From assembly GCA_043810925.1 (NCBI GenBank), contig JBDRNT010000007.1, positions 1 to 50,936 of the forward strand: DNA of 50,936 bases. The letters are read 5' to 3'. The notes beneath the pieces are model-generated. The model did not search any database. It saw nothing but the letters and a program-made list of their open reading frames with translations, and was not told where the DNA came from. The translations under genes and the position numbers were made by a program. The stretch comes from Candidatus Eiseniibacteriota bacterium. GTDB taxonomy: Bacteria > Arandabacterota > Arandabacteria > Arandabacterales > Arandabacteraceae. Positions within the stretch are counted from its first letter, which is position 1; every line of letters begins with the position of its first letter. This document shows, one piece after another, positions 1-50,936 of the stretch.

Positions 1-1467
<1,467 letters not shown>

Positions 1468-1552
1468 CAGAAATATCTTAAGACGACTTTCGCCGCCTTA
1501 CTTACTTTAAGGACTCCAAAAGCGTCAAGCATGCCTGTGTGCACTATTCTTT

Positions 1553-1565
1553 TTTCAAAGAGCGC
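1553..1565 (-). promoter_or_regulatory. rrn leader boxA-like antitermination motif
   Basis: Minus strand GCGCTCTTTGAAA between the promoters and the 16S 5' end. Confidence 0.6.
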
Positions 1566-1605
1566 AGTATACAATCAGCAGACTCTACTCCACTGCCGAT
1601 CTCTT

Positions 1606-1700
1606 AATCTAATCGAAGCTCGGCGTTAGTCAAGCTTTTAATCTACTACGCCGTATTTTTTTCCGCTGCTTAATTTACCAGAAACCGGGATGTCTGTCAA
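1606..1700 (-). promoter_or_regulatory. Tandem sigma70-type rRNA promoters
   Basis: TTGACA-17-TAAATT (1700-1672) and TTGACT-16-TAGATT (1633-1606) on the minus strand. Confidence 0.7.
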
Positions 1701-1795
1701 GCTCTTTTTAAGCTTATTAACCAAACTCCCGTCAAATATTCCCAACTATCGCTCCGGGCCGCCCCTGTACCGGCCGGGCAACCGGGCTTGAGTGA

Positions 1796-3043
1796 TCACG
1801 AGTGGCGGAATACGGCCTTTCTAAACTCCCGGCCAAGTCTCACCACAACCTCATCTACACCACCCACCGGCAGCTCGAAATCCGGGTCCGTGATCTTCTC
1901 ACCATCGATCCGGACTGCTCCCGCTTTTATCTTCCGCCTGGCCTCTCCCCCACTCTTTACCAACCCCACGTCCCTCAGGAGGTTGACGATCCAGATCTTG
2001 TCCCCCTCCACGGCCACCTCTTCAATCTTCACGGCCTTAAGATCAAGCGTGCCGCGCTTGGCTCCGAAACGGCGTTCGAACTCCTCGTGAGCCGCCCTGG
2101 CTTCGGCCTCGCCGTAGTACATCTCTACGACCTCGCGGGCGAGACCCGCCTTTATGTTTTTCGGATTCTCGGTTCCCTGCTTTAAGGAATTTCCGATACG
2201 CCCAAGCTCATCCTCACTCACTTCGGTGGCGAGCTCATAGTATCTCATGATCAGGGTATCAGGTATCGACATCAGCTTGCCGTACATCTCGTTGGGATGC
2301 TCATCGATGCCGACGTAGTTTCCAAGCGACTTCGACATTCGCTCGTTACCCGAGACGCCCTCGAGTATGGGGACGGTGACGGCTACCTGGGGTTCCTGCC
2401 CTGCATTCTCCTGAGTCTGTCGGCCCAGGAGCAGATTGAACTTCTGTTCGGTTCCCCCGAGTTCGACATCGGCCCTGATGGCGACCGAGTCATATGCCTG
2501 CATGAGCGGGTATATGAGCTCGTGAAGACTTATGGGTTCGGATGCCTTGAAACGTTTGTCGAAATCGTCACGCTCGAGTATCCTCGCTACTGTGATCTGC
2601 GAGATCATGCTCATGCTCTCCATAAATGAGAACTCCGAGAACCACTCCCCATTCCATCTGATCTCGGTCTTGGCGACATCGACGATCTTGCCGAACTGCT
2701 CAAGATAGGTCCCGGCATGGGCCTCGACCTCTTTGCGCTCGAGCCGCGGCCTGGTCTTTGAGCGACCACTCGGGTCACCGATCATTGCGGTGTAATCACC
2801 CACGATCAAGACGATCTGATGGCCGAGACGCTGGAAATCGCGGAGTTTTCTTAAGCCCACGGCGTGACCGAGGTGGATGTCGGGTGCGGTCGGGTCGAAG
2901 CCCTGCTTGACCCGGAGCGGCTTGTTCTCCTCAATAGAGCGCTTTATCTTTGCTGCCAGCTCATCCTCGCTGATTATCTCCTCAACGCCGCGTCTTATGA
3001 CGGCCAGCTGGTTTTTGACCTCGCGGTCAAGCGAAGAGCTCAA
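1796..3043 (-). CDS. tyrS: Tyrosyl-tRNA synthetase
   Basis: GFDPTAPDIHLGH (HIGH), RMSKS (KMSKS) and C-terminal S4 domain. TTG start at 3043 preceded by AGGAGG. Confidence 0.97.
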   Translation of the reverse strand: MSSSLDREVKNQLAVIRRGVEEIISEDELAAKIKRSIEENKPLRVKQGFDPTAPDIHLGHAVGLRKLRDFQRLGHQIVLIVGDYTAMIGDPSGRSKTRPRLERKEVEAHAGTYLEQFGKIVDVAKTEIRWNGEWFSEFSFMESMSMISQITVARILERDDFDKRFKASEPISLHELIYPLMQAYDSVAIRADVELGGTEQKFNLLLGRQTQENAGQEPQVAVTVPILEGVSGNERMSKSLGNYVGIDEHPNEMYGKLMSIPDTLIMRYYELATEVSEDELGRIGNSLKQGTENPKNIKAGLAREVVEMYYGEAEARAAHEEFERRFGAKRGTLDLKAVKIEEVAVEGDKIWIVNLLRDVGLVKSGGEARRKIKAGAVRIDGEKITDPDFELPVGGVDEVVVRLGREFRKAVFRHS

Positions 3044-3263
3044 ACTGCACCTCCTGATTAGTCCGGCTTGTTCATGCGTCCTCCGGTGCGGTGACGCATC
3101 TGCCAACGCACGACAACGTTCATGAACAATCCAGGCTAGGCAGGAATTTATCAGCTGGAGAGTCGAGTTGCAAGCAATTTGGGTGCCGCAGCGTCTCATG
3201 TCGGGGAAGCGGTAATCGCTTGAACTTACTCTGACCTTGGTTTAGATTGGGGGCGAGGTTCGC

Positions 3264-5408
3264 ATGATGGAGAACAAGTCATCGGAGGACAAACGGGACC
3301 TGCACGCGCAGGATGAACAGGCTGTTCAGACTGAAGGCCTGAAGCGGCCGGCCATAGGCCGCCGTCATATGATCGCGGTTGTTGTCATCGCATGTATACC
3401 GGTCGGCCTCTTCCTCGGGCTCTATCTGTGGTTCTCGCAGGATCTGCCCTCAATGGATGATCTGGTGTCCGTGAAACCATGGACGCGGACCGTCCTTTAC
3501 GATGTCCACGATGTTCCGATCAAGTCCTTCTACGAGCAGGACAGGGTGATCGTACCCCTCGATGAGATCCCGCAAGACCTCATTGATGCCTTCATAGCCA
3601 CCGAGGACCGCAAGTTCTATCGCCACTGGGGACTCAACATACTCGCCATCGGAAGGGCGATCTTCGAGGACGTGGTGGCCCGCAGCATCGTCCGTGGGGC
3701 AAGCACAATAACCCAGCAGCTTGCAAGGAACCTCTTTCTCACGCAGGAGCAGACAATTACGCGTAAGATAAAGGAGGCGATCCTCGCGATACGGATCGAG
3801 CGCCACTACACCAAGGAAGAGATACTATCGATGTACCTCAACCAGATCTACTTCGGTGACGGCGCCTATGGCGTCGAAGCGGCGGCCAGGAGGTTTTTCG
3901 GAAAACCTGTGGGCGAGCTATCCCTGGCCGAGTGCTCGCTGCTTGCGGGTCTTCCGAGAAATCCGAGCGCATATTCACCCAGAAGGCATCTCGAGCGGGC
4001 CAGGCAGCGGCAGGCCACAGTGCTGGCGGGGATGACCGAGATGGATATGCTGACGGCTGAAGAGGCGGCCGTGGCCAAGAACGATACACTCAGAATCACG
4101 CAGGGCGAGGTTGCCGAGGTGGGCGCTTACTTCACCGAGCACATTAGACGGATGCTTGAGGACAAGTACGGGGCATCGGCGCTTTACCGCGAGGGCTTGA
4201 AGGTGTATACGACACTCGATCTCACGCTTCAGGGAGCGGCCGAGAAGGCCGTGGAGACCAACCTGAGAGCCATGGAGAAGCGGCGGGGCTATGAACCGCG
4301 GGACACAACGGGTGCTGTAACGGCCACCGGCGAGGGCACGCGCACGGATTACATTCAGGCAGCCCTCGTAGCGATTGATCCTGAAACAGGCCATATAAAG
4401 GCCATGGTGGGTGGCAGAGACTATATCGACAGCAATTTCAACAGGGCCACCCAGGCCATGCGCCAGCCGGGAAGCGCTTTTAAGATCTTTGTCTATGCGG
4501 CCGCTATAGCCAGCGGGCTCACGCCCGCCGATATCGTGATGGACGACCCCATAGTCGTTGATATGCCCGACGGCACGCAGTGGCGGCCCAAGAACTTCAG
4601 TGAGACCTTTGCGGGCCCGGTTACACTGAGACATGCGCTGACCAAGTCGATCAATATCCCGGCCATCAAGGTCGCGGAGCGTATCGGCCAGGGAACGGTC
4701 ATCCACTACGCCCGCAAGATGGGTATAACGAGCCCGCTTAAACCCTATATGTCGATCGCACTGGGATCGTTTGAGGTGACATTGCTTGAACTCGTATCCG
4801 CGGTGGGCGTGCTTGCAACCTCGGGCATCCGGGCCGAACCGGTTGCGATCACGAGAATTGAATCCAGCGACGGCAGAATCCTCGAGCGCCACCTGCCGCG
4901 CAAGTCGGAGGCCATCAGCGCCCAAACCGCATATGTCGTCACTTCGATGCTTCAGAGCGTGGTCCAGGAGGGTACGGCCCAGGCAATCAGGGGGCGCGGG
5001 ATAACACGAACACTCGCCGGTAAGACCGGTACAACAGATGAATATACCGATGCCTGGTTCGTAGGCTTCTCACCCGATCTCGTGGCCGGTGTCTGGTCGG
5101 GCTTCGATGAAAAACAGTCGATGGGCGAGCGGGAAACCGGCGCAAGGGTGTCACTTCCCATCTGGATGGACTTCATGACCGCAGCCCTCGCGGACGTGCC
5201 GGACAGACCGTTTCCGGAACCTCACGGGATCGTGCACAGGGAGATCTGTACTGAGACGGGTTTCCTGGCCACGAGCCATTGTCCAACGCGAAGATCGGAG
5301 GTCTTTGTGAGCGGAACCGAAACACTGCGCTTCTGCGATCTCCACCGCTCGGGCCGGCTACTGCTGGACCTGGAGGATGCAGTCCCGGAAGAATCAGCTA
5401 CCCATTGA
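3264..5408 (+). CDS. Class A penicillin-binding protein (PBP1A family)
   Basis: N-terminal TM; transglycosylase motifs EDRKF, GASTITQQLARN, RKIKE; transpeptidase motifs SAFK, SIN, KTGT. Promoter-like TTGAAC-17-TAGATT upstream. Confidence 0.96.
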   Translation: MMENKSSEDKRDLHAQDEQAVQTEGLKRPAIGRRHMIAVVVIACIPVGLFLGLYLWFSQDLPSMDDLVSVKPWTRTVLYDVHDVPIKSFYEQDRVIVPLDEIPQDLIDAFIATEDRKFYRHWGLNILAIGRAIFEDVVARSIVRGASTITQQLARNLFLTQEQTITRKIKEAILAIRIERHYTKEEILSMYLNQIYFGDGAYGVEAAARRFFGKPVGELSLAECSLLAGLPRNPSAYSPRRHLERARQRQATVLAGMTEMDMLTAEEAAVAKNDTLRITQGEVAEVGAYFTEHIRRMLEDKYGASALYREGLKVYTTLDLTLQGAAEKAVETNLRAMEKRRGYEPRDTTGAVTATGEGTRTDYIQAALVAIDPETGHIKAMVGGRDYIDSNFNRATQAMRQPGSAFKIFVYAAAIASGLTPADIVMDDPIVVDMPDGTQWRPKNFSETFAGPVTLRHALTKSINIPAIKVAERIGQGTVIHYARKMGITSPLKPYMSIALGSFEVTLLELVSAVGVLATSGIRAEPVAITRIESSDGRILERHLPRKSEAISAQTAYVVTSMLQSVVQEGTAQAIRGRGITRTLAGKTGTTDEYTDAWFVGFSPDLVAGVWSGFDEKQSMGERETGARVSLPIWMDFMTAALADVPDRPFPEPHGIVHREICTETGFLATSHCPTRRSEVFVSGTETLRFCDLHRSGRLLLDLEDAVPEESATH

Positions 5409-6737
5409 CCCCACCCTGCCTATCAGAATACGCCGCGCGGCAGGCTTCTTCGCCGAGAGGCTGATGGCTCCCTTAAGAAGCCGGGCACACCTGAGCCCGC
5501 CCGGACGGTCGCTGGCATGGATACGGGCGATCGCCTCACCCTTCCTCACCCGGTCGCATCGCTTCTTGAAGAACTCCACACCGACGGCATGATCGACGCG
5601 GTCATCCTTCTTACGTCTGCCCGCACCCAGTGTCGTGGCGATCTCACCCACCGCGAGAGCGTCGACATGGGATACATAGCCCCGCCGGGAGGCCCGAACA
5701 TTAAACGTGAACCCGGCCCTCGCCAGCATGCCGGGATCATCAATGACCCGGGGATCGCCTCCCTGGGCTCTTATGAGCTCCTCAAACTTCTGAAGGGCCT
5801 TGCCACCCAGGAGCGCGCTTCTTAGAAGCGTCTCGGCTTCGGCCCTCTGCTTGGTCTTGCCTGCCAGAAGCAGCATCTCGGCGCCCAGGGCAAGACTCAC
5901 TTCAATCAGGTCCTGGACCCACTTGCCCTTAAGGACCTCGATCACTTCCTGGATCTCAAGGGCGTTACCCACCATGAAGCCGAGCGGTTCGTCCATTCGC
6001 GTAAGCAGCGTTGTCGTTTTCATCCCGAGCATCGACGCAACCCTGGTAAGCAGGCGTGCGAGGTCCCTTGCCTCTCCCTGCTTCTTCATAAAGGCGCCCT
6101 CGCCGCACTTCAGGTCGAAGACGACGGCGTCGGCGCCGGAGGCTATCTTCTTACTCAGGATGCTCCCCACCATGAGCGGTTGGCACGCGACTGTCGACGT
6201 TACATCGCGTATGGCATAAAACTTCCGGTCCGCGGGTGCGATCTCATCGGTCTGGCCTATGATCGAGATGCCGATCTTCTTTACGACACGTTCGAACTCG
6301 CGCGAGGTCAGATCGGTCCTGAAGCCGGGGATGGACTCGAGCTTATCCAGGGTCCCGCCCGTATGACCGAGCGCCCGCCCCGAAACCATAGGTACATTAA
6401 CACCGACCGAGGCGACGAGCGGACCGAGTATGAGTGAGATCTTATCGCCCACACCACCTGTGGAGTGCTTATCCACTTTGATGTCACGTATGCTCTTGAG
6501 TTTGAGAACCTTACCGCTTGCTACCATGGCGGCGGTGAGATCACGCGTCTCCGCGAGCGTCATGCCTTTGAAAAAGACAGCCATGAGGAACGCGGAAAGC
6601 TGGTAATCGGGGATCTCACCCGTTGACGAGGCTTTGACGAACCAGTTGATCTCGGCCGGACTGAGGGCCGTACCGCTCTGTTTACGGGCGATTAAATCAG
6701 TTGCTGAAAACGATTCCCGTGAAGTACGGCCCATCAC
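5394..6737 (-). CDS. pdp: Pyrimidine-nucleoside/thymidine phosphorylase
   Basis: DKHSTGGVGDK and SGRALGHTGGTLDKLE motifs. Overlaps the PBP1A 3' end convergently by 15 nt. Confidence 0.95.
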   Translation of the reverse strand: MMGRTSRESFSATDLIARKQSGTALSPAEINWFVKASSTGEIPDYQLSAFLMAVFFKGMTLAETRDLTAAMVASGKVLKLKSIRDIKVDKHSTGGVGDKISLILGPLVASVGVNVPMVSGRALGHTGGTLDKLESIPGFRTDLTSREFERVVKKIGISIIGQTDEIAPADRKFYAIRDVTSTVACQPLMVGSILSKKIASGADAVVFDLKCGEGAFMKKQGEARDLARLLTRVASMLGMKTTTLLTRMDEPLGFMVGNALEIQEVIEVLKGKWVQDLIEVSLALGAEMLLLAGKTKQRAEAETLLRSALLGGKALQKFEELIRAQGGDPRVIDDPGMLARAGFTFNVRASRRGYVSHVDALAVGEIATTLGAGRRKKDDRVDHAVGVEFFKKRCDRVRKGEAIARIHASDRPGGLRCARLLKGAISLSAKKPAARRILIGRVGSMGS

Positions 6738-6740
6738 GTT

Positions 6741-7616
6741 CTATCCACCAACGATCTTGACACTTGCGCTTGCACCTATGCGTGTGGCGCCCGCTTCGAC
6801 CATGCGGGCCGCCGTCTCCGCATCCCTTATCCCACCCGAGGCCTTGACCCCCATCTTCGCACCAACCACACTTCGCATGAGCCTGATATCCTCCACCGTC
6901 GCCCCTCCCGGACCGAAGCCGGTCGATGTCTTGACGAAATCCATACCGCTTGCCTTTGCGATCTCACAGGCTTTTATCTTCTCTTCATCGGTAAGAAGGG
7001 CCGTCTCCAGGATCACCTTGGTTATCACATTCTTGCCGCAGGTCTCTTTGACATCCCTCATGTCCTGCTCCACGAGTTTATAGTCTCTGGACTTAAGCGC
7101 GCCGACATTCATCACCATGTCGATTTCACGCGCCCCGTCAAGCATTGCTTTCCTGGTCTCGTAGGCTTTGATCTCCTTCTTGTTGGCACCAAGCGGAAAG
7201 CCTGTGACCGAGCACACCTTGACCTGCGTTCCCTCAAGCAGGCCGCTTGCCCGGCTGACGTTATAGGGATTCACACAGACACTGGCGAATTTGAACTCCC
7301 GTGCTTCAGCACAGAGCTTATCGATTTCGGCCTGGCACGCATCGGGTTTAAGGAGCGTATGATCGATGAGGGGGGCGATGCCGCTATCCACCGAGGCCAC
7401 GCCCAGCGAGGAGCTGATCCGCGCCGCACCGGCGCTCTTTATCTTCTCAACCGCCTCCGGTACCTTCTCAACGCACTTGCCACAATACACGCACACCGCA
7501 CATTCACTCTCACTGGGCCCCGACCCGCTCGCTTGCAGCCGCTCCTGTCCGAGCGTGGTCAGGACATCCCGGACAACCCTTTCGACGATCGCGTCAAAGT
7601 CCTGCATCAAGACCAT
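6741..7616 (-). CDS. deoC: Deoxyribose-phosphate aldolase with N-terminal extension
   Basis: IDHTLLKP, FVKTSTGF and VKASGGIR motifs; about 75 extra N-terminal residues. Confidence 0.95.
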   Translation of the reverse strand: MVLMQDFDAIVERVVRDVLTTLGQERLQASGSGPSESECAVCVYCGKCVEKVPEAVEKIKSAGAARISSSLGVASVDSGIAPLIDHTLLKPDACQAEIDKLCAEAREFKFASVCVNPYNVSRASGLLEGTQVKVCSVTGFPLGANKKEIKAYETRKAMLDGAREIDMVMNVGALKSRDYKLVEQDMRDVKETCGKNVITKVILETALLTDEEKIKACEIAKASGMDFVKTSTGFGPGGATVEDIRLMRSVVGAKMGVKASGGIRDAETAARMVEAGATRIGASASVKIVGG

Positions 7617-8181
7617 CCCTTTCGATCCTGGCTATCTTCTCGATTCGTGGCACGTGCCTGCCCCCTTCAAACGGCGTGGTAAGCCACGTTTTTACCATTC
7701 GTCTTGCAAGACCGCGGTTGATGAAGTTGGACCCCAACGAAAGCACGTTGGCATCGTTGTGGAGCCTGCTCGACCTGGCGGATTCCACATCATGGCATGT
7801 GGCCGCCCTGATACCGTTTACCTTGTTTGCAGCAATCGCCGATCCGATACCGACTGAGTCTATCAGGATCCCGAAGTCACAGGTCTTCGTGACGACCTGC
7901 TCCGCCACACGGAGCGCGATGTCCGGATAGTCACCCGTCCCGCCCTCCGTGATACCGCAGTCCACGACCAGGTGACCGAGCTCACACAGGTACTCGGCGA
8001 TCCGTGATCTCAAGACGAGCCCCCTGTGGTCGGAACCGATAGCGACTTTAAGCCGGGCGGCCCCGTCACCGGCAAGCCGCTCTTCAGGCATCCCGGTCTT
8101 CTCGAAGCGGACTTGCGGCTTCTCACCGGCGAATGTCCGCCCTACTATATCATCGATGCGTTTGCCGAAGTCGGTGTCCAC
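7594..8181 (-). CDS. rpiB: RpiB/LacA/LacB sugar-phosphate isomerase with N-terminal extension
   Basis: IGSDHRG, DYPD, AANKVNGIRAA, HNDANVL and FEGGRH motifs. Confidence 0.92.
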   Translation of the reverse strand: MDTDFGKRIDDIVGRTFAGEKPQVRFEKTGMPEERLAGDGAARLKVAIGSDHRGLVLRSRIAEYLCELGHLVVDCGITEGGTGDYPDIALRVAEQVVTKTCDFGILIDSVGIGSAIAANKVNGIRAATCHDVESARSSRLHNDANVLSLGSNFINRGLARRMVKTWLTTPFEGGRHVPRIEKIARIERDGLDAGL

Positions 8182-8189
8182 TTATCGCC

Positions 8190-8567
8190 TCACAACCTGA
8201 AGGGCCTGGGGAGGAGCGAACTTAACTCATACGTCTCGACCTTGCCGTCGGGGCCGGCGATGATCACCGCTTCGACCTCAAACTCCTTCATAACCTGAAG
8301 GCATGCACCGCAAGGCATGGGAGATTCCATCCCCTCAGCAACGATGGCCAGTTTCGTTATCTTCCTGTGTCCTGCGGCCACCGCGGCGAAGAGCGCTGCA
8401 CGTTCGGCACATATTGTGAGTCCGTACGATGCGTTCTCAACGTTAGAGGCGCTGTATACATCACCGCTTCCCGTCAGAACAGCCGCTCCCACCTTGACTC
8501 CCGAGTAGGGCGCGTACGCGTGCTCACGGGCCTCGCCCGCCAGTTCGATCAGATGTCTATCATCCAC
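8190..8567 (-). CDS. cdd: Cytidine deaminase
   Basis: [20 protein letters not shown] and PCGAC motifs. GTG start at 8567 after AAGGAG. Confidence 0.95.
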
Positions 8568-9741
8568 CCCGTATCTCCTTGAGTAAACTCCTGCCCGCCT
8601 CCACCCGGACACCGAAGATCTCAGCTATGGTAGCGCCTATGTCGGCGAATGTCTCGCGTGTGCCGAGATCAACACCGCCCTTGAGGCGTTTACCGTAGAC
8701 CAGAAGCGGTACATACTCCCTCGAATGATCCGTGCTTGGTGTGGTCGGATCGGTTCCATGGTCTGCCGTGATTATAAGCATATCCTCGCTGTGAAGGCCA
8801 GCCGTAATCTCAGGCAGGGCGGAATCGAACTCCTCAAGACCGCGCCGGAAGCTGGGGACATCGTTGCGGTGACCCCAGAGCATGTCGAAATCCACCAGGT
8901 TCGCAAACACGAGCCCGTCGATCTCTTCTCCCACGTGTTCGATGATCCTCTCGATCACCTCGGCGTTGGACCGCGTGTGTATGGTTTCGCTGAAGCCTCG
9001 CCCGGCAAAGAGATAGTCGACCTTGCCTATCGAGATGGACTCCAGTCGGGCATCAACGAGCTCATCAAGCAGGGTTCTCCGCGGTGGCGGGAGCGAGAAA
9101 TCCTTCCGGTCCGCCGTGCGCGTGTAGTCGCCGCTTGGACCCGTAAAGGGCCGGGCTATCACCCGACCGACCGAATGCTTCCCCTTAAGCAGCCGGCGAG
9201 CCGCGAGAGAGAATGCATAGAGATCCTCAAGCGGTACCACATCCATGTGCGCTGCGATCTGAAAAACACTGTCGGCCGAAGTGTAGACGATGAGTTTGCC
9301 GGTCCGAACGTGCTCATCACCCAGCTCTTTTATGATCTCGGTGCCCGAAGCCGCGACATTGCCGATCACCTGTCGGCCTGTGGCCTCTTCAAAAGGCTCA
9401 ATCACCTCCGGCGGAAAGCCGTCGGGGTAGAGCGGAAACGGTGTGTCGAGAATGAGCCCTGCAATCTCCCAGTGACCCGAAGTCGAGTCCTTGCCGGGTG
9501 AGGCCTCAGCCAGTCGGGCGTAACTCGCAGCAGGCCGGGTCTGCGGCGTCACGCCCTTTATCGGCGTTATGTTTCCAAGACCAAGTTTTTCGAGATTAGG
9601 AAGGTTAAGCCCGCCTACCGCTTCGGCGATGTTTCCGAGCGTATTGCTGCCATCGTCCCCATAGAGATCGGCGTCGGGAAGGGCTCCGACGCCGACACCG
9701 TCAAGAATGATGAGCAGTACCTTCCGGGGCCTGGACGTCAA
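8560..9741 (-). CDS. deoB: Phosphopentomutase
   Basis: [44 protein letters not shown] and TADHG motifs. Confidence 0.96.
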
Positions 9742-9956
9742 GCTTTCTTGTCTCCGCCTTCAGGCTCTTCGACCTGCTCGGGCACCAGCTCCAGTTTGGC
9801 ATACTTGAGGATCAACTTCTTCTGACCGAGCTTCTCGAAGGACACGACGACACATGTCTCTTCGCGCAACGGGTAGACATCAAGGACATCGCCCTCACCC
9901 AACTTGGAATGTTTCACCCTGTCCCCGATCTTGAACTCCGGTTTTGAAGCGACCAT
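9738..9956 (-). CDS. Stand-alone PcrA/UvrD C-terminal Tudor-like domain protein
   Basis: [17 protein letters not shown]...[19 protein letters not shown] matches the PcrA C-terminal pattern. Stop overlaps the deoB start. Confidence 0.75.
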
Positions 9957-9969
9957 GTCTTTACACCTT

Positions 9970-11148
9970 TCAGATTAGTGAGATACCCGCCTTGGGCAAC
10001 CGCTCCCCGACAAGGGTCACGATACCGGTGATCCTTCCCTCTGCTATGTAGACTCTGGGGACCCGCTTGCCGATACCGCACGTGATCTCATAAGAGATCG
10101 TGTTGCAGCGTTCGGCGATCTCATAGACGGTTATCTCATCGTCTCCTTGCTTCCCGAATATCATCACCTCATCACCCACAACAACACCAGGTATATCCGA
10201 AACATCCATAAGGGTCACATCCATCGTCACCATGCCCACGATCGGCGCACGCTTCCCCTTCACAAGAAGGTCGCCCGTATTTGAAAGCGACCTCGGGAAA
10301 CCGTGGCCGTAGCCGACAGCGACAGCCGCAACGCGCGAGTCCCTGTCGAAACGGTGGGTCCTGCCGTAACTCACGGTCTTCCCCTTCTTAACATCCTTAA
10401 CATTCACCACCCTCGACCTGAAGCTCATAACGGGCTCAAGCCCCACCCCGTTAAGCCCCGGGCTGGGGAACATGCCGTAGATCATCCCACCGGGCCTTAC
10501 CATGTTGAAATGGCTGCCGGGATGCTGGACGATCGCGGCACTGTTGGCCGTATGTCGCAGTGGAAACTCAAGTCCTTCCGCCCGGAGTGTCTCAACGATC
10601 GACTGAAAAGCGCAGACCTGATTCTCCATATACTCACTGTCTTCATCGTGTGTCGACGGAAAGTGGGTATAGAGACCCTCCACCTCGATCCCGCTCAAGC
10701 CCGAAAGTGTCCTTAAGAAATCACAGGCTTCGTCCTGATTGACGCCTGCTCGCGTCATTCCCGTATCGATTTCGACGTGGACCCTCACCGTGCGGCTTCG
10801 TGAGGCGCTGAAGGAAAGGGCCCGGGCGAATCTCATATCGGAGACGGTCGGACTCAGGTCCCACTCGAGGATCTCGTCGATCTCACTCACAAGCGACGGG
10901 CTCAGGATGAGGATCGGAACCTGGACCCCCGCGCACCGGAGTTCTATCCCCTCATGCAGTGTCGCAACACCCAGCATATCAATGCCTTCTGAGGTTGCGG
11001 CCCTGGCGACACGCGGGGCACCGTGCCCGTAGGCATCGGCCTTTATGGTAAGCAGGGTCTTTACATCCGGCCCTACAATCGAGCGGGTTCTGGCTACATT
11101 GCGTCTGAGAGCATCAATGTCGATTTCCGACCACGCGGCGAATTCCAT
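9970..11148 (-). CDS. alr: Alanine racemase
   Basis: KADAYGHG, DTGMTRAG, VRPG and VSYG motifs. Probable ATG at 11148. Confidence 0.95.
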   Translation of the reverse strand: MEFAAWSEIDIDALRRNVARTRSIVGPDVKTLLTIKADAYGHGAPRVARAATSEGIDMLGVATLHEGIELRCAGVQVPILILSPSLVSEIDEILEWDLSPTVSDMRFARALSFSASRSRTVRVHVEIDTGMTRAGVNQDEACDFLRTLSGLSGIEVEGLYTHFPSTHDEDSEYMENQVCAFQSIVETLRAEGLEFPLRHTANSAAIVQHPGSHFNMVRPGGMIYGMFPSPGLNGVGLEPVMSFRSRVVNVKDVKKGKTVSYGRTHRFDRDSRVAAVAVGYGHGFPRSLSNTGDLLVKGKRAPIVGMVTMDVTLMDVSDIPGVVVGDEVMIFGKQGDDEITVYEIAERCNTISYEITCGIGKRVPRVYIAEGRITGIVTLVGERLPKAGISLI

Positions 11149-11263
11149 GGCGTAATACCCCCCATGAGTACTGATACCGATAACACAGGGCTTCGGCAAT
11201 TGCAAGCCTCTTTTTCCTGCCGTTTCCTACCGTATGAGACGCCCGAGACTCCTGGAACCCCTG

Positions 11264-11393
11264 GGGTCAGGCTTTGAATTCTGGAATCAGGCGTTTGCGG
11301 GAATATGCAAACACGCTGATCAGGGCCCGGGCTCAACGCCCCTACGCCATTGATGCGGGAAAACACCTGATTCCAGAATTCAAAGCCTGACCC
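11264..11393. repeat. REP/REPIN- or MITE-like inverted-repeat element (family A)
   Basis: Arms GGGTCAGGCTTTGAATTCTGGAATCAGG and CCTGATTCCAGAATTCAAAGCCTGACCC. The same arms recur at 45761-45898 and 43533. Confidence 0.85.
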
Positions 11394-11460
11394 TTATTTT
11401 GAGTTGAGAGAGTACACCGCGAGGGTATAAGATATGGTCTGATATCTGAGGAGGTAATGC

Positions 11461-12222
11461 ATGTCTGAGGCCTTTACCAGGCTGCGCGATCTCGTAGCCT
11501 ACCTGAGAAGCGAAGAGGGCTGCCCGTGGGACAGGGATCAGACCCTGGACAGTCTAAAGCCTCATCTCCTTGAGGAGATGCATGAGGCGTGCGAGGCCAT
11601 TGAAGAGGACACGACCGCGAAGATAAGAAAGGAACTGGGTGACGTTCTCTTTCTCCTGCTCTTCGTTGCACGGATTGCTGAGGAAGAAGGCCGGTTTTCC
11701 TTCGATGAGGTTATGGAAGAGACCTACACCAAGATGAAGGAACGGCATCCCCACGTTTTCGGGGAACGGCAGGATATGGGACCCGACCAGGTGCTGGATG
11801 TATGGGAACGGGCCAAACAGAAGCAGAAGCCGGAAGGTGAGTCGGTCCTATCAGGGGTTCCGAAGGGGCTCGCGGCCTTGATCAAAGCTCAGCGCATCCA
11901 GCAACGCGCCGCAAGCCTTGGATTTGACTGGGAGGAAGTGGCAAGCGCGTTCGAAAAACTCAAGGAAGAGATCAGCGAGTTTGAGCATGCCTGGCAGGGT
12001 GAGGATAAGGGTAGAATAATGGACGAGATGGGGGACATCCTCTTCTCGCTTGTCAACGTCGCCCGCTTCCTTGGTATTCGTGCTGAGGATGCGCTCCAGG
12101 GTACAAATGAGAAGTTCAGGAGGCGCTTCAGCTATGTCGAGAAGGAACTGGCCAGCCGCGGCACCATGACCCTCAATGAGATGGACCGGATCTGGGAGAA
12201 GAGCAAGAAGGAAGAGACCTAG
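11461..12222 (+). CDS. mazG: Nucleoside triphosphate pyrophosphohydrolase MazG
   Basis: GCPWDRDQT, ELGDVL, RHPHVF, GFDW and EMGDILF motifs (tandem MazG domains). RBS GAGGAGG. Confidence 0.95.
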   Translation: MSEAFTRLRDLVAYLRSEEGCPWDRDQTLDSLKPHLLEEMHEACEAIEEDTTAKIRKELGDVLFLLLFVARIAEEEGRFSFDEVMEETYTKMKERHPHVFGERQDMGPDQVLDVWERAKQKQKPEGESVLSGVPKGLAALIKAQRIQQRAASLGFDWEEVASAFEKLKEEISEFEHAWQGEDKGRIMDEMGDILFSLVNVARFLGIRAEDALQGTNEKFRRRFSYVEKELASRGTMTLNEMDRIWEKSKKEET

Positions 12223-12253
12223 ATCAGGAACGATCTGTTCGCGGAAACCCTAC

Positions 12254-12323
12254 AATTGAGTATGGTGTCACCGAAATAACCATATAATTAAGTGTGGTGT
12301 CACCGAAATTGCCACCGAAATTG
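12254..12323 (-). repeat. Tandem copies of the ATTTCGGTGACACC repeat (family B)
   Basis: ggtgtcaccgaaat occurs twice plus a partial copy, directly after the Nudix stop codon. Confidence 0.8.
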
Positions 12324-12773
12324 CTAGTATTTGGCGTTGAGGTAGTCCCGGATTATCTGAGGGTGGTCAAAAACGATGTCCCGGGGCAGGTCCTGGGGGC
12401 TGAAGGCCATTGCCTCACTTGCGTCATCTCCGCCCTTCGGAGCACCCACCGCCGTTGCCAGGAACACCACAGAGACCATATGGCCGCGTGGGTCGCGTGA
12501 AGGCTCCGAATACGAGTGGAACTGCCTGTCGATCGTAATCTCAAGCCCTGTCTCCTCCAGGGCCTCCCTGATGGCCGCCTCTTCCACAGTCTCGCCGTAA
12601 TCCACGAAACCGCCGGGCAGTGCCCAGCCATGCGGCGGGTTCTTGCGTTTGACCAGGACGATCCTCGGAGACGGTTCGCCGGGGACCACTATAATCATAT
12701 CGACCGTGAGGAGAGGGTTCCTGCGCTGCCACGTGTGCCCGCACTCAGGACAGCGTTCCTTAGACAGGTCCAT
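12324..12773 (-). CDS. Nudix hydrolase with N-terminal CxxC
   Basis: Nudix box GGFVDYGETVEEAAIREALEETGL and RDPRGH. ATG at 12773 with GAGGAGG. Confidence 0.92.
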   Translation of the reverse strand: MDLSKERCPECGHTWQRRNPLLTVDMIIVVPGEPSPRIVLVKRKNPPHGWALPGGFVDYGETVEEAAIREALEETGLEITIDRQFHSYSEPSRDPRGHMVSVVFLATAVGAPKGGDDASEAMAFSPQDLPRDIVFDHPQIIRDYLNAKY

Positions 12774-12837
12774 CCAAAGCCTCCTCTCCTTCTTCTCGTC
12801 GGGCACGGAGACCCGACGCCACCGTCACACAATTTCC

Positions 12838-12880
12838 GGGGTCTGACCCCAAGGGAGTCACGTTTTTAGCTCTGACCCCA
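12838..12880. repeat. Degenerate GGGGTC(A/T)GACCCC repeats (related to family A)
   Basis: ggggtctgacccc and agctctgacccc. Confidence 0.5.
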
Positions 12881-12900
12881 AGAATACAGTGAACCCACGG

Positions 12901-12933
12901 AAAGAGAAAGGGCTGCACCGGAGTGCAGCCCCC
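12901..12933 (-). terminator. Rho-independent terminator after the porV-like gene
   Basis: GGGCTGCAC-TCCG-GTGCAGCCC followed by TTTCTCTTT on the minus strand. Confidence 0.8.
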
Positions 12934-12960
12934 TGGAACCATAATTATGTGCTATAAGTC

Positions 12961-13860
12961 CTAGAATCTTCCCGTCACAGAGATTCTATGATCCGTACCG
13001 AAGGCCTCAACCTTGTCGGTCATATACGTGTAGTCAAACTGGAGATACGGCACTCTGATGCCGATCCCCGTCGTGAACGCCTCATCCTCGACGCTGTTAA
13101 AACCGACTCTGAAGAACGTGTAGTACTCCGGATGAACCTCCATGCCGTACTCGGCACCGAGATGAATCACGAAGTCGTTGATGTCCTTCACCTTGTCGAG
13201 GTCCAGGGCAACCACAAGCCCATCATCAAGGGCTCTGACCGCCGTACCGAAGCGCCAGTTGATCGGTATATCATCGTCGCCATACTGAGACCCAATGTCT
13301 CTCACCATCATACCGGCTGTGACATTGTCCGTCACGTTGAACATACCGCCAAGATCGAGCCCGAAACCGGTCTGGCTCTCCACAGTCATAACGTCCTGGT
13401 GGAGGACCTTGGCAGTCGCGCCAAGCATCAGGTTGCCGACCTCGGTTCCGTATGAGAGCATTATGGCGTTCTCACCTATGCTCTCGTTGCCAAGATAAGT
13501 CTCGGCGTCGGCCCAGCGAGGTATGTCGCCCACGCCTGCGTTGAGCCACGAAACACCGATACCTCCCATGCCCAGCCAATGGGTGTAGGCAAAGTAATTA
13601 AGCTGCCTGTCAAAAGCCATGTTGGCTGCGTACATGAAGGTCGCTTCGATGTTCTCGATCTTCACGAGTCCTGCCGGGTTCCAGTATGCAGCTGTAGCGT
13701 CGTCCGCAACGGCTGTAAAAGCTCCTCCCATGCCGAGCGCTCTTGCACCTACCCCCATTCTGAGGAATGCACCGGCATGAGGAGTAGCAGACGCTGCAAA
13801 GGCAGAGAAAAGAACTCCCACTGTGACGGCTACTACGACCAGGAACCTTGACTTCAACAT
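12961..13860 (-). CDS. PorV/PorQ-family outer-membrane beta-barrel (T9SS shuttle-like)
   Basis: Signal peptide, FLRMGVGARALGMGGAFTAVADDATAAYWNPAGL signature and C-terminal HRISVTGRF. Confidence 0.88.
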   Translation of the reverse strand: MLKSRFLVVVAVTVGVLFSAFAASATPHAGAFLRMGVGARALGMGGAFTAVADDATAAYWNPAGLVKIENIEATFMYAANMAFDRQLNYFAYTHWLGMGGIGVSWLNAGVGDIPRWADAETYLGNESIGENAIMLSYGTEVGNLMLGATAKVLHQDVMTVESQTGFGLDLGGMFNVTDNVTAGMMVRDIGSQYGDDDIPINWRFGTAVRALDDGLVVALDLDKVKDINDFVIHLGAEYGMEVHPEYYTFFRVGFNSVEDEAFTTGIGIRVPYLQFDYTYMTDKVEAFGTDHRISVTGRF

Positions 13861-13902
13861 CTCCCTTAACCTCCTCGTTGGGGACTGTCGTCTCATGAGC
13901 CC

Positions 13903-13938
13903 GAGAGGAAGGGAGGGGCAGAAGCCCCTCCCGCCTCT
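13903..13938 (-). terminator. Stem-loop between the giant gene and the porV-like gene
   Basis: GGGAGGGGC-TTCT-GCCCCTCCC hairpin with a weak U tract. Confidence 0.55.
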
Positions 13939-13942
13939 ATTA

Positions 13943-16900
13943 TTAATTACCTCCTCTTACGACACCGATCTTGAGGTTTCTCGTCACCGTCTTGTAGCTA
14001 TCTTCGACCTTTATGTATGCGATATACGCACCGGAAGCAACAGGGTTGCCACCACCGTCGACTCCCATCCACATGTCGGTGTAGGTGCCAGCACCTCTGT
14101 ACATGTCGACGATCGTCTTGACGTGCCCACCGGCAAAGTCATAGATCGAGATCGTCACGTGAGCAGGCTTGCTCAGCGTGTACACGATGTTGGCGTTCTC
14201 ACCGGCAGCCGGATCAAACGGGTTCGGATAGCTCTTGATGTTGAAGAGATCGACAACATCAGCACTCGTGGTTATCTCAACCACCTGGAAGTTGCCGGCC
14301 CCATCGGTTGCCGTAATGTTTATATCCACAGCACCCTCACCGATATCAATTCGGAGGATACCGCAAGTCGGGCTCATAGGCGTCCAGGACCAGTCGTAGT
14401 CTGTCTGACTGAGCGGCACGTTGTCGACCAGGAGTTTGTCCGAGTCGATTCCCGCTCCGGTGTCACAGATCTCGATCTTGATCACTGAGGCACCCTCGTC
14501 ACTGACAATCTCCATCGTAGGCGGCGTCGCATCGACCGTGAAGCGTCTCCACATCGGATTCGCGTGGTTCTCAGCACAGTCAACGACACCGTCATCCGTA
14601 TGGTACTGCCTGCACTCACCGTACTCACAGTTACTGCTGGTGTAAGTGCCGTCGTACACCACGACATCGATCGACATGCCGTCTCTGAGCGTTCCGCCGT
14701 AGGCCATCTTACCGAAGGTCACCGTGTAGCCGCCCGTGACCGGATCAAATTCCAGCGCGGTCGGTGTTGCGGTGCCGAGGTAATCCTCATGCTCGGTATC
14801 ATAGTCACAGCAGAAGTCATCATCCGGCGTGACGCCGTAGATGTCGAGGAAGATGCTACCGGTCTCAACACCACTCTCATCGTCCGTAACCGTCAGCGTG
14901 AACACCGGATCCTTCATCACGTACTCGCCGATGAAGTCCACATCCGGAGCCGTCGCATCGACCATGAAGGTGTATGTCAGGTACTCGGTATCACCCATCT
15001 CGTTCTGAGCGGTGATGTCGAGCGTGTAGGTACCGGCCGGCAGACCGCCACTGATGATGTCACCGTAGAAGAAGAACCAGTCTTCATCCCAGTAATCCCA
15101 GTAGTACGACCAGCTGTCCGGCTGCACCAGCTTCAGGCACAGTCTGTTGGATGTCGGCTCGTATGAACCGTACCAGCCTGCACCGTAGGTGACCTCGCTG
15201 AACCACCCGGATCCCTCGTACTCGCCGCCGCCGGCGTCGTAGATGGTCATGTCATCGTAGATCGGGTTCCCGGCGGGACCGTCAAGCACAACCTTGATCT
15301 CATCGATATAGTCATACCTGAGATCCTCGATGATCGTGCAGAAGGACGGCCAGACACTGGTGTAGCACACGCCCTCGCCGCAAGCACAGCGCGGATCAAA
15401 GACCGGAGTCGTGATCCGGAGCGGCTTGGTCGCGGTGACCGCGTAGGTACCGGTCTGATCGACATAGACGCACGCCTTGTTGGCTTCGGTGTCGACTGTA
15501 GGAAGCGCGAAATCGACGCCGCAGTCTTCGAAGTACCACTCCTGATCATCCTGGCTCCACCAGGCGATCCTGAGATCTTCCTCGTCGTAGCCCTGAGGAA
15601 TGTCGGCATCGTCATAGTCCATACAGATCCAGCCGCGCACACCGTTCTCGAAGCGGTAGTGATCGCAATCACCATGATCCAAGAAGGTCATCATCACCGG
15701 ATCACCGATCGCGATCGGATCGTCGATCGAAGGATCAGCAATGAGTTCGGGCACCTGGATAATCAGCAATCCATCCGTGTCGTCGAAAGCACCTGCCGGT
15801 ATATCAACCGTCATACCGTCCTGGCTCACCGGGCCGCGTGTACCCTCTCTGTCCGAAGCCTTGTAGAGGTTGACCTTGTTGGTCACCGCACCCACGATAC
15901 CGTCGTCATTGTGGGTCGCGATCAGCGTCAGCGTACCCCACGGATCGACTTCATCGATCGCGAAGTGATCGTACCAGGCTGCAGGATCGTCGCCGCGTAT
16001 GAGCCCATCGCGCCAATTTGCCCACGGTGTGTTGAAGTGATCCTCAGGATCATTGTCGAACACACCGATCACGACCGGCTTATCGACGGACACGGCCTTC
16101 CAGGTGATGTCCTCGCACTCCTCAAGGTTACCCCACCTGGTGAGGCTGGTAATCTCGCTTGTGCTCGCCATCGTCACACCGTCAGATGCGATTGTGATCA
16201 GCATCTTGGCCGGGTTCTGATCGTACATGTTCGGCCTCTGGATCGGATCCCAGTCGTCGTCATAGGCAACCGCTCTCACCCAGTAGGAGCCAACAGGAAT
16301 CCTGGTCTGGATGTAATGCCACGGTACACCGTAGAGGCCTCTCGAGATAGACTCGTCGACCTCACCGATCACCGTCCATGCGACACCATCCTCATCCATG
16401 AATTCGAATCTCACAAAGGCGACGTCGTTCTGGTCGTGGTCATCAACGACCGCCCAGACGTAGCCCGTAACATCATCAGCACCGGCGATCACGGCAGCCG
16501 GAGGAATCATATCGGTAACATGTATACAAACCGCCGGAGGCGTATAGCCGAAGCAGCCCATGTCGTACCTGTTACCTACAAGATCGATACCGATCGTTCT
16601 CACAAGGTAGTACGCCTTTGCGAGGGCACCGGTATCCCAGTCTCTCGAGAACTCACCGCTGCCGACATCGACAGGGTCACCGAGGTCGAACCAGTCACCG
16701 TCCTCCGGCTCGCTGGCCTGGAGGAGATCGAGGTAACCGCACTCGGTTTCAGGATCGTACTCTCTGTACTGGAACTGGGCCTTGACGAGACCGCTGTTCC
16801 GCGCGGTGTTCATGACGGAACCACTCGGAACGAGGTCCTCACCCATACCGGAGAGCGTGATCACGCCCCAGACGTCGTAGCAACAGCAAGGATCGTCGGG

Positions 16901-19900
16901 TGTCACCGTCGTCAGTGTTCCCCAGGCATCCTCGATCGTGGTGATCCACGCTTCAGGTGCCCAGTGATCAATGTATACGGCAACCGTATCATACCCAATG
17001 TTCCCGGCCTTGTCCTCGGTCTCGGCCTGGAGCAGGTAATCACCCGACTGGTAGTAACAGAACGGATACTCACCGCAGCTGTCCCAGAGGACCGCAAACG
17101 GGTAGTAACAGTCCGAATGCGTGATACTGCTGAAGCTTGCCTGCTCAACACTCTTGTACCCGAAGACCACGCACTCGACACCGCAACCCTCACCGTCATC
17201 GACATCGGCGGTGAGCGTAATACCGTTCCAGCCACCGATCCAGGTGATGCCACCGGATTCGACCGTTGGGTCGATCGTAAGCACCACGTCGGGCACCGTG
17301 TTATCAACCGTCACCCTTATCGTCGGCGGGCCGGGATCCGGCATGAGGTTCGCATCTCTCGATACGGCCCTCAAGTCATACGGACCGTCCGCCAGCAGAT
17401 TGGTGTACCAGTAGATGGGCATGTTGTCGATGCCCGTAGCCCACGGATCGCCGCAGTTGGGCTTGGTCGTTGCGATGTGCGTCCAGTCTCCAAGCACATC
17501 AGCGGTCCTGTATTCGTAGGTCACATCATAGACCGCATCAGCGTCGAACACGTCCGCATTAAGCACGACCCCACCACTGATGCACTCGCCATTCAGCGGG
17601 TCGGTCACAAACGCACTGGCCGCACCCTGATCGAGAACAACGAGCGAGTCCGTGTAGGTCCTCGTCCTACCCCAGAGGTCGGTCAGAGTCACCTTAACGG
17701 CAACCTTGACATAACCGTTCTGGAGGGCACCCGGCTTGAGCAGGTCACAGATGTCGCCGCTCACCGGGAATGTCGCCTCGTAGCCGGGACCGGTCGTGCT
17801 TGTACCGACATGCGTCGGGTTCGCGATCAGCGCGCTGCCGCCCAGGAAGTAATCCACCCTGGCAACTTCGCACGTGTTATCAATCATCGACGTCACGGTT
17901 ACATCGGTGCCGCACTGGACATAAAGCACGGTACCGAGGTCCGTTGCGTCGAACTCGTTAAGCGTCCACAGCCTGACATCAGCCGCTGCGCTGGAGACAT
18001 AGACCGTCATCTTCATGCCCGCCGGAGCGGTGCCGAAGGCGCCGGGATCTATGAGACCATCGTCATCAAGGTCCCAGCTGTTGTTGCCGGCAACATCCGT
18101 GGTACCGAGCAACAGGTCGAACTCACCTGTTCCCGGAGACCAGGTCGAGACCAGCGCCCGCCACACAGTCTCATTTGTGTAAGGCGTGGGCTCAAGATCG
18201 GCAACCGCAGTCGTCCACGACGAGTGGAGATCAGGATCGCTGTGCCACTTGTAGAAGACCTTGACATCCTTCGTATCAACACCGGACGTAATGGTCTCGG
18301 TAGCGATGATATTAAACGGAGCCGCGACCATATGGTCGTTTCCGCATGCCTCTATCGCCTCCGGGATCTCCATCGCCATGTCCGGCGCGATCGGGTTGAT
18401 CGTGATAGTCATGATCGTTTCCTGGGTGTTACCTATGTGATCCATGACTGTCGCACGGACATCGAGCATCGTCGTCTCAGTGAAGATCGACGTGTCAAAG
18501 GCAAAATTATACGGATACCAGTATGCTCCACTGGTCGGACCGTTGAAGGTCGGGACCGTGGTCTTGGTTCCGATCGGTGTCCAGTCGGCCATCGAGCCCT
18601 GGACCATGTAGTCGACACTCACTTCGCCGACATCATAGTTCGCAGTCCCTATAGCCTGGGGCCACTCGACCAGGAAGTAGAAGTCGAAGTCCCAGTCACT
18701 CGGCCAGTGTGCGCCTTCCTGGTATGCGGTGCCGGGAGTTGTTCCTGCGGCAAGCACACCACCGGGGGCACTCTGGTCAAGGACATTGACGACCGGCCCG
18801 TCCTGCGAAGTAGTGCCCGACATCCCCTCGTCGTCGACATCGATGGTGAGCTGCGCAGCACCCGCAGGATAGTTGGTAAGATCCCACGTATAAGTGAACG
18901 CCTCACCCGGAGCCAACGACTGTCCGTCGAGGAATTGATCGGTGATATTCACTCCGCCTATCTGGTCCAGATACAGCGCGTAATGGAGCACACCCGTCTC
19001 GGGACACTCATCATACGCCCGGACGATGACCTCCACCGTACCAGCAGCCTCAAGCGACTGGGGTGAAGATACACCGTCGACCGTGAACATGGTCACCACC
19101 GGCATGAAGTCGTCCCACGTAAACATGAAGGGATCGGCTTCCCCAACCGGCTGGTGGTTGCCCGCTACGTCCCAAGGTATCGCAACGATCTCGAGGTTCG
19201 TGCAGGCTTCCATGCTGAAGATGCCCGGAAGGACATCCGCCTCACACCTGTAAGGAGCCGTCGGAAGCGTTACTCCAGCAGGGTAAGTGCCCTCGTTGAA
19301 GAGCAACTGCCACTCGCCGGGCTGAGGACCGGGGACAAACGGATTGGAATCCGCGACCCTGCCCCACCACTCGACGTAGCAGACGTCCCAGTACTCGTCT
19401 TCTACCAGGTATCCGAGGAAGTAGACGCTATGGTCACCGATGTCAGTCGGTACGCCTTCCTCCCAGTTCTCATCCCTGAACGCTTCGACTGTGGCGGTCG
19501 GGTATGTCGCATCCCCGTAAATACCCACGGTCATGGTGTAATTCGGGTCAGACATGTTACCCGCATTATCCACCGCCATCACACCGAAGTACTCGAGCTC
19601 CTCGGAGACCGAGGCATCCGATACCCACTCGTAGGCCCCGTCAAGCGGCCCCGCCGTCGGCACCATACCCGCGGAAATCGGTCCACCCAGAAACGTCTCG
19701 AGGTCAATGTTGCCGCCTTCATCCGACGGGAACACATAGAACTCCTGGACGTCCATGTTTCTCGGGTTCTTCTCATACCAGAAGTCGAGCCCGATCCTGC
19801 CGTCCACGAGCCGCCAGGCTCTGATGTCGGACATATTCAGATCATCAAAGTCGGGGTTCACCGGATCCGGATCGTCCGTATCCGCTATCATGTAAGCAAG

Positions 19901-22900
19901 CGGCCCGCTTGTCGTCCAGGCGTATACGAACGGCCAGCTCGTGACCCACAGATGAGCAGGACCGACGGGAATACCCAGAAGCGTCGCAACCGGTACGCCA
20001 GGCCTTTCGGCATTGTCATACTCGCTCCAGTTATCCGACTCATCCTTGGCTACGACTTCAACCTCAGGATGCGGCTGAGAATCAGCGAGCAGATCACCAC
20101 CCGGACACGCTTCATCCTCGAAGAGCACGCCGTCGTCGCAGAAGTCGCCCGGATTTCTCACAACCTCGAACTCAACCTCATAGACCGGCGACTGCGCCGT
20201 CAGCGCCACCATACCCTTGTACGGGTAACCCCAGTCATAGAGGTAAGCCCAGACACCCGCAACACCACCGCCCGGCGCGTCGGTCATGTCGACCGAGACC
20301 TTCACCGAGTCGCCGATGTCGCAGATACCGTTGTCATCGAGATCCGTGAAGCTGACGCTTATGTCAGCCGGATCAATAGTAGGAATCAGGTTATCGACCG
20401 CAACCGGGTCGCCTGCGAACGTCTGGCCGCCGTTGGCAGCCACAAGCACGTCGCTATAGACCCAACCGGTCGAGTAGTTACCCGCATCATCCTTCGAGCG
20501 GACCCTTATCCTGGTCCCGGGATCGTCGGCCGCGAGCTGTGCACCACCCGGAAGGATGGGAGCACCCTCGACCAACTCCTGCCCTGAGGCCCCGGTCCAG
20601 AAGAAGAAGTAGGAGAACTTACCGTCGCCCTCACCACCGGCACTGTAGTCGTCATCGACGAGGTCGATGTAGTTGGCGAAGTAGGCAGTCCCGTACTGGC
20701 TTATATCCGCTTCGACCGATGCGGTATTCCACTGCATGTCATAGCCAGGAGCAGTCGGATCGCCCATGTTGACGATGATACGGAGCCTGTCGCCAACGTT
20801 GGCTATACCGTTACTGCTCTCAAGCAGCTCGAACGTGATGGCATCCGCATTAGGCGGGCCGGGACGCTCGGTATCGACACCGACACAGTCGGCGCCACAT
20901 GCATATGTGGTATCGGCAGGCGTGGCGATCGGATCCGGAAGCACCGACTCGTTGAACCATATCGGGCAGAGCCAGACCGACGTGGTGTTACCGGCATCAT
21001 CGATCGCGGACATGAGGACTAACGTCCCGAGTCCGCCGGGGCCCTGGTCAACCACACCGTCGGGCACCGGATCGACCCTGTAGCCCCACTTGTAGGCCGG
21101 GCCACCGTCAAAGCCGAACACCATGTTAACCACACCGGCGGTACCGATTGAGGCACCGTAGTTCGAGAAGTCTGCCTCGACACTCACGACGTCACCATCC
21201 ACATCAAAGTAGACGGCCGTCAGGTTGTCGCCGCAGTTCACGATCGGTGTAGGAATGTTATCCACGTAATCCCAGAGCCTTAAGTAGGCATTCGCACAGG
21301 TCAGACTCGGTGCCATGTTATCAACACAGATCGAGTTTGAGGTGCAGTTATAGGTATTGCCTACCTCGTCTCTTGCGAAGACAGCGAACGTGAAGGCGGG
21401 ATTATCGGTGGTGCCCGCATCAACCGTGAACGAACCGGACCATGATGCACCCTCGGTAAGCCAGAGTGTATCTGCGGTCGCGGAGGTCAGGTCACCGGGA
21501 AGCACACCGATTTCCACAACGTCATCATCGACGCCGTCATAGTAGAAGCCGACTTCGTCGCCGATCGCGGCACACATGGTGTCCGCACCGGTTATCGAAA
21601 TCTGTATCTCACTGCAGGCAATCATCGGTGCGTAGTTATCGAGCACCAGGTCTGAACAGAAGTTCTGCCAGCCGTTGGTGTTACCCGCGTTGTCCCAGAC
21701 CTTGAAGTCGGCACAAAGCGTGTCACCGTCGATTGTACCTCCTTTGATCGGATAAGCCATGCCCGGTCCATCAGGCCAGTGGTTGCGGTAGACACCACCT
21801 GAAGGATTCCAGTAGAGGCTAACCGTAGTGTCGGGATAGGAAGGATCGATCGAGGAGCAAAGCACCTGGACCGAATCGATCTCAGTGTCATCCCAGACCT
21901 GGTCTTCGGCTCTCCACTCGAAGATTATTGAATCGCCGACGGTCACGATACCATCACCGTCCATGTCGCCGTCAACGCCGAATGTCTCGGGATCGTCCCA
22001 GAACATTATGGCAACGTGGTCGGCCGTCATGGTCGGCGGCTCGTTATCCACCTTGGGCTGGACACACGAAGTGTCATAAGCCGCGTTACCGGAATTATCG
22101 GTAACGAGCACGACGAATTCCTGCGTCAGCTCATCGGTATCGAGCGTGCAGACACCGGCTGCGCTTCCGGCCACCTGGATGCGGGTCTGGCCGGTATAGT
22201 TCTTATCGCCCATTACCGGATCGGCGCCGTTTAAGCCGTTGTCATAAAGGAGCGGTACAGGATCGTTACAATATGGGTTGTCCATGAGAACAACGTCCGT
22301 GATCTCGCTTGCGCCCCAGATATTACCGAGGTTTGCGTGAAGGACGATCCTGTCCCTGTTGTCATAGCTGTTGCCGTAGATGCCACCGACAGGCGCGCCG
22401 ACGTCGGCGTAACCCGCGTAGCTGGCGACGTCCTCTTCAAGCTCGCACCAGATATGCGGCCCACCAATACAACAAGCGGCATCGCACCACGGCAGCTCGT
22501 TATCTATCGCGAGCGTCGTGTCCCACTGGCCCACCATGAAATAGTTGCCAGCGTTATCAAAGATGTATACCTGAGTCAAGACTGAGTCCTGATCCCAGGG
22601 ACCGTACGGAGACGGCGGACTCGCCAGAACATCTATAGAGTCCGTTCCCCACACGGGGCTGAGCGGGTGCATCGCAGCAGCGTAATCCTGCCCGAACGGC
22701 GTGGTAAGCGTGTTGGCTGTGTAGTAGCCTACACCCTGCATGTTCGCAAAGGCGCGCCCACCGTTAACCACATCCGCCAGGTCGAAGAGACCCTCGAGGT
22801 CGACTGTGACCTGGAGCCAGTCGGGTATAGGATTACCCACGCTCGCCGGGTTGAGGAGCGACGGGCTACCCGCATTGGCCATGTCGGCGACGAACCCGAT

Positions 22901-24325
22901 ATCCCAGGGCATGACGCTGTCTGTCGGAGACGACATCACGATCATATCGGGAATCTGGTTATCGATCGCAAGCAGCCTGTTGGTAGGTGTGCCAAAGACA
23001 GTGGTATCACCCGAGTCACTGATCCAGATCATCGCGAGCGCCGAATCGGCTTCGCAGTCGGTCGAGTCCGGCAGTATCTGGAAGCAATAGGTGAAGATGC
23101 TGTCAAACGGGACACCATTACTGTCAGGCATCGAACAAACGACATCACCATAGTAAGGACTGTCTATGTGCCACCAACCCGAATCGGCGTAAGCCTGTCC
23201 GAGCAGGTGAGCATCGAAGCACAGGAACATGATATCGTCGTTCCCGTTCTCGTGAGCCAGCTTCCTCATATCTACGTAGAGACAGACCACGTCGGCCGGC
23301 AACCCAAGCGGTGCAGATGCAGGGTTCAAGATGAGGTCCGTCTCGCCGAAGATTGGCCCGTTACCCGCATTCATCGTATTGAAGGAGAAGAAGTAGTCGA
23401 TAGTCTCTTCGAACTCCGTCGGGTAGAGCCTCGTCCACGGTGATATATAGGTCGAGTGATGCGTGTCATAGTCGACGTACGCCACCCAAGCCTCGTTCGC
23501 CGGAGCCCACGAGCTCAGCGTATCCGTGTAGCCGTTAGTCATGTTGGCCGTCACGAGCACCGAGGGATCCGTGTGACCCATGTAATTACACGGTGTGTTG
23601 TCAATCCAGAAGCTGTCCGCATCGGATACGACAAGCGTATCGGCCCAGACCGAATCGGGTCCGACCTCTGCCCACGTTTCAAACTCGAAGTGGTCGCAGT
23701 CGGTACACGCCGCAGGGTTGGTACAGCAGACACCCGCAGCAGCCGTTATCGTGAACGTGAAAAACGTGTCGCCGCCTGCCCTGGCCCAGTACTGGGTCCC
23801 TGTGTAGGCCGGGGTAGGGAGCGTTCCCGTCACGTTACCGCTGACACGCCAGTAGGGACCACCTGGATCATAGCAGACCTCCCAGTGCTCGGTTCTTACA
23901 AGCACCGTGTCGGCAGGTCCACCCAGCCAGGCCTGGTCGGTGTGATAGAGCACCGGGTTGACCATCGAGGCAGTGCCGGTAACGCTACATGACGGTATCC
24001 AGGCATCCGCTGTGATCACCGCAGGCGAGCCCATGAAGTGGCTTAACATCTCTGCCGTGCCGCCGCCATACTTTCTCATGTCGGCAACGACAGAGGTCAC
24101 ACTGTCGGGATTACCCGGCGTCAGTGTGACTTCCACCACTATGGTGTCACCAATGCTGACCATGCCGTTACCGGGCTTCCCTGCAGGCTCTTCATCCCCG
24201 ATAAGCCTTATCTTAGGCCTCGGGTCGATGTTCACGACAGCATTAGCCACCGAGACCGTCCCTGCAAGGAGCGCAGCAACAAAAACCAGTACTACGAGCT
24301 TCCTTGACAAAGAATGGAGGTTCAT
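13943..24325 (-). CDS. Giant (~3460 aa) secreted acidic multi-Ig-like surface protein with C-terminal FlgD/T9SS-type sorting domain
   Basis: ATG at 24325 with AAAGGAG and a signal peptide; repeated DNxxP domain ends; C-terminus YPNPF...IYDFAG...W.G....G..VASGAY. An alternative GTG start exists at 24448. Confidence 0.9.
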   Translation of the reverse strand: MNLHSLSRKLVVLVFVAALLAGTVSVANAVVNIDPRPKIRLIGDEEPAGKPGNGMVSIGDTIVVEVTLTPGNPDSVTSVVADMRKYGGGTAEMLSHFMGSPAVITADAWIPSCSVTGTASMVNPVLYHTDQAWLGGPADTVLVRTEHWEVCYDPGGPYWRVSGNVTGTLPTPAYTGTQYWARAGGDTFFTFTITAAAGVCCTNPAACTDCDHFEFETWAEVGPDSVWADTLVVSDADSFWIDNTPCNYMGHTDPSVLVTANMTNGYTDTLSSWAPANEAWVAYVDYDTHHSTYISPWTRLYPTEFEETIDYFFSFNTMNAGNGPIFGETDLILNPASAPLGLPADVVCLYVDMRKLAHENGNDDIMFLCFDAHLLGQAYADSGWWHIDSPYYGDVVCSMPDSNGVPFDSIFTYCFQILPDSTDCEADSALAMIWISDSGDTTVFGTPTNRLLAIDNQIPDMIVMSSPTDSVMPWDIGFVADMANAGSPSLLNPASVGNPIPDWLQVTVDLEGLFDLADVVNGGRAFANMQGVGYYTANTLTTPFGQDYAAAMHPLSPVWGTDSIDVLASPPSPYGPWDQDSVLTQVYIFDNAGNYFMVGQWDTTLAIDNELPWCDAACCIGGPHIWCELEEDVASYAGYADVGAPVGGIYGNSYDNRDRIVLHANLGNIWGASEITDVVLMDNPYCNDPVPLLYDNGLNGADPVMGDKNYTGQTRIQVAGSAAGVCTLDTDELTQEFVVLVTDNSGNAAYDTSCVQPKVDNEPPTMTADHVAIMFWDDPETFGVDGDMDGDGIVTVGDSIIFEWRAEDQVWDDTEIDSVQVLCSSIDPSYPDTTVSLYWNPSGGVYRNHWPDGPGMAYPIKGGTIDGDTLCADFKVWDNAGNTNGWQNFCSDLVLDNYAPMIACSEIQISITGADTMCAAIGDEVGFYYDGVDDDVVEIGVLPGDLTSATADTLWLTEGASWSGSFTVDAGTTDNPAFTFAVFARDEVGNTYNCTSNSICVDNMAPSLTCANAYLRLWDYVDNIPTPIVNCGDNLTAVYFDVDGDVVSVEADFSNYGASIGTAGVVNMVFGFDGGPAYKWGYRVDPVPDGVVDQGPGGLGTLVLMSAIDDAGNTTSVWLCPIWFNESVLPDPIATPADTTYACGADCVGVDTERPGPPNADAITFELLESSNGIANVGDRLRIIVNMGDPTAPGYDMQWNTASVEADISQYGTAYFANYIDLVDDDYSAGGEGDGKFSYFFFWTGASGQELVEGAPILPGGAQLAADDPGTRIRVRSKDDAGNYSTGWVYSDVLVAANGGQTFAGDPVAVDNLIPTIDPADISVSFTDLDDNGICDIGDSVKVSVDMTDAPGGGVAGVWAYLYDWGYPYKGMVALTAQSPVYEVEFEVVRNPGDFCDDGVLFEDEACPGGDLLADSQPHPEVEVVAKDESDNWSEYDNAERPGVPVATLLGIPVGPAHLWVTSWPFVYAWTTSGPLAYMIADTDDPDPVNPDFDDLNMSDIRAWRLVDGRIGLDFWYEKNPRNMDVQEFYVFPSDEGGNIDLETFLGGPISAGMVPTAGPLDGAYEWVSDASVSEELEYFGVMAVDNAGNMSDPNYTMTVGIYGDATYPTATVEAFRDENWEEGVPTDIGDHSVYFLGYLVEDEYWDVCYVEWWGRVADSNPFVPGPQPGEWQLLFNEGTYPAGVTLPTAPYRCEADVLPGIFSMEACTNLEIVAIPWDVAGNHQPVGEADPFMFTWDDFMPVVTMFTVDGVSSPQSLEAAGTVEVIVRAYDECPETGVLHYALYLDQIGGVNITDQFLDGQSLAPGEAFTYTWDLTNYPAGAAQLTIDVDDEGMSGTTSQDGPVVNVLDQSAPGGVLAAGTTPGTAYQEGAHWPSDWDFDFYFLVEWPQAIGTANYDVGEVSVDYMVQGSMADWTPIGTKTTVPTFNGPTSGAYWYPYNFAFDTSIFTETTMLDVRATVMDHIGNTQETIMTITINPIAPDMAMEIPEAIEACGNDHMVAAPFNIIATETITSGVDTKDVKVFYKWHSDPDLHSSWTTAVADLEPTPYTNETVWRALVSTWSPGTGEFDLLLGTTDVAGNNSWDLDDDGLIDPGAFGTAPAGMKMTVYVSSAAADVRLWTLNEFDATDLGTVLYVQCGTDVTVTSMIDNTCEVARVDYFLGGSALIANPTHVGTSTTGPGYEATFPVSGDICDLLKPGALQNGYVKVAVKVTLTDLWGRTRTYTDSLVVLDQGAASAFVTDPLNGECISGGVVLNADVFDADAVYDVTYEYRTADVLGDWTHIATTKPNCGDPWATGIDNMPIYWYTNLLADGPYDLRAVSRDANLMPDPGPPTIRVTVDNTVPDVVLTIDPTVESGGITWIGGWNGITLTADVDDGEGCGVECVVFGYKSVEQASFSSITHSDCYYPFAVLWDSCGEYPFCYYQSGDYLLQAETEDKAGNIGYDTVAVYIDHWAPEAWITTIEDAWGTLTTVTPDDPCCCYDVWGVITLSGMGEDLVPSGSVMNTARNSGLVKAQFQYREYDPETECGYLDLLQASEPEDGDWFDLGDPVDVGSGEFSRDWDTGALAKAYYLVRTIGIDLVGNRYDMGCFGYTPPAVCIHVTDMIPPAAVIAGADDVTGYVWAVVDDHDQNDVAFVRFEFMDEDGVAWTVIGEVDESISRGLYGVPWHYIQTRIPVGSYWVRAVAYDDDWDPIQRPNMYDQNPAKMLITIASDGVTMASTSEITSLTRWGNLEECEDITWKAVSVDKPVVIGVFDNDPEDHFNTPWANWRDGLIRGDDPAAWYDHFAIDEVDPWGTLTLIATHNDDGIVGAVTNKVNLYKASDREGTRGPVSQDGMTVDIPAGAFDDTDGLLIIQVPELIADPSIDDPIAIGDPVMMTFLDHGDCDHYRFENGVRGWICMDYDDADIPQGYDEEDLRIAWWSQDDQEWYFEDCGVDFALPTVDTEANKACVYVDQTGTYAVTATKPLRITTPVFDPRCACGEGVCYTSVWPSFCTIIEDLRYDYIDEIKVVLDGPAGNPIYDDMTIYDAGGGEYEGSGWFSEVTYGAGWYGSYEPTSNRLCLKLVQPDSWSYYWDYWDEDWFFFYGDIISGGLPAGTYTLDITAQNEMGDTEYLTYTFMVDATAPDVDFIGEYVMKDPVFTLTVTDDESGVETGSIFLDIYGVTPDDDFCCDYDTEHEDYLGTATPTALEFDPVTGGYTVTFGKMAYGGTLRDGMSIDVVVYDGTYTSSNCEYGECRQYHTDDGVVDCAENHANPMWRRFTVDATPPTMEIVSDEGASVIKIEICDTGAGIDSDKLLVDNVPLSQTDYDWSWTPMSPTCGILRIDIGEGAVDINITATDGAGNFQVVEITTSADVVDLFNIKSYPNPFDPAAGENANIVYTLSKPAHVTISIYDFAGGHVKTIVDMYRGAGTYTDMWMGVDGGGNPVASGAYIAYIKVEDSYKTVTRNLKIGVVRGGN

Positions 24326-24794
24326 ATCTCCTTTCCTCCTCTCATGCGTAAACCCTTTTTTGCCTTCGACCTCATCACCAGAAAAATAAGAAAGAACAGA
24401 ACCAACGGAATAGATTGCACTACTGAACTTATGAGTCCATTTACTCACGGCTCATGACCTCCTTACTTTACCGTTCTGATGCCGAAGACATACAAAGACC
24501 CCGACCTCCATCGGGAATCTCCTGTCTTCTTGCAGCTTATTTCCGTTCTCAACATTCATGCGCTAAAAAGTTGGTTGCCTGCGAGCGATAAAAAGCACCA
24601 ACGAACATCCCCGTCTGGAGCAGATCTCTCGCAGCGATATTTAGCTCCCTCCTTTCAGATGCAATCCTGACTTGCACAAATCCCCTGTGTGAATTTTCGA
24701 AACCATGCCACACGCACCCATTTGCTGTCAAGTGCAAAACCTGTCTAACTATCCCGGAAAACACTAAACGTCATCTGTCCGAAATTCGGTTGCC

Positions 24795-24824
24795 AAACTA
24801 TCATGTATTAAAAGAACCTGTCAA
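24795..24824 (-). promoter_or_regulatory. Candidate sigma70 promoter for the giant gene
   Basis: TTGACA-18-TAGTTT with an extended TG. A second TTGACA...TGgCATGGT lies near 24731-24702. Confidence 0.5.
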
Positions 24825-24957
24825 GAAAAAAAAGTCTTTGCAACTAAAATTCCCAATTAGCCAATCTTTTGCAATCTTTGACATTTCAGACATTCGCCTT
24901 AAGCTATACATCCGGTAGTTTCGGCAACACCATGATTCGCCTTGAGAAAAAAATGTG

Positions 24958-25401
24958 TCATACGTCCTTGTCACGCTTCTGTCCCTTGTTCTCGGCGGGT
25001 GCATCCGGTTCCGGTTGCGGGGCCGCGTTTTCTGCACCTGCCTCCCCCACGGTATCCTCTTTCCCTGCCTTCTCAGGCTCTTTTTTCGTATCCCCTTCAC
25101 CGTCGGCCGTCTTCTTGCCGGCAGCCTGTTTTGCTTCAACCTCGGTCTCCTCGACGTAGTTCATCCTCAACTCAAGGAGGGTCGAGTCGAGGAGCCTGCC
25201 GAGATCCTCAGAGAGATTGCCCCTGCTCTTGCCCTTGAGCATCTCGAGCATGTCAATCGAGAAGCTGGCCTGCTCCATGCTCTTCTCTATCTTTCCGGTG
25301 ATGGGATTCATGATCTTGCCCATCTGTTGCAGAGCTGCATTCTTGAAAAGGAGAACCAGATTGACAAACAGCGCGTCCATTTTCTCTGCGTTCTCAACCA
25401 C
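24958..25401 (-). CDS. DUF1844-domain protein
   Basis: ALQQMGKIMNPITG...IDMLEMLKGKSRGNL...LRMNYV, followed by a low-complexity tail. Confidence 0.85.
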   Translation of the reverse strand: MVENAEKMDALFVNLVLLFKNAALQQMGKIMNPITGKIEKSMEQASFSIDMLEMLKGKSRGNLSEDLGRLLDSTLLELRMNYVEETEVEAKQAAGKKTADGEGDTKKEPEKAGKEDTVGEAGAENAAPQPEPDAPAENKGQKRDKDV

Positions 25402-25414
25402 AGGTGTAACCCCT

Positions 25415-25879
25415 TTACGTCTCCCGCTCTCCGTTGAAAGCACGAAGCGCGAGATCCATCTCATCTAAAAACTGGACAGGACGCCGGTACCCAACCACCC
25501 TGTGAATTTCTTCGCCCTTGTGATCGATGAAAAGTATTGTCGGCAATCCCTGGACTTTGTACTTGGATGCAAGATCTGTTTCGACATCCGCATCGATTTT
25601 AAGACTGATGAACTTCTTAGCCTTCAACATCACATCCGCGTCGACGTAGGTGTCCTTGTCGAGACGCTTGCACCATCCACACCAGTCGGCATAGAAATCT
25701 ATCATTATCGGTACATCCTTGTTCTCGGCTATCCGGATGGCCTCATCATATGATGCAAGCCACTTGACTCCGTCGCCGACTTCTTCCGTTTCCTTTGTGC
25801 AGGAGCCCAGGATCAACACAGCCACAAGTAGCGAGGCTATGAGTAGAGTATGTATCTTCTTAGACGTTGTCGCTGACAT
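25415..25879 (-). CDS. Thioredoxin-fold lipoprotein
   Basis: Lipobox LGSC, DFYADWCGWCK and cis-Pro motif GLPT. Confidence 0.9.
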   Translation of the reverse strand: MSATTSKKIHTLLIASLLVAVLILGSCTKETEEVGDGVKWLASYDEAIRIAENKDVPIMIDFYADWCGWCKRLDKDTYVDADVMLKAKKFISLKIDADVETDLASKYKVQGLPTILFIDHKGEEIHRVVGYRRPVQFLDEMDLALRAFNGERET

Positions 25880-26083
25880 TAGTTAGACACCCTTCTTACC
25901 AGAGGCAAAAGAAATGAGGCTTTAAAGAGCAGGGCAGATTGGAAGTTAGCAAACCTCCCGAAACGTGTCAAGCCTATTTTTGTTTTTTTCTGTTCCGGTA
26001 TCCTATACATCTATAGTGGCGTCTCTGCAACCAACCTCTCGCCGACACCATGAAACACACTTTCGTTTTTTTGCCTTTTTTGA

Positions 26084-26112
26084 TTGACTTGAAATTGGCG
26101 AAGTGATAAATT
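26084..26112 (+). promoter_or_regulatory. Sigma70-type promoter for the ompA-like gene
   Basis: TTGACT-17-TAAATT with TG at -15/-14. Confidence 0.6.
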
Positions 26113-26261
26113 GCCCCCAGCCTTGCTCAGAAAAGAACCGTAAAGATAGTAGTACACGCAAGGCACGGCGGTCATGAGCGAAGGAGGTGGTTTGACTCTT
26201 GAATAGGTATATCCCGGTTTCACGGGATTCAGATAGTGTAGGTCCAAAGGGAGGAGTTGCT

Positions 26262-27596
26262 ATGAAGAACCTTTGTTTCATTCTTGTCTGTCTGGTTGTG
26301 ACCCTGGCGGTAGCAACGTGTTTTGCCAACCCCAGGCGGGTGGGCGTAGGCGTTTCCGGCGGCGGTATGCTTCTCAGAGGTGCCGATGATGCACCGGAGG
26401 ATGGCTTTATGGAGGACGCCAAGCTGGGGCCCGGGATGAGTTTCATCGTGCGGAAGTCGCTTTCCGATCACTGGTCACTCGGACTCAATGTCGGCTATGG
26501 CTGGAACTACGACAACGACAACGGGAATACCGGATACAGGACCAACCTCATACCTGTGGACCTCAACGCGATTTATACCCTGCTTCCCGACGCCACGGCC
26601 AGCCCGTACTTCACCGGTGGTGTCGGTGTGGTCAACTGGGATGCCAACTACCGTCCTGAAGGCCTTGATCTCGAAGGCGAGCGGGATCCCGCATTCGGAG
26701 TCGGGGCGGGTCTGGAGGTATTCCTGACCGAAGTAATCGCCCTGGATCTCGGTGGCAAGTTCCGCTACATGCTTACGGATGACAAGGACCTGATCGGATT
26801 GAGCTACCACAATCCCGAGCTCACCGCCAGCAACGACAAGTACCTCTGGTACTTCGGGCTCGGTTTGACGTGGTATCCGGGCAAGTGCAAGGACGATGAC
26901 AGCGACGGCATCTGTAACAGGCAGGATGATTGTCCTGATACGCCGCTGGGCTGCATTGTCGATGAGAGAGGCTGTGAGATCGACTCAGACGGTGACGGCG
27001 TATGTGACGGCAACGATAAGTGTCCCGACACCCCGATGGGTGCTACTGTCGATAAGAGAGGCTGCCCCAAGGATTCGGACGGCGACGGCGTCTTTGACGG
27101 CATCGACAAGTGTCCGGATACGCCCAAGGGCTGCCGTGTCGATGAGGTCGGGTGCCCGATGGATTCAGACGGTGACGGCGTGTGTGACGGCATCGACAAG
27201 TGTCCGGATACGCCCAAGGGCGTTGAGGTCGATGAGGTCGGTTGCCCGAAGCTCCCCGATCTAAAGGAGCTTGAAGGCATAACCTTCAGATTCGACAAGT
27301 CCAACGTCATCCCGACACCCAACGAGATCCTTGACAGGGCAGTTGAGCTTCTGGCCGCTTATCCCAATGTCAAGATTGAGATACAAGGCCACACCGACAG
27401 CGTTGGGAGCGAAGATTACAATATGAAGCTCGGCAAGCTCCGCGCAGACTCGGTCAGGCAGTATCTCGCTGACCACGGTGTCAACGTGGATAACATGACC
27501 ACGAAGAGCTTCGGTGAGACCAAGCCGATAGATTCAAACGACACCAAGGAAGGTCGCAGCAAGAACAGAAGGATTCAATTCGTGATCGCGAAATAG
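26262..27596 (+). CDS. OmpA-family protein (beta-barrel, thrombospondin type 3 repeats, OmpA_C)
   Basis: Signal peptide, DSDGDGVxDGxDKCPDTP repeats, GHTDSVG and GRSKNRRI motifs. Confidence 0.95.
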   Translation: MKNLCFILVCLVVTLAVATCFANPRRVGVGVSGGGMLLRGADDAPEDGFMEDAKLGPGMSFIVRKSLSDHWSLGLNVGYGWNYDNDNGNTGYRTNLIPVDLNAIYTLLPDATASPYFTGGVGVVNWDANYRPEGLDLEGERDPAFGVGAGLEVFLTEVIALDLGGKFRYMLTDDKDLIGLSYHNPELTASNDKYLWYFGLGLTWYPGKCKDDDSDGICNRQDDCPDTPLGCIVDERGCEIDSDGDGVCDGNDKCPDTPMGATVDKRGCPKDSDGDGVFDGIDKCPDTPKGCRVDEVGCPMDSDGDGVCDGIDKCPDTPKGVEVDEVGCPKLPDLKELEGITFRFDKSNVIPTPNEILDRAVELLAAYPNVKIEIQGHTDSVGSEDYNMKLGKLRADSVRQYLADHGVNVDNMTTKSFGETKPIDSNDTKEGRSKNRRIQFVIAK

Positions 27597-27610
27597 ACAG
27601 GCGTTTCAAG

Positions 27611-27646
27611 GAGAAGGGGCACCGGTTGGTGCCCCTTTTCTTTTTA
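27611..27646 (+). terminator. Rho-independent terminator
   Basis: AAGGGGCACC-GGTT-GGTGCCCCTT followed by a T-rich tract. Confidence 0.85.
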
Positions 27647-27652
27647 TGTATT

Positions 27653-27756
27653 TGGGGTCAAAATCTAACGGGGTCACAAAGTCTAACGGGGTCAGAGCTC
27701 AAGAATGCATACCGCATTTTTGAGCTCTGACCCCGTTAGACTCCAAAGCCTGACCC
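27653..27756. repeat. Family A-related repeat cluster with a 28-bp hairpin
   Basis: GTCTAACGGGGTCAGAGCTCAAGAATGC and GCATTTTTGAGCTCTGACCCCGTTAGAC (27681-27741), partial tandem copies upstream, and CAAAGCCTGACCC downstream. Confidence 0.8.
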
Positions 27757-27763
27757 TAAGATG

Positions 27764-28060
27764 CTATATCGAGGAAGTTACCGGCAGGACAAACGCCTTG
27801 ACACCCTCTTCCCTGTGGATGTCTTTCATCTGCCTGACGGTCTGAAGTAACCTCTCCTTCCCGTCGGAATCCACACAGATAAGAAGCATGGTGTTGGTCC
27901 CGGGCCAGACGTGACTGTCGAGCCTGGGTTCGGAAGATGTCCCCACGCCCTGGACACCGACGATCTTCGTATAGGAGTTCATCCCGGCGGCCTTGAGAGC
28001 ATCCATCATCTCACTCTCGATTGAACAACTGAAAACAACGAGCACCATCTCATCAGCCAT
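27764..28060 (-). CDS. P-II-like, PG0541-type transporter-associated protein
   Basis: YTKIVGVQGVG..EPRLDSHVWPGTN and KAFVLPV; last gene of the RND operon. Confidence 0.8.
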   Translation of the reverse strand: MADEMVLVVFSCSIESEMMDALKAAGMNSYTKIVGVQGVGTSSEPRLDSHVWPGTNTMLLICVDSDGKERLLQTVRQMKDIHREEGVKAFVLPVTSSI

Positions 28061-28075
28061 TACGCTGCGTCTCCT

Positions 28076-31000
28076 TTAGGCCTCGCGCCGGCGCTTGAGT
28101 CTCTCCATAAACCTCTCAAAACTCATGTACACCACGGGGATAATTACGAGAGTCAGGATCGTGGATGCCCCCAGCCCTCCTATCACGGATCTTGCCATAG
28201 GTGAATTAAGCTCCGATCCCTCGCCCAGCCCGAGCGCCATTGGAGTCATGGCAAGGATCGTTGTGCATGCGGTCATCAGGATCGGGCGACGCCGGGTCCT
28301 CGCAGCCGTGACGACCGCCTCTTCCAGCTCGAGACCCCTCGCCCTCAGAAGGTTGGTATAGTCCACCAGTATTATGGCGTTGTTGACCACAATGCCCGCC
28401 AGGACGATCACTCCGATCAGGGAATTGATGCTCAGGGTCGTCCCCGTTAAGAACAGCATCCAGGCGACACCTATAAATGAAAGAGGAAGCGAGAACATGA
28501 TGATGAAGGGGTGCCTCAATGACTCGAACTGTGAGGCCATGACCATATAGACAAGGAAAACGGCCCCAACAAGTGCAAGACCAAGCCACATAAATGACTT
28601 GCTGACCTCCTCTGCCTCCCCCGCTATCTCCGCCACGAAGTCGGGTGGTACCTGAAGCTCTTCCAACTGCTCGCGGAGATCACCGACCACCGCACCGAGG
28701 TCGCGTTCACCGGTTAGATTGCCTGTGACAGTGACCAGGCGCTGCTGGCCTTTGCGCTCAATCTCAACCGGACCGCCCGTGACTTCCATGCTTGCAACCG
28801 TGGCAAGCGGTATGGGATCACCCGACGGGGTGGGAATCAGGACATTCATGATATCCTCAAGCGAGCGGCGTTTCTCTTCGGGCAGCCTCACCCTGATGCT
28901 GTATTCCTTTCCGCCCTCTCTGTACTGGCCCGCAACCTCACCCATCACGGCCGTTTGTATCGAATACGCTATGGAAGTAACACTCAACCCGTAGTAGGCG
29001 GCTTTCTCACTGTCGATCACTATCTGGGACTCGGGTTTGCCCTCCGCCCTGCTTACTCTCACATCGGTCGCGCCGTATATGCCTTTCATGATGCGCTCAA
29101 CGTCGTTGGCGAGTTTCCGCCCCACCTCGAGGTCATGCCCGTAGATCTCCACTGCAAGCCTCGCTCCACCGAACATCATCTGCGAAAACTGGTCCGCCTG
29201 GAAATAAGCCTTCGCACCTGGAATCTGGGTCAGGTGAGGCCCAAGGGCGAGACGAATCTCATCGTCACTCCTGTCACGTTTATTGAGTCCCACAACCCTG
29301 AAGGCCACGCGTCCCATGTGGCTGCCCGTGCCACCGAAAAATGCGCCGAAGCCCGTCCCCTGCCCGATCCTCGCGAACATGGTCTCGATCTCGGGCACGT
29401 CCCTGCGTAAGATCGTCTCAACGTCCTTAACAGCCCCTTCGGTGACATCGAGCCTCGTACCGACAGGCATCTCAACGGTGATCTGGAACTCGCCGGGTTC
29501 GCTGTGGGGCATGAACTCAACGCCTACATAACGGATCAGGCTGACACTCAGCACAAAGATCACCACCGCAATTGCCAGGGTAACCTTTCTGTGTCTTAAG
29601 GCCCACCGCAGCATACCTTCATACCAGCCACCCGCCTTCACCGAGCGTCTTTCCTCACGGACCTTCCTCTTAACGGTCAGGACCTTGGAGGCCAGCAGCG
29701 GAATCAGGGTCAGAGCAACGAAAAGCGAGCACAACAGTGCGAACACGACCGTGATCGCCATGTCCCTGAAGAAGATCCCGGCGATCCCGGGCACGAACAC
29801 AACGGGGAGAAAGACGGCCACAGTCGTGAGGACCGAAGCGGTGATAGCGTTGGCGACCTCACTGGCTCCATAGACCGCCGCATCCTTCCGCGTCAGTCCC
29901 TTTTCTCGCTGCCGGAAGATGTTCTCCAGCACCACAATGGAACTGTCGACAAGCATCCCGATTCCGAGCGCAAGCCCGCCCATCGAGATCATGTTGAGGG
30001 TGACATTGGCAAACCGCATCACAATGAAGGTCGCGATCACCGACACCGGAATTGATGTCGCTATAATAAGCGTCGACGGTATGTTCCTGAGGAAGAGCAG
30101 GAGCACAACCACGGCCAGGATAGCACCCTGGACCGCTACCGACCTGAGGTTTCCGATCGAGCTCTTGATATACTCGGCTGAATCCATGACGACCACGAAC
30201 TCAACCTCGAGCAGATCCTCGATACGGCTGAGCTCTCCCTTGACCCTGTCGGATACTTCGACAGTGTTCGCAGTGGACTGCTTCTGGATCATCACCATCA
30301 GGCCCGGTTTCCCGCCGAGCCTGAGTTCCTCTACGCGGTCCGCAAATGCATCCTCAACAAACGCCACATCCCTGAGGTACACAGGAGACCCTTCCACACG
30401 GGCCACGACCACGTCGTTTATCTCACCGACTGATTCAAACTCGCCCGTCGTTCTGACGAGAAAATCACTTCGTCCCTGTTCAACGCGTCCGCCCGGCACC
30501 CGCACATTCTCCGCGCGGAGCGCATGGACCAGATGTCCAAGCGTAAGTCCATACGCCTTGAGTTTCTCATCGTCGGCATAGACGTGGATCTCCCGCTGTT
30601 TGCCGCCCTGGGTATAGACGGCGGCAACGCCCTGGATCCGCTCGAGCCTTGGCTCGATCTGGTCCTCCGACAATGTCCGGAGCTCCGCAAGGCTGTAGTC
30701 ACCCCCGACACCGAGGAACAAAACCGGCATAGCCGATGTTGAGAACTTGAAGATGAACGGAGCGTCTGCATCATCAGGCAGGAACGGCGCAACGAAATCG
30801 ACCGCTTCTCTGACGTCAAGCGAGGCAATGTCCATCTCCTTGCCCCACTTGAACTGAACCATGACGAATGAAAGTCCCTCTCGCGATGACGATGTCACCT
30901 CTTCAACATCTTCAACGGCAGCCACCGCTTCTTCGATCGGTTTGGTTATGAGCGTCTCGATGTCCTCCGGGGAGACACCCTCATAAGTCGTAACAATCGA

Positions 31001-31135
31001 GACTGTGGGAAAGTCGATGTCCGGATAGAGATCGATATTGATGTTGCTCACACTGACAATGCCGAGAGCGACAATGCCGATATAGAGCATAAGGAAGGTT
31101 ATCGGTCTTGAAGTGGAGGTATTGGGAAGTCCCAT
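28076..31135 (-). CDS. RND efflux permease (AcrB/AcrD/AcrF family)
   Basis: 1019 aa; GMLVDSSIVVLENI, GIVVNNAIILVD and RRRPILMT motifs. Confidence 0.96.
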   Translation of the reverse strand: MGLPNTSTSRPITFLMLYIGIVALGIVSVSNINIDLYPDIDFPTVSIVTTYEGVSPEDIETLITKPIEEAVAAVEDVEEVTSSSREGLSFVMVQFKWGKEMDIASLDVREAVDFVAPFLPDDADAPFIFKFSTSAMPVLFLGVGGDYSLAELRTLSEDQIEPRLERIQGVAAVYTQGGKQREIHVYADDEKLKAYGLTLGHLVHALRAENVRVPGGRVEQGRSDFLVRTTGEFESVGEINDVVVARVEGSPVYLRDVAFVEDAFADRVEELRLGGKPGLMVMIQKQSTANTVEVSDRVKGELSRIEDLLEVEFVVVMDSAEYIKSSIGNLRSVAVQGAILAVVVLLLFLRNIPSTLIIATSIPVSVIATFIVMRFANVTLNMISMGGLALGIGMLVDSSIVVLENIFRQREKGLTRKDAAVYGASEVANAITASVLTTVAVFLPVVFVPGIAGIFFRDMAITVVFALLCSLFVALTLIPLLASKVLTVKRKVREERRSVKAGGWYEGMLRWALRHRKVTLAIAVVIFVLSVSLIRYVGVEFMPHSEPGEFQITVEMPVGTRLDVTEGAVKDVETILRRDVPEIETMFARIGQGTGFGAFFGGTGSHMGRVAFRVVGLNKRDRSDDEIRLALGPHLTQIPGAKAYFQADQFSQMMFGGARLAVEIYGHDLEVGRKLANDVERIMKGIYGATDVRVSRAEGKPESQIVIDSEKAAYYGLSVTSIAYSIQTAVMGEVAGQYREGGKEYSIRVRLPEEKRRSLEDIMNVLIPTPSGDPIPLATVASMEVTGGPVEIERKGQQRLVTVTGNLTGERDLGAVVGDLREQLEELQVPPDFVAEIAGEAEEVSKSFMWLGLALVGAVFLVYMVMASQFESLRHPFIIMFSLPLSFIGVAWMLFLTGTTLSINSLIGVIVLAGIVVNNAIILVDYTNLLRARGLELEEAVVTAARTRRRPILMTACTTILAMTPMALGLGEGSELNSPMARSVIGGLGASTILTLVIIPVVYMSFERFMERLKRRREA

Positions 31136-31151
31136 TCTTCCGCCTGTTCCT

Positions 31152-32096
31152 TTAGGACTCTGGATCCGTGACAGTGATCTTGATACCGTCTCTTAGGAGA
31201 TTCTGTCCGAGTACGATGACCTCTTCACCCGGTGCAAGCCCTTCGAGAACCTCATAGTGGGTCGGACCGGCAAGCCCGAGTATCACATGTCTCTCGCGGG
31301 CAATGTCTTCCTCGGCCACGAACACCGTGGTCTCGACTCTGGTGCCTCGTCCGGGCAGTACCTCTGTAAGAGTAGCTGCCAGAGGCATAAGCACGGCGTC
31401 TTTGTGGACTTCAGTTATAGCCTGTACTCTGGCAAACATGCCCGATCTCAGCATGGAGCCGCTGTTCCTTATTCTGATTTCTGCCTTGGCCGTCCCGGTC
31501 CTGGCATCGACGACCGGACTCCTGTTCGTTATCTTTGCCTCCCGGATCTCACCGGCAAGAGCATCGAACTCGATCCGGACCGGCGTACCTTCCTTCATTA
31601 GATGATAGTCTTTCTCAAGCACCCCTATCCCCACCTTGACCGAGCTGTCGTTTATGATCGTCACAAGCGGTTCCATCTGGGTCACATAGGCGCCCGGATC
31701 GAGAAAGACATGCGATATTGTACCCTCGATCGGGGCAGTGACTTCGAAGGGCTCAAACCTCTGCCCGGTTATCTCCGGGTCTATCGTGGCCACGGTCTGG
31801 CCCTTGGCGACCCTGTCATTCTCGTCGACATCGACGGACAGGATGCGTCCGGATATCTTGGGATAGACGTTGACCTGCTCATCAGGCTCTACCGTACCGG
31901 TGTATTTCACAATCCGTTCGACCTGCCCGGTTATGACCGGCTGAACGATCACGGGTACGGCAGCCCCGTTCTCAGCGTTGTTCACAAGATCTTCCCGCGC
32001 CTGTCTGCCTCGTTCGATCGCCTGGATCCGCAAGAAATACGCCACCGCGGCGACCGCCACAACAATCACAACCACGATCAATGCCCGTTTCATCAC
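31152..32096 (-). CDS. RND periplasmic adaptor (short alpha-hairpin type)
   Basis: N-terminal TM, lipoyl halves PKISGRI and APIEGTI, and LRSGMFARV. Confidence 0.92.
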   Translation of the reverse strand: MMKRALIVVVIVVAVAAVAYFLRIQAIERGRQAREDLVNNAENGAAVPVIVQPVITGQVERIVKYTGTVEPDEQVNVYPKISGRILSVDVDENDRVAKGQTVATIDPEITGQRFEPFEVTAPIEGTISHVFLDPGAYVTQMEPLVTIINDSSVKVGIGVLEKDYHLMKEGTPVRIEFDALAGEIREAKITNRSPVVDARTGTAKAEIRIRNSGSMLRSGMFARVQAITEVHKDAVLMPLAATLTEVLPGRGTRVETTVFVAEEDIARERHVILGLAGPTHYEVLEGLAPGEEVIVLGQNLLRDGIKITVTDPES

Positions 32097-33472
32097 CGAG
32101 CTCCTGACTTGTAGTCCTCAAGAAGAATGCCCATGGCCTTCTTTGCCTTCGCTACGGCAAGGTTAAGATCATGGAGCGCCTGGATTCTATTGTTTCTGCC
32201 CCGCGTGAGAGCCAGCTGTGCATCCATCACCTCAAGATTGGTTGCATAGCCCTGGAGATACCTTTCATTGGCTATCGCAAGACCTTCGCCGGCCATCTCC
32301 ACGTTTTTCTCCTGGGACTTGAGCGTTTCGAGCGCGGCGTCGATCACAAGAGCAGCGCTTCTGACTTCGAGCTCTATCCCGTCTTCAAGACCGGCCACGG
32401 CGATATCGGTCTGTCTGAGTTGCGAGTATGATTGCGAGATCCGCGACCTGGTCCTCAAGCCATCGAAGAGCGGGAAACTCATTACGAGGTACCCGGCGTA
32501 GCTCTTCTCCATCTTGTCACTCTCAAGCGTGATTTCGTCCGCCCTTACGTCGTAGTTTGCGGTTAGCGAGAGTGTCGGGTAGCGGCCGGCCTTTGCAAGT
32601 CGTATCGACTCCTCGGCAATCGTCTTCTGGGTTTGCATCATGCCGATCTCGGGACGATGTTCGAGGGCTGTGAGCACCGCATCGGCCGGATCGATTTCGA
32701 ATGCCTTCGCTTCGAATTCGCCGACAAACTCTATGTCCGAACCGGCTTCGACACCCATCGCGTTCTTAAGGGCAAGCTCACTCAGTGCTACCGCGTTCCG
32801 TGCGCCTATCAGGGCGGGTTGTAGATTACTCACCTCTACCTCGGCGCGCATGACCTCGAAACTCGATGCCTCACCGCCGTCGTAGCGTGCACGGACCACC
32901 CGGAGGAATTCCTCGGCCGCCTCTATCGACTGCCTGGTCACCTCGACGGATTCACGCGCGAGCAGCAGCCCGTAGAAAGACTCGATGACCGCAAGCGCGG
33001 CATCGGCCTGTCTGCTCAGAAGATCGATCTCGGCGATCTCATGTGACCGCTTTGCAATCCGGTATGCCCCTGTGAGGCTACCGCCTGCATAAAGGGGCTG
33101 CGACAACATCAGCTGAAACGAGTAGTCCCGCGTGAAGTCGGCGTCGAAGTCCATCGACTGACCCGTGGTGGGATCGGGGATGCTGAACCGGGCGACTTTC
33201 TCGACGAAATTGTAGCTTCCGCTAAGGGACAGGTTGGGCAGGAACCCCGACCTGGCCTCGGCTATGCCGCCTATGGCCTCGGACACCACCTCCTCGCCTT
33301 CAAGGATGCTGAGGTTCTTATCGAGCGCCCGGGCTACGCAATCATCAAGCGTCATCGGGGCCCCGCTCAGAATACCGGGAAGGGCAAGCACCAGAAGTGC
33401 AAGGACGGATACGAGCGCATACAGTCTGCCAGCGCTCACCCGCGGAGCCCGTCCAGTCACTTTGCTGCTCAC
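32093..33472 (-). CDS. TolC-family outer-membrane efflux protein (start uncertain, 33439-33583)
   Basis: Two OEP repeats: LPNLSLSG...QPLYAGG and YPTLSL...PLFDG. Confidence 0.9.
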   Translation of the reverse strand: MSSKVTGRAPRVSAGRLYALVSVLALLVLALPGILSGAPMTLDDCVARALDKNLSILEGEEVVSEAIGGIAEARSGFLPNLSLSGSYNFVEKVARFSIPDPTTGQSMDFDADFTRDYSFQLMLSQPLYAGGSLTGAYRIAKRSHEIAEIDLLSRQADAALAVIESFYGLLLARESVEVTRQSIEAAEEFLRVVRARYDGGEASSFEVMRAEVEVSNLQPALIGARNAVALSELALKNAMGVEAGSDIEFVGEFEAKAFEIDPADAVLTALEHRPEIGMMQTQKTIAEESIRLAKAGRYPTLSLTANYDVRADEITLESDKMEKSYAGYLVMSFPLFDGLRTRSRISQSYSQLRQTDIAVAGLEDGIELEVRSAALVIDAALETLKSQEKNVEMAGEGLAIANERYLQGYATNLEVMDAQLALTRGRNNRIQALHDLNLAVAKAKKAMGILLEDYKSGAR

Positions 33473-33637
33473 TTCTCCTGCCTTGTCAGCTGCGCCTCTG
33501 GTGCGATCATACCGCCTCATAGTCCATAGAATCTTGTGCCAACAGGGGTTAGTCAGATCGACTTCTCCTTCTAATTTTGTCATTTATGCTACCCAGTGCA
33601 AGCAGAAAATGCAACTCATAAACCCGGAGCAGTATGC

Positions 33638-33666
33638 TTGACTGCGTGGCTACCGCCTTCTATAAT
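33638..33666 (+). promoter_or_regulatory. Near-consensus sigma70 promoter
   Basis: TTGACT-17-TATAAT. Confidence 0.75.
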
Positions 33667-33722
33667 CACATCTGTGAAGTAAGGTTAGGCTGGTGACCCA
33701 CTCCTCGGACAAGGAGATTGCA

Positions 33723-34652
33723 ATGACCAGAGTTAACATGCTCAAAGTAGTCGCTCTTTCCGCCCTGCTGGCTACAGCACTCATCACCGGGTGCTCGGAG
33801 AACGAATGTTCTCAACCCGACGGCTGCGTACCCGATCCGGCACTGGGTAACATCTGGCCCAATGAGGATCAAGCGACATGGACGTATGACTATGTCCACC
33901 GTTGGTGGGACTCGCCGGGATTTACCATATATGACGATATCGATAGCGTTCCGCCGGCACCGTCTCTGGACGATATCGCAGCTCTCCTTGATGCTCATCC
34001 CATAGGCGACAGCCCGCAATCGGAGGAGGGCATTTACAGGCTTAAGTTCGACGGAGATACCACGACCGGCCCGGGCGTCACCGCTCAGAATCTCACGCGA
34101 ATGCTGGTTACTGAGGACTGTTTCGATCTCCTCGCAAGTGAGCCGGCCCCGCGTGGAGCCTTTCTCGAGAGATTCTCACCGGCCCTTACCGACACCTTCG
34201 ATGTACTTCCCGACTATCCCATGTTCCTCCGCGGAGGAGCCTGGGAAAAGACGGGCGAGGCGATCGTGGCATACGGCGCGATTGATACCCTCCCCAACTG
34301 GAAGTTCCTCGAGGCAAACCTCGCGGTCGGCCATGAATTCACATTCGAGATCATCTCGGGCGGGCCTCTTCTTCACTGTCGCATTCTCCGCCGCCTGGAC
34401 TTCGAGAGCGGCATCGGGGTGCTTGAGAAGGCAATCGAGTGCCTCTATATGGTGGATTCGGGCGTACTGACATTCGCCTCAGAGTATGGTCCGATAGGCT
34501 GGACAAGGTTCTTCGACTACGGGATCGTTGTGTATGCACCGACCGTAGGGCCGGTCTATAGCTACGAACGGCTGCTTGTGCAACCCGGAGATACCCCGAG
34601 TGCCGGGGCCGCAGAGATAACCGTGAGCCTGATCGGAGCCTCCACCCCCTAA
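33723..34652 (+). CDS. Hypothetical lipoprotein
   Basis: AAGGAG RBS, lipobox ITGC and its own promoter; no family recognised. Confidence 0.8.
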   Translation: MTRVNMLKVVALSALLATALITGCSENECSQPDGCVPDPALGNIWPNEDQATWTYDYVHRWWDSPGFTIYDDIDSVPPAPSLDDIAALLDAHPIGDSPQSEEGIYRLKFDGDTTTGPGVTAQNLTRMLVTEDCFDLLASEPAPRGAFLERFSPALTDTFDVLPDYPMFLRGGAWEKTGEAIVAYGAIDTLPNWKFLEANLAVGHEFTFEIISGGPLLHCRILRRLDFESGIGVLEKAIECLYMVDSGVLTFASEYGPIGWTRFFDYGIVVYAPTVGPVYSYERLLVQPGDTPSAGAAEITVSLIGASTP

Positions 34653-34737
34653 TTTCGGTGACACCAAACTTAATTCCACATAGTTTCGGTGACACCAAAC
34701 TTAATTCCACGCAGTTTCGGGGACACCTTACTTGATT
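34650..34737 (+). repeat. Three tandem 31-bp copies of the family B repeat
   Basis: taatttcggtgacaccaaacttaattccaca / tagtttcggtgacaccaaacttaattccacg / cagtttcggggacaccttacttgatt. Confidence 0.85.
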
Positions 34738-34816
34738 ACCAGGCGGGGCTTCGGGCTCTTCCTGTAGCGCGGGTCGCCGTGTCCGACGAATCGAGACCGG
34801 GCGTAGCTGGCGTAGC

Positions 34817-34972
34817 TCAGGATAGATATCTGAAACACACGAGCGCTACGACAACGAATGCGGCAGGAATCACCAGCCAGAGCAGTTTCCTGAAAGGTGA
34901 TCGAGACCTGCGTCTGTCCTCGTTCTGGAGGAACTCATCCCACTCGTTTTGAGGTCTGCTCAGTACCGACAC
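34817..34972 (-). CDS. Small (51 aa) single-TM protein, possibly frameshifted
   Basis: GGAGGTG RBS, GTG start and hydrophobic segment LLWLVIPAAFVVVALVCF. Confidence 0.5.
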   Translation of the reverse strand: MSVLSRPQNEWDEFLQNEDRRRSRSPFRKLLWLVIPAAFVVVALVCFRYLS

Positions 34973-35099
34973 CGCTCTCACCTCCCACCTCAAGATACCA
35001 TACCCTGACCGATCTGGCAACCAAGCACTCTCCTCCCGCAACCGGGCACTCTCCCCACTGGAATCCTCTTGCGGGAGGTGCCAGTGCGTGTTAGTATCC

Positions 35100-36500
35100 A
35101 TGCACAAGGGAGCTCCATCCGCAAGGATTGCTATAGTGTCACTTCGGGCTTATCGGTTTTCCGCAAGATGGATACAGCTTACAGCAGCGGTTTTGCTCAT
35201 AGGCATCGCCGGCTCTGTCTCCGATATATCCTGGGCGACCCGGCCACCGGTCTTGCCCGTGGATCCTTATCAGGATTACGGCATACAGGTAGTCGCGGAT
35301 CGTCACTCCGGGGTCGTTCCTTTCACCGTCGCCTTCGAGGTGGTCGTAACCGGCAATGAAACCGTGGAAGCGGTACGCTGGGACTTTGACTCGGATGGCA
35401 CGGTGGATGCTCAGGGGCTCAAGACGAGTTACACCTTCTCGGACCCAACCGATTATGAGGTCACCGCCGAAGTCAGGACCTCGTTTCACGGGAGACTCTT
35501 TAGAACTGTAAGGATTTCAGGCCACACTGCTCTCATGACCATAACGTTCGATGACGGCCCGCAGTCAATCCGCGAGCATGGATTGCCGCTCCTGGCGAGT
35601 AAGGGAGTAACGGCTACAGCCTATATCGTACCGGCATGGGTCGGCATGGAGTGGTATCTTCAGTGGGAAGAAATAGCAGAGCTCCATGAGGCGGGCTGGG
35701 TTATTGGCAGCCACACCCAAACGCACCCAAGACTCACCGAGGTCGATGACGCAGACCTTCATCATGAACTGAGCCAGTCCCAGAACGAGTTACAGGGGAG
35801 GGGATTTCCGGCGAGACACCTCGCGGTGCCCCATGGCGACTATGACGCCCGCGTCCTTGCCGCGATAAGACTCTACTATGACACCAATCGAATCATCGGC
35901 GGCTTGAATCCCCTGCCGGAAGCATCCGATCCCTATCTTCTGGGCTCGCATGTGTCGCTGGACTGGATGGGGCTTGGACACTACAGCGCACAGATCGACA
36001 GTGCGGTCGCCCGCCACGGATGGTATGTAATGTGTAATCATTCAATAACCCCGGTTTGCGATGAAGATCCGTGGTGCATCTCGGTACAAATGCTCTCCGA
36101 CGTAATCGACTATGCTCGCAGTAAGCGCGTGAAGATTGTGAACATGGATGAAGCGTTTGACATGATGCATCCCGACCAATGGGCGCCCGGAGCCGGCGTA
36201 GTCGCAAACGGACAAACGGCTACCACTTCGCCCATACAGGCTCTGCGAGTAAGCCGGGGGTATCGGCAGGTGACCATAAAATACGAGGTACTCAATCCCA
36301 CCCGGTTGGGTATCAGGATTTTCGACGTCAGAGGCAGGCTTGTAAGTGCGCTTCTTGATAAGCGGCATGGATGCGGTGAACACAGTATTATCTGGAACGG
36401 TACGGATGTCTACGGCAGGCCTGTGCAAGCCGGCATTTACTTCTGCGAAGTCATAGCCGGGAATACCAGAGAGTGCAGGAAGATTCAGCTTATCCACTAG
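35100..36500 (+). CDS. Secreted PKD + NodB-type polysaccharide deacetylase + FlgD-type CTD, paralogue 1 (start uncertain)
   Basis: WDFDSDG, TFDDG, GSHTQTH and IFDVRGRLV...WNG...GIYF motifs. Confidence 0.88.
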   Translation: MHKGAPSARIAIVSLRAYRFSARWIQLTAAVLLIGIAGSVSDISWATRPPVLPVDPYQDYGIQVVADRHSGVVPFTVAFEVVVTGNETVEAVRWDFDSDGTVDAQGLKTSYTFSDPTDYEVTAEVRTSFHGRLFRTVRISGHTALMTITFDDGPQSIREHGLPLLASKGVTATAYIVPAWVGMEWYLQWEEIAELHEAGWVIGSHTQTHPRLTEVDDADLHHELSQSQNELQGRGFPARHLAVPHGDYDARVLAAIRLYYDTNRIIGGLNPLPEASDPYLLGSHVSLDWMGLGHYSAQIDSAVARHGWYVMCNHSITPVCDEDPWCISVQMLSDVIDYARSKRVKIVNMDEAFDMMHPDQWAPGAGVVANGQTATTSPIQALRVSRGYRQVTIKYEVLNPTRLGIRIFDVRGRLVSALLDKRHGCGEHSIIWNGTDVYGRPVQAGIYFCEVIAGNTRECRKIQLIH

Positions 36501-36663
36501 GCCGAATGACCTGTCAGCATATGGCGACTCCTTCTTCCAAGAGGCAGAAGGGCTCGCTCGTTTCTTACGGAGGGAATGCCGCCCTGGTGGGGGCGAGCTG
36601 CGACGGAGTTTCGTTGAAGAAAACGTCATCGTGTGTTAGTATCGACTCACTCTGGAGCTGCAA

Positions 36664-38046
36664 ATGCGACGAGTGCTTTCACACGAAGTCCCGGGTCATC
36701 AGTCTCTTACGAGACTGATACGGCTAACAGTCTCGGTCATGATCATTGGTCTGGCCGGCTCCAGCCCCGATGCCTCCTGGGCGATCCGGCCGCCTGCTTT
36801 GCCCGTTTATCCCTACCAGAATTTCGATGTACGTGTAGTCGCGGATCGTCACTTCGGAGTCGTTCCTTTCACCGTCGACTTCGAGGTGGTCGTAACCGGC
36901 CATGAAAACTTGCGCATGGTGCGCTGGGACTTTGACTCGGATGGCACGGTGGATGCTCAGGGACTCAAGACGAGTTACACCTTCTCGGATCCAACCGGTT
37001 ATGAGGTCAATGCTGAAATCAGCACTTCTTTTCACGGGAAGCTCTTCAGGACCATCATGATTACGGGCCACACTGCTCTCATGACCATAACGTTCGATGA
37101 TGGTCCGGCGTCAATCCATTACTACGGCTTGCCGCTCTTAGCGAGAAAGGGAGTGACAGCTACAGCTTATATTGTCACGGATTGGGTAGGCCGGGGTTGG
37201 TATCTTGAATGGGAAGAGATACGAGATCTCCAGGAGGCGGGCTGGGTCATAGGAAGTCACACTATGACGCACGCAAGACTTACCCAGGTCGATGAGGCGG
37301 ACCTTCATTATGAACTGAGCCAGTCCCAGAACGAGTTACAGGGGAGGGGATTTCCAGCGAGACACTTCGCAGTGCCCGAAGGCGCTTATGATGCCCGCGT
37401 CCTTGATGCGATCCGACTCTACTATGAAACCAATCGTATTGTCGACGGCCTGAATCCCCTGCCGGAAGAGTCGGATCCCTATCTTCTTGGCTCACATGTC
37501 TCGCTCTCCTGGCTGCCGTTCGAGGCGTATCGTGCACAGATAGACAGTGCAGTCGCCGAGCGCGGATGGTACATAATGTGCAATCACTCGGTAGACCTGA
37601 ATTGCTATAGCAAGCCATGGTGCATCTCAACGGAAATGCTCTCCGACGTAATCGATTATGCGCTCAGTAACGGTGTGAAGATTGTGAATATGGATGAAGC
37701 GCTTGACATGATGCGGTCCGGCCAAGAGGAATGCTCAGTTGGAGTACTCGCAGCCGGACAAACAGATACGCCGGTGCAGATACAGGGTTGGTGGTTTGAC
37801 CCTGGGAATCGGCAGGTGACTATAAGATACGAGGTACTCAACCCCACGCAGGTGGGTATGGAGGTTTACGACGTTCGAGGCAGGCTTGTAAGTGCGCTCC
37901 TTGATAAGCGGCATGGATGCGGTGAACACACAGCCGTCTGGAATGGCACGGATGCTTGCGGTAATCCTGCGGCAACCGGCATTTACTTCTTAGAAGTGAC
38001 GACCGGGAACACCAGACAGTGCATGAAGATCACGGTGATCCGCTAG
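36664..38046 (+). CDS. Secreted PKD + polysaccharide deacetylase + FlgD-type CTD, paralogue 2
   Basis: Same architecture with long near-identical stretches shared with paralogue 1. Confidence 0.88.
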   Translation: MRRVLSHEVPGHQSLTRLIRLTVSVMIIGLAGSSPDASWAIRPPALPVYPYQNFDVRVVADRHFGVVPFTVDFEVVVTGHENLRMVRWDFDSDGTVDAQGLKTSYTFSDPTGYEVNAEISTSFHGKLFRTIMITGHTALMTITFDDGPASIHYYGLPLLARKGVTATAYIVTDWVGRGWYLEWEEIRDLQEAGWVIGSHTMTHARLTQVDEADLHYELSQSQNELQGRGFPARHFAVPEGAYDARVLDAIRLYYETNRIVDGLNPLPEESDPYLLGSHVSLSWLPFEAYRAQIDSAVAERGWYIMCNHSVDLNCYSKPWCISTEMLSDVIDYALSNGVKIVNMDEALDMMRSGQEECSVGVLAAGQTDTPVQIQGWWFDPGNRQVTIRYEVLNPTQVGMEVYDVRGRLVSALLDKRHGCGEHTAVWNGTDACGNPAATGIYFLEVTTGNTRQCMKITVIR

Positions 38047-38083
38047 GCGTACCATCCGGGATGACTTCCGCGACTTCTTCTCG
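38045..38083 (+). repeat. Degenerate att-like scar R0
   Basis: aggcgtaccatccgggat matches the R4 core at 13/18; reads RRTIRDDFRDFF. Confidence 0.55.
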
Positions 38084-38995
38084 CTACCTGAACATCCTCT
38101 TGATGTTGCCCCACGTACCCGGCTCAACCTGCGACGGGCCTCCGCCTGAAATAGCAACGGCGTAGTTGATCTCCGCGTTAATGCCCGGATAGAGCGGGGT
38201 TATGACCCACTTGATCCCGTTCCACTGGTAAGGCACCGTGCGCGGTCCGACTCCGGCAGGCGGTCCGCCCAGGATCCCAATATCGTCGGAATCGGTTATG
38301 GTAAGCATCAGGTTCGCTATGTCGATGTCCCACAAGGTGATCGCATGATAACCGAATGCCGTCGACAGGTTATACGGACCAGGAGCTTCCTCGTAGGGTA
38401 TGGTCGGAGTGGTCCCATCCGATGGCTGAAACCAGCAGGTGAGCCCTACGGGCACGCACTCGGTGTCAAGCCTGGCCTTGCACCACTTGATGGGATCGAC
38501 CGGAAGCCCGGCACCGGTGAACCACGGACCTCCGAACTCAGGATTGGTCCGGATGGGCACATGGAACGGCGACCCGGCAAAACTTAAGCCCCAATCCTGC
38601 CAACCACCATCGTCGAAGGTCCTGGCACCGGGGCCGCATGCCCAGTATGGAAGACCCCAGACACTCAGGTTAGGATCAGGAGGTACGCCATTCAGCAACC
38701 AGCCCATGTACGGGTTTGCGAAACCCGAATATACCAGCAGATTGCTCGTGCTTGCCAGCCAACAGCTGAGGTCGGGCCGGACGGCATTGTGCACCGCATC
38801 TCCACCGGCGAGAAAAGGCTCACCGGGGTCGTGGCACATGTTAAGGTTTATATCGTTGTAGTGCAGGATGTAAAGCTGACCCGCTGCGGACCAGGACTGC
38901 TTGTTCTGGTCAACCGGAGGGCCTGGCTGCGCAACCAGCGTCGAGACGCAAGCCAAGACAATGGCCGCGGTGATAATCATGCTCATCATCTTCAT
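38084..38995 (-). CDS. Secreted IdeS/Mac-like (papain-fold) cysteine protease candidate with TWGxIK tail
   Basis: Signal peptide; SCWLASTSNLL, HAITLW and ITDSD motifs; ends TWGNIKRMFR. Confidence 0.7.
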   Translation of the reverse strand: MKMMSMIITAAIVLACVSTLVAQPGPPVDQNKQSWSAAGQLYILHYNDINLNMCHDPGEPFLAGGDAVHNAVRPDLSCWLASTSNLLVYSGFANPYMGWLLNGVPPDPNLSVWGLPYWACGPGARTFDDGGWQDWGLSFAGSPFHVPIRTNPEFGGPWFTGAGLPVDPIKWCKARLDTECVPVGLTCWFQPSDGTTPTIPYEEAPGPYNLSTAFGYHAITLWDIDIANLMLTITDSDDIGILGGPPAGVGPRTVPYQWNGIKWVITPLYPGINAEINYAVAISGGGPSQVEPGTWGNIKRMFR

Positions 38996-39088
38996 ATTAA
39001 CACCCCCTTTGCTCGCCTATTGTAGCAGAGATCGGCAACAATAGTCAACCACTGAAGGCCTGAAACCTCACATTTCAGAGCACTGAGA

Positions 39089-39160
39089 TGGCGGGGCCGA
39101 CCGGACGAGTCTCCTGAGAACCTCACCTCCAAGGAATGCGTTCAAACGGCCCAGCTCACA
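39089..39160 (+). repeat. att-like scar R1 (tRNA-Asp 3' end plus conserved tail)
   Basis: TGGCGGGGCCGACCGGAC matches the tRNA 3' end at 17/18; reads WRGRPDESPENLTSKECVQTAQL. Confidence 0.85.
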
Positions 39161-39216
39161 GAGGCGGCATATCCTTGGGCACCGCTTGTCCATGGAATGG
39201 GTGAACGTCAAGAGCC

Positions 39217-40344
39217 TCAGAGCCGCCGCAGCAAGATCAGAGAGAGATCATCGCTTGTGGGCTCATCACCGACAAATTTCTCCACTTGCTCAACGATCCG
39301 CCTGCCCGCTGCCTCTGCCGAAAGTCCTTCAATGTCCGGCACGAGCTCAGCCAGACGATCATCTCCGAAGAACTCCTCCTGCGCGTTGCAGGCCTCGGTC
39401 ACACCGTCCGAGTATAAAAGCAGCATCTCACCTCGCCCGAGCTGTACCGTCTGCCCGGGAAAGTCTGAATCGGGCACAACACCCAGCGGAGGCGCCACCG
39501 GCGGCAGCGTATCATGTGAACCGTGCTTGACCCTGATCGGCGGCATGTGACCGGCATTCACCAGGCGGACGGTGCCCGCTTCCGGGTCCAGGGCCATGTA
39601 CACCGCGGTGGCAAAACTCCCCGAGGGGGTATCCCGGTAGAGAATCACGTTCGTGTGGGCAATCAGAGCAGATGGCGATTCAAAATCCCCGGCCGATCCC
39701 CTCAGGGTCGCCTGAAGCTTGGCCATGAGCAGCGCCGCTCCCAAGCCCTTGCCGGAGACATCCGCCAGAACGAGGTCGAGCCGCCTCTCATCGACCTTGA
39801 GGTAATCAACCAGATCTCCCCCGACGTCATTTGCGGGCCGGCTGAAGAGCCAGATGTCCCAGCCGGGCAGCGCCGGGCTCTCGCCGGGGAGAAGCGCAAG
39901 TTGCACCGCGCGGCCCAGCTTCAGCTCGTCTCGTGCCAGGAGTTTGTCCTTGAGCTCAAGCATGAGGACAATGAGCAGGAGCAGAAAACCGGTCTTGCTC
40001 AGATCGGTATGGAAGTGGGATGAACCGGCTCGGAAGCCGACGTCGCCCAACATCAGGAACAAGAGCGAGAGCACTGCCAGGACGCGCCGTACGGGCGATA
40101 GACTGAGGATCATGCTTTTGAGAATCCACCAGAGGACGACGAACCAGCGCTTGACTCGCCACATGGCCTTCAGTCGCGCCTGTTCTTCTTCGTCGAGATA
40201 AAAGCGATAGAGGTCTCTGAGATCCTTCCTCATGCCCCGCCTGAGATCACCGTGCTTGAGATCGCCAAGCATGGTTGCGGCGATTCCGCGACGCCCTCCA
40301 GGTCTGCTTTGTTGCTCTTCTGTGTCGCCGGTTTCCATATTCAT
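39217..40344 (-). CDS. Membrane-bound PP2C/SpoIIE-family Ser/Thr phosphatase (start uncertain)
   Basis: VGGD, ADVSGKG, NAGH, YSDGVTE and DDLS motifs; N-terminal TM helices. Confidence 0.93.
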   Translation of the reverse strand: MNMETGDTEEQQSRPGGRRGIAATMLGDLKHGDLRRGMRKDLRDLYRFYLDEEEQARLKAMWRVKRWFVVLWWILKSMILSLSPVRRVLAVLSLLFLMLGDVGFRAGSSHFHTDLSKTGFLLLLIVLMLELKDKLLARDELKLGRAVQLALLPGESPALPGWDIWLFSRPANDVGGDLVDYLKVDERRLDLVLADVSGKGLGAALLMAKLQATLRGSAGDFESPSALIAHTNVILYRDTPSGSFATAVYMALDPEAGTVRLVNAGHMPPIRVKHGSHDTLPPVAPPLGVVPDSDFPGQTVQLGRGEMLLLYSDGVTEACNAQEEFFGDDRLAELVPDIEGLSAEAAGRRIVEQVEKFVGDEPTSDDLSLILLRRL

Positions 40345-40435
40345 CTGCTTACCCCGTGGGTTATCTCTCTGCTGCACATGATATTACACCTGATTTCCCT
40401 GCACAAGGAAAACAGGGGCAGGGCGGAATAGAGGA

Positions 40436-40515
40436 TAGCGGGGCCGACGGGGCGAGTTTCGCAACTTCCTCAGGTCTGAGGGGTGCCTGAAAACCGCCCG
40501 GCTCGTGGGAGCTTG
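40436..40515 (+). repeat. att-like scar R2
   Basis: TAGCGGGGCCGACGGGGC matches at 16/18; reads *RGRRGEFRNFLRSEGCLKTARLV. Confidence 0.85.
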
Positions 40516-40568
40516 CCGGTTGTGTTGGTGGCAACCACAGGATTTGGTATAATGAGTATGGGTGGAAC

Positions 40569-41411
40569 ATGAGACTGAAGACTCTGGTGTGCACTGTCTG
40601 TATGTTCACTACCGCTGTGGCGATGGGCCAACCGTCCGCAGACAGCAGTGGAGAACCATCAATTGAGTTTCCCTACGTTCTGAAAATCGCTCCCGGTAAC
40701 GTACTTGTCGTTTACGGGCACGTGATTCGTAACGAGGTTTTGGTCACCTGGGAACCCGGGGATAGTCTGCGAGTAGAAGGCCTGCCTATACTCCCGAAAC
40801 CTTCTGTCCCCCGCATTGTACTCTCAGAGCACGGTCTGGCCAAGACCTATGGAAGAGTTGACTATGTTCGGGAACGTGTCGACAGTGGTTATACCTGGCG
40901 GCAGGCGACTGACGCGTCGTTCCAGAAGAGGCATGAAGAAATCCAGTCTGCCCGAGCCGTTTATGCGACGGTAATAGACTCAACGGGATCCCACGAGAAG
41001 GCGGCAAGAGCTGTTTCCAATTCGTTCGACCGATCGCTCTTGAGGCCAGGTTATGAGCCAGTCGTAACGCTCACTCACACAAGTGTGGAATGGCAGGGGG
41101 GGTTCACGGATCACGATATGCCCGAGCTTGAGTTCAACCGGGGGAACCCCGACTTCAAGGAGATATTCAAGAAAACAACCGAGGAAGGTCGAGCTTGTTT
41201 TAAGACAAGACAACTCGTCTGGTGGTTAGGCGGGCCTGGAATCTGCGTTGTTATGGAGAACCCGGGCGGTATGAGAGCCTCTTGTGGAGATTCGGCTCGC
41301 AGAGCCGTCGCTCAGATCGAAGCGGCGGAGATGGGCAGTATCAAAGAAGGCCGGATTGATGAGACGGATCTGAGGCGGATAATTGACACCCAGGCACCTG
41401 AGTCGGAATGA
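40569..41411 (+). CDS. Hypothetical secreted protein
   Basis: Signal-peptide-like N-terminus and TATAAT promoter just upstream; stop lies 1 nt before R3. Confidence 0.75.
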   Translation: MRLKTLVCTVCMFTTAVAMGQPSADSSGEPSIEFPYVLKIAPGNVLVVYGHVIRNEVLVTWEPGDSLRVEGLPILPKPSVPRIVLSEHGLAKTYGRVDYVRERVDSGYTWRQATDASFQKRHEEIQSARAVYATVIDSTGSHEKAARAVSNSFDRSLLRPGYEPVVTLTHTSVEWQGGFTDHDMPELEFNRGNPDFKEIFKKTTEEGRACFKTRQLVWWLGGPGICVVMENPGGMRASCGDSARRAVAQIEAAEMGSIKEGRIDETDLRRIIDTQAPESE

Positions 41412-41412
41412 G

Positions 41413-41499
41413 CGGCGGGGCCGACGGGACGAGTTTCGCAACTCTCTTAGGTCTGAGAAGTGCTTTAAGACCGCTGGCCCGGTGCCCTGCCTTGTTTGA
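41413..41499 (+). repeat. att-like scar R3
   Basis: CGGCGGGGCCGACGGGAC matches at 17/18; reads RRGRRDEFRNSLRSEKCFKTAGPVPCLV*. Confidence 0.88.
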
Positions 41500-41542
41500 T
41501 CCCTACCCTGCTGACGGTGCTTTCCGACAACTGAGACCAGTC

Positions 41543-42187
41543 TCAACGTTCTTCCGGACACAAATGCAGGTAGGATCCTGCAAACGCGATGAAGTCCTGA
41601 AGATCGACGTCGCCGTCCCAATCAAAGTCCACACACCACTCGTCACCAAGATAGGCTGTGGCGAAGAAGATGAAGTCCTGCAGGTCAACATCACAGTCGG
41701 CATCGGTATCCGGACTGGCCGTGGTTATGCGGTTGCTCGGGCCAAGTTCGACACCCTCACTCACGATCGAGAACTGAAGACCACAGTCGCCGCCATCACC
41801 TGACTTAGTGTCACATCCACCGAAGTGAGAGAAGGTCACCGAACAGGTGCCGGTGATATCCGTCAGGCAGCTTGCGGGTGCTTCACCCGGACAGAAACAG
41901 TGACCTGGCTTATACCCTGGCCCAGGATCAACATCCACGATGATGGGATCCACGACCACCCAATGATCCCGAAGCGGAGTCCCATAGCAGTCTCTGACAT
42001 TTACCGTCACTGTCACCACGTCCGTGTCACTCGCGGGACGGTAGGTACCACGATCCGGTGTCGCAATTCCGTCTGAAGTCCCCGCACAAGGAACTCCCGC
42101 ATATGTAGCGCCGGCAAGAAACACCATCGCGGTGATCGCGGCAAACACAACGATGCCGAGGCAGACAGGCGAGAAAGTCTTAGTCAT
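41543..42187 (-). CDS. Secreted Cys-rich Ig-like protein with dockerin-like double EF-hand C-terminus
   Basis: GGAGG RBS, signal peptide, DTDADCDVDLQDF and DFDWDGDVDLQDF. Confidence 0.8.
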   Translation of the reverse strand: MTKTFSPVCLGIVVFAAITAMVFLAGATYAGVPCAGTSDGIATPDRGTYRPASDTDVVTVTVNVRDCYGTPLRDHWVVVDPIIVDVDPGPGYKPGHCFCPGEAPASCLTDITGTCSVTFSHFGGCDTKSGDGGDCGLQFSIVSEGVELGPSNRITTASPDTDADCDVDLQDFIFFATAYLGDEWCVDFDWDGDVDLQDFIAFAGSYLHLCPEER

Positions 42188-42346
42188 AACCCACACCTCC
42201 TTGCTTGCCGTATTATACCACAGATAGCAGATAAATCAAGTGACGAGATGGGCTTGGGTGCGGTTAGGAAGAGACAACGTGATCCCCGGCAGTAGACGAC
42301 CGATGGGCATCTGCCGCCTCCGGCAGTATCGAGGGCTGAGATTCAA

Positions 42347-42433
42347 TGGCGGGCCATACGGGACGATTATAGAACTTTCCTGAGGTCGGAGGAGTGCCGT
42401 AAGACTGCTCAGTTGTTGGCCTGTCTCACATGA
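42347..42433 (+). repeat. att-like scar R4
   Basis: TGGCGGGCCATACGGGAC matches at 15/18; reads WRAIRDDYRTFLRSEECRKTAQLLACLT*. Confidence 0.8.
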
Positions 42434-42615
42434 TTGGTCTACGGATCCAGAGACCCCAAACGGAGCGTTCCACGCGGGGTATATCTGAACCCTTTCTGCG
42501 TGTGCCCACGCGAAAGAACGGGGGTGTACCGGGCGCATAGGGAGCTATGTCGCTACGCTACCCTTGCGGAGTAGTCTGCTATGCGGCCAGGTGCCACTCT
42601 CCTGACAGTCTGCCG

Positions 42616-43209
42616 TTATTTGAACACAGCTTTGATATCGCCCCATGTGCTGGATTCTATCCCCATAGTCCCACAAGGATTCTCACCGGACGAACCTCCA
42701 ATACCAGCACAGAAGCTCCTGCTTGTTAAGACACTGTCTGCTGTAGTGCCGCCCTGGCAGTCGGCAGCGCTGATACGATCGAACAGCGGGTGTGGGATTA
42801 CGCAAACCGTACCAAAATCAAAGATCCAGGCCCAACCGGGGATGCCAACGGGGCCCGGCTGGCATGTTGCCCACGCATGCGCAATGCCATCACCCGGCCA
42901 GACGATGTCTCCGATGGTAAGATAGCTGCAGCTCGTGAACACGCAGCTATAGAGCCCCGGCCAGCTCATTCCGTAGTCAAAACCCTGATATTCGACCATA
43001 TCAAAGAATACAGGGAAAGCATCCACATCGTGGCTTGTCTCAGTCTCGATGATATCCGCGCAGCCCGCAATCGTCGGTAAGCCGCTACAAGTTCGCGAAG
43101 CATGAGGCAAAACGTGAACTGCAACCTTGGCATCCGTGTTCAGCCCGGCAAACGCAACAACAGATATGGCGGCGACAGCAATACAAGAAAGCAATAGCGT
43201 TCTAAACAT
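42616..43209 (-). CDS. Secreted Cys-rich hypothetical protein with TWGxIK tail
   Basis: GAGGAGG RBS, ATG at 43209, signal peptide; ends STWGDIKAVFK. Confidence 0.82.
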   Translation of the reverse strand: MFRTLLLSCIAVAAISVVAFAGLNTDAKVAVHVLPHASRTCSGLPTIAGCADIIETETSHDVDAFPVFFDMVEYQGFDYGMSWPGLYSCVFTSCSYLTIGDIVWPGDGIAHAWATCQPGPVGIPGWAWIFDFGTVCVIPHPLFDRISAADCQGGTTADSVLTSRSFCAGIGGSSGENPCGTMGIESSTWGDIKAVFK

Positions 43210-43384
43210 ATCCCGCACCTCCTCTCGGGAAGCATTGTAGCACAGGCACCTCGCAAAGTCACGTGAAATCCCAGGACTTGCCCGGAGCGGTTCGAGGCCC
43301 GATTGCCATGGAAGCGGCAACGCTAACAGTCAAAGATAACAGGAGAACCTCTGGGGCGCTGAAACCGGACCCTGCAGAAGGCAG

Positions 43385-43462
43385 TGGCGGGGCCGACGGG
43401 ACTCGAACCCGCGACCTCTGGCTTGACAGGCCAGTGTGCTAACCAAGCTGCACCACGACCCC
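43385..43462 (-). tRNA. tRNA-Asp(GTC)
   Basis: Cloverleaf with GGGGTCG/CGGCCCC acceptor stem, CTGGC-CTGTCAA-GCCAG anticodon arm, GGTTCGAGTCC T arm and encoded CCA. Confidence 0.98.
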
Positions 43463-43484
43463 GCTCAGTGTTGGTCCAAACTTG

Positions 43485-43513
43485 AAGATATCAGGGGAAA
43501 GGCCGGGTGTCAA
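43485..43513 (-). promoter_or_regulatory. tRNA promoter
   Basis: TTGACA-17-TATCTT with an extended TG. Confidence 0.7.
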
Positions 43514-43532
43514 CAGATATGTGCACCGCCAA

Positions 43533-43560
43533 TGGGGTCAGGCTTTGAATACTGGAATTC
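43533..43560. repeat. Single family A arm
   Basis: tggggtcaggctttgaatactggaattc. Confidence 0.8.
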
Positions 43561-43622
43561 TGCTGGGAGAATCAATCTGTCGGGCGCGTGCACCCGGCGC
43601 CACAGGGCATCAGCCCTCCACG

Positions 43623-43647
43623 ATTAGGCTTGGTGTCACCGAAATTA
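43623..43647 (-). repeat. Family B repeat overlapping the anmK stop codon
   Basis: Minus strand TAATTTCGGTGACACCAAGCCTAAT. Confidence 0.8.
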
Positions 43648-44829
43648 GGTGGGGTGGATGGAGCCGAGGATGGCGGGCGCAAGACCGTGGGATTGGGACA
43701 CTATGTTGGCGGGGATGCGTTTGAGGCAGAGGTAGCCGAGGTAGGCGAAGGCACATGCTTCCCTGGTGAGCGATGGAATTCCCAATGCTTCACCGGTCAT
43801 AACCTCCGACTCGGGAAGTCTGGTCTTCAACCCTTCCATCAAGACGGAGTTCCGGCTGCCGCCGCCGGTGACGATGATCTCATCCACACTCATCAGTGGG
43901 GCAACGTGACCGCGTATCGCGCGTGCAATGGACTCACACGTAAATTCGGTCAGCGTACTTATGATGGTCGAATGGCTGAGGCCTCTCGAAAGCATGCGCT
44001 CAAGCACACTCTTCGTGAAGGGTACACCAAATTCTTCCCAGCCGGTGGACTTGGGTGGCTTCCGCCTGAAATAGGAATGCTCGAGGAGCCGTTTCAACTC
44101 CTGCACATCGGGCTCTCCCCTGTGTGCCATCTCGCCGTCCCGGTCAAAGCCCACCTCACCGCCCGTCAGCAGCGAAACGGCTATGTCGATCATGCAGTTA
44201 CCAGGACCGGTATCAAAGGCGACGATGTCCTTTGGAGATGCGCCTCGGGCAACGCCTGTAAGGTTGGCGATCCCTCCTATATTAAGCGCGATGCGTGACT
44301 TCTTCGAAGAACGCAACGTGGCGTAGTCATAGACGGGAACCAGGGGTGCTCCCTCACCACCGACTGCGATATCGGCGGACCGGAAGTCCGTTACGGTGGT
44401 GATCCCCGTTACCTGTGCGATCACAGCCCCTGATCCAACCTGGAGTGTGGAGCTTACCGTTCTCCAGCCCAGCTTCGCACCGCTTGGCAGATGAAGCAAG
44501 GTCTGGCCGTGGGAGCCGATGCAGTCGATATCGGCGGGCTTGAGGCCTGCGTGGTTGATTGTCTGCAACGCTTTCTCTCCAAACAACCTGCCCAGCATAA
44601 AACGCATGCCGGCCACATCCTGAAGCGCGAGCTCTTCAGGCTCCTTCATCAGGAGTTCCCTGACTGACCCAGGATACTGATAATCCTCCGAATGGATGTG
44701 CCGGATCCGGTTCCGGGGATACCTCCCTCCTATCTCAACTATGGCGACATCGATCCCATCGCGGGATGTCCCTGACATGATGCCGCAGGCTATGAAGGGT
44801 TTGCGGCGCGATTGAGATTGCTTCGTCAC
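43645..44829 (-). CDS. anmK: Anhydro-N-acetylmuramic acid kinase (start 44829 GTG or 44856 ATG)
   Basis: GIMSGTSRDG, GSHGQT, GGEGAPLVP, NIGGIAN, FDTGPGN and PKSTG motifs. Confidence 0.95.
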   Translation of the reverse strand: MTKQSQSRRKPFIACGIMSGTSRDGIDVAIVEIGGRYPRNRIRHIHSEDYQYPGSVRELLMKEPEELALQDVAGMRFMLGRLFGEKALQTINHAGLKPADIDCIGSHGQTLLHLPSGAKLGWRTVSSTLQVGSGAVIAQVTGITTVTDFRSADIAVGGEGAPLVPVYDYATLRSSKKSRIALNIGGIANLTGVARGASPKDIVAFDTGPGNCMIDIAVSLLTGGEVGFDRDGEMAHRGEPDVQELKRLLEHSYFRRKPPKSTGWEEFGVPFTKSVLERMLSRGLSHSTIISTLTEFTCESIARAIRGHVAPLMSVDEIIVTGGGSRNSVLMEGLKTRLPESEVMTGEALGIPSLTREACAFAYLGYLCLKRIPANIVSQSHGLAPAILGSIHPT

Positions 44830-44911
44830 TTCGTTCCTCGCAATGACAGAATTCATCCTCGTAATGACAGAAGACGGCCCCGCGATGACAGAAGACAGCC
44901 CCGCGATGACA
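44814..44911. repeat. GAGATTGCTTCGTC...CCTCGCAATGAC palindromic repeat (family C) plus ~21-bp tandem copies
   Basis: gagattgcttcgtcacttcgttcctcgcaatgac followed by three cc(t/c)cg(t/c)(a/g)atgaca units; a variant occurs at 45792-45828. Confidence 0.75.
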
Positions 44912-44922
44912 TTGACACGGCT

Positions 44923-45747
44923 TTAACCACGGACTGCTCCTTCGGTTATACCTCTTACAATATGCCTCTGGAAGAAGCCAAATGCCACTATGGTCGGTAT
45001 CGCAGCCAGTGCGGCGCCGGCCATCAGGAGTCCCCAGTCAACACTGTGCTCACCCTGGGCGAAGATCGCAAGCCCCACCGGCAGCGTCCTCACGCGGTCG
45101 GAATTCGTGAGCACGAATGGAAGCAGAAACGAGTTCCAGGTTATTAGAAACGTGTTTGTCGCAACTACGACAAGCGCAGGCTTAAGCGCCGGGAAGACGA
45201 CCTTGGTGAAAGTCGTCATGAGGCTTGCCCCATCGATGAATGCCGCCTCTTCTATGTCCCGGGGTATGGTCTTCACATACTGGTGGATGAAAAAGACGTT
45301 AAAGGCATCCACCAGGAACGGAAGGATAAGTGCGTAGTAGGTGTCGATGAGATTCATCCGGAGGAGCAGCGTGAAGAGCGGAATCATCATGATGTGTTTG
45401 GGTATCATCATAGTTGATATCAGGAGGAAGAGCATCACACCCGCGCTTCTGCCCCCGCTCCTTGCGATCGCATAGGCCGCCATCGAGGCTAGTATGACGT
45501 TTCCGAACACAACGAAGGTGACGACGACCGTGCTGTTAAGGAAGTATCTGGCGAAAGGGCCCTGACTTAGGATCTCGCCGTAGTGCTCGAGTGTGGGAGC
45601 GGCCGGTATGAGGTCCTTCAGAGCACTCAGAACCCCGCCTTCACTCTTCAGCGATACCGAGAGCATGACATAAAGCGGGAAGAGATTGATGACAAGGACG
45701 ATGAGAAGCACAATCCCGACGAGAGTTATCCCTGTACGCTCCCTCAT
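44923..45747 (-). CDS. Carbohydrate ABC transporter permease (MalG-like)
   Basis: IPRDIEEAAFIDGA (EAA motif), WNSFL and RTLPVGL. Confidence 0.95.
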   Translation of the reverse strand: MRERTGITLVGIVLLIVLVINLFPLYVMLSVSLKSEGGVLSALKDLIPAAPTLEHYGEILSQGPFARYFLNSTVVVTFVVFGNVILASMAAYAIARSGGRSAGVMLFLLISTMMIPKHIMMIPLFTLLLRMNLIDTYYALILPFLVDAFNVFFIHQYVKTIPRDIEEAAFIDGASLMTTFTKVVFPALKPALVVVATNTFLITWNSFLLPFVLTNSDRVRTLPVGLAIFAQGEHSVDWGLLMAGAALAAIPTIVAFGFFQRHIVRGITEGAVRG

Positions 45748-45760
45748 CTCACCCTCTCCC

Positions 45761-45898
45761 TGGGGTCAGGCTTTGAATTCTGGAATTCCGCGAGATCGCC
45801 GCGTTCCCTCCGGGAGCTCGCGATGACACACGTAGTCCCCGGACGCCCCTCAATGGCAGCATGCGGCCCGCAATTCCAGAATTCAAAGCCTGACCCCA
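45761..45898. repeat. Family A inverted-repeat element inside the ABC operon
   Basis: TGGGGTCAGGCTTTGAATTCTGGAATT ... AATTCCAGAATTCAAAGCCTGACCCCA. Confidence 0.88.
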
Positions 45899-45907
45899 TT
45901 TTTCATC

Positions 45908-46771
45908 TCATGCCTTGACCCGTCCGAGGAGTCTCACCTGCACAAAGGCGAAGAACGTGATAAGCACAAAGACGACGAATGCGACCGCACTCGCGGCGCC
46001 GATGTCTATCCGGTGAAACGCCTTTTCATACATGTAATAGACGAGCGTCATGGTGCTACCCAGGGGACCGCCCCTTGTCATGATCACGACCTCAACAAAG
46101 ACCTGGAAGGCCCTTATGGTGTTGACGACGACAACGAAGACCACGACGGGTTTTATCCAGGGCAGCGTCACAAACCGGAAAAGGCTCAGTTTCCCGGCAC
46201 CGTCCACCCTGGCCGCGTCATAGAGCTCCCTCGGGACAGTCTGCAGGGCCGCCAGGTAGAAGATCGCGTAGTAACCTACGCTCGCCCAGATGTCCATGAC
46301 CATTATCGAGGGAAGCGCCAGGCGGGGATTCAAGAGCCATTCCTGGCCTCCGATCCCGACAAACCCGGCGATGAGATTAAGAAGCCCCTGCTTGGAATAG
46401 ATGTACTTAAAGACGAGCGAGATCACGGCCAGCGATACCACCGAGGGGATGAAATAGCCGGTCCTGAGGACTCCCTTAAGCCTCCCCGACCTTTCGACAA
46501 GGAGTGCGAGGAGGAGCGAAAGCGCCGCCGTCACCGGCACGGTCCCCACAACAAAGAAAATCGTGTTGGTGAACGATTGCCAGAAGAGCCCGTCGGTGAA
46601 GATCGATCTGTAATTCTCAAAGCCGGTCCAGCCGATGAGCCCCCCCTTAAAAGGGTTATACTCCGCAAAACTCACACCGAGTGAGAACAGGATCGGGTAG
46701 GCTGAAAACAGAGCAAAGGAAACGACCCACGGAATAATAAAGAGTGCACGCTGTCTTGAGGATTTCATCAC
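45908..46771 (-). CDS. Carbohydrate ABC transporter permease (MalF-like)
   Basis: GFENY, VPRELYDAARVDGA and MTRGGP motifs. Confidence 0.95.
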   Translation of the reverse strand: MMKSSRQRALFIIPWVVSFALFSAYPILFSLGVSFAEYNPFKGGLIGWTGFENYRSIFTDGLFWQSFTNTIFFVVGTVPVTAALSLLLALLVERSGRLKGVLRTGYFIPSVVSLAVISLVFKYIYSKQGLLNLIAGFVGIGGQEWLLNPRLALPSIMVMDIWASVGYYAIFYLAALQTVPRELYDAARVDGAGKLSLFRFVTLPWIKPVVVFVVVVNTIRAFQVFVEVVIMTRGGPLGSTMTLVYYMYEKAFHRIDIGAASAVAFVVFVLITFFAFVQVRLLGRVKA

Positions 46772-47994
46772 CGGATTATTGCATTAACTTCGTCTTCCAT
46801 CAATGATAGAGCTTCACGAGGCGAGATGATGCCGTAGAGACATTCCTCAAGTCTTGTGTTTATCACCTCCTCGATATCGACCCAGAAGGGCGACGGTGGC
46901 GGGGAAAAGGAGGTCTCACACTGCTTAAGGAGCAGGCGTTCCATCGGGTTTTCGTCATAGTAGGGATGAATGAGCGCCTGTCTCGAGGCCGGTTGCACAC
47001 CCTTTACGTCGCTTGAGATCTTAAGAGCCTGGTCGGCGGCAACGAGAAACCGCGCCAGTTCCATGGCGGGCTCCATCCGGGAACCCGTAGGAAGAACCAG
47101 TATCTCCGCACCGGCAAACGAGGCGTGGATACCTCCCGTATCGGGCTTCGGCACAAACGCAACCGCGAAGTCGAGACCGGGTGCATCCTCGGGTATGCGC
47201 TTTAAGTTCCATCCGCCTGATATCATCATGCCGATCCTGCCCTGTTTGAACATCTCATCGATCATGTCCTGGCGTTCAAGGACCGAGTGGGACTTAAGCG
47301 ACATGTAAAACTCAAGGGCTTCGATATTCTCATCCGAATCGAGCGTACACACCGAGAGATCATCGCTTAAGATCCTGCCGCCGTTTCCCCAGGCAAACGG
47401 CATGAATTTCTTATAGAGCACGTAGCGCTCGCCCGCATTCATCCCGAAGCCGTAGACATCGTCACGAAGCCCGTGAATACGCTCCGCCGCGCTTGAGAGC
47501 TCGCTCCAGGTTACGGGCGGATCGTCGGGTGATATCCCCGCCTCGGCAAAGAGCCCCCTGTTGTAGAAGAGCGCGCGGCTCCCGACAAGCCACGGGATAC
47601 CGAATCGCCGTCCCTCAAATGTCGCGAGGTCCCACATCATGAGTTCGGGGTAGAGATCCTCTGTAAAAGCGGTCACGTCTTCAACCGCGCCCTGGTCTTC
47701 GAACTTGGGCAGCCACGTCGAGCCAACCTCCAGAAGATCGGGCAGGTGGCCGGATGAGAAGGCCATGACTATCTTCTCATATCCGCTTTGCCACGTCAGG
47801 GTCTCGACCCGGACTGATATGGACGGGTTCTCAGCTTCGAACTCGTCGATCAGAGCTTCCATTATGTCGGGACGCTGAAACTGCCAGAAAACCACCTCGG
47901 CCTCTTCACGGCGCGAGCACGACACGATAACAAGCGCGACGAGTACGGTAACTGAAGCGGGAATGAATAGACTGGATAAGACGCGTTTCCTCAC
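46768..47994 (-). CDS. Carbohydrate ABC transporter substrate-binding lipoprotein
   Basis: Lipobox IVSC, FEAENP, LFYNRGLF and PPVTWSEL motifs. Confidence 0.92.
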   Translation of the reverse strand: MRKRVLSSLFIPASVTVLVALVIVSCSRREEAEVVFWQFQRPDIMEALIDEFEAENPSISVRVETLTWQSGYEKIVMAFSSGHLPDLLEVGSTWLPKFEDQGAVEDVTAFTEDLYPELMMWDLATFEGRRFGIPWLVGSRALFYNRGLFAEAGISPDDPPVTWSELSSAAERIHGLRDDVYGFGMNAGERYVLYKKFMPFAWGNGGRILSDDLSVCTLDSDENIEALEFYMSLKSHSVLERQDMIDEMFKQGRIGMMISGGWNLKRIPEDAPGLDFAVAFVPKPDTGGIHASFAGAEILVLPTGSRMEPAMELARFLVAADQALKISSDVKGVQPASRQALIHPYYDENPMERLLLKQCETSFSPPPSPFWVDIEEVINTRLEECLYGIISPREALSLMEDEVNAIIR

Positions 47995-48917
47995 CGGCGT
48001 TTCCCCTTGAGCGCGCGTTTGACGAACCCATCCGAGGCGCGGATGAGACGCCGGGCCTCACGTTGCGATACGGCCCTAAGCCTCATCACGATGGCCGTCT
48101 TGACGCTCCCCCCCGCACGCTTTAAGACCGAGACTGCGTCCGCGTAGGTGCAACCCGTAGCAAGCATGATGATTCTCACCGAACGCTGCTTGAGTTTCTC
48201 GCTCGTTGCCATGAGATCGACCATCATGTTGTTATAGACTTTCCCGAGTTTCACCATCGAGGCGGTGGAGATCATATTGAGCACCATCTTCTCAGCGGTA
48301 CCCGATTTCATGCGTGTCGAACCCATTACCGCTTCGGGGCCCACGTCGACGGCAATCACCAAGTCCGCGCCGATTGCTGAAGGCTCCGGGTTACATGTCA
48401 CGTAGATGGTCGTCGCACCGATTTCCTTCGCGCGCCCGAGTGCAGCCACAACGAATGGGGTACGCCTGCATGCGGCAAGACCGATCACCACGTCGCGACG
48501 CGTTACGCCTCGCCGGGATATCGATCGTCTTGCCTCTGTCTCCCGGTCCTCGGAACCCTCTATTGCCTTAAAGACCGCATCCCGGCCCCCCGCCATCACG
48601 CCCTGGAAGAGCCCGGGCGGCGTACCGAAGGTCGGCGGGCACTCGGCCGCATCGATCACCCCGAGTCTGCCGCTTGTACCTGCGCCCACATAGAAGACCC
48701 TCCCACCACTTTGGATCGCGCCGACGACGATCTCGACCGCTCCGGCAATGGCCTTAAGCTCGCACTCAACCGCGGGGGCAACGAGCTTATCCTCGCGGTT
48801 TATCATCTTGAGAATGCTAAGCGTGGAAACCTCGTCGAGATTCCTGGTACGTGGATTTATCGACTCCGTCGGGAGTGACGAGATTTCTTTGAATATCGAA
48901 GGCGGCTTATCACTCAA
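47991..48917 (-). CDS. murQ: N-acetylmuramic acid 6-phosphate etherase
   Basis: TESINP, GAGTSGRLGVIDAAECPPTF and GPEAVMGSTRMKSGTA motifs. Confidence 0.96.
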   Translation of the reverse strand: MSDKPPSIFKEISSLPTESINPRTRNLDEVSTLSILKMINREDKLVAPAVECELKAIAGAVEIVVGAIQSGGRVFYVGAGTSGRLGVIDAAECPPTFGTPPGLFQGVMAGGRDAVFKAIEGSEDRETEARRSISRRGVTRRDVVIGLAACRRTPFVVAALGRAKEIGATTIYVTCNPEPSAIGADLVIAVDVGPEAVMGSTRMKSGTAEKMVLNMISTASMVKLGKVYNNMMVDLMATSEKLKQRSVRIIMLATGCTYADAVSVLKRAGGSVKTAIVMRLRAVSQREARRLIRASDGFVKRALKGKRR

Positions 48918-50936
48918 GTTTTACCACCCATCCGGTGAACTCCTTCTCCCCCGAACCGGATGTTGCGATTACCCTGTAGAGGTAGGTGCCGTTGGCAATC
49001 CTGTCACCCCTGTCGTCCCGGCCGTCCCACACGAACTCGTTGTAACCGACAAACGGGGTCATCCTGGTTTCGCGAATCAGCCTGCCGGAGACGGTGAATA
49101 TGGATAGATCCGCCTGACGGACTTCCTGGGAAAGCGTGTAGAAGAAGTAGACCTCGTTTGAGAAGGGATTGGGAAACGCCGAGACGTCTGTGAGCATGAG
49201 CTCGGCCGATACGGTGAACGTGGCTGCTACGGTGACGCTGAATAAGGTCACCGACAGCTCATGGTCCCCCGTGTCGAGATCGAGAGCAAAGGTTACACGC
49301 CACCCCGATGAGTCGGGTGCGAATGCGAAGTCAACCGGCTCTCCGTCGAGATCAACCGCAACGTCGTCCTTGGTGAGCCCGGTCTCAGCCCGGAGCATGA
49401 TCTTAAACTCCGCACGCGGCGAAACGTAATCACCGTCATAGAGCGGTCTGTCATTTACGAAGAACTCAATGTGGGCGGGTACATATTCGAACCGGTGTAC
49501 GGTCTTAAAGCCCTGCACGGAGACATGGACATCATGCTCGCCGGCGGCAAGTGAGGGTATAAAGGATACCTGCCACTGCTTGCCGGCTCCATCCTTCATT
49601 TCAACCGAGTAATCTTCGTACTCATCCCCAGAAACACTGTCGACGCGGACTTCGATATCATCTTCGCCGAACGCAACCGGGCGGGTGATAAGAACCCCGA
49701 GGTGCTGTCCGAAGACCAGCTTCCCCCCATCTACCAGCACTTTGCCGTCCGCATAGAAACCCGCTGACCCGGTGGATACGTGTATGTCAAAGCTGGAGGC
49801 CTTATCTGCATAGTCGGTACCGCTTATCCTCACCACGTAGTCACCCAGGAGCGGCACGTGATCATATGTGACCATGTATGCTCTGCTTCTTACGAAGCCG
49901 GTATCCAGGATCGCCGTTTCCAGGTAGTCATCCGGCGACACGGTCGTGGCCACGTCATCCTCAACGATCTCAACTCTGATATCGGTGATGGCCTCTTCAT
50001 CCCGGATTTCGGTCGCAATGTGGAGCGTATCGAGCGAGAGACCCTCGTGGACATAAGATTCGTCAATGACCATGTCGTCAACGCTCACGGTCAGAAGCGG
50101 CGGGCCGAGATCGACCACCATCGCCGGATCACCGAGAAGTATGTGCGCCTCGATGTAGTCGACCCTGCCGTATCTTAAAAGGGCCGTCATTACGGCCTCA
50201 CCCATGAGGACCCTCGCAGGGATGTCGGCACCGTGGGCGTCCTTGCCCTGAAGGTGAGTGAGGAAAGCCCGGGTAACGTAGCCGTTGAAGGCCTGGTTGT
50301 AGATGATGGGTTCTGAGCATCCGCTTGCAAAAGATGCGCACGCGGCACCGTTGGGATTGAGCAGGAATTTCTCGCCGATCGCCTCGGTAAGTATAGGCTC
50401 GGCCAACCACTGGAAGTCGCTGATCCAGCAGCCGAACCCGATGAATATGAATGGCCTGGTACGATTGGTGAGACCGAGGATATCCTTCCGAGGATTGAAG
50501 TCGTAGAGGACCTGCTCATGGGTGAACTGCCACCGGTTGGCATGACCCTGGAAATTTACCATGAACGCGCCGGCATTGAGGTCCTGCACGAGCGCCGGCG
50601 TACAGTTTGAGCTGGTGTAAGCGACTGTCGTATTGTAATCAGGACAGCCGTGTGCTTCCCGTACACTGGGCTGATCGTCAACAAGACACCGTTCGAGATA
50701 GTGCTTCACCGTATCAACCGGGACAGCGCTGAAATCCCTTGCGATCACCGCCACACTCTCACAGGCGGCCTTAAACTGGTTTTGGCCGGTCCAGCACAGG
50801 TACTGGGATGGGCTCGTCGAGTTCCTGCCGAATTCGTCGTCTGCAATGAGCACCATACGTTTCTTCCAGGAGTCACCACCCGGATCGTTTTCGAAGTTGA
50901 GTATCTTGGTCACGACCCCGGCGGCCTCACTTGCGC
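48910..50936 (-). CDS. Peptidase C25 (gingipain/PorU-like) with C-terminal FlgD-type domain; 5' part lies outside the window
   Basis: LIADD, FQGHA (His), GFGC (Cys), LLGDP and FPNPF...WDGRD..G.RIANGTYLY motifs. The frame is open to the window end. Confidence 0.85.
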   Translation of the reverse strand, partial: ASEAAGVVTKILNFENDPGGDSWKKRMVLIADDEFGRNSTSPSQYLCWTGQNQFKAACESVAVIARDFSAVPVDTVKHYLERCLVDDQPSVREAHGCPDYNTTVAYTSSNCTPALVQDLNAGAFMVNFQGHANRWQFTHEQVLYDFNPRKDILGLTNRTRPFIFIGFGCWISDFQWLAEPILTEAIGEKFLLNPNGAACASFASGCSEPIIYNQAFNGYVTRAFLTHLQGKDAHGADIPARVLMGEAVMTALLRYGRVDYIEAHILLGDPAMVVDLGPPLLTVSVDDMVIDESYVHEGLSLDTLHIATEIRDEEAITDIRVEIVEDDVATTVSPDDYLETAILDTGFVRSRAYMVTYDHVPLLGDYVVRISGTDYADKASSFDIHVSTGSAGFYADGKVLVDGGKLVFGQHLGVLITRPVAFGEDDIEVRVDSVSGDEYEDYSVEMKDGAGKQWQVSFIPSLAAGEHDVHVSVQGFKTVHRFEYVPAHIEFFVNDRPLYDGDYVSPRAEFKIMLRAETGLTKDDVAVDLDGEPVDFAFAPDSSGWRVTFALDLDTGDHELSVTLFSVTVAATFTVSAELMLTDVSAFPNPFSNEVYFFYTLSQEVRQADLSIFTVSGRLIRETRMTPFVGYNEFVWDGRDDRGDRIANGTYLYRVIATSGSGEKEFTGWVVKLE

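Follow-up and report, generated by a model that had tools for sequence, protein, structure and literature searches.

What made the boundaries of the cassette array that stands beside a tRNA-Asp gene in this genome, and why does each boundary carry a piece of coding sequence without a start? We addressed this question in the window (the whole stretch of DNA analysed, 50,936 nt), where an earlier note had described five repeats, R0–R4, encoding a conserved start-less peptide that looked like a severed recombinase C-terminus. The sequence and its translations bear out both the positions of the five repeats and the peptides claimed for them. Very probably, to judge from sequence comparison, the repeats are scars of the attL kind, in which the displaced 3' end of tRNA-Asp is joined to the tail of a large serine recombinase (LSR) that carries attP inside its own gene.

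The boundary repeats and their tRNA-Asp anchor

In each of R1–R4, 18 nt that copy the tRNA-Asp 3' end on the complementary strand lead into a frame of ~28 codons that has no start (table 1). The block copied in every repeat corresponds to the last 18 nt of the tRNA gene (43385–43402 on the + strand; pattern match with 0 mismatches). That is, it comprises CCA, the discriminator, the 3' strands of the acceptor and the T-stem and two T-loop bases, all on the opposite strand. Read in the same frame, the intact tRNA gives W R G R R D S N P, exactly as the earlier note had it. The 17-nt core pattern (up to 3 mismatches) occurs five times in the window, against a mean of 0.48 in shuffled sequence, and 0 of 100 shuffles reach five.

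The repeats differ in preservation. R4 runs from TGG at 42347 to the stop TGA at 42431–42433, and R3, the core of which matches the tRNA at 17/17 positions past the first base (C in place of T), stops like R4 28 codons past the W position, a coincidence that had been remarked on before. R1 has its TGG at 39089; in R2 this codon is replaced by TAG (40436). R0 starts at the stop codon of an upstream ORF (36664–38046) and has no match in the profile search (nhmmer), its core being assigned by eye against cores such as L058_5992. Identity to the family consensus drops with distance from the tRNA, from R4 (58/93) through R3 (54/93), R2 (51/84) and R1 (40/80) to R0, which is not alignable.

Table 1. 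Positions of the boundary repeats, cassette genes and anchoring tRNA gene in the window
Feature	Position	Strand	Remarks
R0	38044..38080	+	~37-nt stump; attP-type core reading RRTIRDDFRDFF
Cassette 1 cargo ORF	38084..38995	-	303 aa; no Pfam match
R1	39089..39161	+	tRNA-type core (1 mismatch) and decayed tail, without stop at the family position
Cassette 2 cargo ORF	39217..40377	-	SpoIIE/PP2C-type phosphatase; Pfam PF07228, E 4.7e-49
R2	40436..40511	+	tRNA-type core and tail; stop at the family position lost
Cassette 3 cargo ORF	40569..41411	+	280 aa; no Pfam match; ends shortly 5' of R3, in another frame
R3	41413..41499	+	tRNA-type core and tail; stop codon position as in R4
Cassette 4 cargo ORF	41543..42196	-	217 aa; no Pfam match
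R4	42347..42433	+	attP-type 18-nt core (WRAIRD) and intact 28-codon recombinase tail; boundary nearest to the tRNA
Cassette 5 cargo ORF	42616..43320	-	234 aa; between R4 and the tRNA; no Pfam match
tRNA-Asp(GTC) gene	43385..43462	-	intact; array anchor; ARAGORN; Rfam tRNA, 68.7 bits

Four arrays in three genomes are anchored at tRNA-Asp, all on the 3' side of the tRNA and antisense to it. Their boundaries have the arrangement of tRNA integration scars: copies of the tRNA 3' end, in the orientation of the tRNA, lying 3' of the intact gene. Array units measure 0.6–3.9 kb and mostly hold a single gene. Their cargo is varied, AbiE toxin-antitoxin pairs among it, and the repeats keep one orientation; cargo genes lie opposite to the repeats in 38 cases and in the same direction in 17.

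A coding tail and its relation to large serine recombinases

The repeat family extends well beyond the window. An nhmmer profile of R1–R4 gives 35 matches in this genome at E<=1 (31 at E<=1e-3), and tails are present in 12 of 61 related genomes. Eleven genomes supplied the 72 unique full-length copies used for the coding statistics. Their reading frame contains 0 stops in 1656 codons, compared with 18–137 in the other five frames, and 60 of the 72 copies stop at one codon (TGA 52, TAG 5, TAA 3). The synonymous bias noticed earlier in the window holds for the family, with 277 of 604 single-difference codons synonymous (0.46 versus 0.18 expected); dN/dS, which the earlier note had proposed to compute, is 0.30 (pooled Nei-Gojobori), against 0.55–1.48 in other frames. 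Moreover, 97 columns align gap-free across 55 copies. Substitutions with a period of three, the lack of indels and stop-codon switching at one position all indicate that the tail is coding.

Sequence comparison supports the reading of this tail as the C-terminal segment of an LSR from a clade that targets tRNA genes. Matches at recombinase C-termini had been predicted, and they were found in two full-length LSRs, P0110 (520 aa) and P0106 (485 aa), both ending in ...W-R-A-I/V-R-D-D-F-...-S/A-E-E-C-.... The tail profile (A1) aligns with residues 494–518 of the 520 in P0110 (hhalign, probability 95%, E 2.4e-8), and the R4 peptide with residues 496–519 (BLASTP, 16/24 identical, E 8e-9). Both proteins carry the Resolvase, Recombinase and Zn-ribbon domains (PF00239, PF07508, PF13408) of a family of ~500 aa, which counts the TP901-1 and A118 integrases among its sequence relatives. 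Body, core and tail form one continuous frame in these two proteins and in a remnant from the window's lineage (G009:C161, in which the final 17 codons of the LSR are followed by W and the tail), and four fragments (P0061, P0067, P0094, P0101) fuse ...LLSNCTFDG..YRKPFCWLAEG....W to the tail. Serine-recombinase domains are present in every long protein that contains the tail or leads up to it. The enzyme is a serine recombinase and not a tyrosine recombinase like Mx8 IntP, the example given in the earlier note. The note's division of the repeats into two lineages (R-x-I-R versus R-G-R) more plausibly reflects two types of core, the attP-type core of the recombinase itself (seen in P0110, P0106 and P0067) and the tRNA-type core, and need not imply two recombinase lineages.

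The family occurs with two kinds of C-terminus. A search with P0101 returned 26 proteins, 21 with all three domains. Among all 26, 2 end in the tail, 14 run into a D-S/L-N-type antisense T-arm, 7 stop at ...WRG and 3 end otherwise. The expected WRGRRDSNP-like ends across tRNA-Asp are among the forms found, as ...MRGRRDSNSRPPA, ...MRGRRDLNSRPPA or ...IWRG, each followed by a stop (L081–L083, L086). A metagenome scan found relatives encoded in 578 of 596 matched stretches; the 80 loci kept contain 70 complete ORFs, and 45 of these terminate within a tRNA gene lying antisense to them (Gln 19, Asn 14, Asp 4, Arg 2, Pro 2, and His, Trp, Ser and Glu 1 each). The window's own lineage has an example as well, where ...YRKPFCWLAKG..NWQAWQDLNP... 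runs into an antisense tRNA-Trp (G013:C121). Since the tail aligns to the LSR C-terminus and most relatives end antisense in a tRNA, attP would lie inside the 3' end of the recombinase gene, and integration would consequently exchange the tail.

Where within the core the strands are exchanged is a matter on which the sequence evidence is contradictory. Two boundaries in G008 share a left flank and core that are 98% identical to position 15, whereas their tails are only 69% identical, and one tail type was found on both core types; this would place the exchange at the right edge of the core. On the other hand, integrated LSR ORFs have tRNA-type cores and free forms have A/G-I/V/L-type cores, which would place it at the left edge. 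Identity blocks as long as 18 nt are also more usual among tyrosine integrases than among LSRs, a point against an LSR origin.

Against an LSR origin stands also the absence of the recombinase itself from the array. The five cassette ORFs are free of recombinase domains in Pfam, the window's contig has neither an LSR motif nor a PF00589 match, and an LSR body is absent both from the window and from the surroundings of all four tRNA-Asp arrays. This genome's only LSR of the family (C181) is interrupted 12 codons short of the core, where a group II intron sits at a contig end. A search of 17 genomes, with G000 among them, gave LSR matches in only 4, against tails in 12 of 61. All 80 integrated-LSR metagenome loci lack a tail or second core within their flanks of at most 8 kb. 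The one public run that covers the window's region yielded short contig pieces, with no joints and no read-level sign of excision or circles.

Assembly of the array and competing explanations

The attL-type scheme can be set out as follows. Each scar would join the last 18 nt of tRNA-Asp to the final 24–28 LSR codons and their stop, the attP of this LSR family sitting within the recombinase's own reading frame. With attP in frame and the W codon (TGG) complementary to the CCA of the tRNA, the free gene would have the order body, core, tail. Integration at the tRNA 3' end would leave the LSR body reading antisense into the tRNA, with C-terminal residues dictated by it, and would strand the start-less tail at the opposite end of the inserted DNA. 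The regenerated tRNA end could then be hit repeatedly, giving stacked units of which the newest adjoins the tRNA. By this logic an LSR would also be the maker of these particular junctions, and the swap of tails may alter the stability or directionality of the enzyme. The window's cassettes contain no recombinase body, so that each scar can only be presumed to come from a different recombinase-bearing element.

How, then, did units without a recombinase arrive? Our preferred answer, to which we give slightly less than an even chance, is that the LSR-less ~1-kb units were mobilised in trans by such an LSR, rather than being islands that lost theirs. The latter explanation is nevertheless a serious contender, even if we rate it below an even chance. 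It holds that ordinary small islands each arrived with their own LSR, which was later deleted, so that the tails are dead relics with an inherited coding signature. Graded 5'-truncated LSR remnants do lie beside cores (~90 aa in G000:C41 and G013:C8, 25 aa in G013:C121, 17 aa in G009:C161), the window's tails decay with distance from the tRNA, and R1, R2 and several other copies have no stop or no W codon, all as such islands would predict. Yet these are just 4 remnants among ~115 matches. Most boundaries keep at most ~7 recognisable codons left of the core, which resembles a defined minimal arm and not random deletion ends, and relics would hardly preserve a frame free of stops across the 72 unique copies. 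In addition, paralogous cargo (e.g. beta-helix proteins) with the adjacent tail recurs in several arrays without an LSR.

Mobilisation in trans invites a broader and decidedly tentative idea, which we regard as rather unlikely: a serine-recombinase counterpart of the integron, in which an LSR acting in trans would stack, excise and reshuffle recombinase-less one-gene cassettes and the tails would serve as spare functional C-termini. The regenerated tRNA 3' end would remain a target and each core-plus-tail boundary a donor-type site, at tRNA-Asp and also at tRNA-Trp- and tRNA-Asn-like sites. A cassette's spare tail would complete any recombinase gene arriving upstream, from which the maintenance of tails under protein-level selection would follow.

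Other origins of the tail fare much worse. The strong protein-level constraint would also suit a separate small-protein gene (~30–45 aa) in each cassette with an unrecognised start. In public data, 98 short predicted proteins (24–145 aa) do end in the motif, and an ATG lies in frame 5 codons upstream in a few of the copies. However, the N-termini of these proteins are mutually unrelated. As the earlier note observed, the repeats share no start codon or ribosome-binding site; several copies even carry a stop directly before the W codon. The motif is, moreover, continuous with LSR bodies in P0106, P0110, P0067 and P0101, all of which makes such a gene very improbable. It is harder still to credit that the repeats are a non-coding RNA or, like integron attC, a recombination site structured at the DNA or RNA level, with the open frame incidental. 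The one-gene units, AbiE pairs and single repeat orientation do give the array an integron look, but RNAalifold predicts 0 consensus pairs in 55 copies, Rfam matches nothing on either strand except the tRNA itself, the substitution pattern described above is that of a coding sequence, and the window is without a tyrosine recombinase. A tail from a tyrosine integrase in the style of phage Mx8 would suit both tRNA-Asp as target and the placing of attP in the int 3' end, but can practically be dismissed, since 0 of 14 PF00589 matches in the genome end in the tail and the long tail-associated proteins are serine recombinases.

Relation to known integrases and cassette systems

The large serine integrases of A118, TP901-1, phiC31 and Bxb1 have the same domain set of Resolvase, Recombinase and zinc ribbon. 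The members characterised so far are known to use a short attB in protein genes or intergenic DNA and an attP outside the int ORF. In 2014, the authors of the main tRNA-island database stated that no serine integrase was known to have a tRNA gene as its target; the openly accessible full texts that we searched (main text) contain no later report of any that do. The 578 relatives from one metagenome scan, together with the 45 of 70 complete ORFs that read into a tRNA, document a large serine-integrase clade with tRNA 3' ends as attB, and enzymes with such conserved targets would be of practical interest as landing-pad tools. Given that the recombinase gene spans its own attP, integration would rewrite its C-terminus, a built-in free/integrated switch with precedents so far in tyrosine integrases and one repressor.

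Among these precedents, Mx8 IntP/IntX, as reported, resembles the present system in having attP in the integrase gene's 3' end, integrating at a tRNA gene and acquiring an altered C-terminus once integrated. Mx8 Int is, however, a tyrosine recombinase and the enzyme here an LSR. We know of no recombinase-less cassette arrays for Mx8. The Islander paper lists the Mx8 and SSV integrases as extending across attP (PMC4383910). The archaeal SSV-type 'suicidal' integrases (PMC7253208) likewise have the site within the ORF, so that integration splits the gene and leaves start-less fragments by tRNA-derived repeats. They are, however, tyrosine recombinases, and by the same account their gene is broken in two, while here only the last 24–28 codons would be exchanged. 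The repressor is that of mycobacteriophage BPs, where attP lies within coding sequence and the protein loses 33 C-terminal residues, among them an ssrA-like degradation tag, upon integration (PMC4557955). BPs splits its repressor gene and the system here a recombinase gene. Intact tails end in -LA in 23 of 60 cases and in A in 28 of 60, and free-form LSR relatives in viral contigs mostly have -AA, -VA, -CA or -LA ends; by analogy with BPs, the tail as a degron is only a lead.

At the level of the array, chromosomal integrons and CALINs offer a likeness: mostly one-gene units, diverse cargo including toxin-antitoxin genes, same-orientation repeats and growth from a single anchor, with many of the arrays unlinked to any recombinase. 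Unlike them, the arrays here have no attC hairpin, are anchored at a tRNA 3' end, use coding sequence as the repeat and hold cargo in either orientation. No IntI stands at the array head, as judged from the genes next to the tRNA (AnmK and ABC permeases). Tandem islands of the Islander/TIGER type similarly record successive insertions as an intact tRNA gene with displaced 3' fragments. Those methods, however, accept an island only if it has an integrase and measures 2 kb or more, so that ~1-kb units like these, with no integrase on board, would be excluded. Scar-bounded arrays of this kind would thus be passed over by island finders, which filter by size and content, and in uncultured lineages a whole layer of accessory-gene traffic may have gone uncounted.

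The tRNA-Asp array and its repeat family

The array is anchored on a tRNA-Asp(GTC) gene in a 50.9-kb window, one whole contig of a 185-contig genome (G000). Five units of 0.9–1.3 kb, each with one ORF, lie on the 3' side of this tRNA toward lower coordinates and are parted by repeats R4 to R0. The first 18 nt of each repeat, which we call the core, are complementary to the final 18 nt of the tRNA, which comprise its CCA, discriminator, acceptor 3' strand, T-stem 3' strand and two T-loop bases. About 70 nt of non-tRNA sequence with a start-less frame, the tail, come next. The TGG codon that opens the core (the W codon) complements the tRNA CCA. With up to three mismatches, the 17-nt core occurs five times in the window against 0.48 expected, a count reached in none of 100 shuffles. 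The repeat peptides read in the earlier note are confirmed from the sequence and its translations; the stop codon common to R3 and R4 and the peptide WRGRRDSNP in the same frame across the tRNA are likewise correct.

The ORFs between the repeats (cargo) comprise one SpoIIE/PP2C phosphatase and four proteins without a Pfam match. Cargo genes on the tRNA-sense strand have a common upstream region holding the start codon, a GGAGGTG-like ribosome-binding site and a TATAAT-like box; it is about 80% alike between window cassette 5 and one cassette of G001, a genome of the same genus. Just past R0 lie two polysaccharide deacetylase paralogues with 74% identity across 300 nt. The one nearer the tRNA ends in a stop codon that overlaps the first bases of R0, and the two genes may be older cassettes.

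Coordinates of the features discussed, and of further features seen in the window (G, genomes; C, contigs; L, extracted loci; LSR, large serine recombinase)
Feature	Location	Strand	Remark
tRNA-Asp(GTC)	window 43385-43462	-	array anchor
Polysaccharide deacetylase paralogues	window 35088-36500, 36664-38046		FlgD-Ig / T9SS sorting tails
Common cargo upstream region, ~40-230 nt	window 42185-42223, 43207-43245; L063 ~2754-3054
31-nt direct repeat, 94% identical	window 43533-43563, 45761-45791		one copy just upstream of tRNA-Asp gene, other between ABC permease genes
Three to four tandem 21-nt units	window 44836-44911		CGCAATGACAGAA...-like; 5' end of AnmK gene region
One open frame, 3501 aa	window 13943-24448	-
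Degenerate tail, stop lost	L039 164-262
401-aa ORF	L039 241-1446		starts at ATG in '...MA.NL...' codons
~220-nt conserved block	L042, L052, L053, L054, G000:C99 ~52080-52300, L046 ~1290-1490
tRNA-Asn 3' fragments, at least 25 nt	L069, L071-L074 (G001, G011, G007)		outside complete tRNA genes
Truncated LSR C-terminus, and 45-nt piece before two other boundaries	G000:C41:33360-33878, 30650-30714; G000:C64 ~17650		through 'LPK' core into non-tRNA sequence
Group II intron	G000:C181 ~6066-6137 (L075:2892-2963)	-	Rfam RF00029, 47.9 bits

A profile of R1–R4 finds 35 copies at E<=1 in G000, in arrays on several contigs, one of them downstream of a second tRNA-Asp gene. At the protein level, a 31-residue profile built from 16 tails (A1) matches 12 of 61 related genomes, G000 among them, with 2–30 matches per genome. 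When G000 is left out, matches are found in eight of 12 same-family genomes and two of three next-family genomes; one further genome match (E = 0.01) is not trusted. The open frame around the A1 matches measures 27–176 aa with one exception of 429 aa, on contig C167 of genome G009 (locus L039). This is not a tail-bearing ORF: a downstream gene has its ATG within a degenerate tail that has lost its stop. Arrays anchored on tRNA-Asp occur in four places in three genomes, always on the tRNA 3' side and with the repeats antisense to the tRNA. Their spacing is mostly 0.6–3.9 kb, and of the array ORFs with at least 90 aa, 38 run against the peptide frame and 17 run with it. Cargo types among the 49 ORFs scanned include beta-helix proteins, a serpin, a catalase, methyltransferases, AbiE toxin-antitoxin pairs, Ser/Thr kinases with TPR, CHAT-TPR proteins, a sulfatase and a radical SAM enzyme. 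An exact-pattern scan of genome contigs returned only four stretches. Among public sequencing runs, one DNA run (share 0.11) and no RNA run is listed as holding the region; the contigs of that DNA run contain two exact short pieces, and their sole joint lies outside the array.

Besides cores that read WRGRR-like (tRNA-type) or WRAIRD-like (I-type), there are 'LPQRDD/LPKQND' cores, which resemble the tRNA-Asn 3' end but are not identical to it; one, on contig C41 of G000, abuts non-tRNA sequence. Many 'LPQRDD'-type cores, and one tRNA-Asp-type core, have immediately to their left a conserved block of about 220 nt. This block has no Rfam match and may be a shared promoter or leader of the divergent cargo gene. 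That an ORF might extend further upstream of the 'LPQRDD'-type cores was considered and rejected: its apparent conservation is that of this DNA element, which has in-frame stops in some copies. Separately, tRNA-Asn 3' fragments occur in up to 4–5 copies per genome without a recombinase tail, and resemble the scars that another class of integrative element would leave.

A coding tail and its parent protein

The coding tests were run on 72 unique full-length copies. The frame read by the earlier note has no stop in 1656 codons (18–137 stops in the other five), and of 604 codons with a single difference, 277 are synonymous (0.46 versus 0.18 expected). Entropy at codon positions 1, 2 and 3 is 0.89, 0.66 and 1.15, and the pooled dN/dS is 0.30 versus 0.55–1.48 in other frames. 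In 60 of the 72 copies the stop occupies the same codon position, with all three stop codons in use, and 55 copies align without gaps. No start codon is common to the copies, several of which have a stop directly before the W codon. The repeat is coding, neither an RNA nor a hairpin site. RNAalifold predicts no pair on the 55 copies and Rfam matches only the tRNAs; readings of the repeat as a structured RNA, an attC, a hammerhead (a CUGAUGAG-like string) or a tmRNA-like element were dropped, with no Rfam match and 0 consensus pairs. A primer-binding site for the 18-nt tRNA complement was also set aside, since it is the tRNA gene that the arrays adjoin. The idea that frameshift or read-through joins cargo ORFs of the same strand to the tail was dropped as well, as five cases showed no pattern (frame offsets 1, 0, 1, 2, 2).

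Pfam matched none of the 16 tails, and the ESM Atlas gave a top score of 0.76, a lead only. An exhaustive profile search of 1.84 billion proteins (representatives) returned 101 matches, 98 of them 24–145 aa long with unrelated N-termini. Longer matches (P0001, P0086) are repetitive and unrelated, and P0002 has 26 short stretches. Among the longer fragments, P0100 has a Resolvase domain, and in P0061, P0067, P0094 and P0101 the tail comes directly after ...LLSNCTFDG..L..YRKPFCWLAEG....W. Searching with P0101 yields 26 longer proteins, 21 of which combine Resolvase, Recombinase and Zn-ribbon domains. Two of the 26 end in the tail, 14 in a D-S/L-N-P/H/Q-type motif (the antisense T-arm in translation), seven stop at ...WRG and three end otherwise. 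The tail-bearing pair, P0110 and P0106, end ...VWRAIRDDFAEWLRSEECRDLAGHLE and ...IWRAVRDDFANWFQAEECLEVAHLDG. The tail profile aligns to residues 494–518 of the 520 in P0110 (probability 95%, E 2.4e-8), and the R4 peptide of the window to residues 496–519 (16/24 identities, E 8e-9). P0110 is similar to two serine integrases, those of TP901-1 and A118, and Pfam confirms its domains. The tail is thereby shown to be the end of a large serine recombinase (LSR) gene. The earlier note had proposed a severed recombinase C-terminus, serine or tyrosine: this is right in substance, and the enzyme is of the large serine class. The tail motif ends none of 14 tyrosine recombinase ORFs in G000.

Integration at tRNA genes and units without a recombinase

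Metagenome contigs gave 596 matched stretches, and 578 of these encode relatives. We kept 80 loci, in which 70 ORFs are complete and 10 are broken or at a contig edge. In 45 of the 70 complete ORFs the end lies within a tRNA gene that ARAGORN calls on the opposite strand (Gln 19, Asn 14, Asp 4, Arg 2, Pro 2, and His, Trp, Ser and Glu 1 each), and 11 of the remaining 25 end in a T-arm-like motif. The two relatives closest in sequence, with 76% and 69% identity to P0110, sit on tRNA-Asp and end ...IWRG and ...VWRG, and two others ...MRGRRDLNSRPPA and ...MRGRRDSNSRPPA, each followed by the stop. When the 80 loci were searched for the far ends of the integrated elements, no tail turned up, nor any second core within 8 kb. 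Viral contigs contain 76 relatives; among 51 inspected, nine terminate antisense within a tRNA and about 28 bear long free tails whose last residues are mostly -AA, -VA, -CA or -LA. The LSR family is thus shown to occur in tail-bearing and tRNA-reading forms. Its attP lies within the recombinase's own gene, and the phenomenon is widespread. The suggestion that attP sits inside the integrase 3' end, so that boundary scars are severed C-termini of such a family, is right in substance.

In the mechanism we propose, the free element would carry body, core and tail in one gene. Recombination with the tRNA 3' end would leave host flank, core and tail on the far side, and body, core and tRNA on the near side, with the tRNA restored. 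Every new insertion at the restored tRNA end would then displace older units outward. Arrays do grow from the tRNA 3' end, and since identity to the family consensus declines from R4 to R1, with R0 a stump, the window fits such outward stacking.

Left of the core, only a few bases are conserved at most boundaries. DNA conservation, even at third codon positions, is highest from the core end through ...GACTTTCGCAAC..., a stretch that we read as a putative recombinase binding half-site; the rest of the tail varies as coding sequence. Two boundaries in genome G008 are 98% identical over the left flank and the core to position 15, with tails only 69% identical, and tails that are 93% identical stand on cores of different type in two genomes, I-type in one and tRNA-type in the other, which together argue for strand exchange at the core's right edge. 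Integrated recombinase ORFs have tRNA-type cores and free forms A/G-I/V/L-type ones, which argues for exchange at its left edge.

LSR genes or remnants occur in four of 17 genomes searched (G000 included), against tails in 12 of 61. The only full LSR-family gene in G000, on contig C181, is 55% identical to P0110. It is cut in its 3' part, after ...FDGVSLYP and 12 codons before the expected core, by an opposite-strand group II intron within which the contig terminates. Remnants from the window's own lineage are informative: in G013:C121, ...YRKPFCWLAKG..NWQAWQDLNP... reads into an antisense tRNA-Trp. A truncated LSR C-terminus on G000:C41 runs past its 'LPK' core into a recurring non-tRNA sequence that translates as LHHRQN(S/F)QGG; the same 45-nt piece stands before two other boundaries.

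Why the units carry no recombinase has two possible explanations. Mobilisation of the cassettes in trans by an LSR is favoured by a left arm that is short and nearly uniform, by the clean tail frames and by the recurrence of cargo-plus-tail units. Loss of its own LSR by every unit is favoured by remnants graded in length, from about 90 aa (G000:C41 and G013:C8) to the last 17 recombinase codons before W and the tail (G009:C161).

Tail function and known systems

Twenty-three of 60 tails end in -LA. A role of the tail as a degron is a lead only, by analogy with the BPs repressor of PMC4557955. In the literature we found no serine integrase reported both to target tRNA genes and to span its own attP, although supplements may hold cases; the term 'tRNA' was not found in PMC6907783. 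The recombinase-less cassette arrays are the part of special interest. Island finders demand that each island hold an integrase and measure at least 2 kb, so units of the window's type would be missed. The Islander paper (PMC4383910) describes Mx8 IntP and the SSV integrases as extending across attP, and the attP-spanning LSR family follows the same logic.

Follow-up and report, generated by a model that had tools for sequence, protein, structure and literature searches.

The locus downstream of tRNA-Asp raises the question of how a run of single genes separated by copies of the tRNA tail has been assembled. The window (the whole stretch of DNA analysed, 50,936 nucleotides of contig C7 of the genome G000) contains a single tRNA gene, tRNA-Asp(gtc), and its final 18 nt (43385–43402) recur downstream. 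With at most three mismatches allowed, five plus-strand matches to this 18-mer were found including the tRNA itself, while 0.12 were expected by chance, and none of 100 shuffles gave five matches. The copies at 39089, 40436, 41413 and 42347 have one, two, one and three mismatches, respectively. The spacing is 1038, 934, 977, 1347 and 1044 bp with one long ORF in each interval, four directed with the tRNA and one, the ORF of cassette C, against it (40569–41411); the stop codon of the latter adjoins the core of copy 2. The repeats, the intervals and the single genes in either orientation were as the first-pass annotation had described them, and the degenerate copy that it placed at 38045 is real, although truncated. 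The region is best read as a tandem array of five single-gene cassettes of 0.9–1.35 kb, without integrase, at the 3' end of tRNA-Asp (Table 1).

Table 1. Features of the tRNA-Asp locus in the window, and tRNA-headed arrays in this and other genomes.
Feature	Position	Strand	Evidence or content
AnmK, conserved flank 5' of tRNA-Asp	43645..44856	-	
tRNA-Asp(gtc), array head	43385..43462	-	ARAGORN; Rfam tRNA, 68.7 bits
Cassette A body	42443..43384	-	ORF 42616-43320(-)
Element copy 1, arm and core	42347..42442	-	nhmmer E=1e-18; model R1 61.4 bits
Cassette B body	41509..42346	-	ORF 41543-42196(-)
Element copy 2	41413..41508	-	17/18 tRNA-tail match; model R1 54.6 bits
Cassette C body	40514..41412	+	ORF 40569-41411(+)
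Element copy 3	40436..40513	-	16/18 tRNA-tail match; model R1 58.1 bits
Cassette D body	39167..40435	-	ORF 39217-40377(-), PF07228, 167 bits
Element copy 4	39089..39166	-	17/18 tRNA-tail match; model R1 37.0 bits; arm more diverged
Cassette E body	38080..39088	-	ORF 38084-38995(-)
Truncated element copy 5	38046..38079	-	model positions 71-104, 8.2 bits, E=0.02
Remainder of the tRNA-linked variable island, without element copies	33584..38045	.	
TolC-like outer membrane efflux gene, first of conserved flank	32093..33583	-	
Promoter-like site, cassette A	43262-43234	-	consensus scan
Promoter-like site, cassette B	42239-42212	-	consensus scan
Promoter-like site, cassette E	39048-39019	-	consensus scan
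tRNA-Asp arrays	C7 and C21 of this genome, G011:C185, G009:C80		
tRNA-Trp arrays	G008:C11, G002:C77		
tRNA-Arg-ccg arrays	G001:C161, G002:C31, C172 of this genome		
tRNA-Glu array	G002:C27		
tRNA-Asn array	L148		

The 18-mer alone proved to be an incomplete description of the repeat, as each copy is the tail of a conserved repeat of about 80–100 nt, all of one family, the rest of which is not derived from the tRNA. The element consists of a sequence-conserved arm of about 60–130 nt and an 18-nt core. The core mimics the tRNA 3' end, with two T-loop bases, the 3' strands of the T-stem and acceptor, the discriminator and CCA, and the likeness stops after 18 nt within the T-loop, as had been noted earlier. 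The core of copy 1 is a variant in which four acceptor-strand bases are unlike the tRNA. Copy 5, the fifth-best model match in 11.5 kb, has kept only its last c. 34 nt and forms the distal limit of the element-bounded array. The cores of the C7 array have 1–3 substitutions, two of these in the terminal CCA, and the array may for that reason be old and inactive.

Primer-binding sites are classically 18 nt long, complementary to the tRNA 3' end and ending at the T-loop, and the length and end point of the plus-strand 18-mers agree with this geometry, as if they belonged to a retroelement primed by tRNA-Asp. However, the window and 75 cassette proteins from the arrays yielded no reverse transcriptase domain, the copies are not independently dispersed but lie next to the tRNA gene that they match and in its orientation, and the cores of the Trp arrays match tRNA-Trp. 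We consider a retroelement origin extremely improbable.

Among the cargo, cassette D encodes a membrane-anchored SpoIIE/PP2C phosphatase, as the first-pass annotation had it. The ORFs of cassettes A, B, C and E had no Pfam match; that all four are secreted, as also claimed, is suggested by hydrophobic N-termini detected with a crude regular expression in B and C and by reading of the sequence in A and E. Judged in the same way by reading, the protein of B looks secreted and has dockerin-like D-rich repeats. The likely start of ORF A is the ATG at 43211, with GGAGG ahead of it. The protein of A ends in ...STWGDIKAVFK and that of E in ...TWGNIKRMFR, and a C-terminal ...TWGxIKxxY/F-R/K motif, ending about 10 nt ahead of the element, is present in many of the cassette genes co-oriented with the element. 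The wider set of 75 cassette proteins includes AbiE toxin-antitoxin pairs, catalase, kinases, methyltransferases and sulfatases, and the proposed role of the array in diversifying the secretome was not upheld.

Occupancy of the site varies between relatives. In two near-complete genomes (G008:C4 and G002:C20), tRNA-Asp is directly followed by a TolC-HlyD-RND-OmpA block and a giant protein. This block begins at about 33583 in the window, and the region from 33.6 to 43.4 kb is therefore an insertion relative to the empty site of these two relatives. In the other three tRNA-Asp arrays the flanks are 84–87% identical, homology is lost exactly at the tRNA 3' end, and the elements alone are common to them downstream of the tRNA. 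Gene order is accordingly not fixed, with two empty sites and, in other relatives, unrelated cassettes downstream of this tRNA.

Breakpoints were exact to the cassette. When orthologous cassettes were compared between different arrays, homology stopped at the elements in all three pairs and the neighbours were unrelated; identity climbs in the upstream element and reaches background at the downstream core. The cassettes are thus discrete units, as had been proposed. Cassette E is 87% identical to a cassette between two full elements in G009:C404, against c. 70% for the housekeeping flank of the same two genomes. Clusters free of elements likewise contain homologues of A-like and B-like genes (G001:C180). 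The same-genus genome G001 is without exactly window positions 38045–41529, a segment whose limits are one element's start and another's end, with copy 5 at one of them; no element is left at the gap, while simple core-by-core excision would leave one.

An artefact of assembly or binning of this metagenome-assembled genome was weighed against these observations. The genome consists of 185 contigs with many element copies at contig ends, and contig C21 repeats the AnmK–tRNA-Asp flank, with c. 72% identity to C7 and c. 86% to two other genera; on account of the greater similarity to the latter, C21 may be mis-binned. The C7 array, however, is flanked on both sides by housekeeping genes within a contig of 50.9 kb. 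In an independent public sequencing run, available as contigs only and with 0.11 of the sampled words present, contigs match 40975–41362 and 41773–42011, parts of two cassette bodies, without difference, none of them spanning an element junction; neither an excised circle nor an empty-site read or joint appeared in this run. Moreover, the architecture recurs in 12 genomes assembled independently and on at least 112 stretches of metagenome sequence, and an artefact seems to us a negligible prospect.

The element family is widespread within one order. Model R1 found 33 copies in this genome, and elements in 12 of the 18 genomes of the class, all of the same order and of families f1 and f2 (none in the two genomes of family f3). 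A 21-mer of the arm recurs unaltered in many copies from different genera and from two families; as a pattern it occurred in 11 of the 41 relatives, the reversed control giving about zero matches, and as a motif in the metagenome stretches mentioned above but in no viral contigs. Similar arrays at other tRNAs, which the first-pass annotation had suggested looking for, were found at Trp, Arg, Glu and Asn; these, like the Asp arrays, are located downstream of and co-oriented with the tRNA genes. Units vary from 0.6 to 3 kb, and five or more tRNA loci have arrays per lineage. Several arrays or solo copies (L030, L040, L032 and L068) occur with no tRNA within 4–18 kb on the contig.

The cores vary between tRNAs while the arm is unchanged. 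In tRNA-headed arrays, 18 of the 27 elements have a terminal identity of at least 7 nt to the local tRNA. All five elements of the Trp arrays share 8–14 nt with tRNA-Trp, the best non-cognate tRNA reaching 4 nt, whereas elements of the Arg, Glu and Gln arrays agree with their local tRNA over 0–6 terminal nt, no better than with non-cognate tRNAs. From one tRNA to another the last 6–8 nt of the array elements change, and at Asp and Trp they fit the local tRNA.

No attC-like hairpin was detected: ten single-strand DNA folds (five copies, both strands) had z-scores from -0.66 to +0.79 against shuffles. RNAalifold, applied to the tRNA-sense strand of 55 copies, found zero conserved pairs, and the Rfam scan gave nothing besides the tRNA. 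A MITE or REP-type repeat, which would have terminal inverted repeats or fold as a palindrome and would insert irrespective of orientation and tRNA genes, was ruled out, there being no hairpin and all array copies being co-oriented with the tRNA.

The cassettes appear to have promoter-like sites of their own. Eight such sites were found against 2.5 ± 1.5 expected, and those directly upstream of ORFs A, B and E have a TG-extended -10, all of these being consensus matches only. Across the arrays, 50 of 74 cassette ORFs run in the direction of the element and 24 against it. The element might be a functional non-coding module, acting as 3'-UTR or terminator, as small RNA or as promoter block, and spread by duplication of accessory genes, its tail resembling a tRNA through RNA processing, for example as a tRNA-like 3' end. 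The co-oriented majority with the element just 3' of the gene, the common C-terminus shortly before it and the promoter-like sites after it agree with such a module. It is nevertheless very improbable, as the single-copy folds were like shuffles, no conserved pairing or Rfam family emerged, about a third of the ORFs (24/74) face the other way, the cargo genes are mutually unrelated, the arrays are bound to tRNA genes with tails fitting the local tRNA at Asp and Trp, and homology between genomes breaks at the elements.

No recombinase is encoded in cis. Contig C7 had no match to PF00589 or PF00239, and no transposase or phage domains were present in the scanned window ORFs of at least 100 aa, in agreement with the first-pass annotation. 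Neither was an integrase found among the 75 cassette proteins, nor a recombinase match among 509 ORFs of 80 metagenome loci (phmmer with nine queries, of limited sensitivity). In six genomes no tyrosine recombinase was nearer than c. 6 kb to any element. No gene recurs as a neighbour of the elements; the most frequent family is present in five of the 80 loci. A cognate integrase-bearing ICE or IME was found neither in the fragmented assemblies of G000, G001, G002, G008, G009 and G011 nor in the 80 metagenome loci or viral contigs; all compared genomes are fragmented metagenome-assembled genomes, from which a master element with an integrase could have been lost in assembly or binning. In no assembly examined do the arrays have an integrase in them or near by. 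The recombinase search did produce a single integron-integrase-like candidate (C161:83115–83984), a two-piece match to TIGR02249 with 160.9 bits against a cut-off of 265, which lies on another contig than the array with no element nearby. Its co-occurrence with the elements is imperfect: of 18 genomes nine have both, four the recombinase only, three the elements only and two neither. Homologues of XerC and XerD are present in the genome, and nothing ties them to the elements.

These results bear on whether the arrays are fossils, i.e. old tandem integrase-bearing islands which have lost their integrases and most genes, with no dedicated recombinase active. The att remnants would then serve as portable homology of about 100 nt, and general homologous recombination, with or without transformation, would shuffle, delete and duplicate the genes. 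Tycheposons show tandem accretion at tRNAs, scattered partial tRNAs and degraded elements (10.1101/2020.12.28.424599). Also the degenerate cores of C7 and the lack of a recombinase linkable to the elements agree with a fossil origin, as does the segmental duplication in G002, where whole array pieces are 77–84% identical between C17 and C31; the G001 indel, with no element left, is better accounted for by imprecise or homologous events than by site-specific excision. On the other hand, the 75 cassette proteins include no integrase fragments and the metagenome ORFs no recombinase match. The elements are many and their units small in numerous genomes, and the core differs by tRNA while the arm remains constant. 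The arm is furthermore conserved like or above the coding flanks (element identity between genera 85–93%, coding flanks 66–86%), which is unexpected for decaying remnants. We judge a fossil origin fairly unlikely.

With moderate confidence we favour the serial integration of small att-bearing cassettes at tRNA 3' ends by a trans-acting recombinase; the circular intermediate, the enzyme acting in trans and present-day activity are what we infer from the arrays. A circular cassette bearing arm and core would recombine at the tRNA 3' end with the sequence identical to its own, by means of a site-specific recombinase, probably a tyrosine recombinase, encoded elsewhere. Integration would restore the tRNA and leave arm and core behind the cassette, newcomers entering beside the tRNA and displacing older cassettes away from it. 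Strand exchange would presumably take place at the very 3' terminus of the tRNA gene, since it is the terminal 6–8 nt that are array-specific and matched to the tRNA at Asp and Trp. The putative binding site of the recombinase is the conserved arm block beside the core, a T-arm-like sequence.

Integrons are defined by attC sites, imperfect palindromes that form single-stranded hairpins and are conserved in structure rather than sequence; clusters of attC without integrase are known as CALINs, and integron cassettes are promoterless, their expression being driven by one shared promoter at the head. Like integrons and CALINs, the present arrays are co-oriented and built of small, mostly single-gene cassettes, each closed by a site-like repeat. 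Homogeneity and lineage specificity of the repeats recall chromosomal integrons, and cassette content varies between relatives, with toxin-antitoxin cargo and one fixed entry point at the head. That head, however, is the 3' end of a tRNA gene and not an attI beside intI, there is no adjacent integrase, and the repeats are conserved in sequence without the imperfect hairpin of attC. The apparent promoter-like sites, the inverted ORFs (24/74) and the number of tRNA loci per lineage are further differences. Of the proposed analogy to an integron, the varying cassette array thus stands, while the attC fold does not.

Xer modules (pdif of Acinetobacter plasmids, IMEX at dif) are small, lie in either orientation between short sites and use housekeeping recombinases encoded elsewhere. 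The cassettes are similarly small gene modules in both orientations with short bounding sites, but their anchor is a tRNA gene and by eye the sites are not dif-like 28-bp sites (11-6-11). As in tRNA-site integrative islands and prophages of the tyrosine-integrase type, direct repeats of the tRNA 3' part bound the inserted DNA; the integrase gene that those have beside an att site was not found among the 75 cassette proteins or, with the limited sensitivity of phmmer, in the 80 metagenome loci.

CIMEs are att-flanked and without recombination and transfer genes, and several related ones can occupy one tRNA or gene 3' end in tandem; they are regarded as deletion derivatives needing a cognate ICE integrated beside them. 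The cassettes share the att flanks, the lack of such genes and the tandem arrangement. They differ in forming long arrays of single genes and in that no cognate integrase-bearing element was seen in the six genomes, with their fragmented assemblies, or in the 80 loci. CIMEs, or cis-mobilizable elements, of streptococcal ICE and IME families are the subject of a review (PMC5704250).

Tycheposons of Prochlorococcus are recognised by their integrases (937 integrase-carrying elements), with an integrase and a replication module as hallmarks (10.1101/2020.12.28.424599). They share with the present arrays partial tRNA copies, the pushing of older elements away from the tRNA, and adaptive cargo. They are multi-gene elements, whereas here units are of 0.6–3 kb, none has an integrase, and a conserved arm of about 100 nt accompanies every partial tRNA copy, with up to 33 copies per genome. 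Membership in the tycheposons was rejected, as neither integrase nor replication-module domains were present in the 75 cassette proteins.

The remainder of the variable island beyond copy 5 includes a tandem pair of polysaccharide deacetylases, paralogous to each other and both with FlgD-Ig tails (35088–36500 and 36664–38046, plus strand), and a lipoprotein-like ORF of 319 aa (33693–34652, plus strand). A short dispersed repeat is located within it at about 34650–34740.

ARAGORN identified tRNA-Asp(gtc) as the sole tRNA of the window, and the last 18 nt of this gene (the core) were repeated at four positions downstream of it, with strand and orientation unchanged (table). The 18-mer gave five matches compared to 0.12 expected by chance, and none of 100 shuffles reached five. 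The spacings and the single ORF per interval described in the first-pass annotation were found again when the ORFs and repeats were re-inspected, and its degenerate match near 38045 turned out to be a truncated fifth element (E = 0.02 with a covariance model); the same model gave no additional element between 32.5 and 38 kb. The array is situated on a complete contig of 50.9 kb (C7), in a genome (G000) of 185 contigs with a completeness of 91.7% and a contamination of 1.8%. In its layout, the tRNA is followed by a cassette, an arm and a core, then again by a cassette, an arm and a core, and so on up to the original flank. The arm lies on the tRNA-proximal side of the core in every case, and the elements (arm plus core) equal the cassettes in number (five and five).

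Features of the window and of related arrays; positions without a prefix refer to the window, G-numbers are genomes, C-numbers contigs and L-numbers other stretches or metagenome loci
Feature	Location	Detail
tRNA-Asp(gtc)	43385-43462 (-)	
Core repeat	42347	3 mismatches
Core repeat	41413	1 mismatch
Core repeat	40436	2 mismatches
Core repeat	39089	1 mismatch
Truncated fifth element	38046-38079	
Cassette C ORF	40569-41411 (+)	
Cassette D ORF	39217-40377 (-)	SpoIIE/PP2C phosphatase
Cassette E ORF	38084-38995 (-)	
Segment absent from G001	38045-41529	cassettes C, D, E and their elements
Tandem deacetylase genes	35088-36500, 36664-38046	
ORFs with C-terminal motif (examples)	38084-38995, 42616-43320; L001:7781-8809, 8991-10034	many other loci
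3501-aa ORF	13943-24448	
~30-nt repeat	45761-45790, 45869-45898, 43531-43559, 11259-11287, 11370-11393	
Tandem ~30-nt units	~34650-34740	~three units
Flank repeated on C21	43463-48750	
~180-nt module	L035 ~1180-1500; L010, L037, L044	
Candidate recombinase	C161:83115-83984	289 aa
Recombinase gene trio	G000 C32 (L049:815-3986)	332, 311, 414 aa
tRNA-Asp arrays	C7, C21, G011:C185, G009:C80	
tRNA-Trp arrays	G008:C11, G002:C77	
tRNA-Arg(ccg) arrays	G001:C161, G002:C31, G000 C172	
tRNA-Glu array	G002:C27	
tRNA-Asn array	metagenome locus L148	
Shared cassette pair	cassette E, G009:C404	87% identity
Shared cassette pair	C21 cassette, G003:C92	75% identity
Shared cassette pair	C143 cassette, G007:C150	79% identity
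Element copies per genome		G000 33, G001 19, G002 14, G008 14, G009 10, G013 9, G007 6, G003 6, G011 5, G006 3, G004 2, G014 2

Alignment of the copies revealed the 18-mer as the tail of a longer repeat. Approximately 60–80 more bases on its tRNA-5' side were conserved between the copies, the arm reaching about 130 nt in some copies elsewhere in the genome, and these bases were not homologous to the tRNA body. Every element copy ends like a tRNA 3' end, with the 3' strand of the T-stem, seven acceptor bases, a purine discriminator and CCA. The acceptor bases vary from one group of copies to another, and the 21-mer, the block of the arm next to the core, is identical in many copies across genera.

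When both strands of five copies were folded as single-stranded DNA, the folds were no better than those of shuffled sequences (z from -0.66 to +0.79); RNAalifold found no conserved pairs among 55 element copies, and Rfam matched the tRNA alone in the region 37900-43600. The conservation of the element is thus at the sequence level, and an attC-like or RNA structure was rejected on the shuffle-level folds and the RNAalifold result. Also a tRNA-like fold was rejected by reading: the arm is unable to pair with the core as a T-arm/acceptor helix, and the core variants show no covariation. Two resemblances seen by eye were dropped: half of a hammerhead-like motif, on the opposite strand, which lacked both its other half and an Rfam match, and a group-II-intron-like start after some copies, with neither an Rfam match nor a reverse transcriptase. 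Many elements with a tRNA-Asn-like tail are followed by a second conserved non-coding module, which holds a promoter-like TTGAAA-17-TGTGATATT block.

The feature is real, has solid statistics and extends through the lineage. In G000, 29 element copies were detected with a profile (E < 1e-3) and 33 with a sequence-only covariance model; six elements lie downstream of a second tRNA-Asp on contig C21, three on contig C33 (4.7 kb) and five on contig C143. With at most two mismatches, the 21-mer was present in 11 of 41 genomes (G000 and 40 relatives). By group, it was found in 8/12 genomes of the family and 1/3 of the sister family, the match outside these being a single isolated one with two mismatches in a distant genome, and the reversed 21-mer used as a control was essentially silent. 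The covariance model detected elements in 12 of the 18 genomes of the class, all in two families (f1 and f2) of one order, and none in G005, G010, G012, G015, G016 and G017. An exact-pattern scan for the 21-mer matched at least 112 metagenome stretches and no viral contigs.

Wherever a tRNA shares their contig, the elements are located downstream of it and co-oriented with it; several arrays and solo copies are on contigs without a tRNA. The last seven or more nucleotides were identical to the local tRNA in 18 of the 27 elements of tRNA-headed arrays, and the five Trp-array elements had 8–14 terminal nt in common with tRNA-Trp compared to 4 nt with the best non-cognate tRNA. In the Arg, Glu and Gln arrays the terminal identity to the local tRNA was 0–6 nt, not above the control. 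The terminal 6–8 nt track the local tRNA at Asp and Trp, and the preceding bases are element-specific, which suggests strand exchange within the final few bases of the tRNA gene. Fragments of 25 nt from the 3' end of tRNA-Asn were also found outside intact tRNA genes (L083-L086 and L088, in G001, G000:C103, G002 and G007), including four copies in G001. They reach deeper into the T-arm, are without the element's arm, and are probably att remnants of another integrative element family.

The 5' flank of the tRNA (AnmK, ABC permeases) is conserved family-wide. In G008 (98% complete) and G002 (99% complete), tRNA-Asp is directly followed by TolC, HlyD, an RND pump, OmpA and a giant protein, a block that begins at about 33583 in the window, so that 33.6–43.4 kb is inserted relative to these genomes. 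G004 and G007 have different, shorter insertions after tRNA-Asp, and that of G007 includes a homologue of the cassette E gene, 76% identical, about 1.5 kb from the tRNA. Among G000:C21, G011:C185 and G009:C80, with flanks 84–87% identical, homology ends exactly at the tRNA 3' end, downstream of which they have the elements alone in common. The comparison of the locus across relatives, proposed in the first-pass annotation as a check on cassette capture, hence revealed varying occupancy, with an empty locus in G008 and G002 and breakpoints at the tRNA 3' end or the elements. The AnmK–permease–tRNA-Asp flank repeated on C21 is just 70–75% identical to C7 and 84–87% identical to the named contigs of G011 and G009, two other genera, and tRNA-Asp is the only tRNA duplicated in G000. 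Mis-binning from a related organism is one possibility for C21, and perhaps for C33; a transfer of the region is another. The tandem paralogous polysaccharide deacetylases with FlgD-Ig tails lie within the tRNA-linked island without element boundaries.

In G001, of the same genus, the lipoprotein and both deacetylase genes are present, with an extra 621-aa gene between the deacetylases, and a B-like gene is joined straight to deacetylase 2. The segment absent from this genome begins where one element begins and stops where the truncated one ends. This indel left no element behind, the cores of C7 are slightly decayed, and some arrays have no visible tRNA; the only sequencing run found, X1 (contigs only, 0.11 of sampled words), gave a few short contigs, among which there was neither a joint within the array nor a bridging piece or other mobility intermediate, and bears neither way on excision. 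For these reasons, fossil islands combined with homologous recombination, instead of active cassette integration, keep appreciable weight as an explanation.

Three cassette pairs common to different arrays were aligned together with their surroundings. In all three, identity climbs in the upstream element, is high across the cassette and falls back to background level at the downstream core, to within one 40-nt window, and the adjacent cassettes are unrelated. Cassette E is more alike than the housekeeping flank of the same two genomes (87% vs approximately 70%), which points to exchange between lineages, or to cassette and flank having different histories.

None of the 75 cassette proteins scanned had integrase, resolvase or reverse-transcriptase domains; a DDE (rve) fragment was present in one long 8.9-kb interval. 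Families found in the cargo were beta-helix proteins, a serpin, DUF4185, outer-membrane barrels, OmpA, an M48 peptidase, NHL propellers, catalase, methyltransferases, sulfatases and a radical-SAM enzyme. Other cargo includes two AbiE toxin-antitoxin pairs, a two-component pair, Ser/Thr kinases with TPR domains and CHAT-TPR proteins, and also the PP2C phosphatase of the window is among the cargo families. The ORFs were co-oriented with the element in 50 of 74 cases. Promoter-like sites numbered 8 against 2.5 ± 1.5 expected, with extended -10 sites preceding ORFs A, B and E. Many secreted-looking proteins carry at their extreme end the motif ...(S/T)WGxIKxx(Y/F)(R/K)-stop, found in ORFs of 14 of the 48 listed array intervals and also in element-free clusters (G001:C180). 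It had no Pfam match and resembles a C-terminal signal for sorting or anchoring that is specific to the lineage.

In G000 there were 14 tyrosine-recombinase and 4 resolvase-domain matches, none of them on array contigs except on C172, more than 30 kb from a weak element copy. Across five further genomes, the smallest distance between a recombinase gene and an element, there a partial one, was about 6 kb. A phmmer search with nine recombinase queries, which remote families could escape, gave no match among the 509 ORFs of 80 metagenome loci (395 kb, 70 elements). No neighbour gene was recurrent, the commonest ORF family occurring in only 5 of these 80 loci. A loose motif scan for cores by recombinase genes was discarded as pure noise, and XerC and XerD, being universal, are uninformative as candidates.

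The protein encoded on contig C161 stands out weakly. Its best matches among curated models were the archaeal XerA/integron-integrase model, at 169 bits, and the integron-integrase subfamily, at 160.9 bits and below the cut-off of 265; the latter match was split in two, since the protein lacks the IntI-specific insertion. Of the 15 other genomes of the order, 12 had an orthologue (67–96% identical), with nothing above 34% outside the order, and the recombinase and the elements are confined to the same clade. Counting G000, nine genomes had both, four the recombinase only, three the elements only and two neither; the protein is order-wide, yet its co-occurrence with the elements is imperfect, and it was not accepted as the recombinase. 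Also rejected was a 286-aa multi-copy tyrosine recombinase (C24; disrupted on C32 and C57; also in G008), which was not found in the element-bearing G001, G009 and G011. Three adjacent tyrosine recombinase genes on C32 look like a 'recombinase in trio' element; they are inserted into a copy of the 286-aa recombinase gene, with the same disruption point on C57 and an intact copy on C24.

The arrays are best interpreted as a novel form of integration at tRNA sites, behaving like a cassette array. Their anatomy is what would result if site-specific integration took place serially at the 3' end of a tRNA, and a mechanism of serial cassette integration is plausible. The conserved block beside the core is similar to the T-loop and T-stem sequence that the targeted tRNAs share; a recombinase acting in trans would read this motif on both partners, and the cassette would pass through a circular intermediate. 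It seems rather unlikely that the uncultivated order has an integron-like capture system of its own, independent of integrons. Such a system would use at least five tRNA genes (Asp, Asn, Trp, Arg, Glu) as entry sites, at their 3' ends; a double-stranded, sequence-specific site of about 100 nt would stand in for the folded attC, and the cassettes would be self-expressed, with one chromosomal recombinase serving all arrays in trans. The best candidate for this enzyme would be the order-specific, integron-integrase-like C161 protein without the IntI insertion, which would recognise the T-arm-like motif common to the element and the target tRNAs.

Cis-mobilizable elements lack an integrase and are flanked by att sites. 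They are known in streptococcal ICE families (PMC5704250). Tycheposons, as outlined in 10.1101/2020.12.28.424599, accrete in tandem at tRNA genes, newcomers pushing older elements inward; there they are recognised by their integrases, and none was found in the present arrays. Integrons and integrase-less attC clusters (PMC4889954) have their array logic in common with the present arrays, but the folded attC and adjacent intI that define them were both tested here and neither was found. Among the literature matches listed (full text, outside subscription journals and supplements), none described cassettes with one gene, a conserved arm and no integrase that are arrayed at a tRNA; an earlier description is possible.

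If active, the arrays would represent a second, independent route to cassette arrays, with tRNA genes as entry sites, sites read as ordinary double-stranded sequence and an enzyme not encoded alongside. This would explain how single accessory genes are swapped at a number of fixed positions in the chromosome across a whole uncultivated lineage, for example those for secreted beta-helix proteins, serpins, toxin-antitoxin pairs, catalase and kinases. Software for finding integrons or islands that is keyed to integrases or attC folds is presumably blind to such arrays. With the conserved arm as a simple sequence tag, cassettes can be sought in metagenomes, of which at least 112 stretches match so far; the arm also offers a defined substrate for identifying the recombinase.

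Elsewhere in the window, the recognisable part of the 3501-aa ORF was a C-terminal FlgD-Ig/T9SS-like tail only; the ORF is kept beside the RND operon in relatives and is 46% identical to that of G002 over the first 1000 aa. A repeat of about 30 nt recurs at 90–100% identity and in both orientations on 15 or more further contigs of G000, often as inverted pairs about 100 nt apart, and behaves like a REP-type palindromic repeat. Directly after a 319-aa lipoprotein-like ORF there is a stretch of about 90 nt with tandem units, 80–89% identical copies of which are present on at least eight other contigs.
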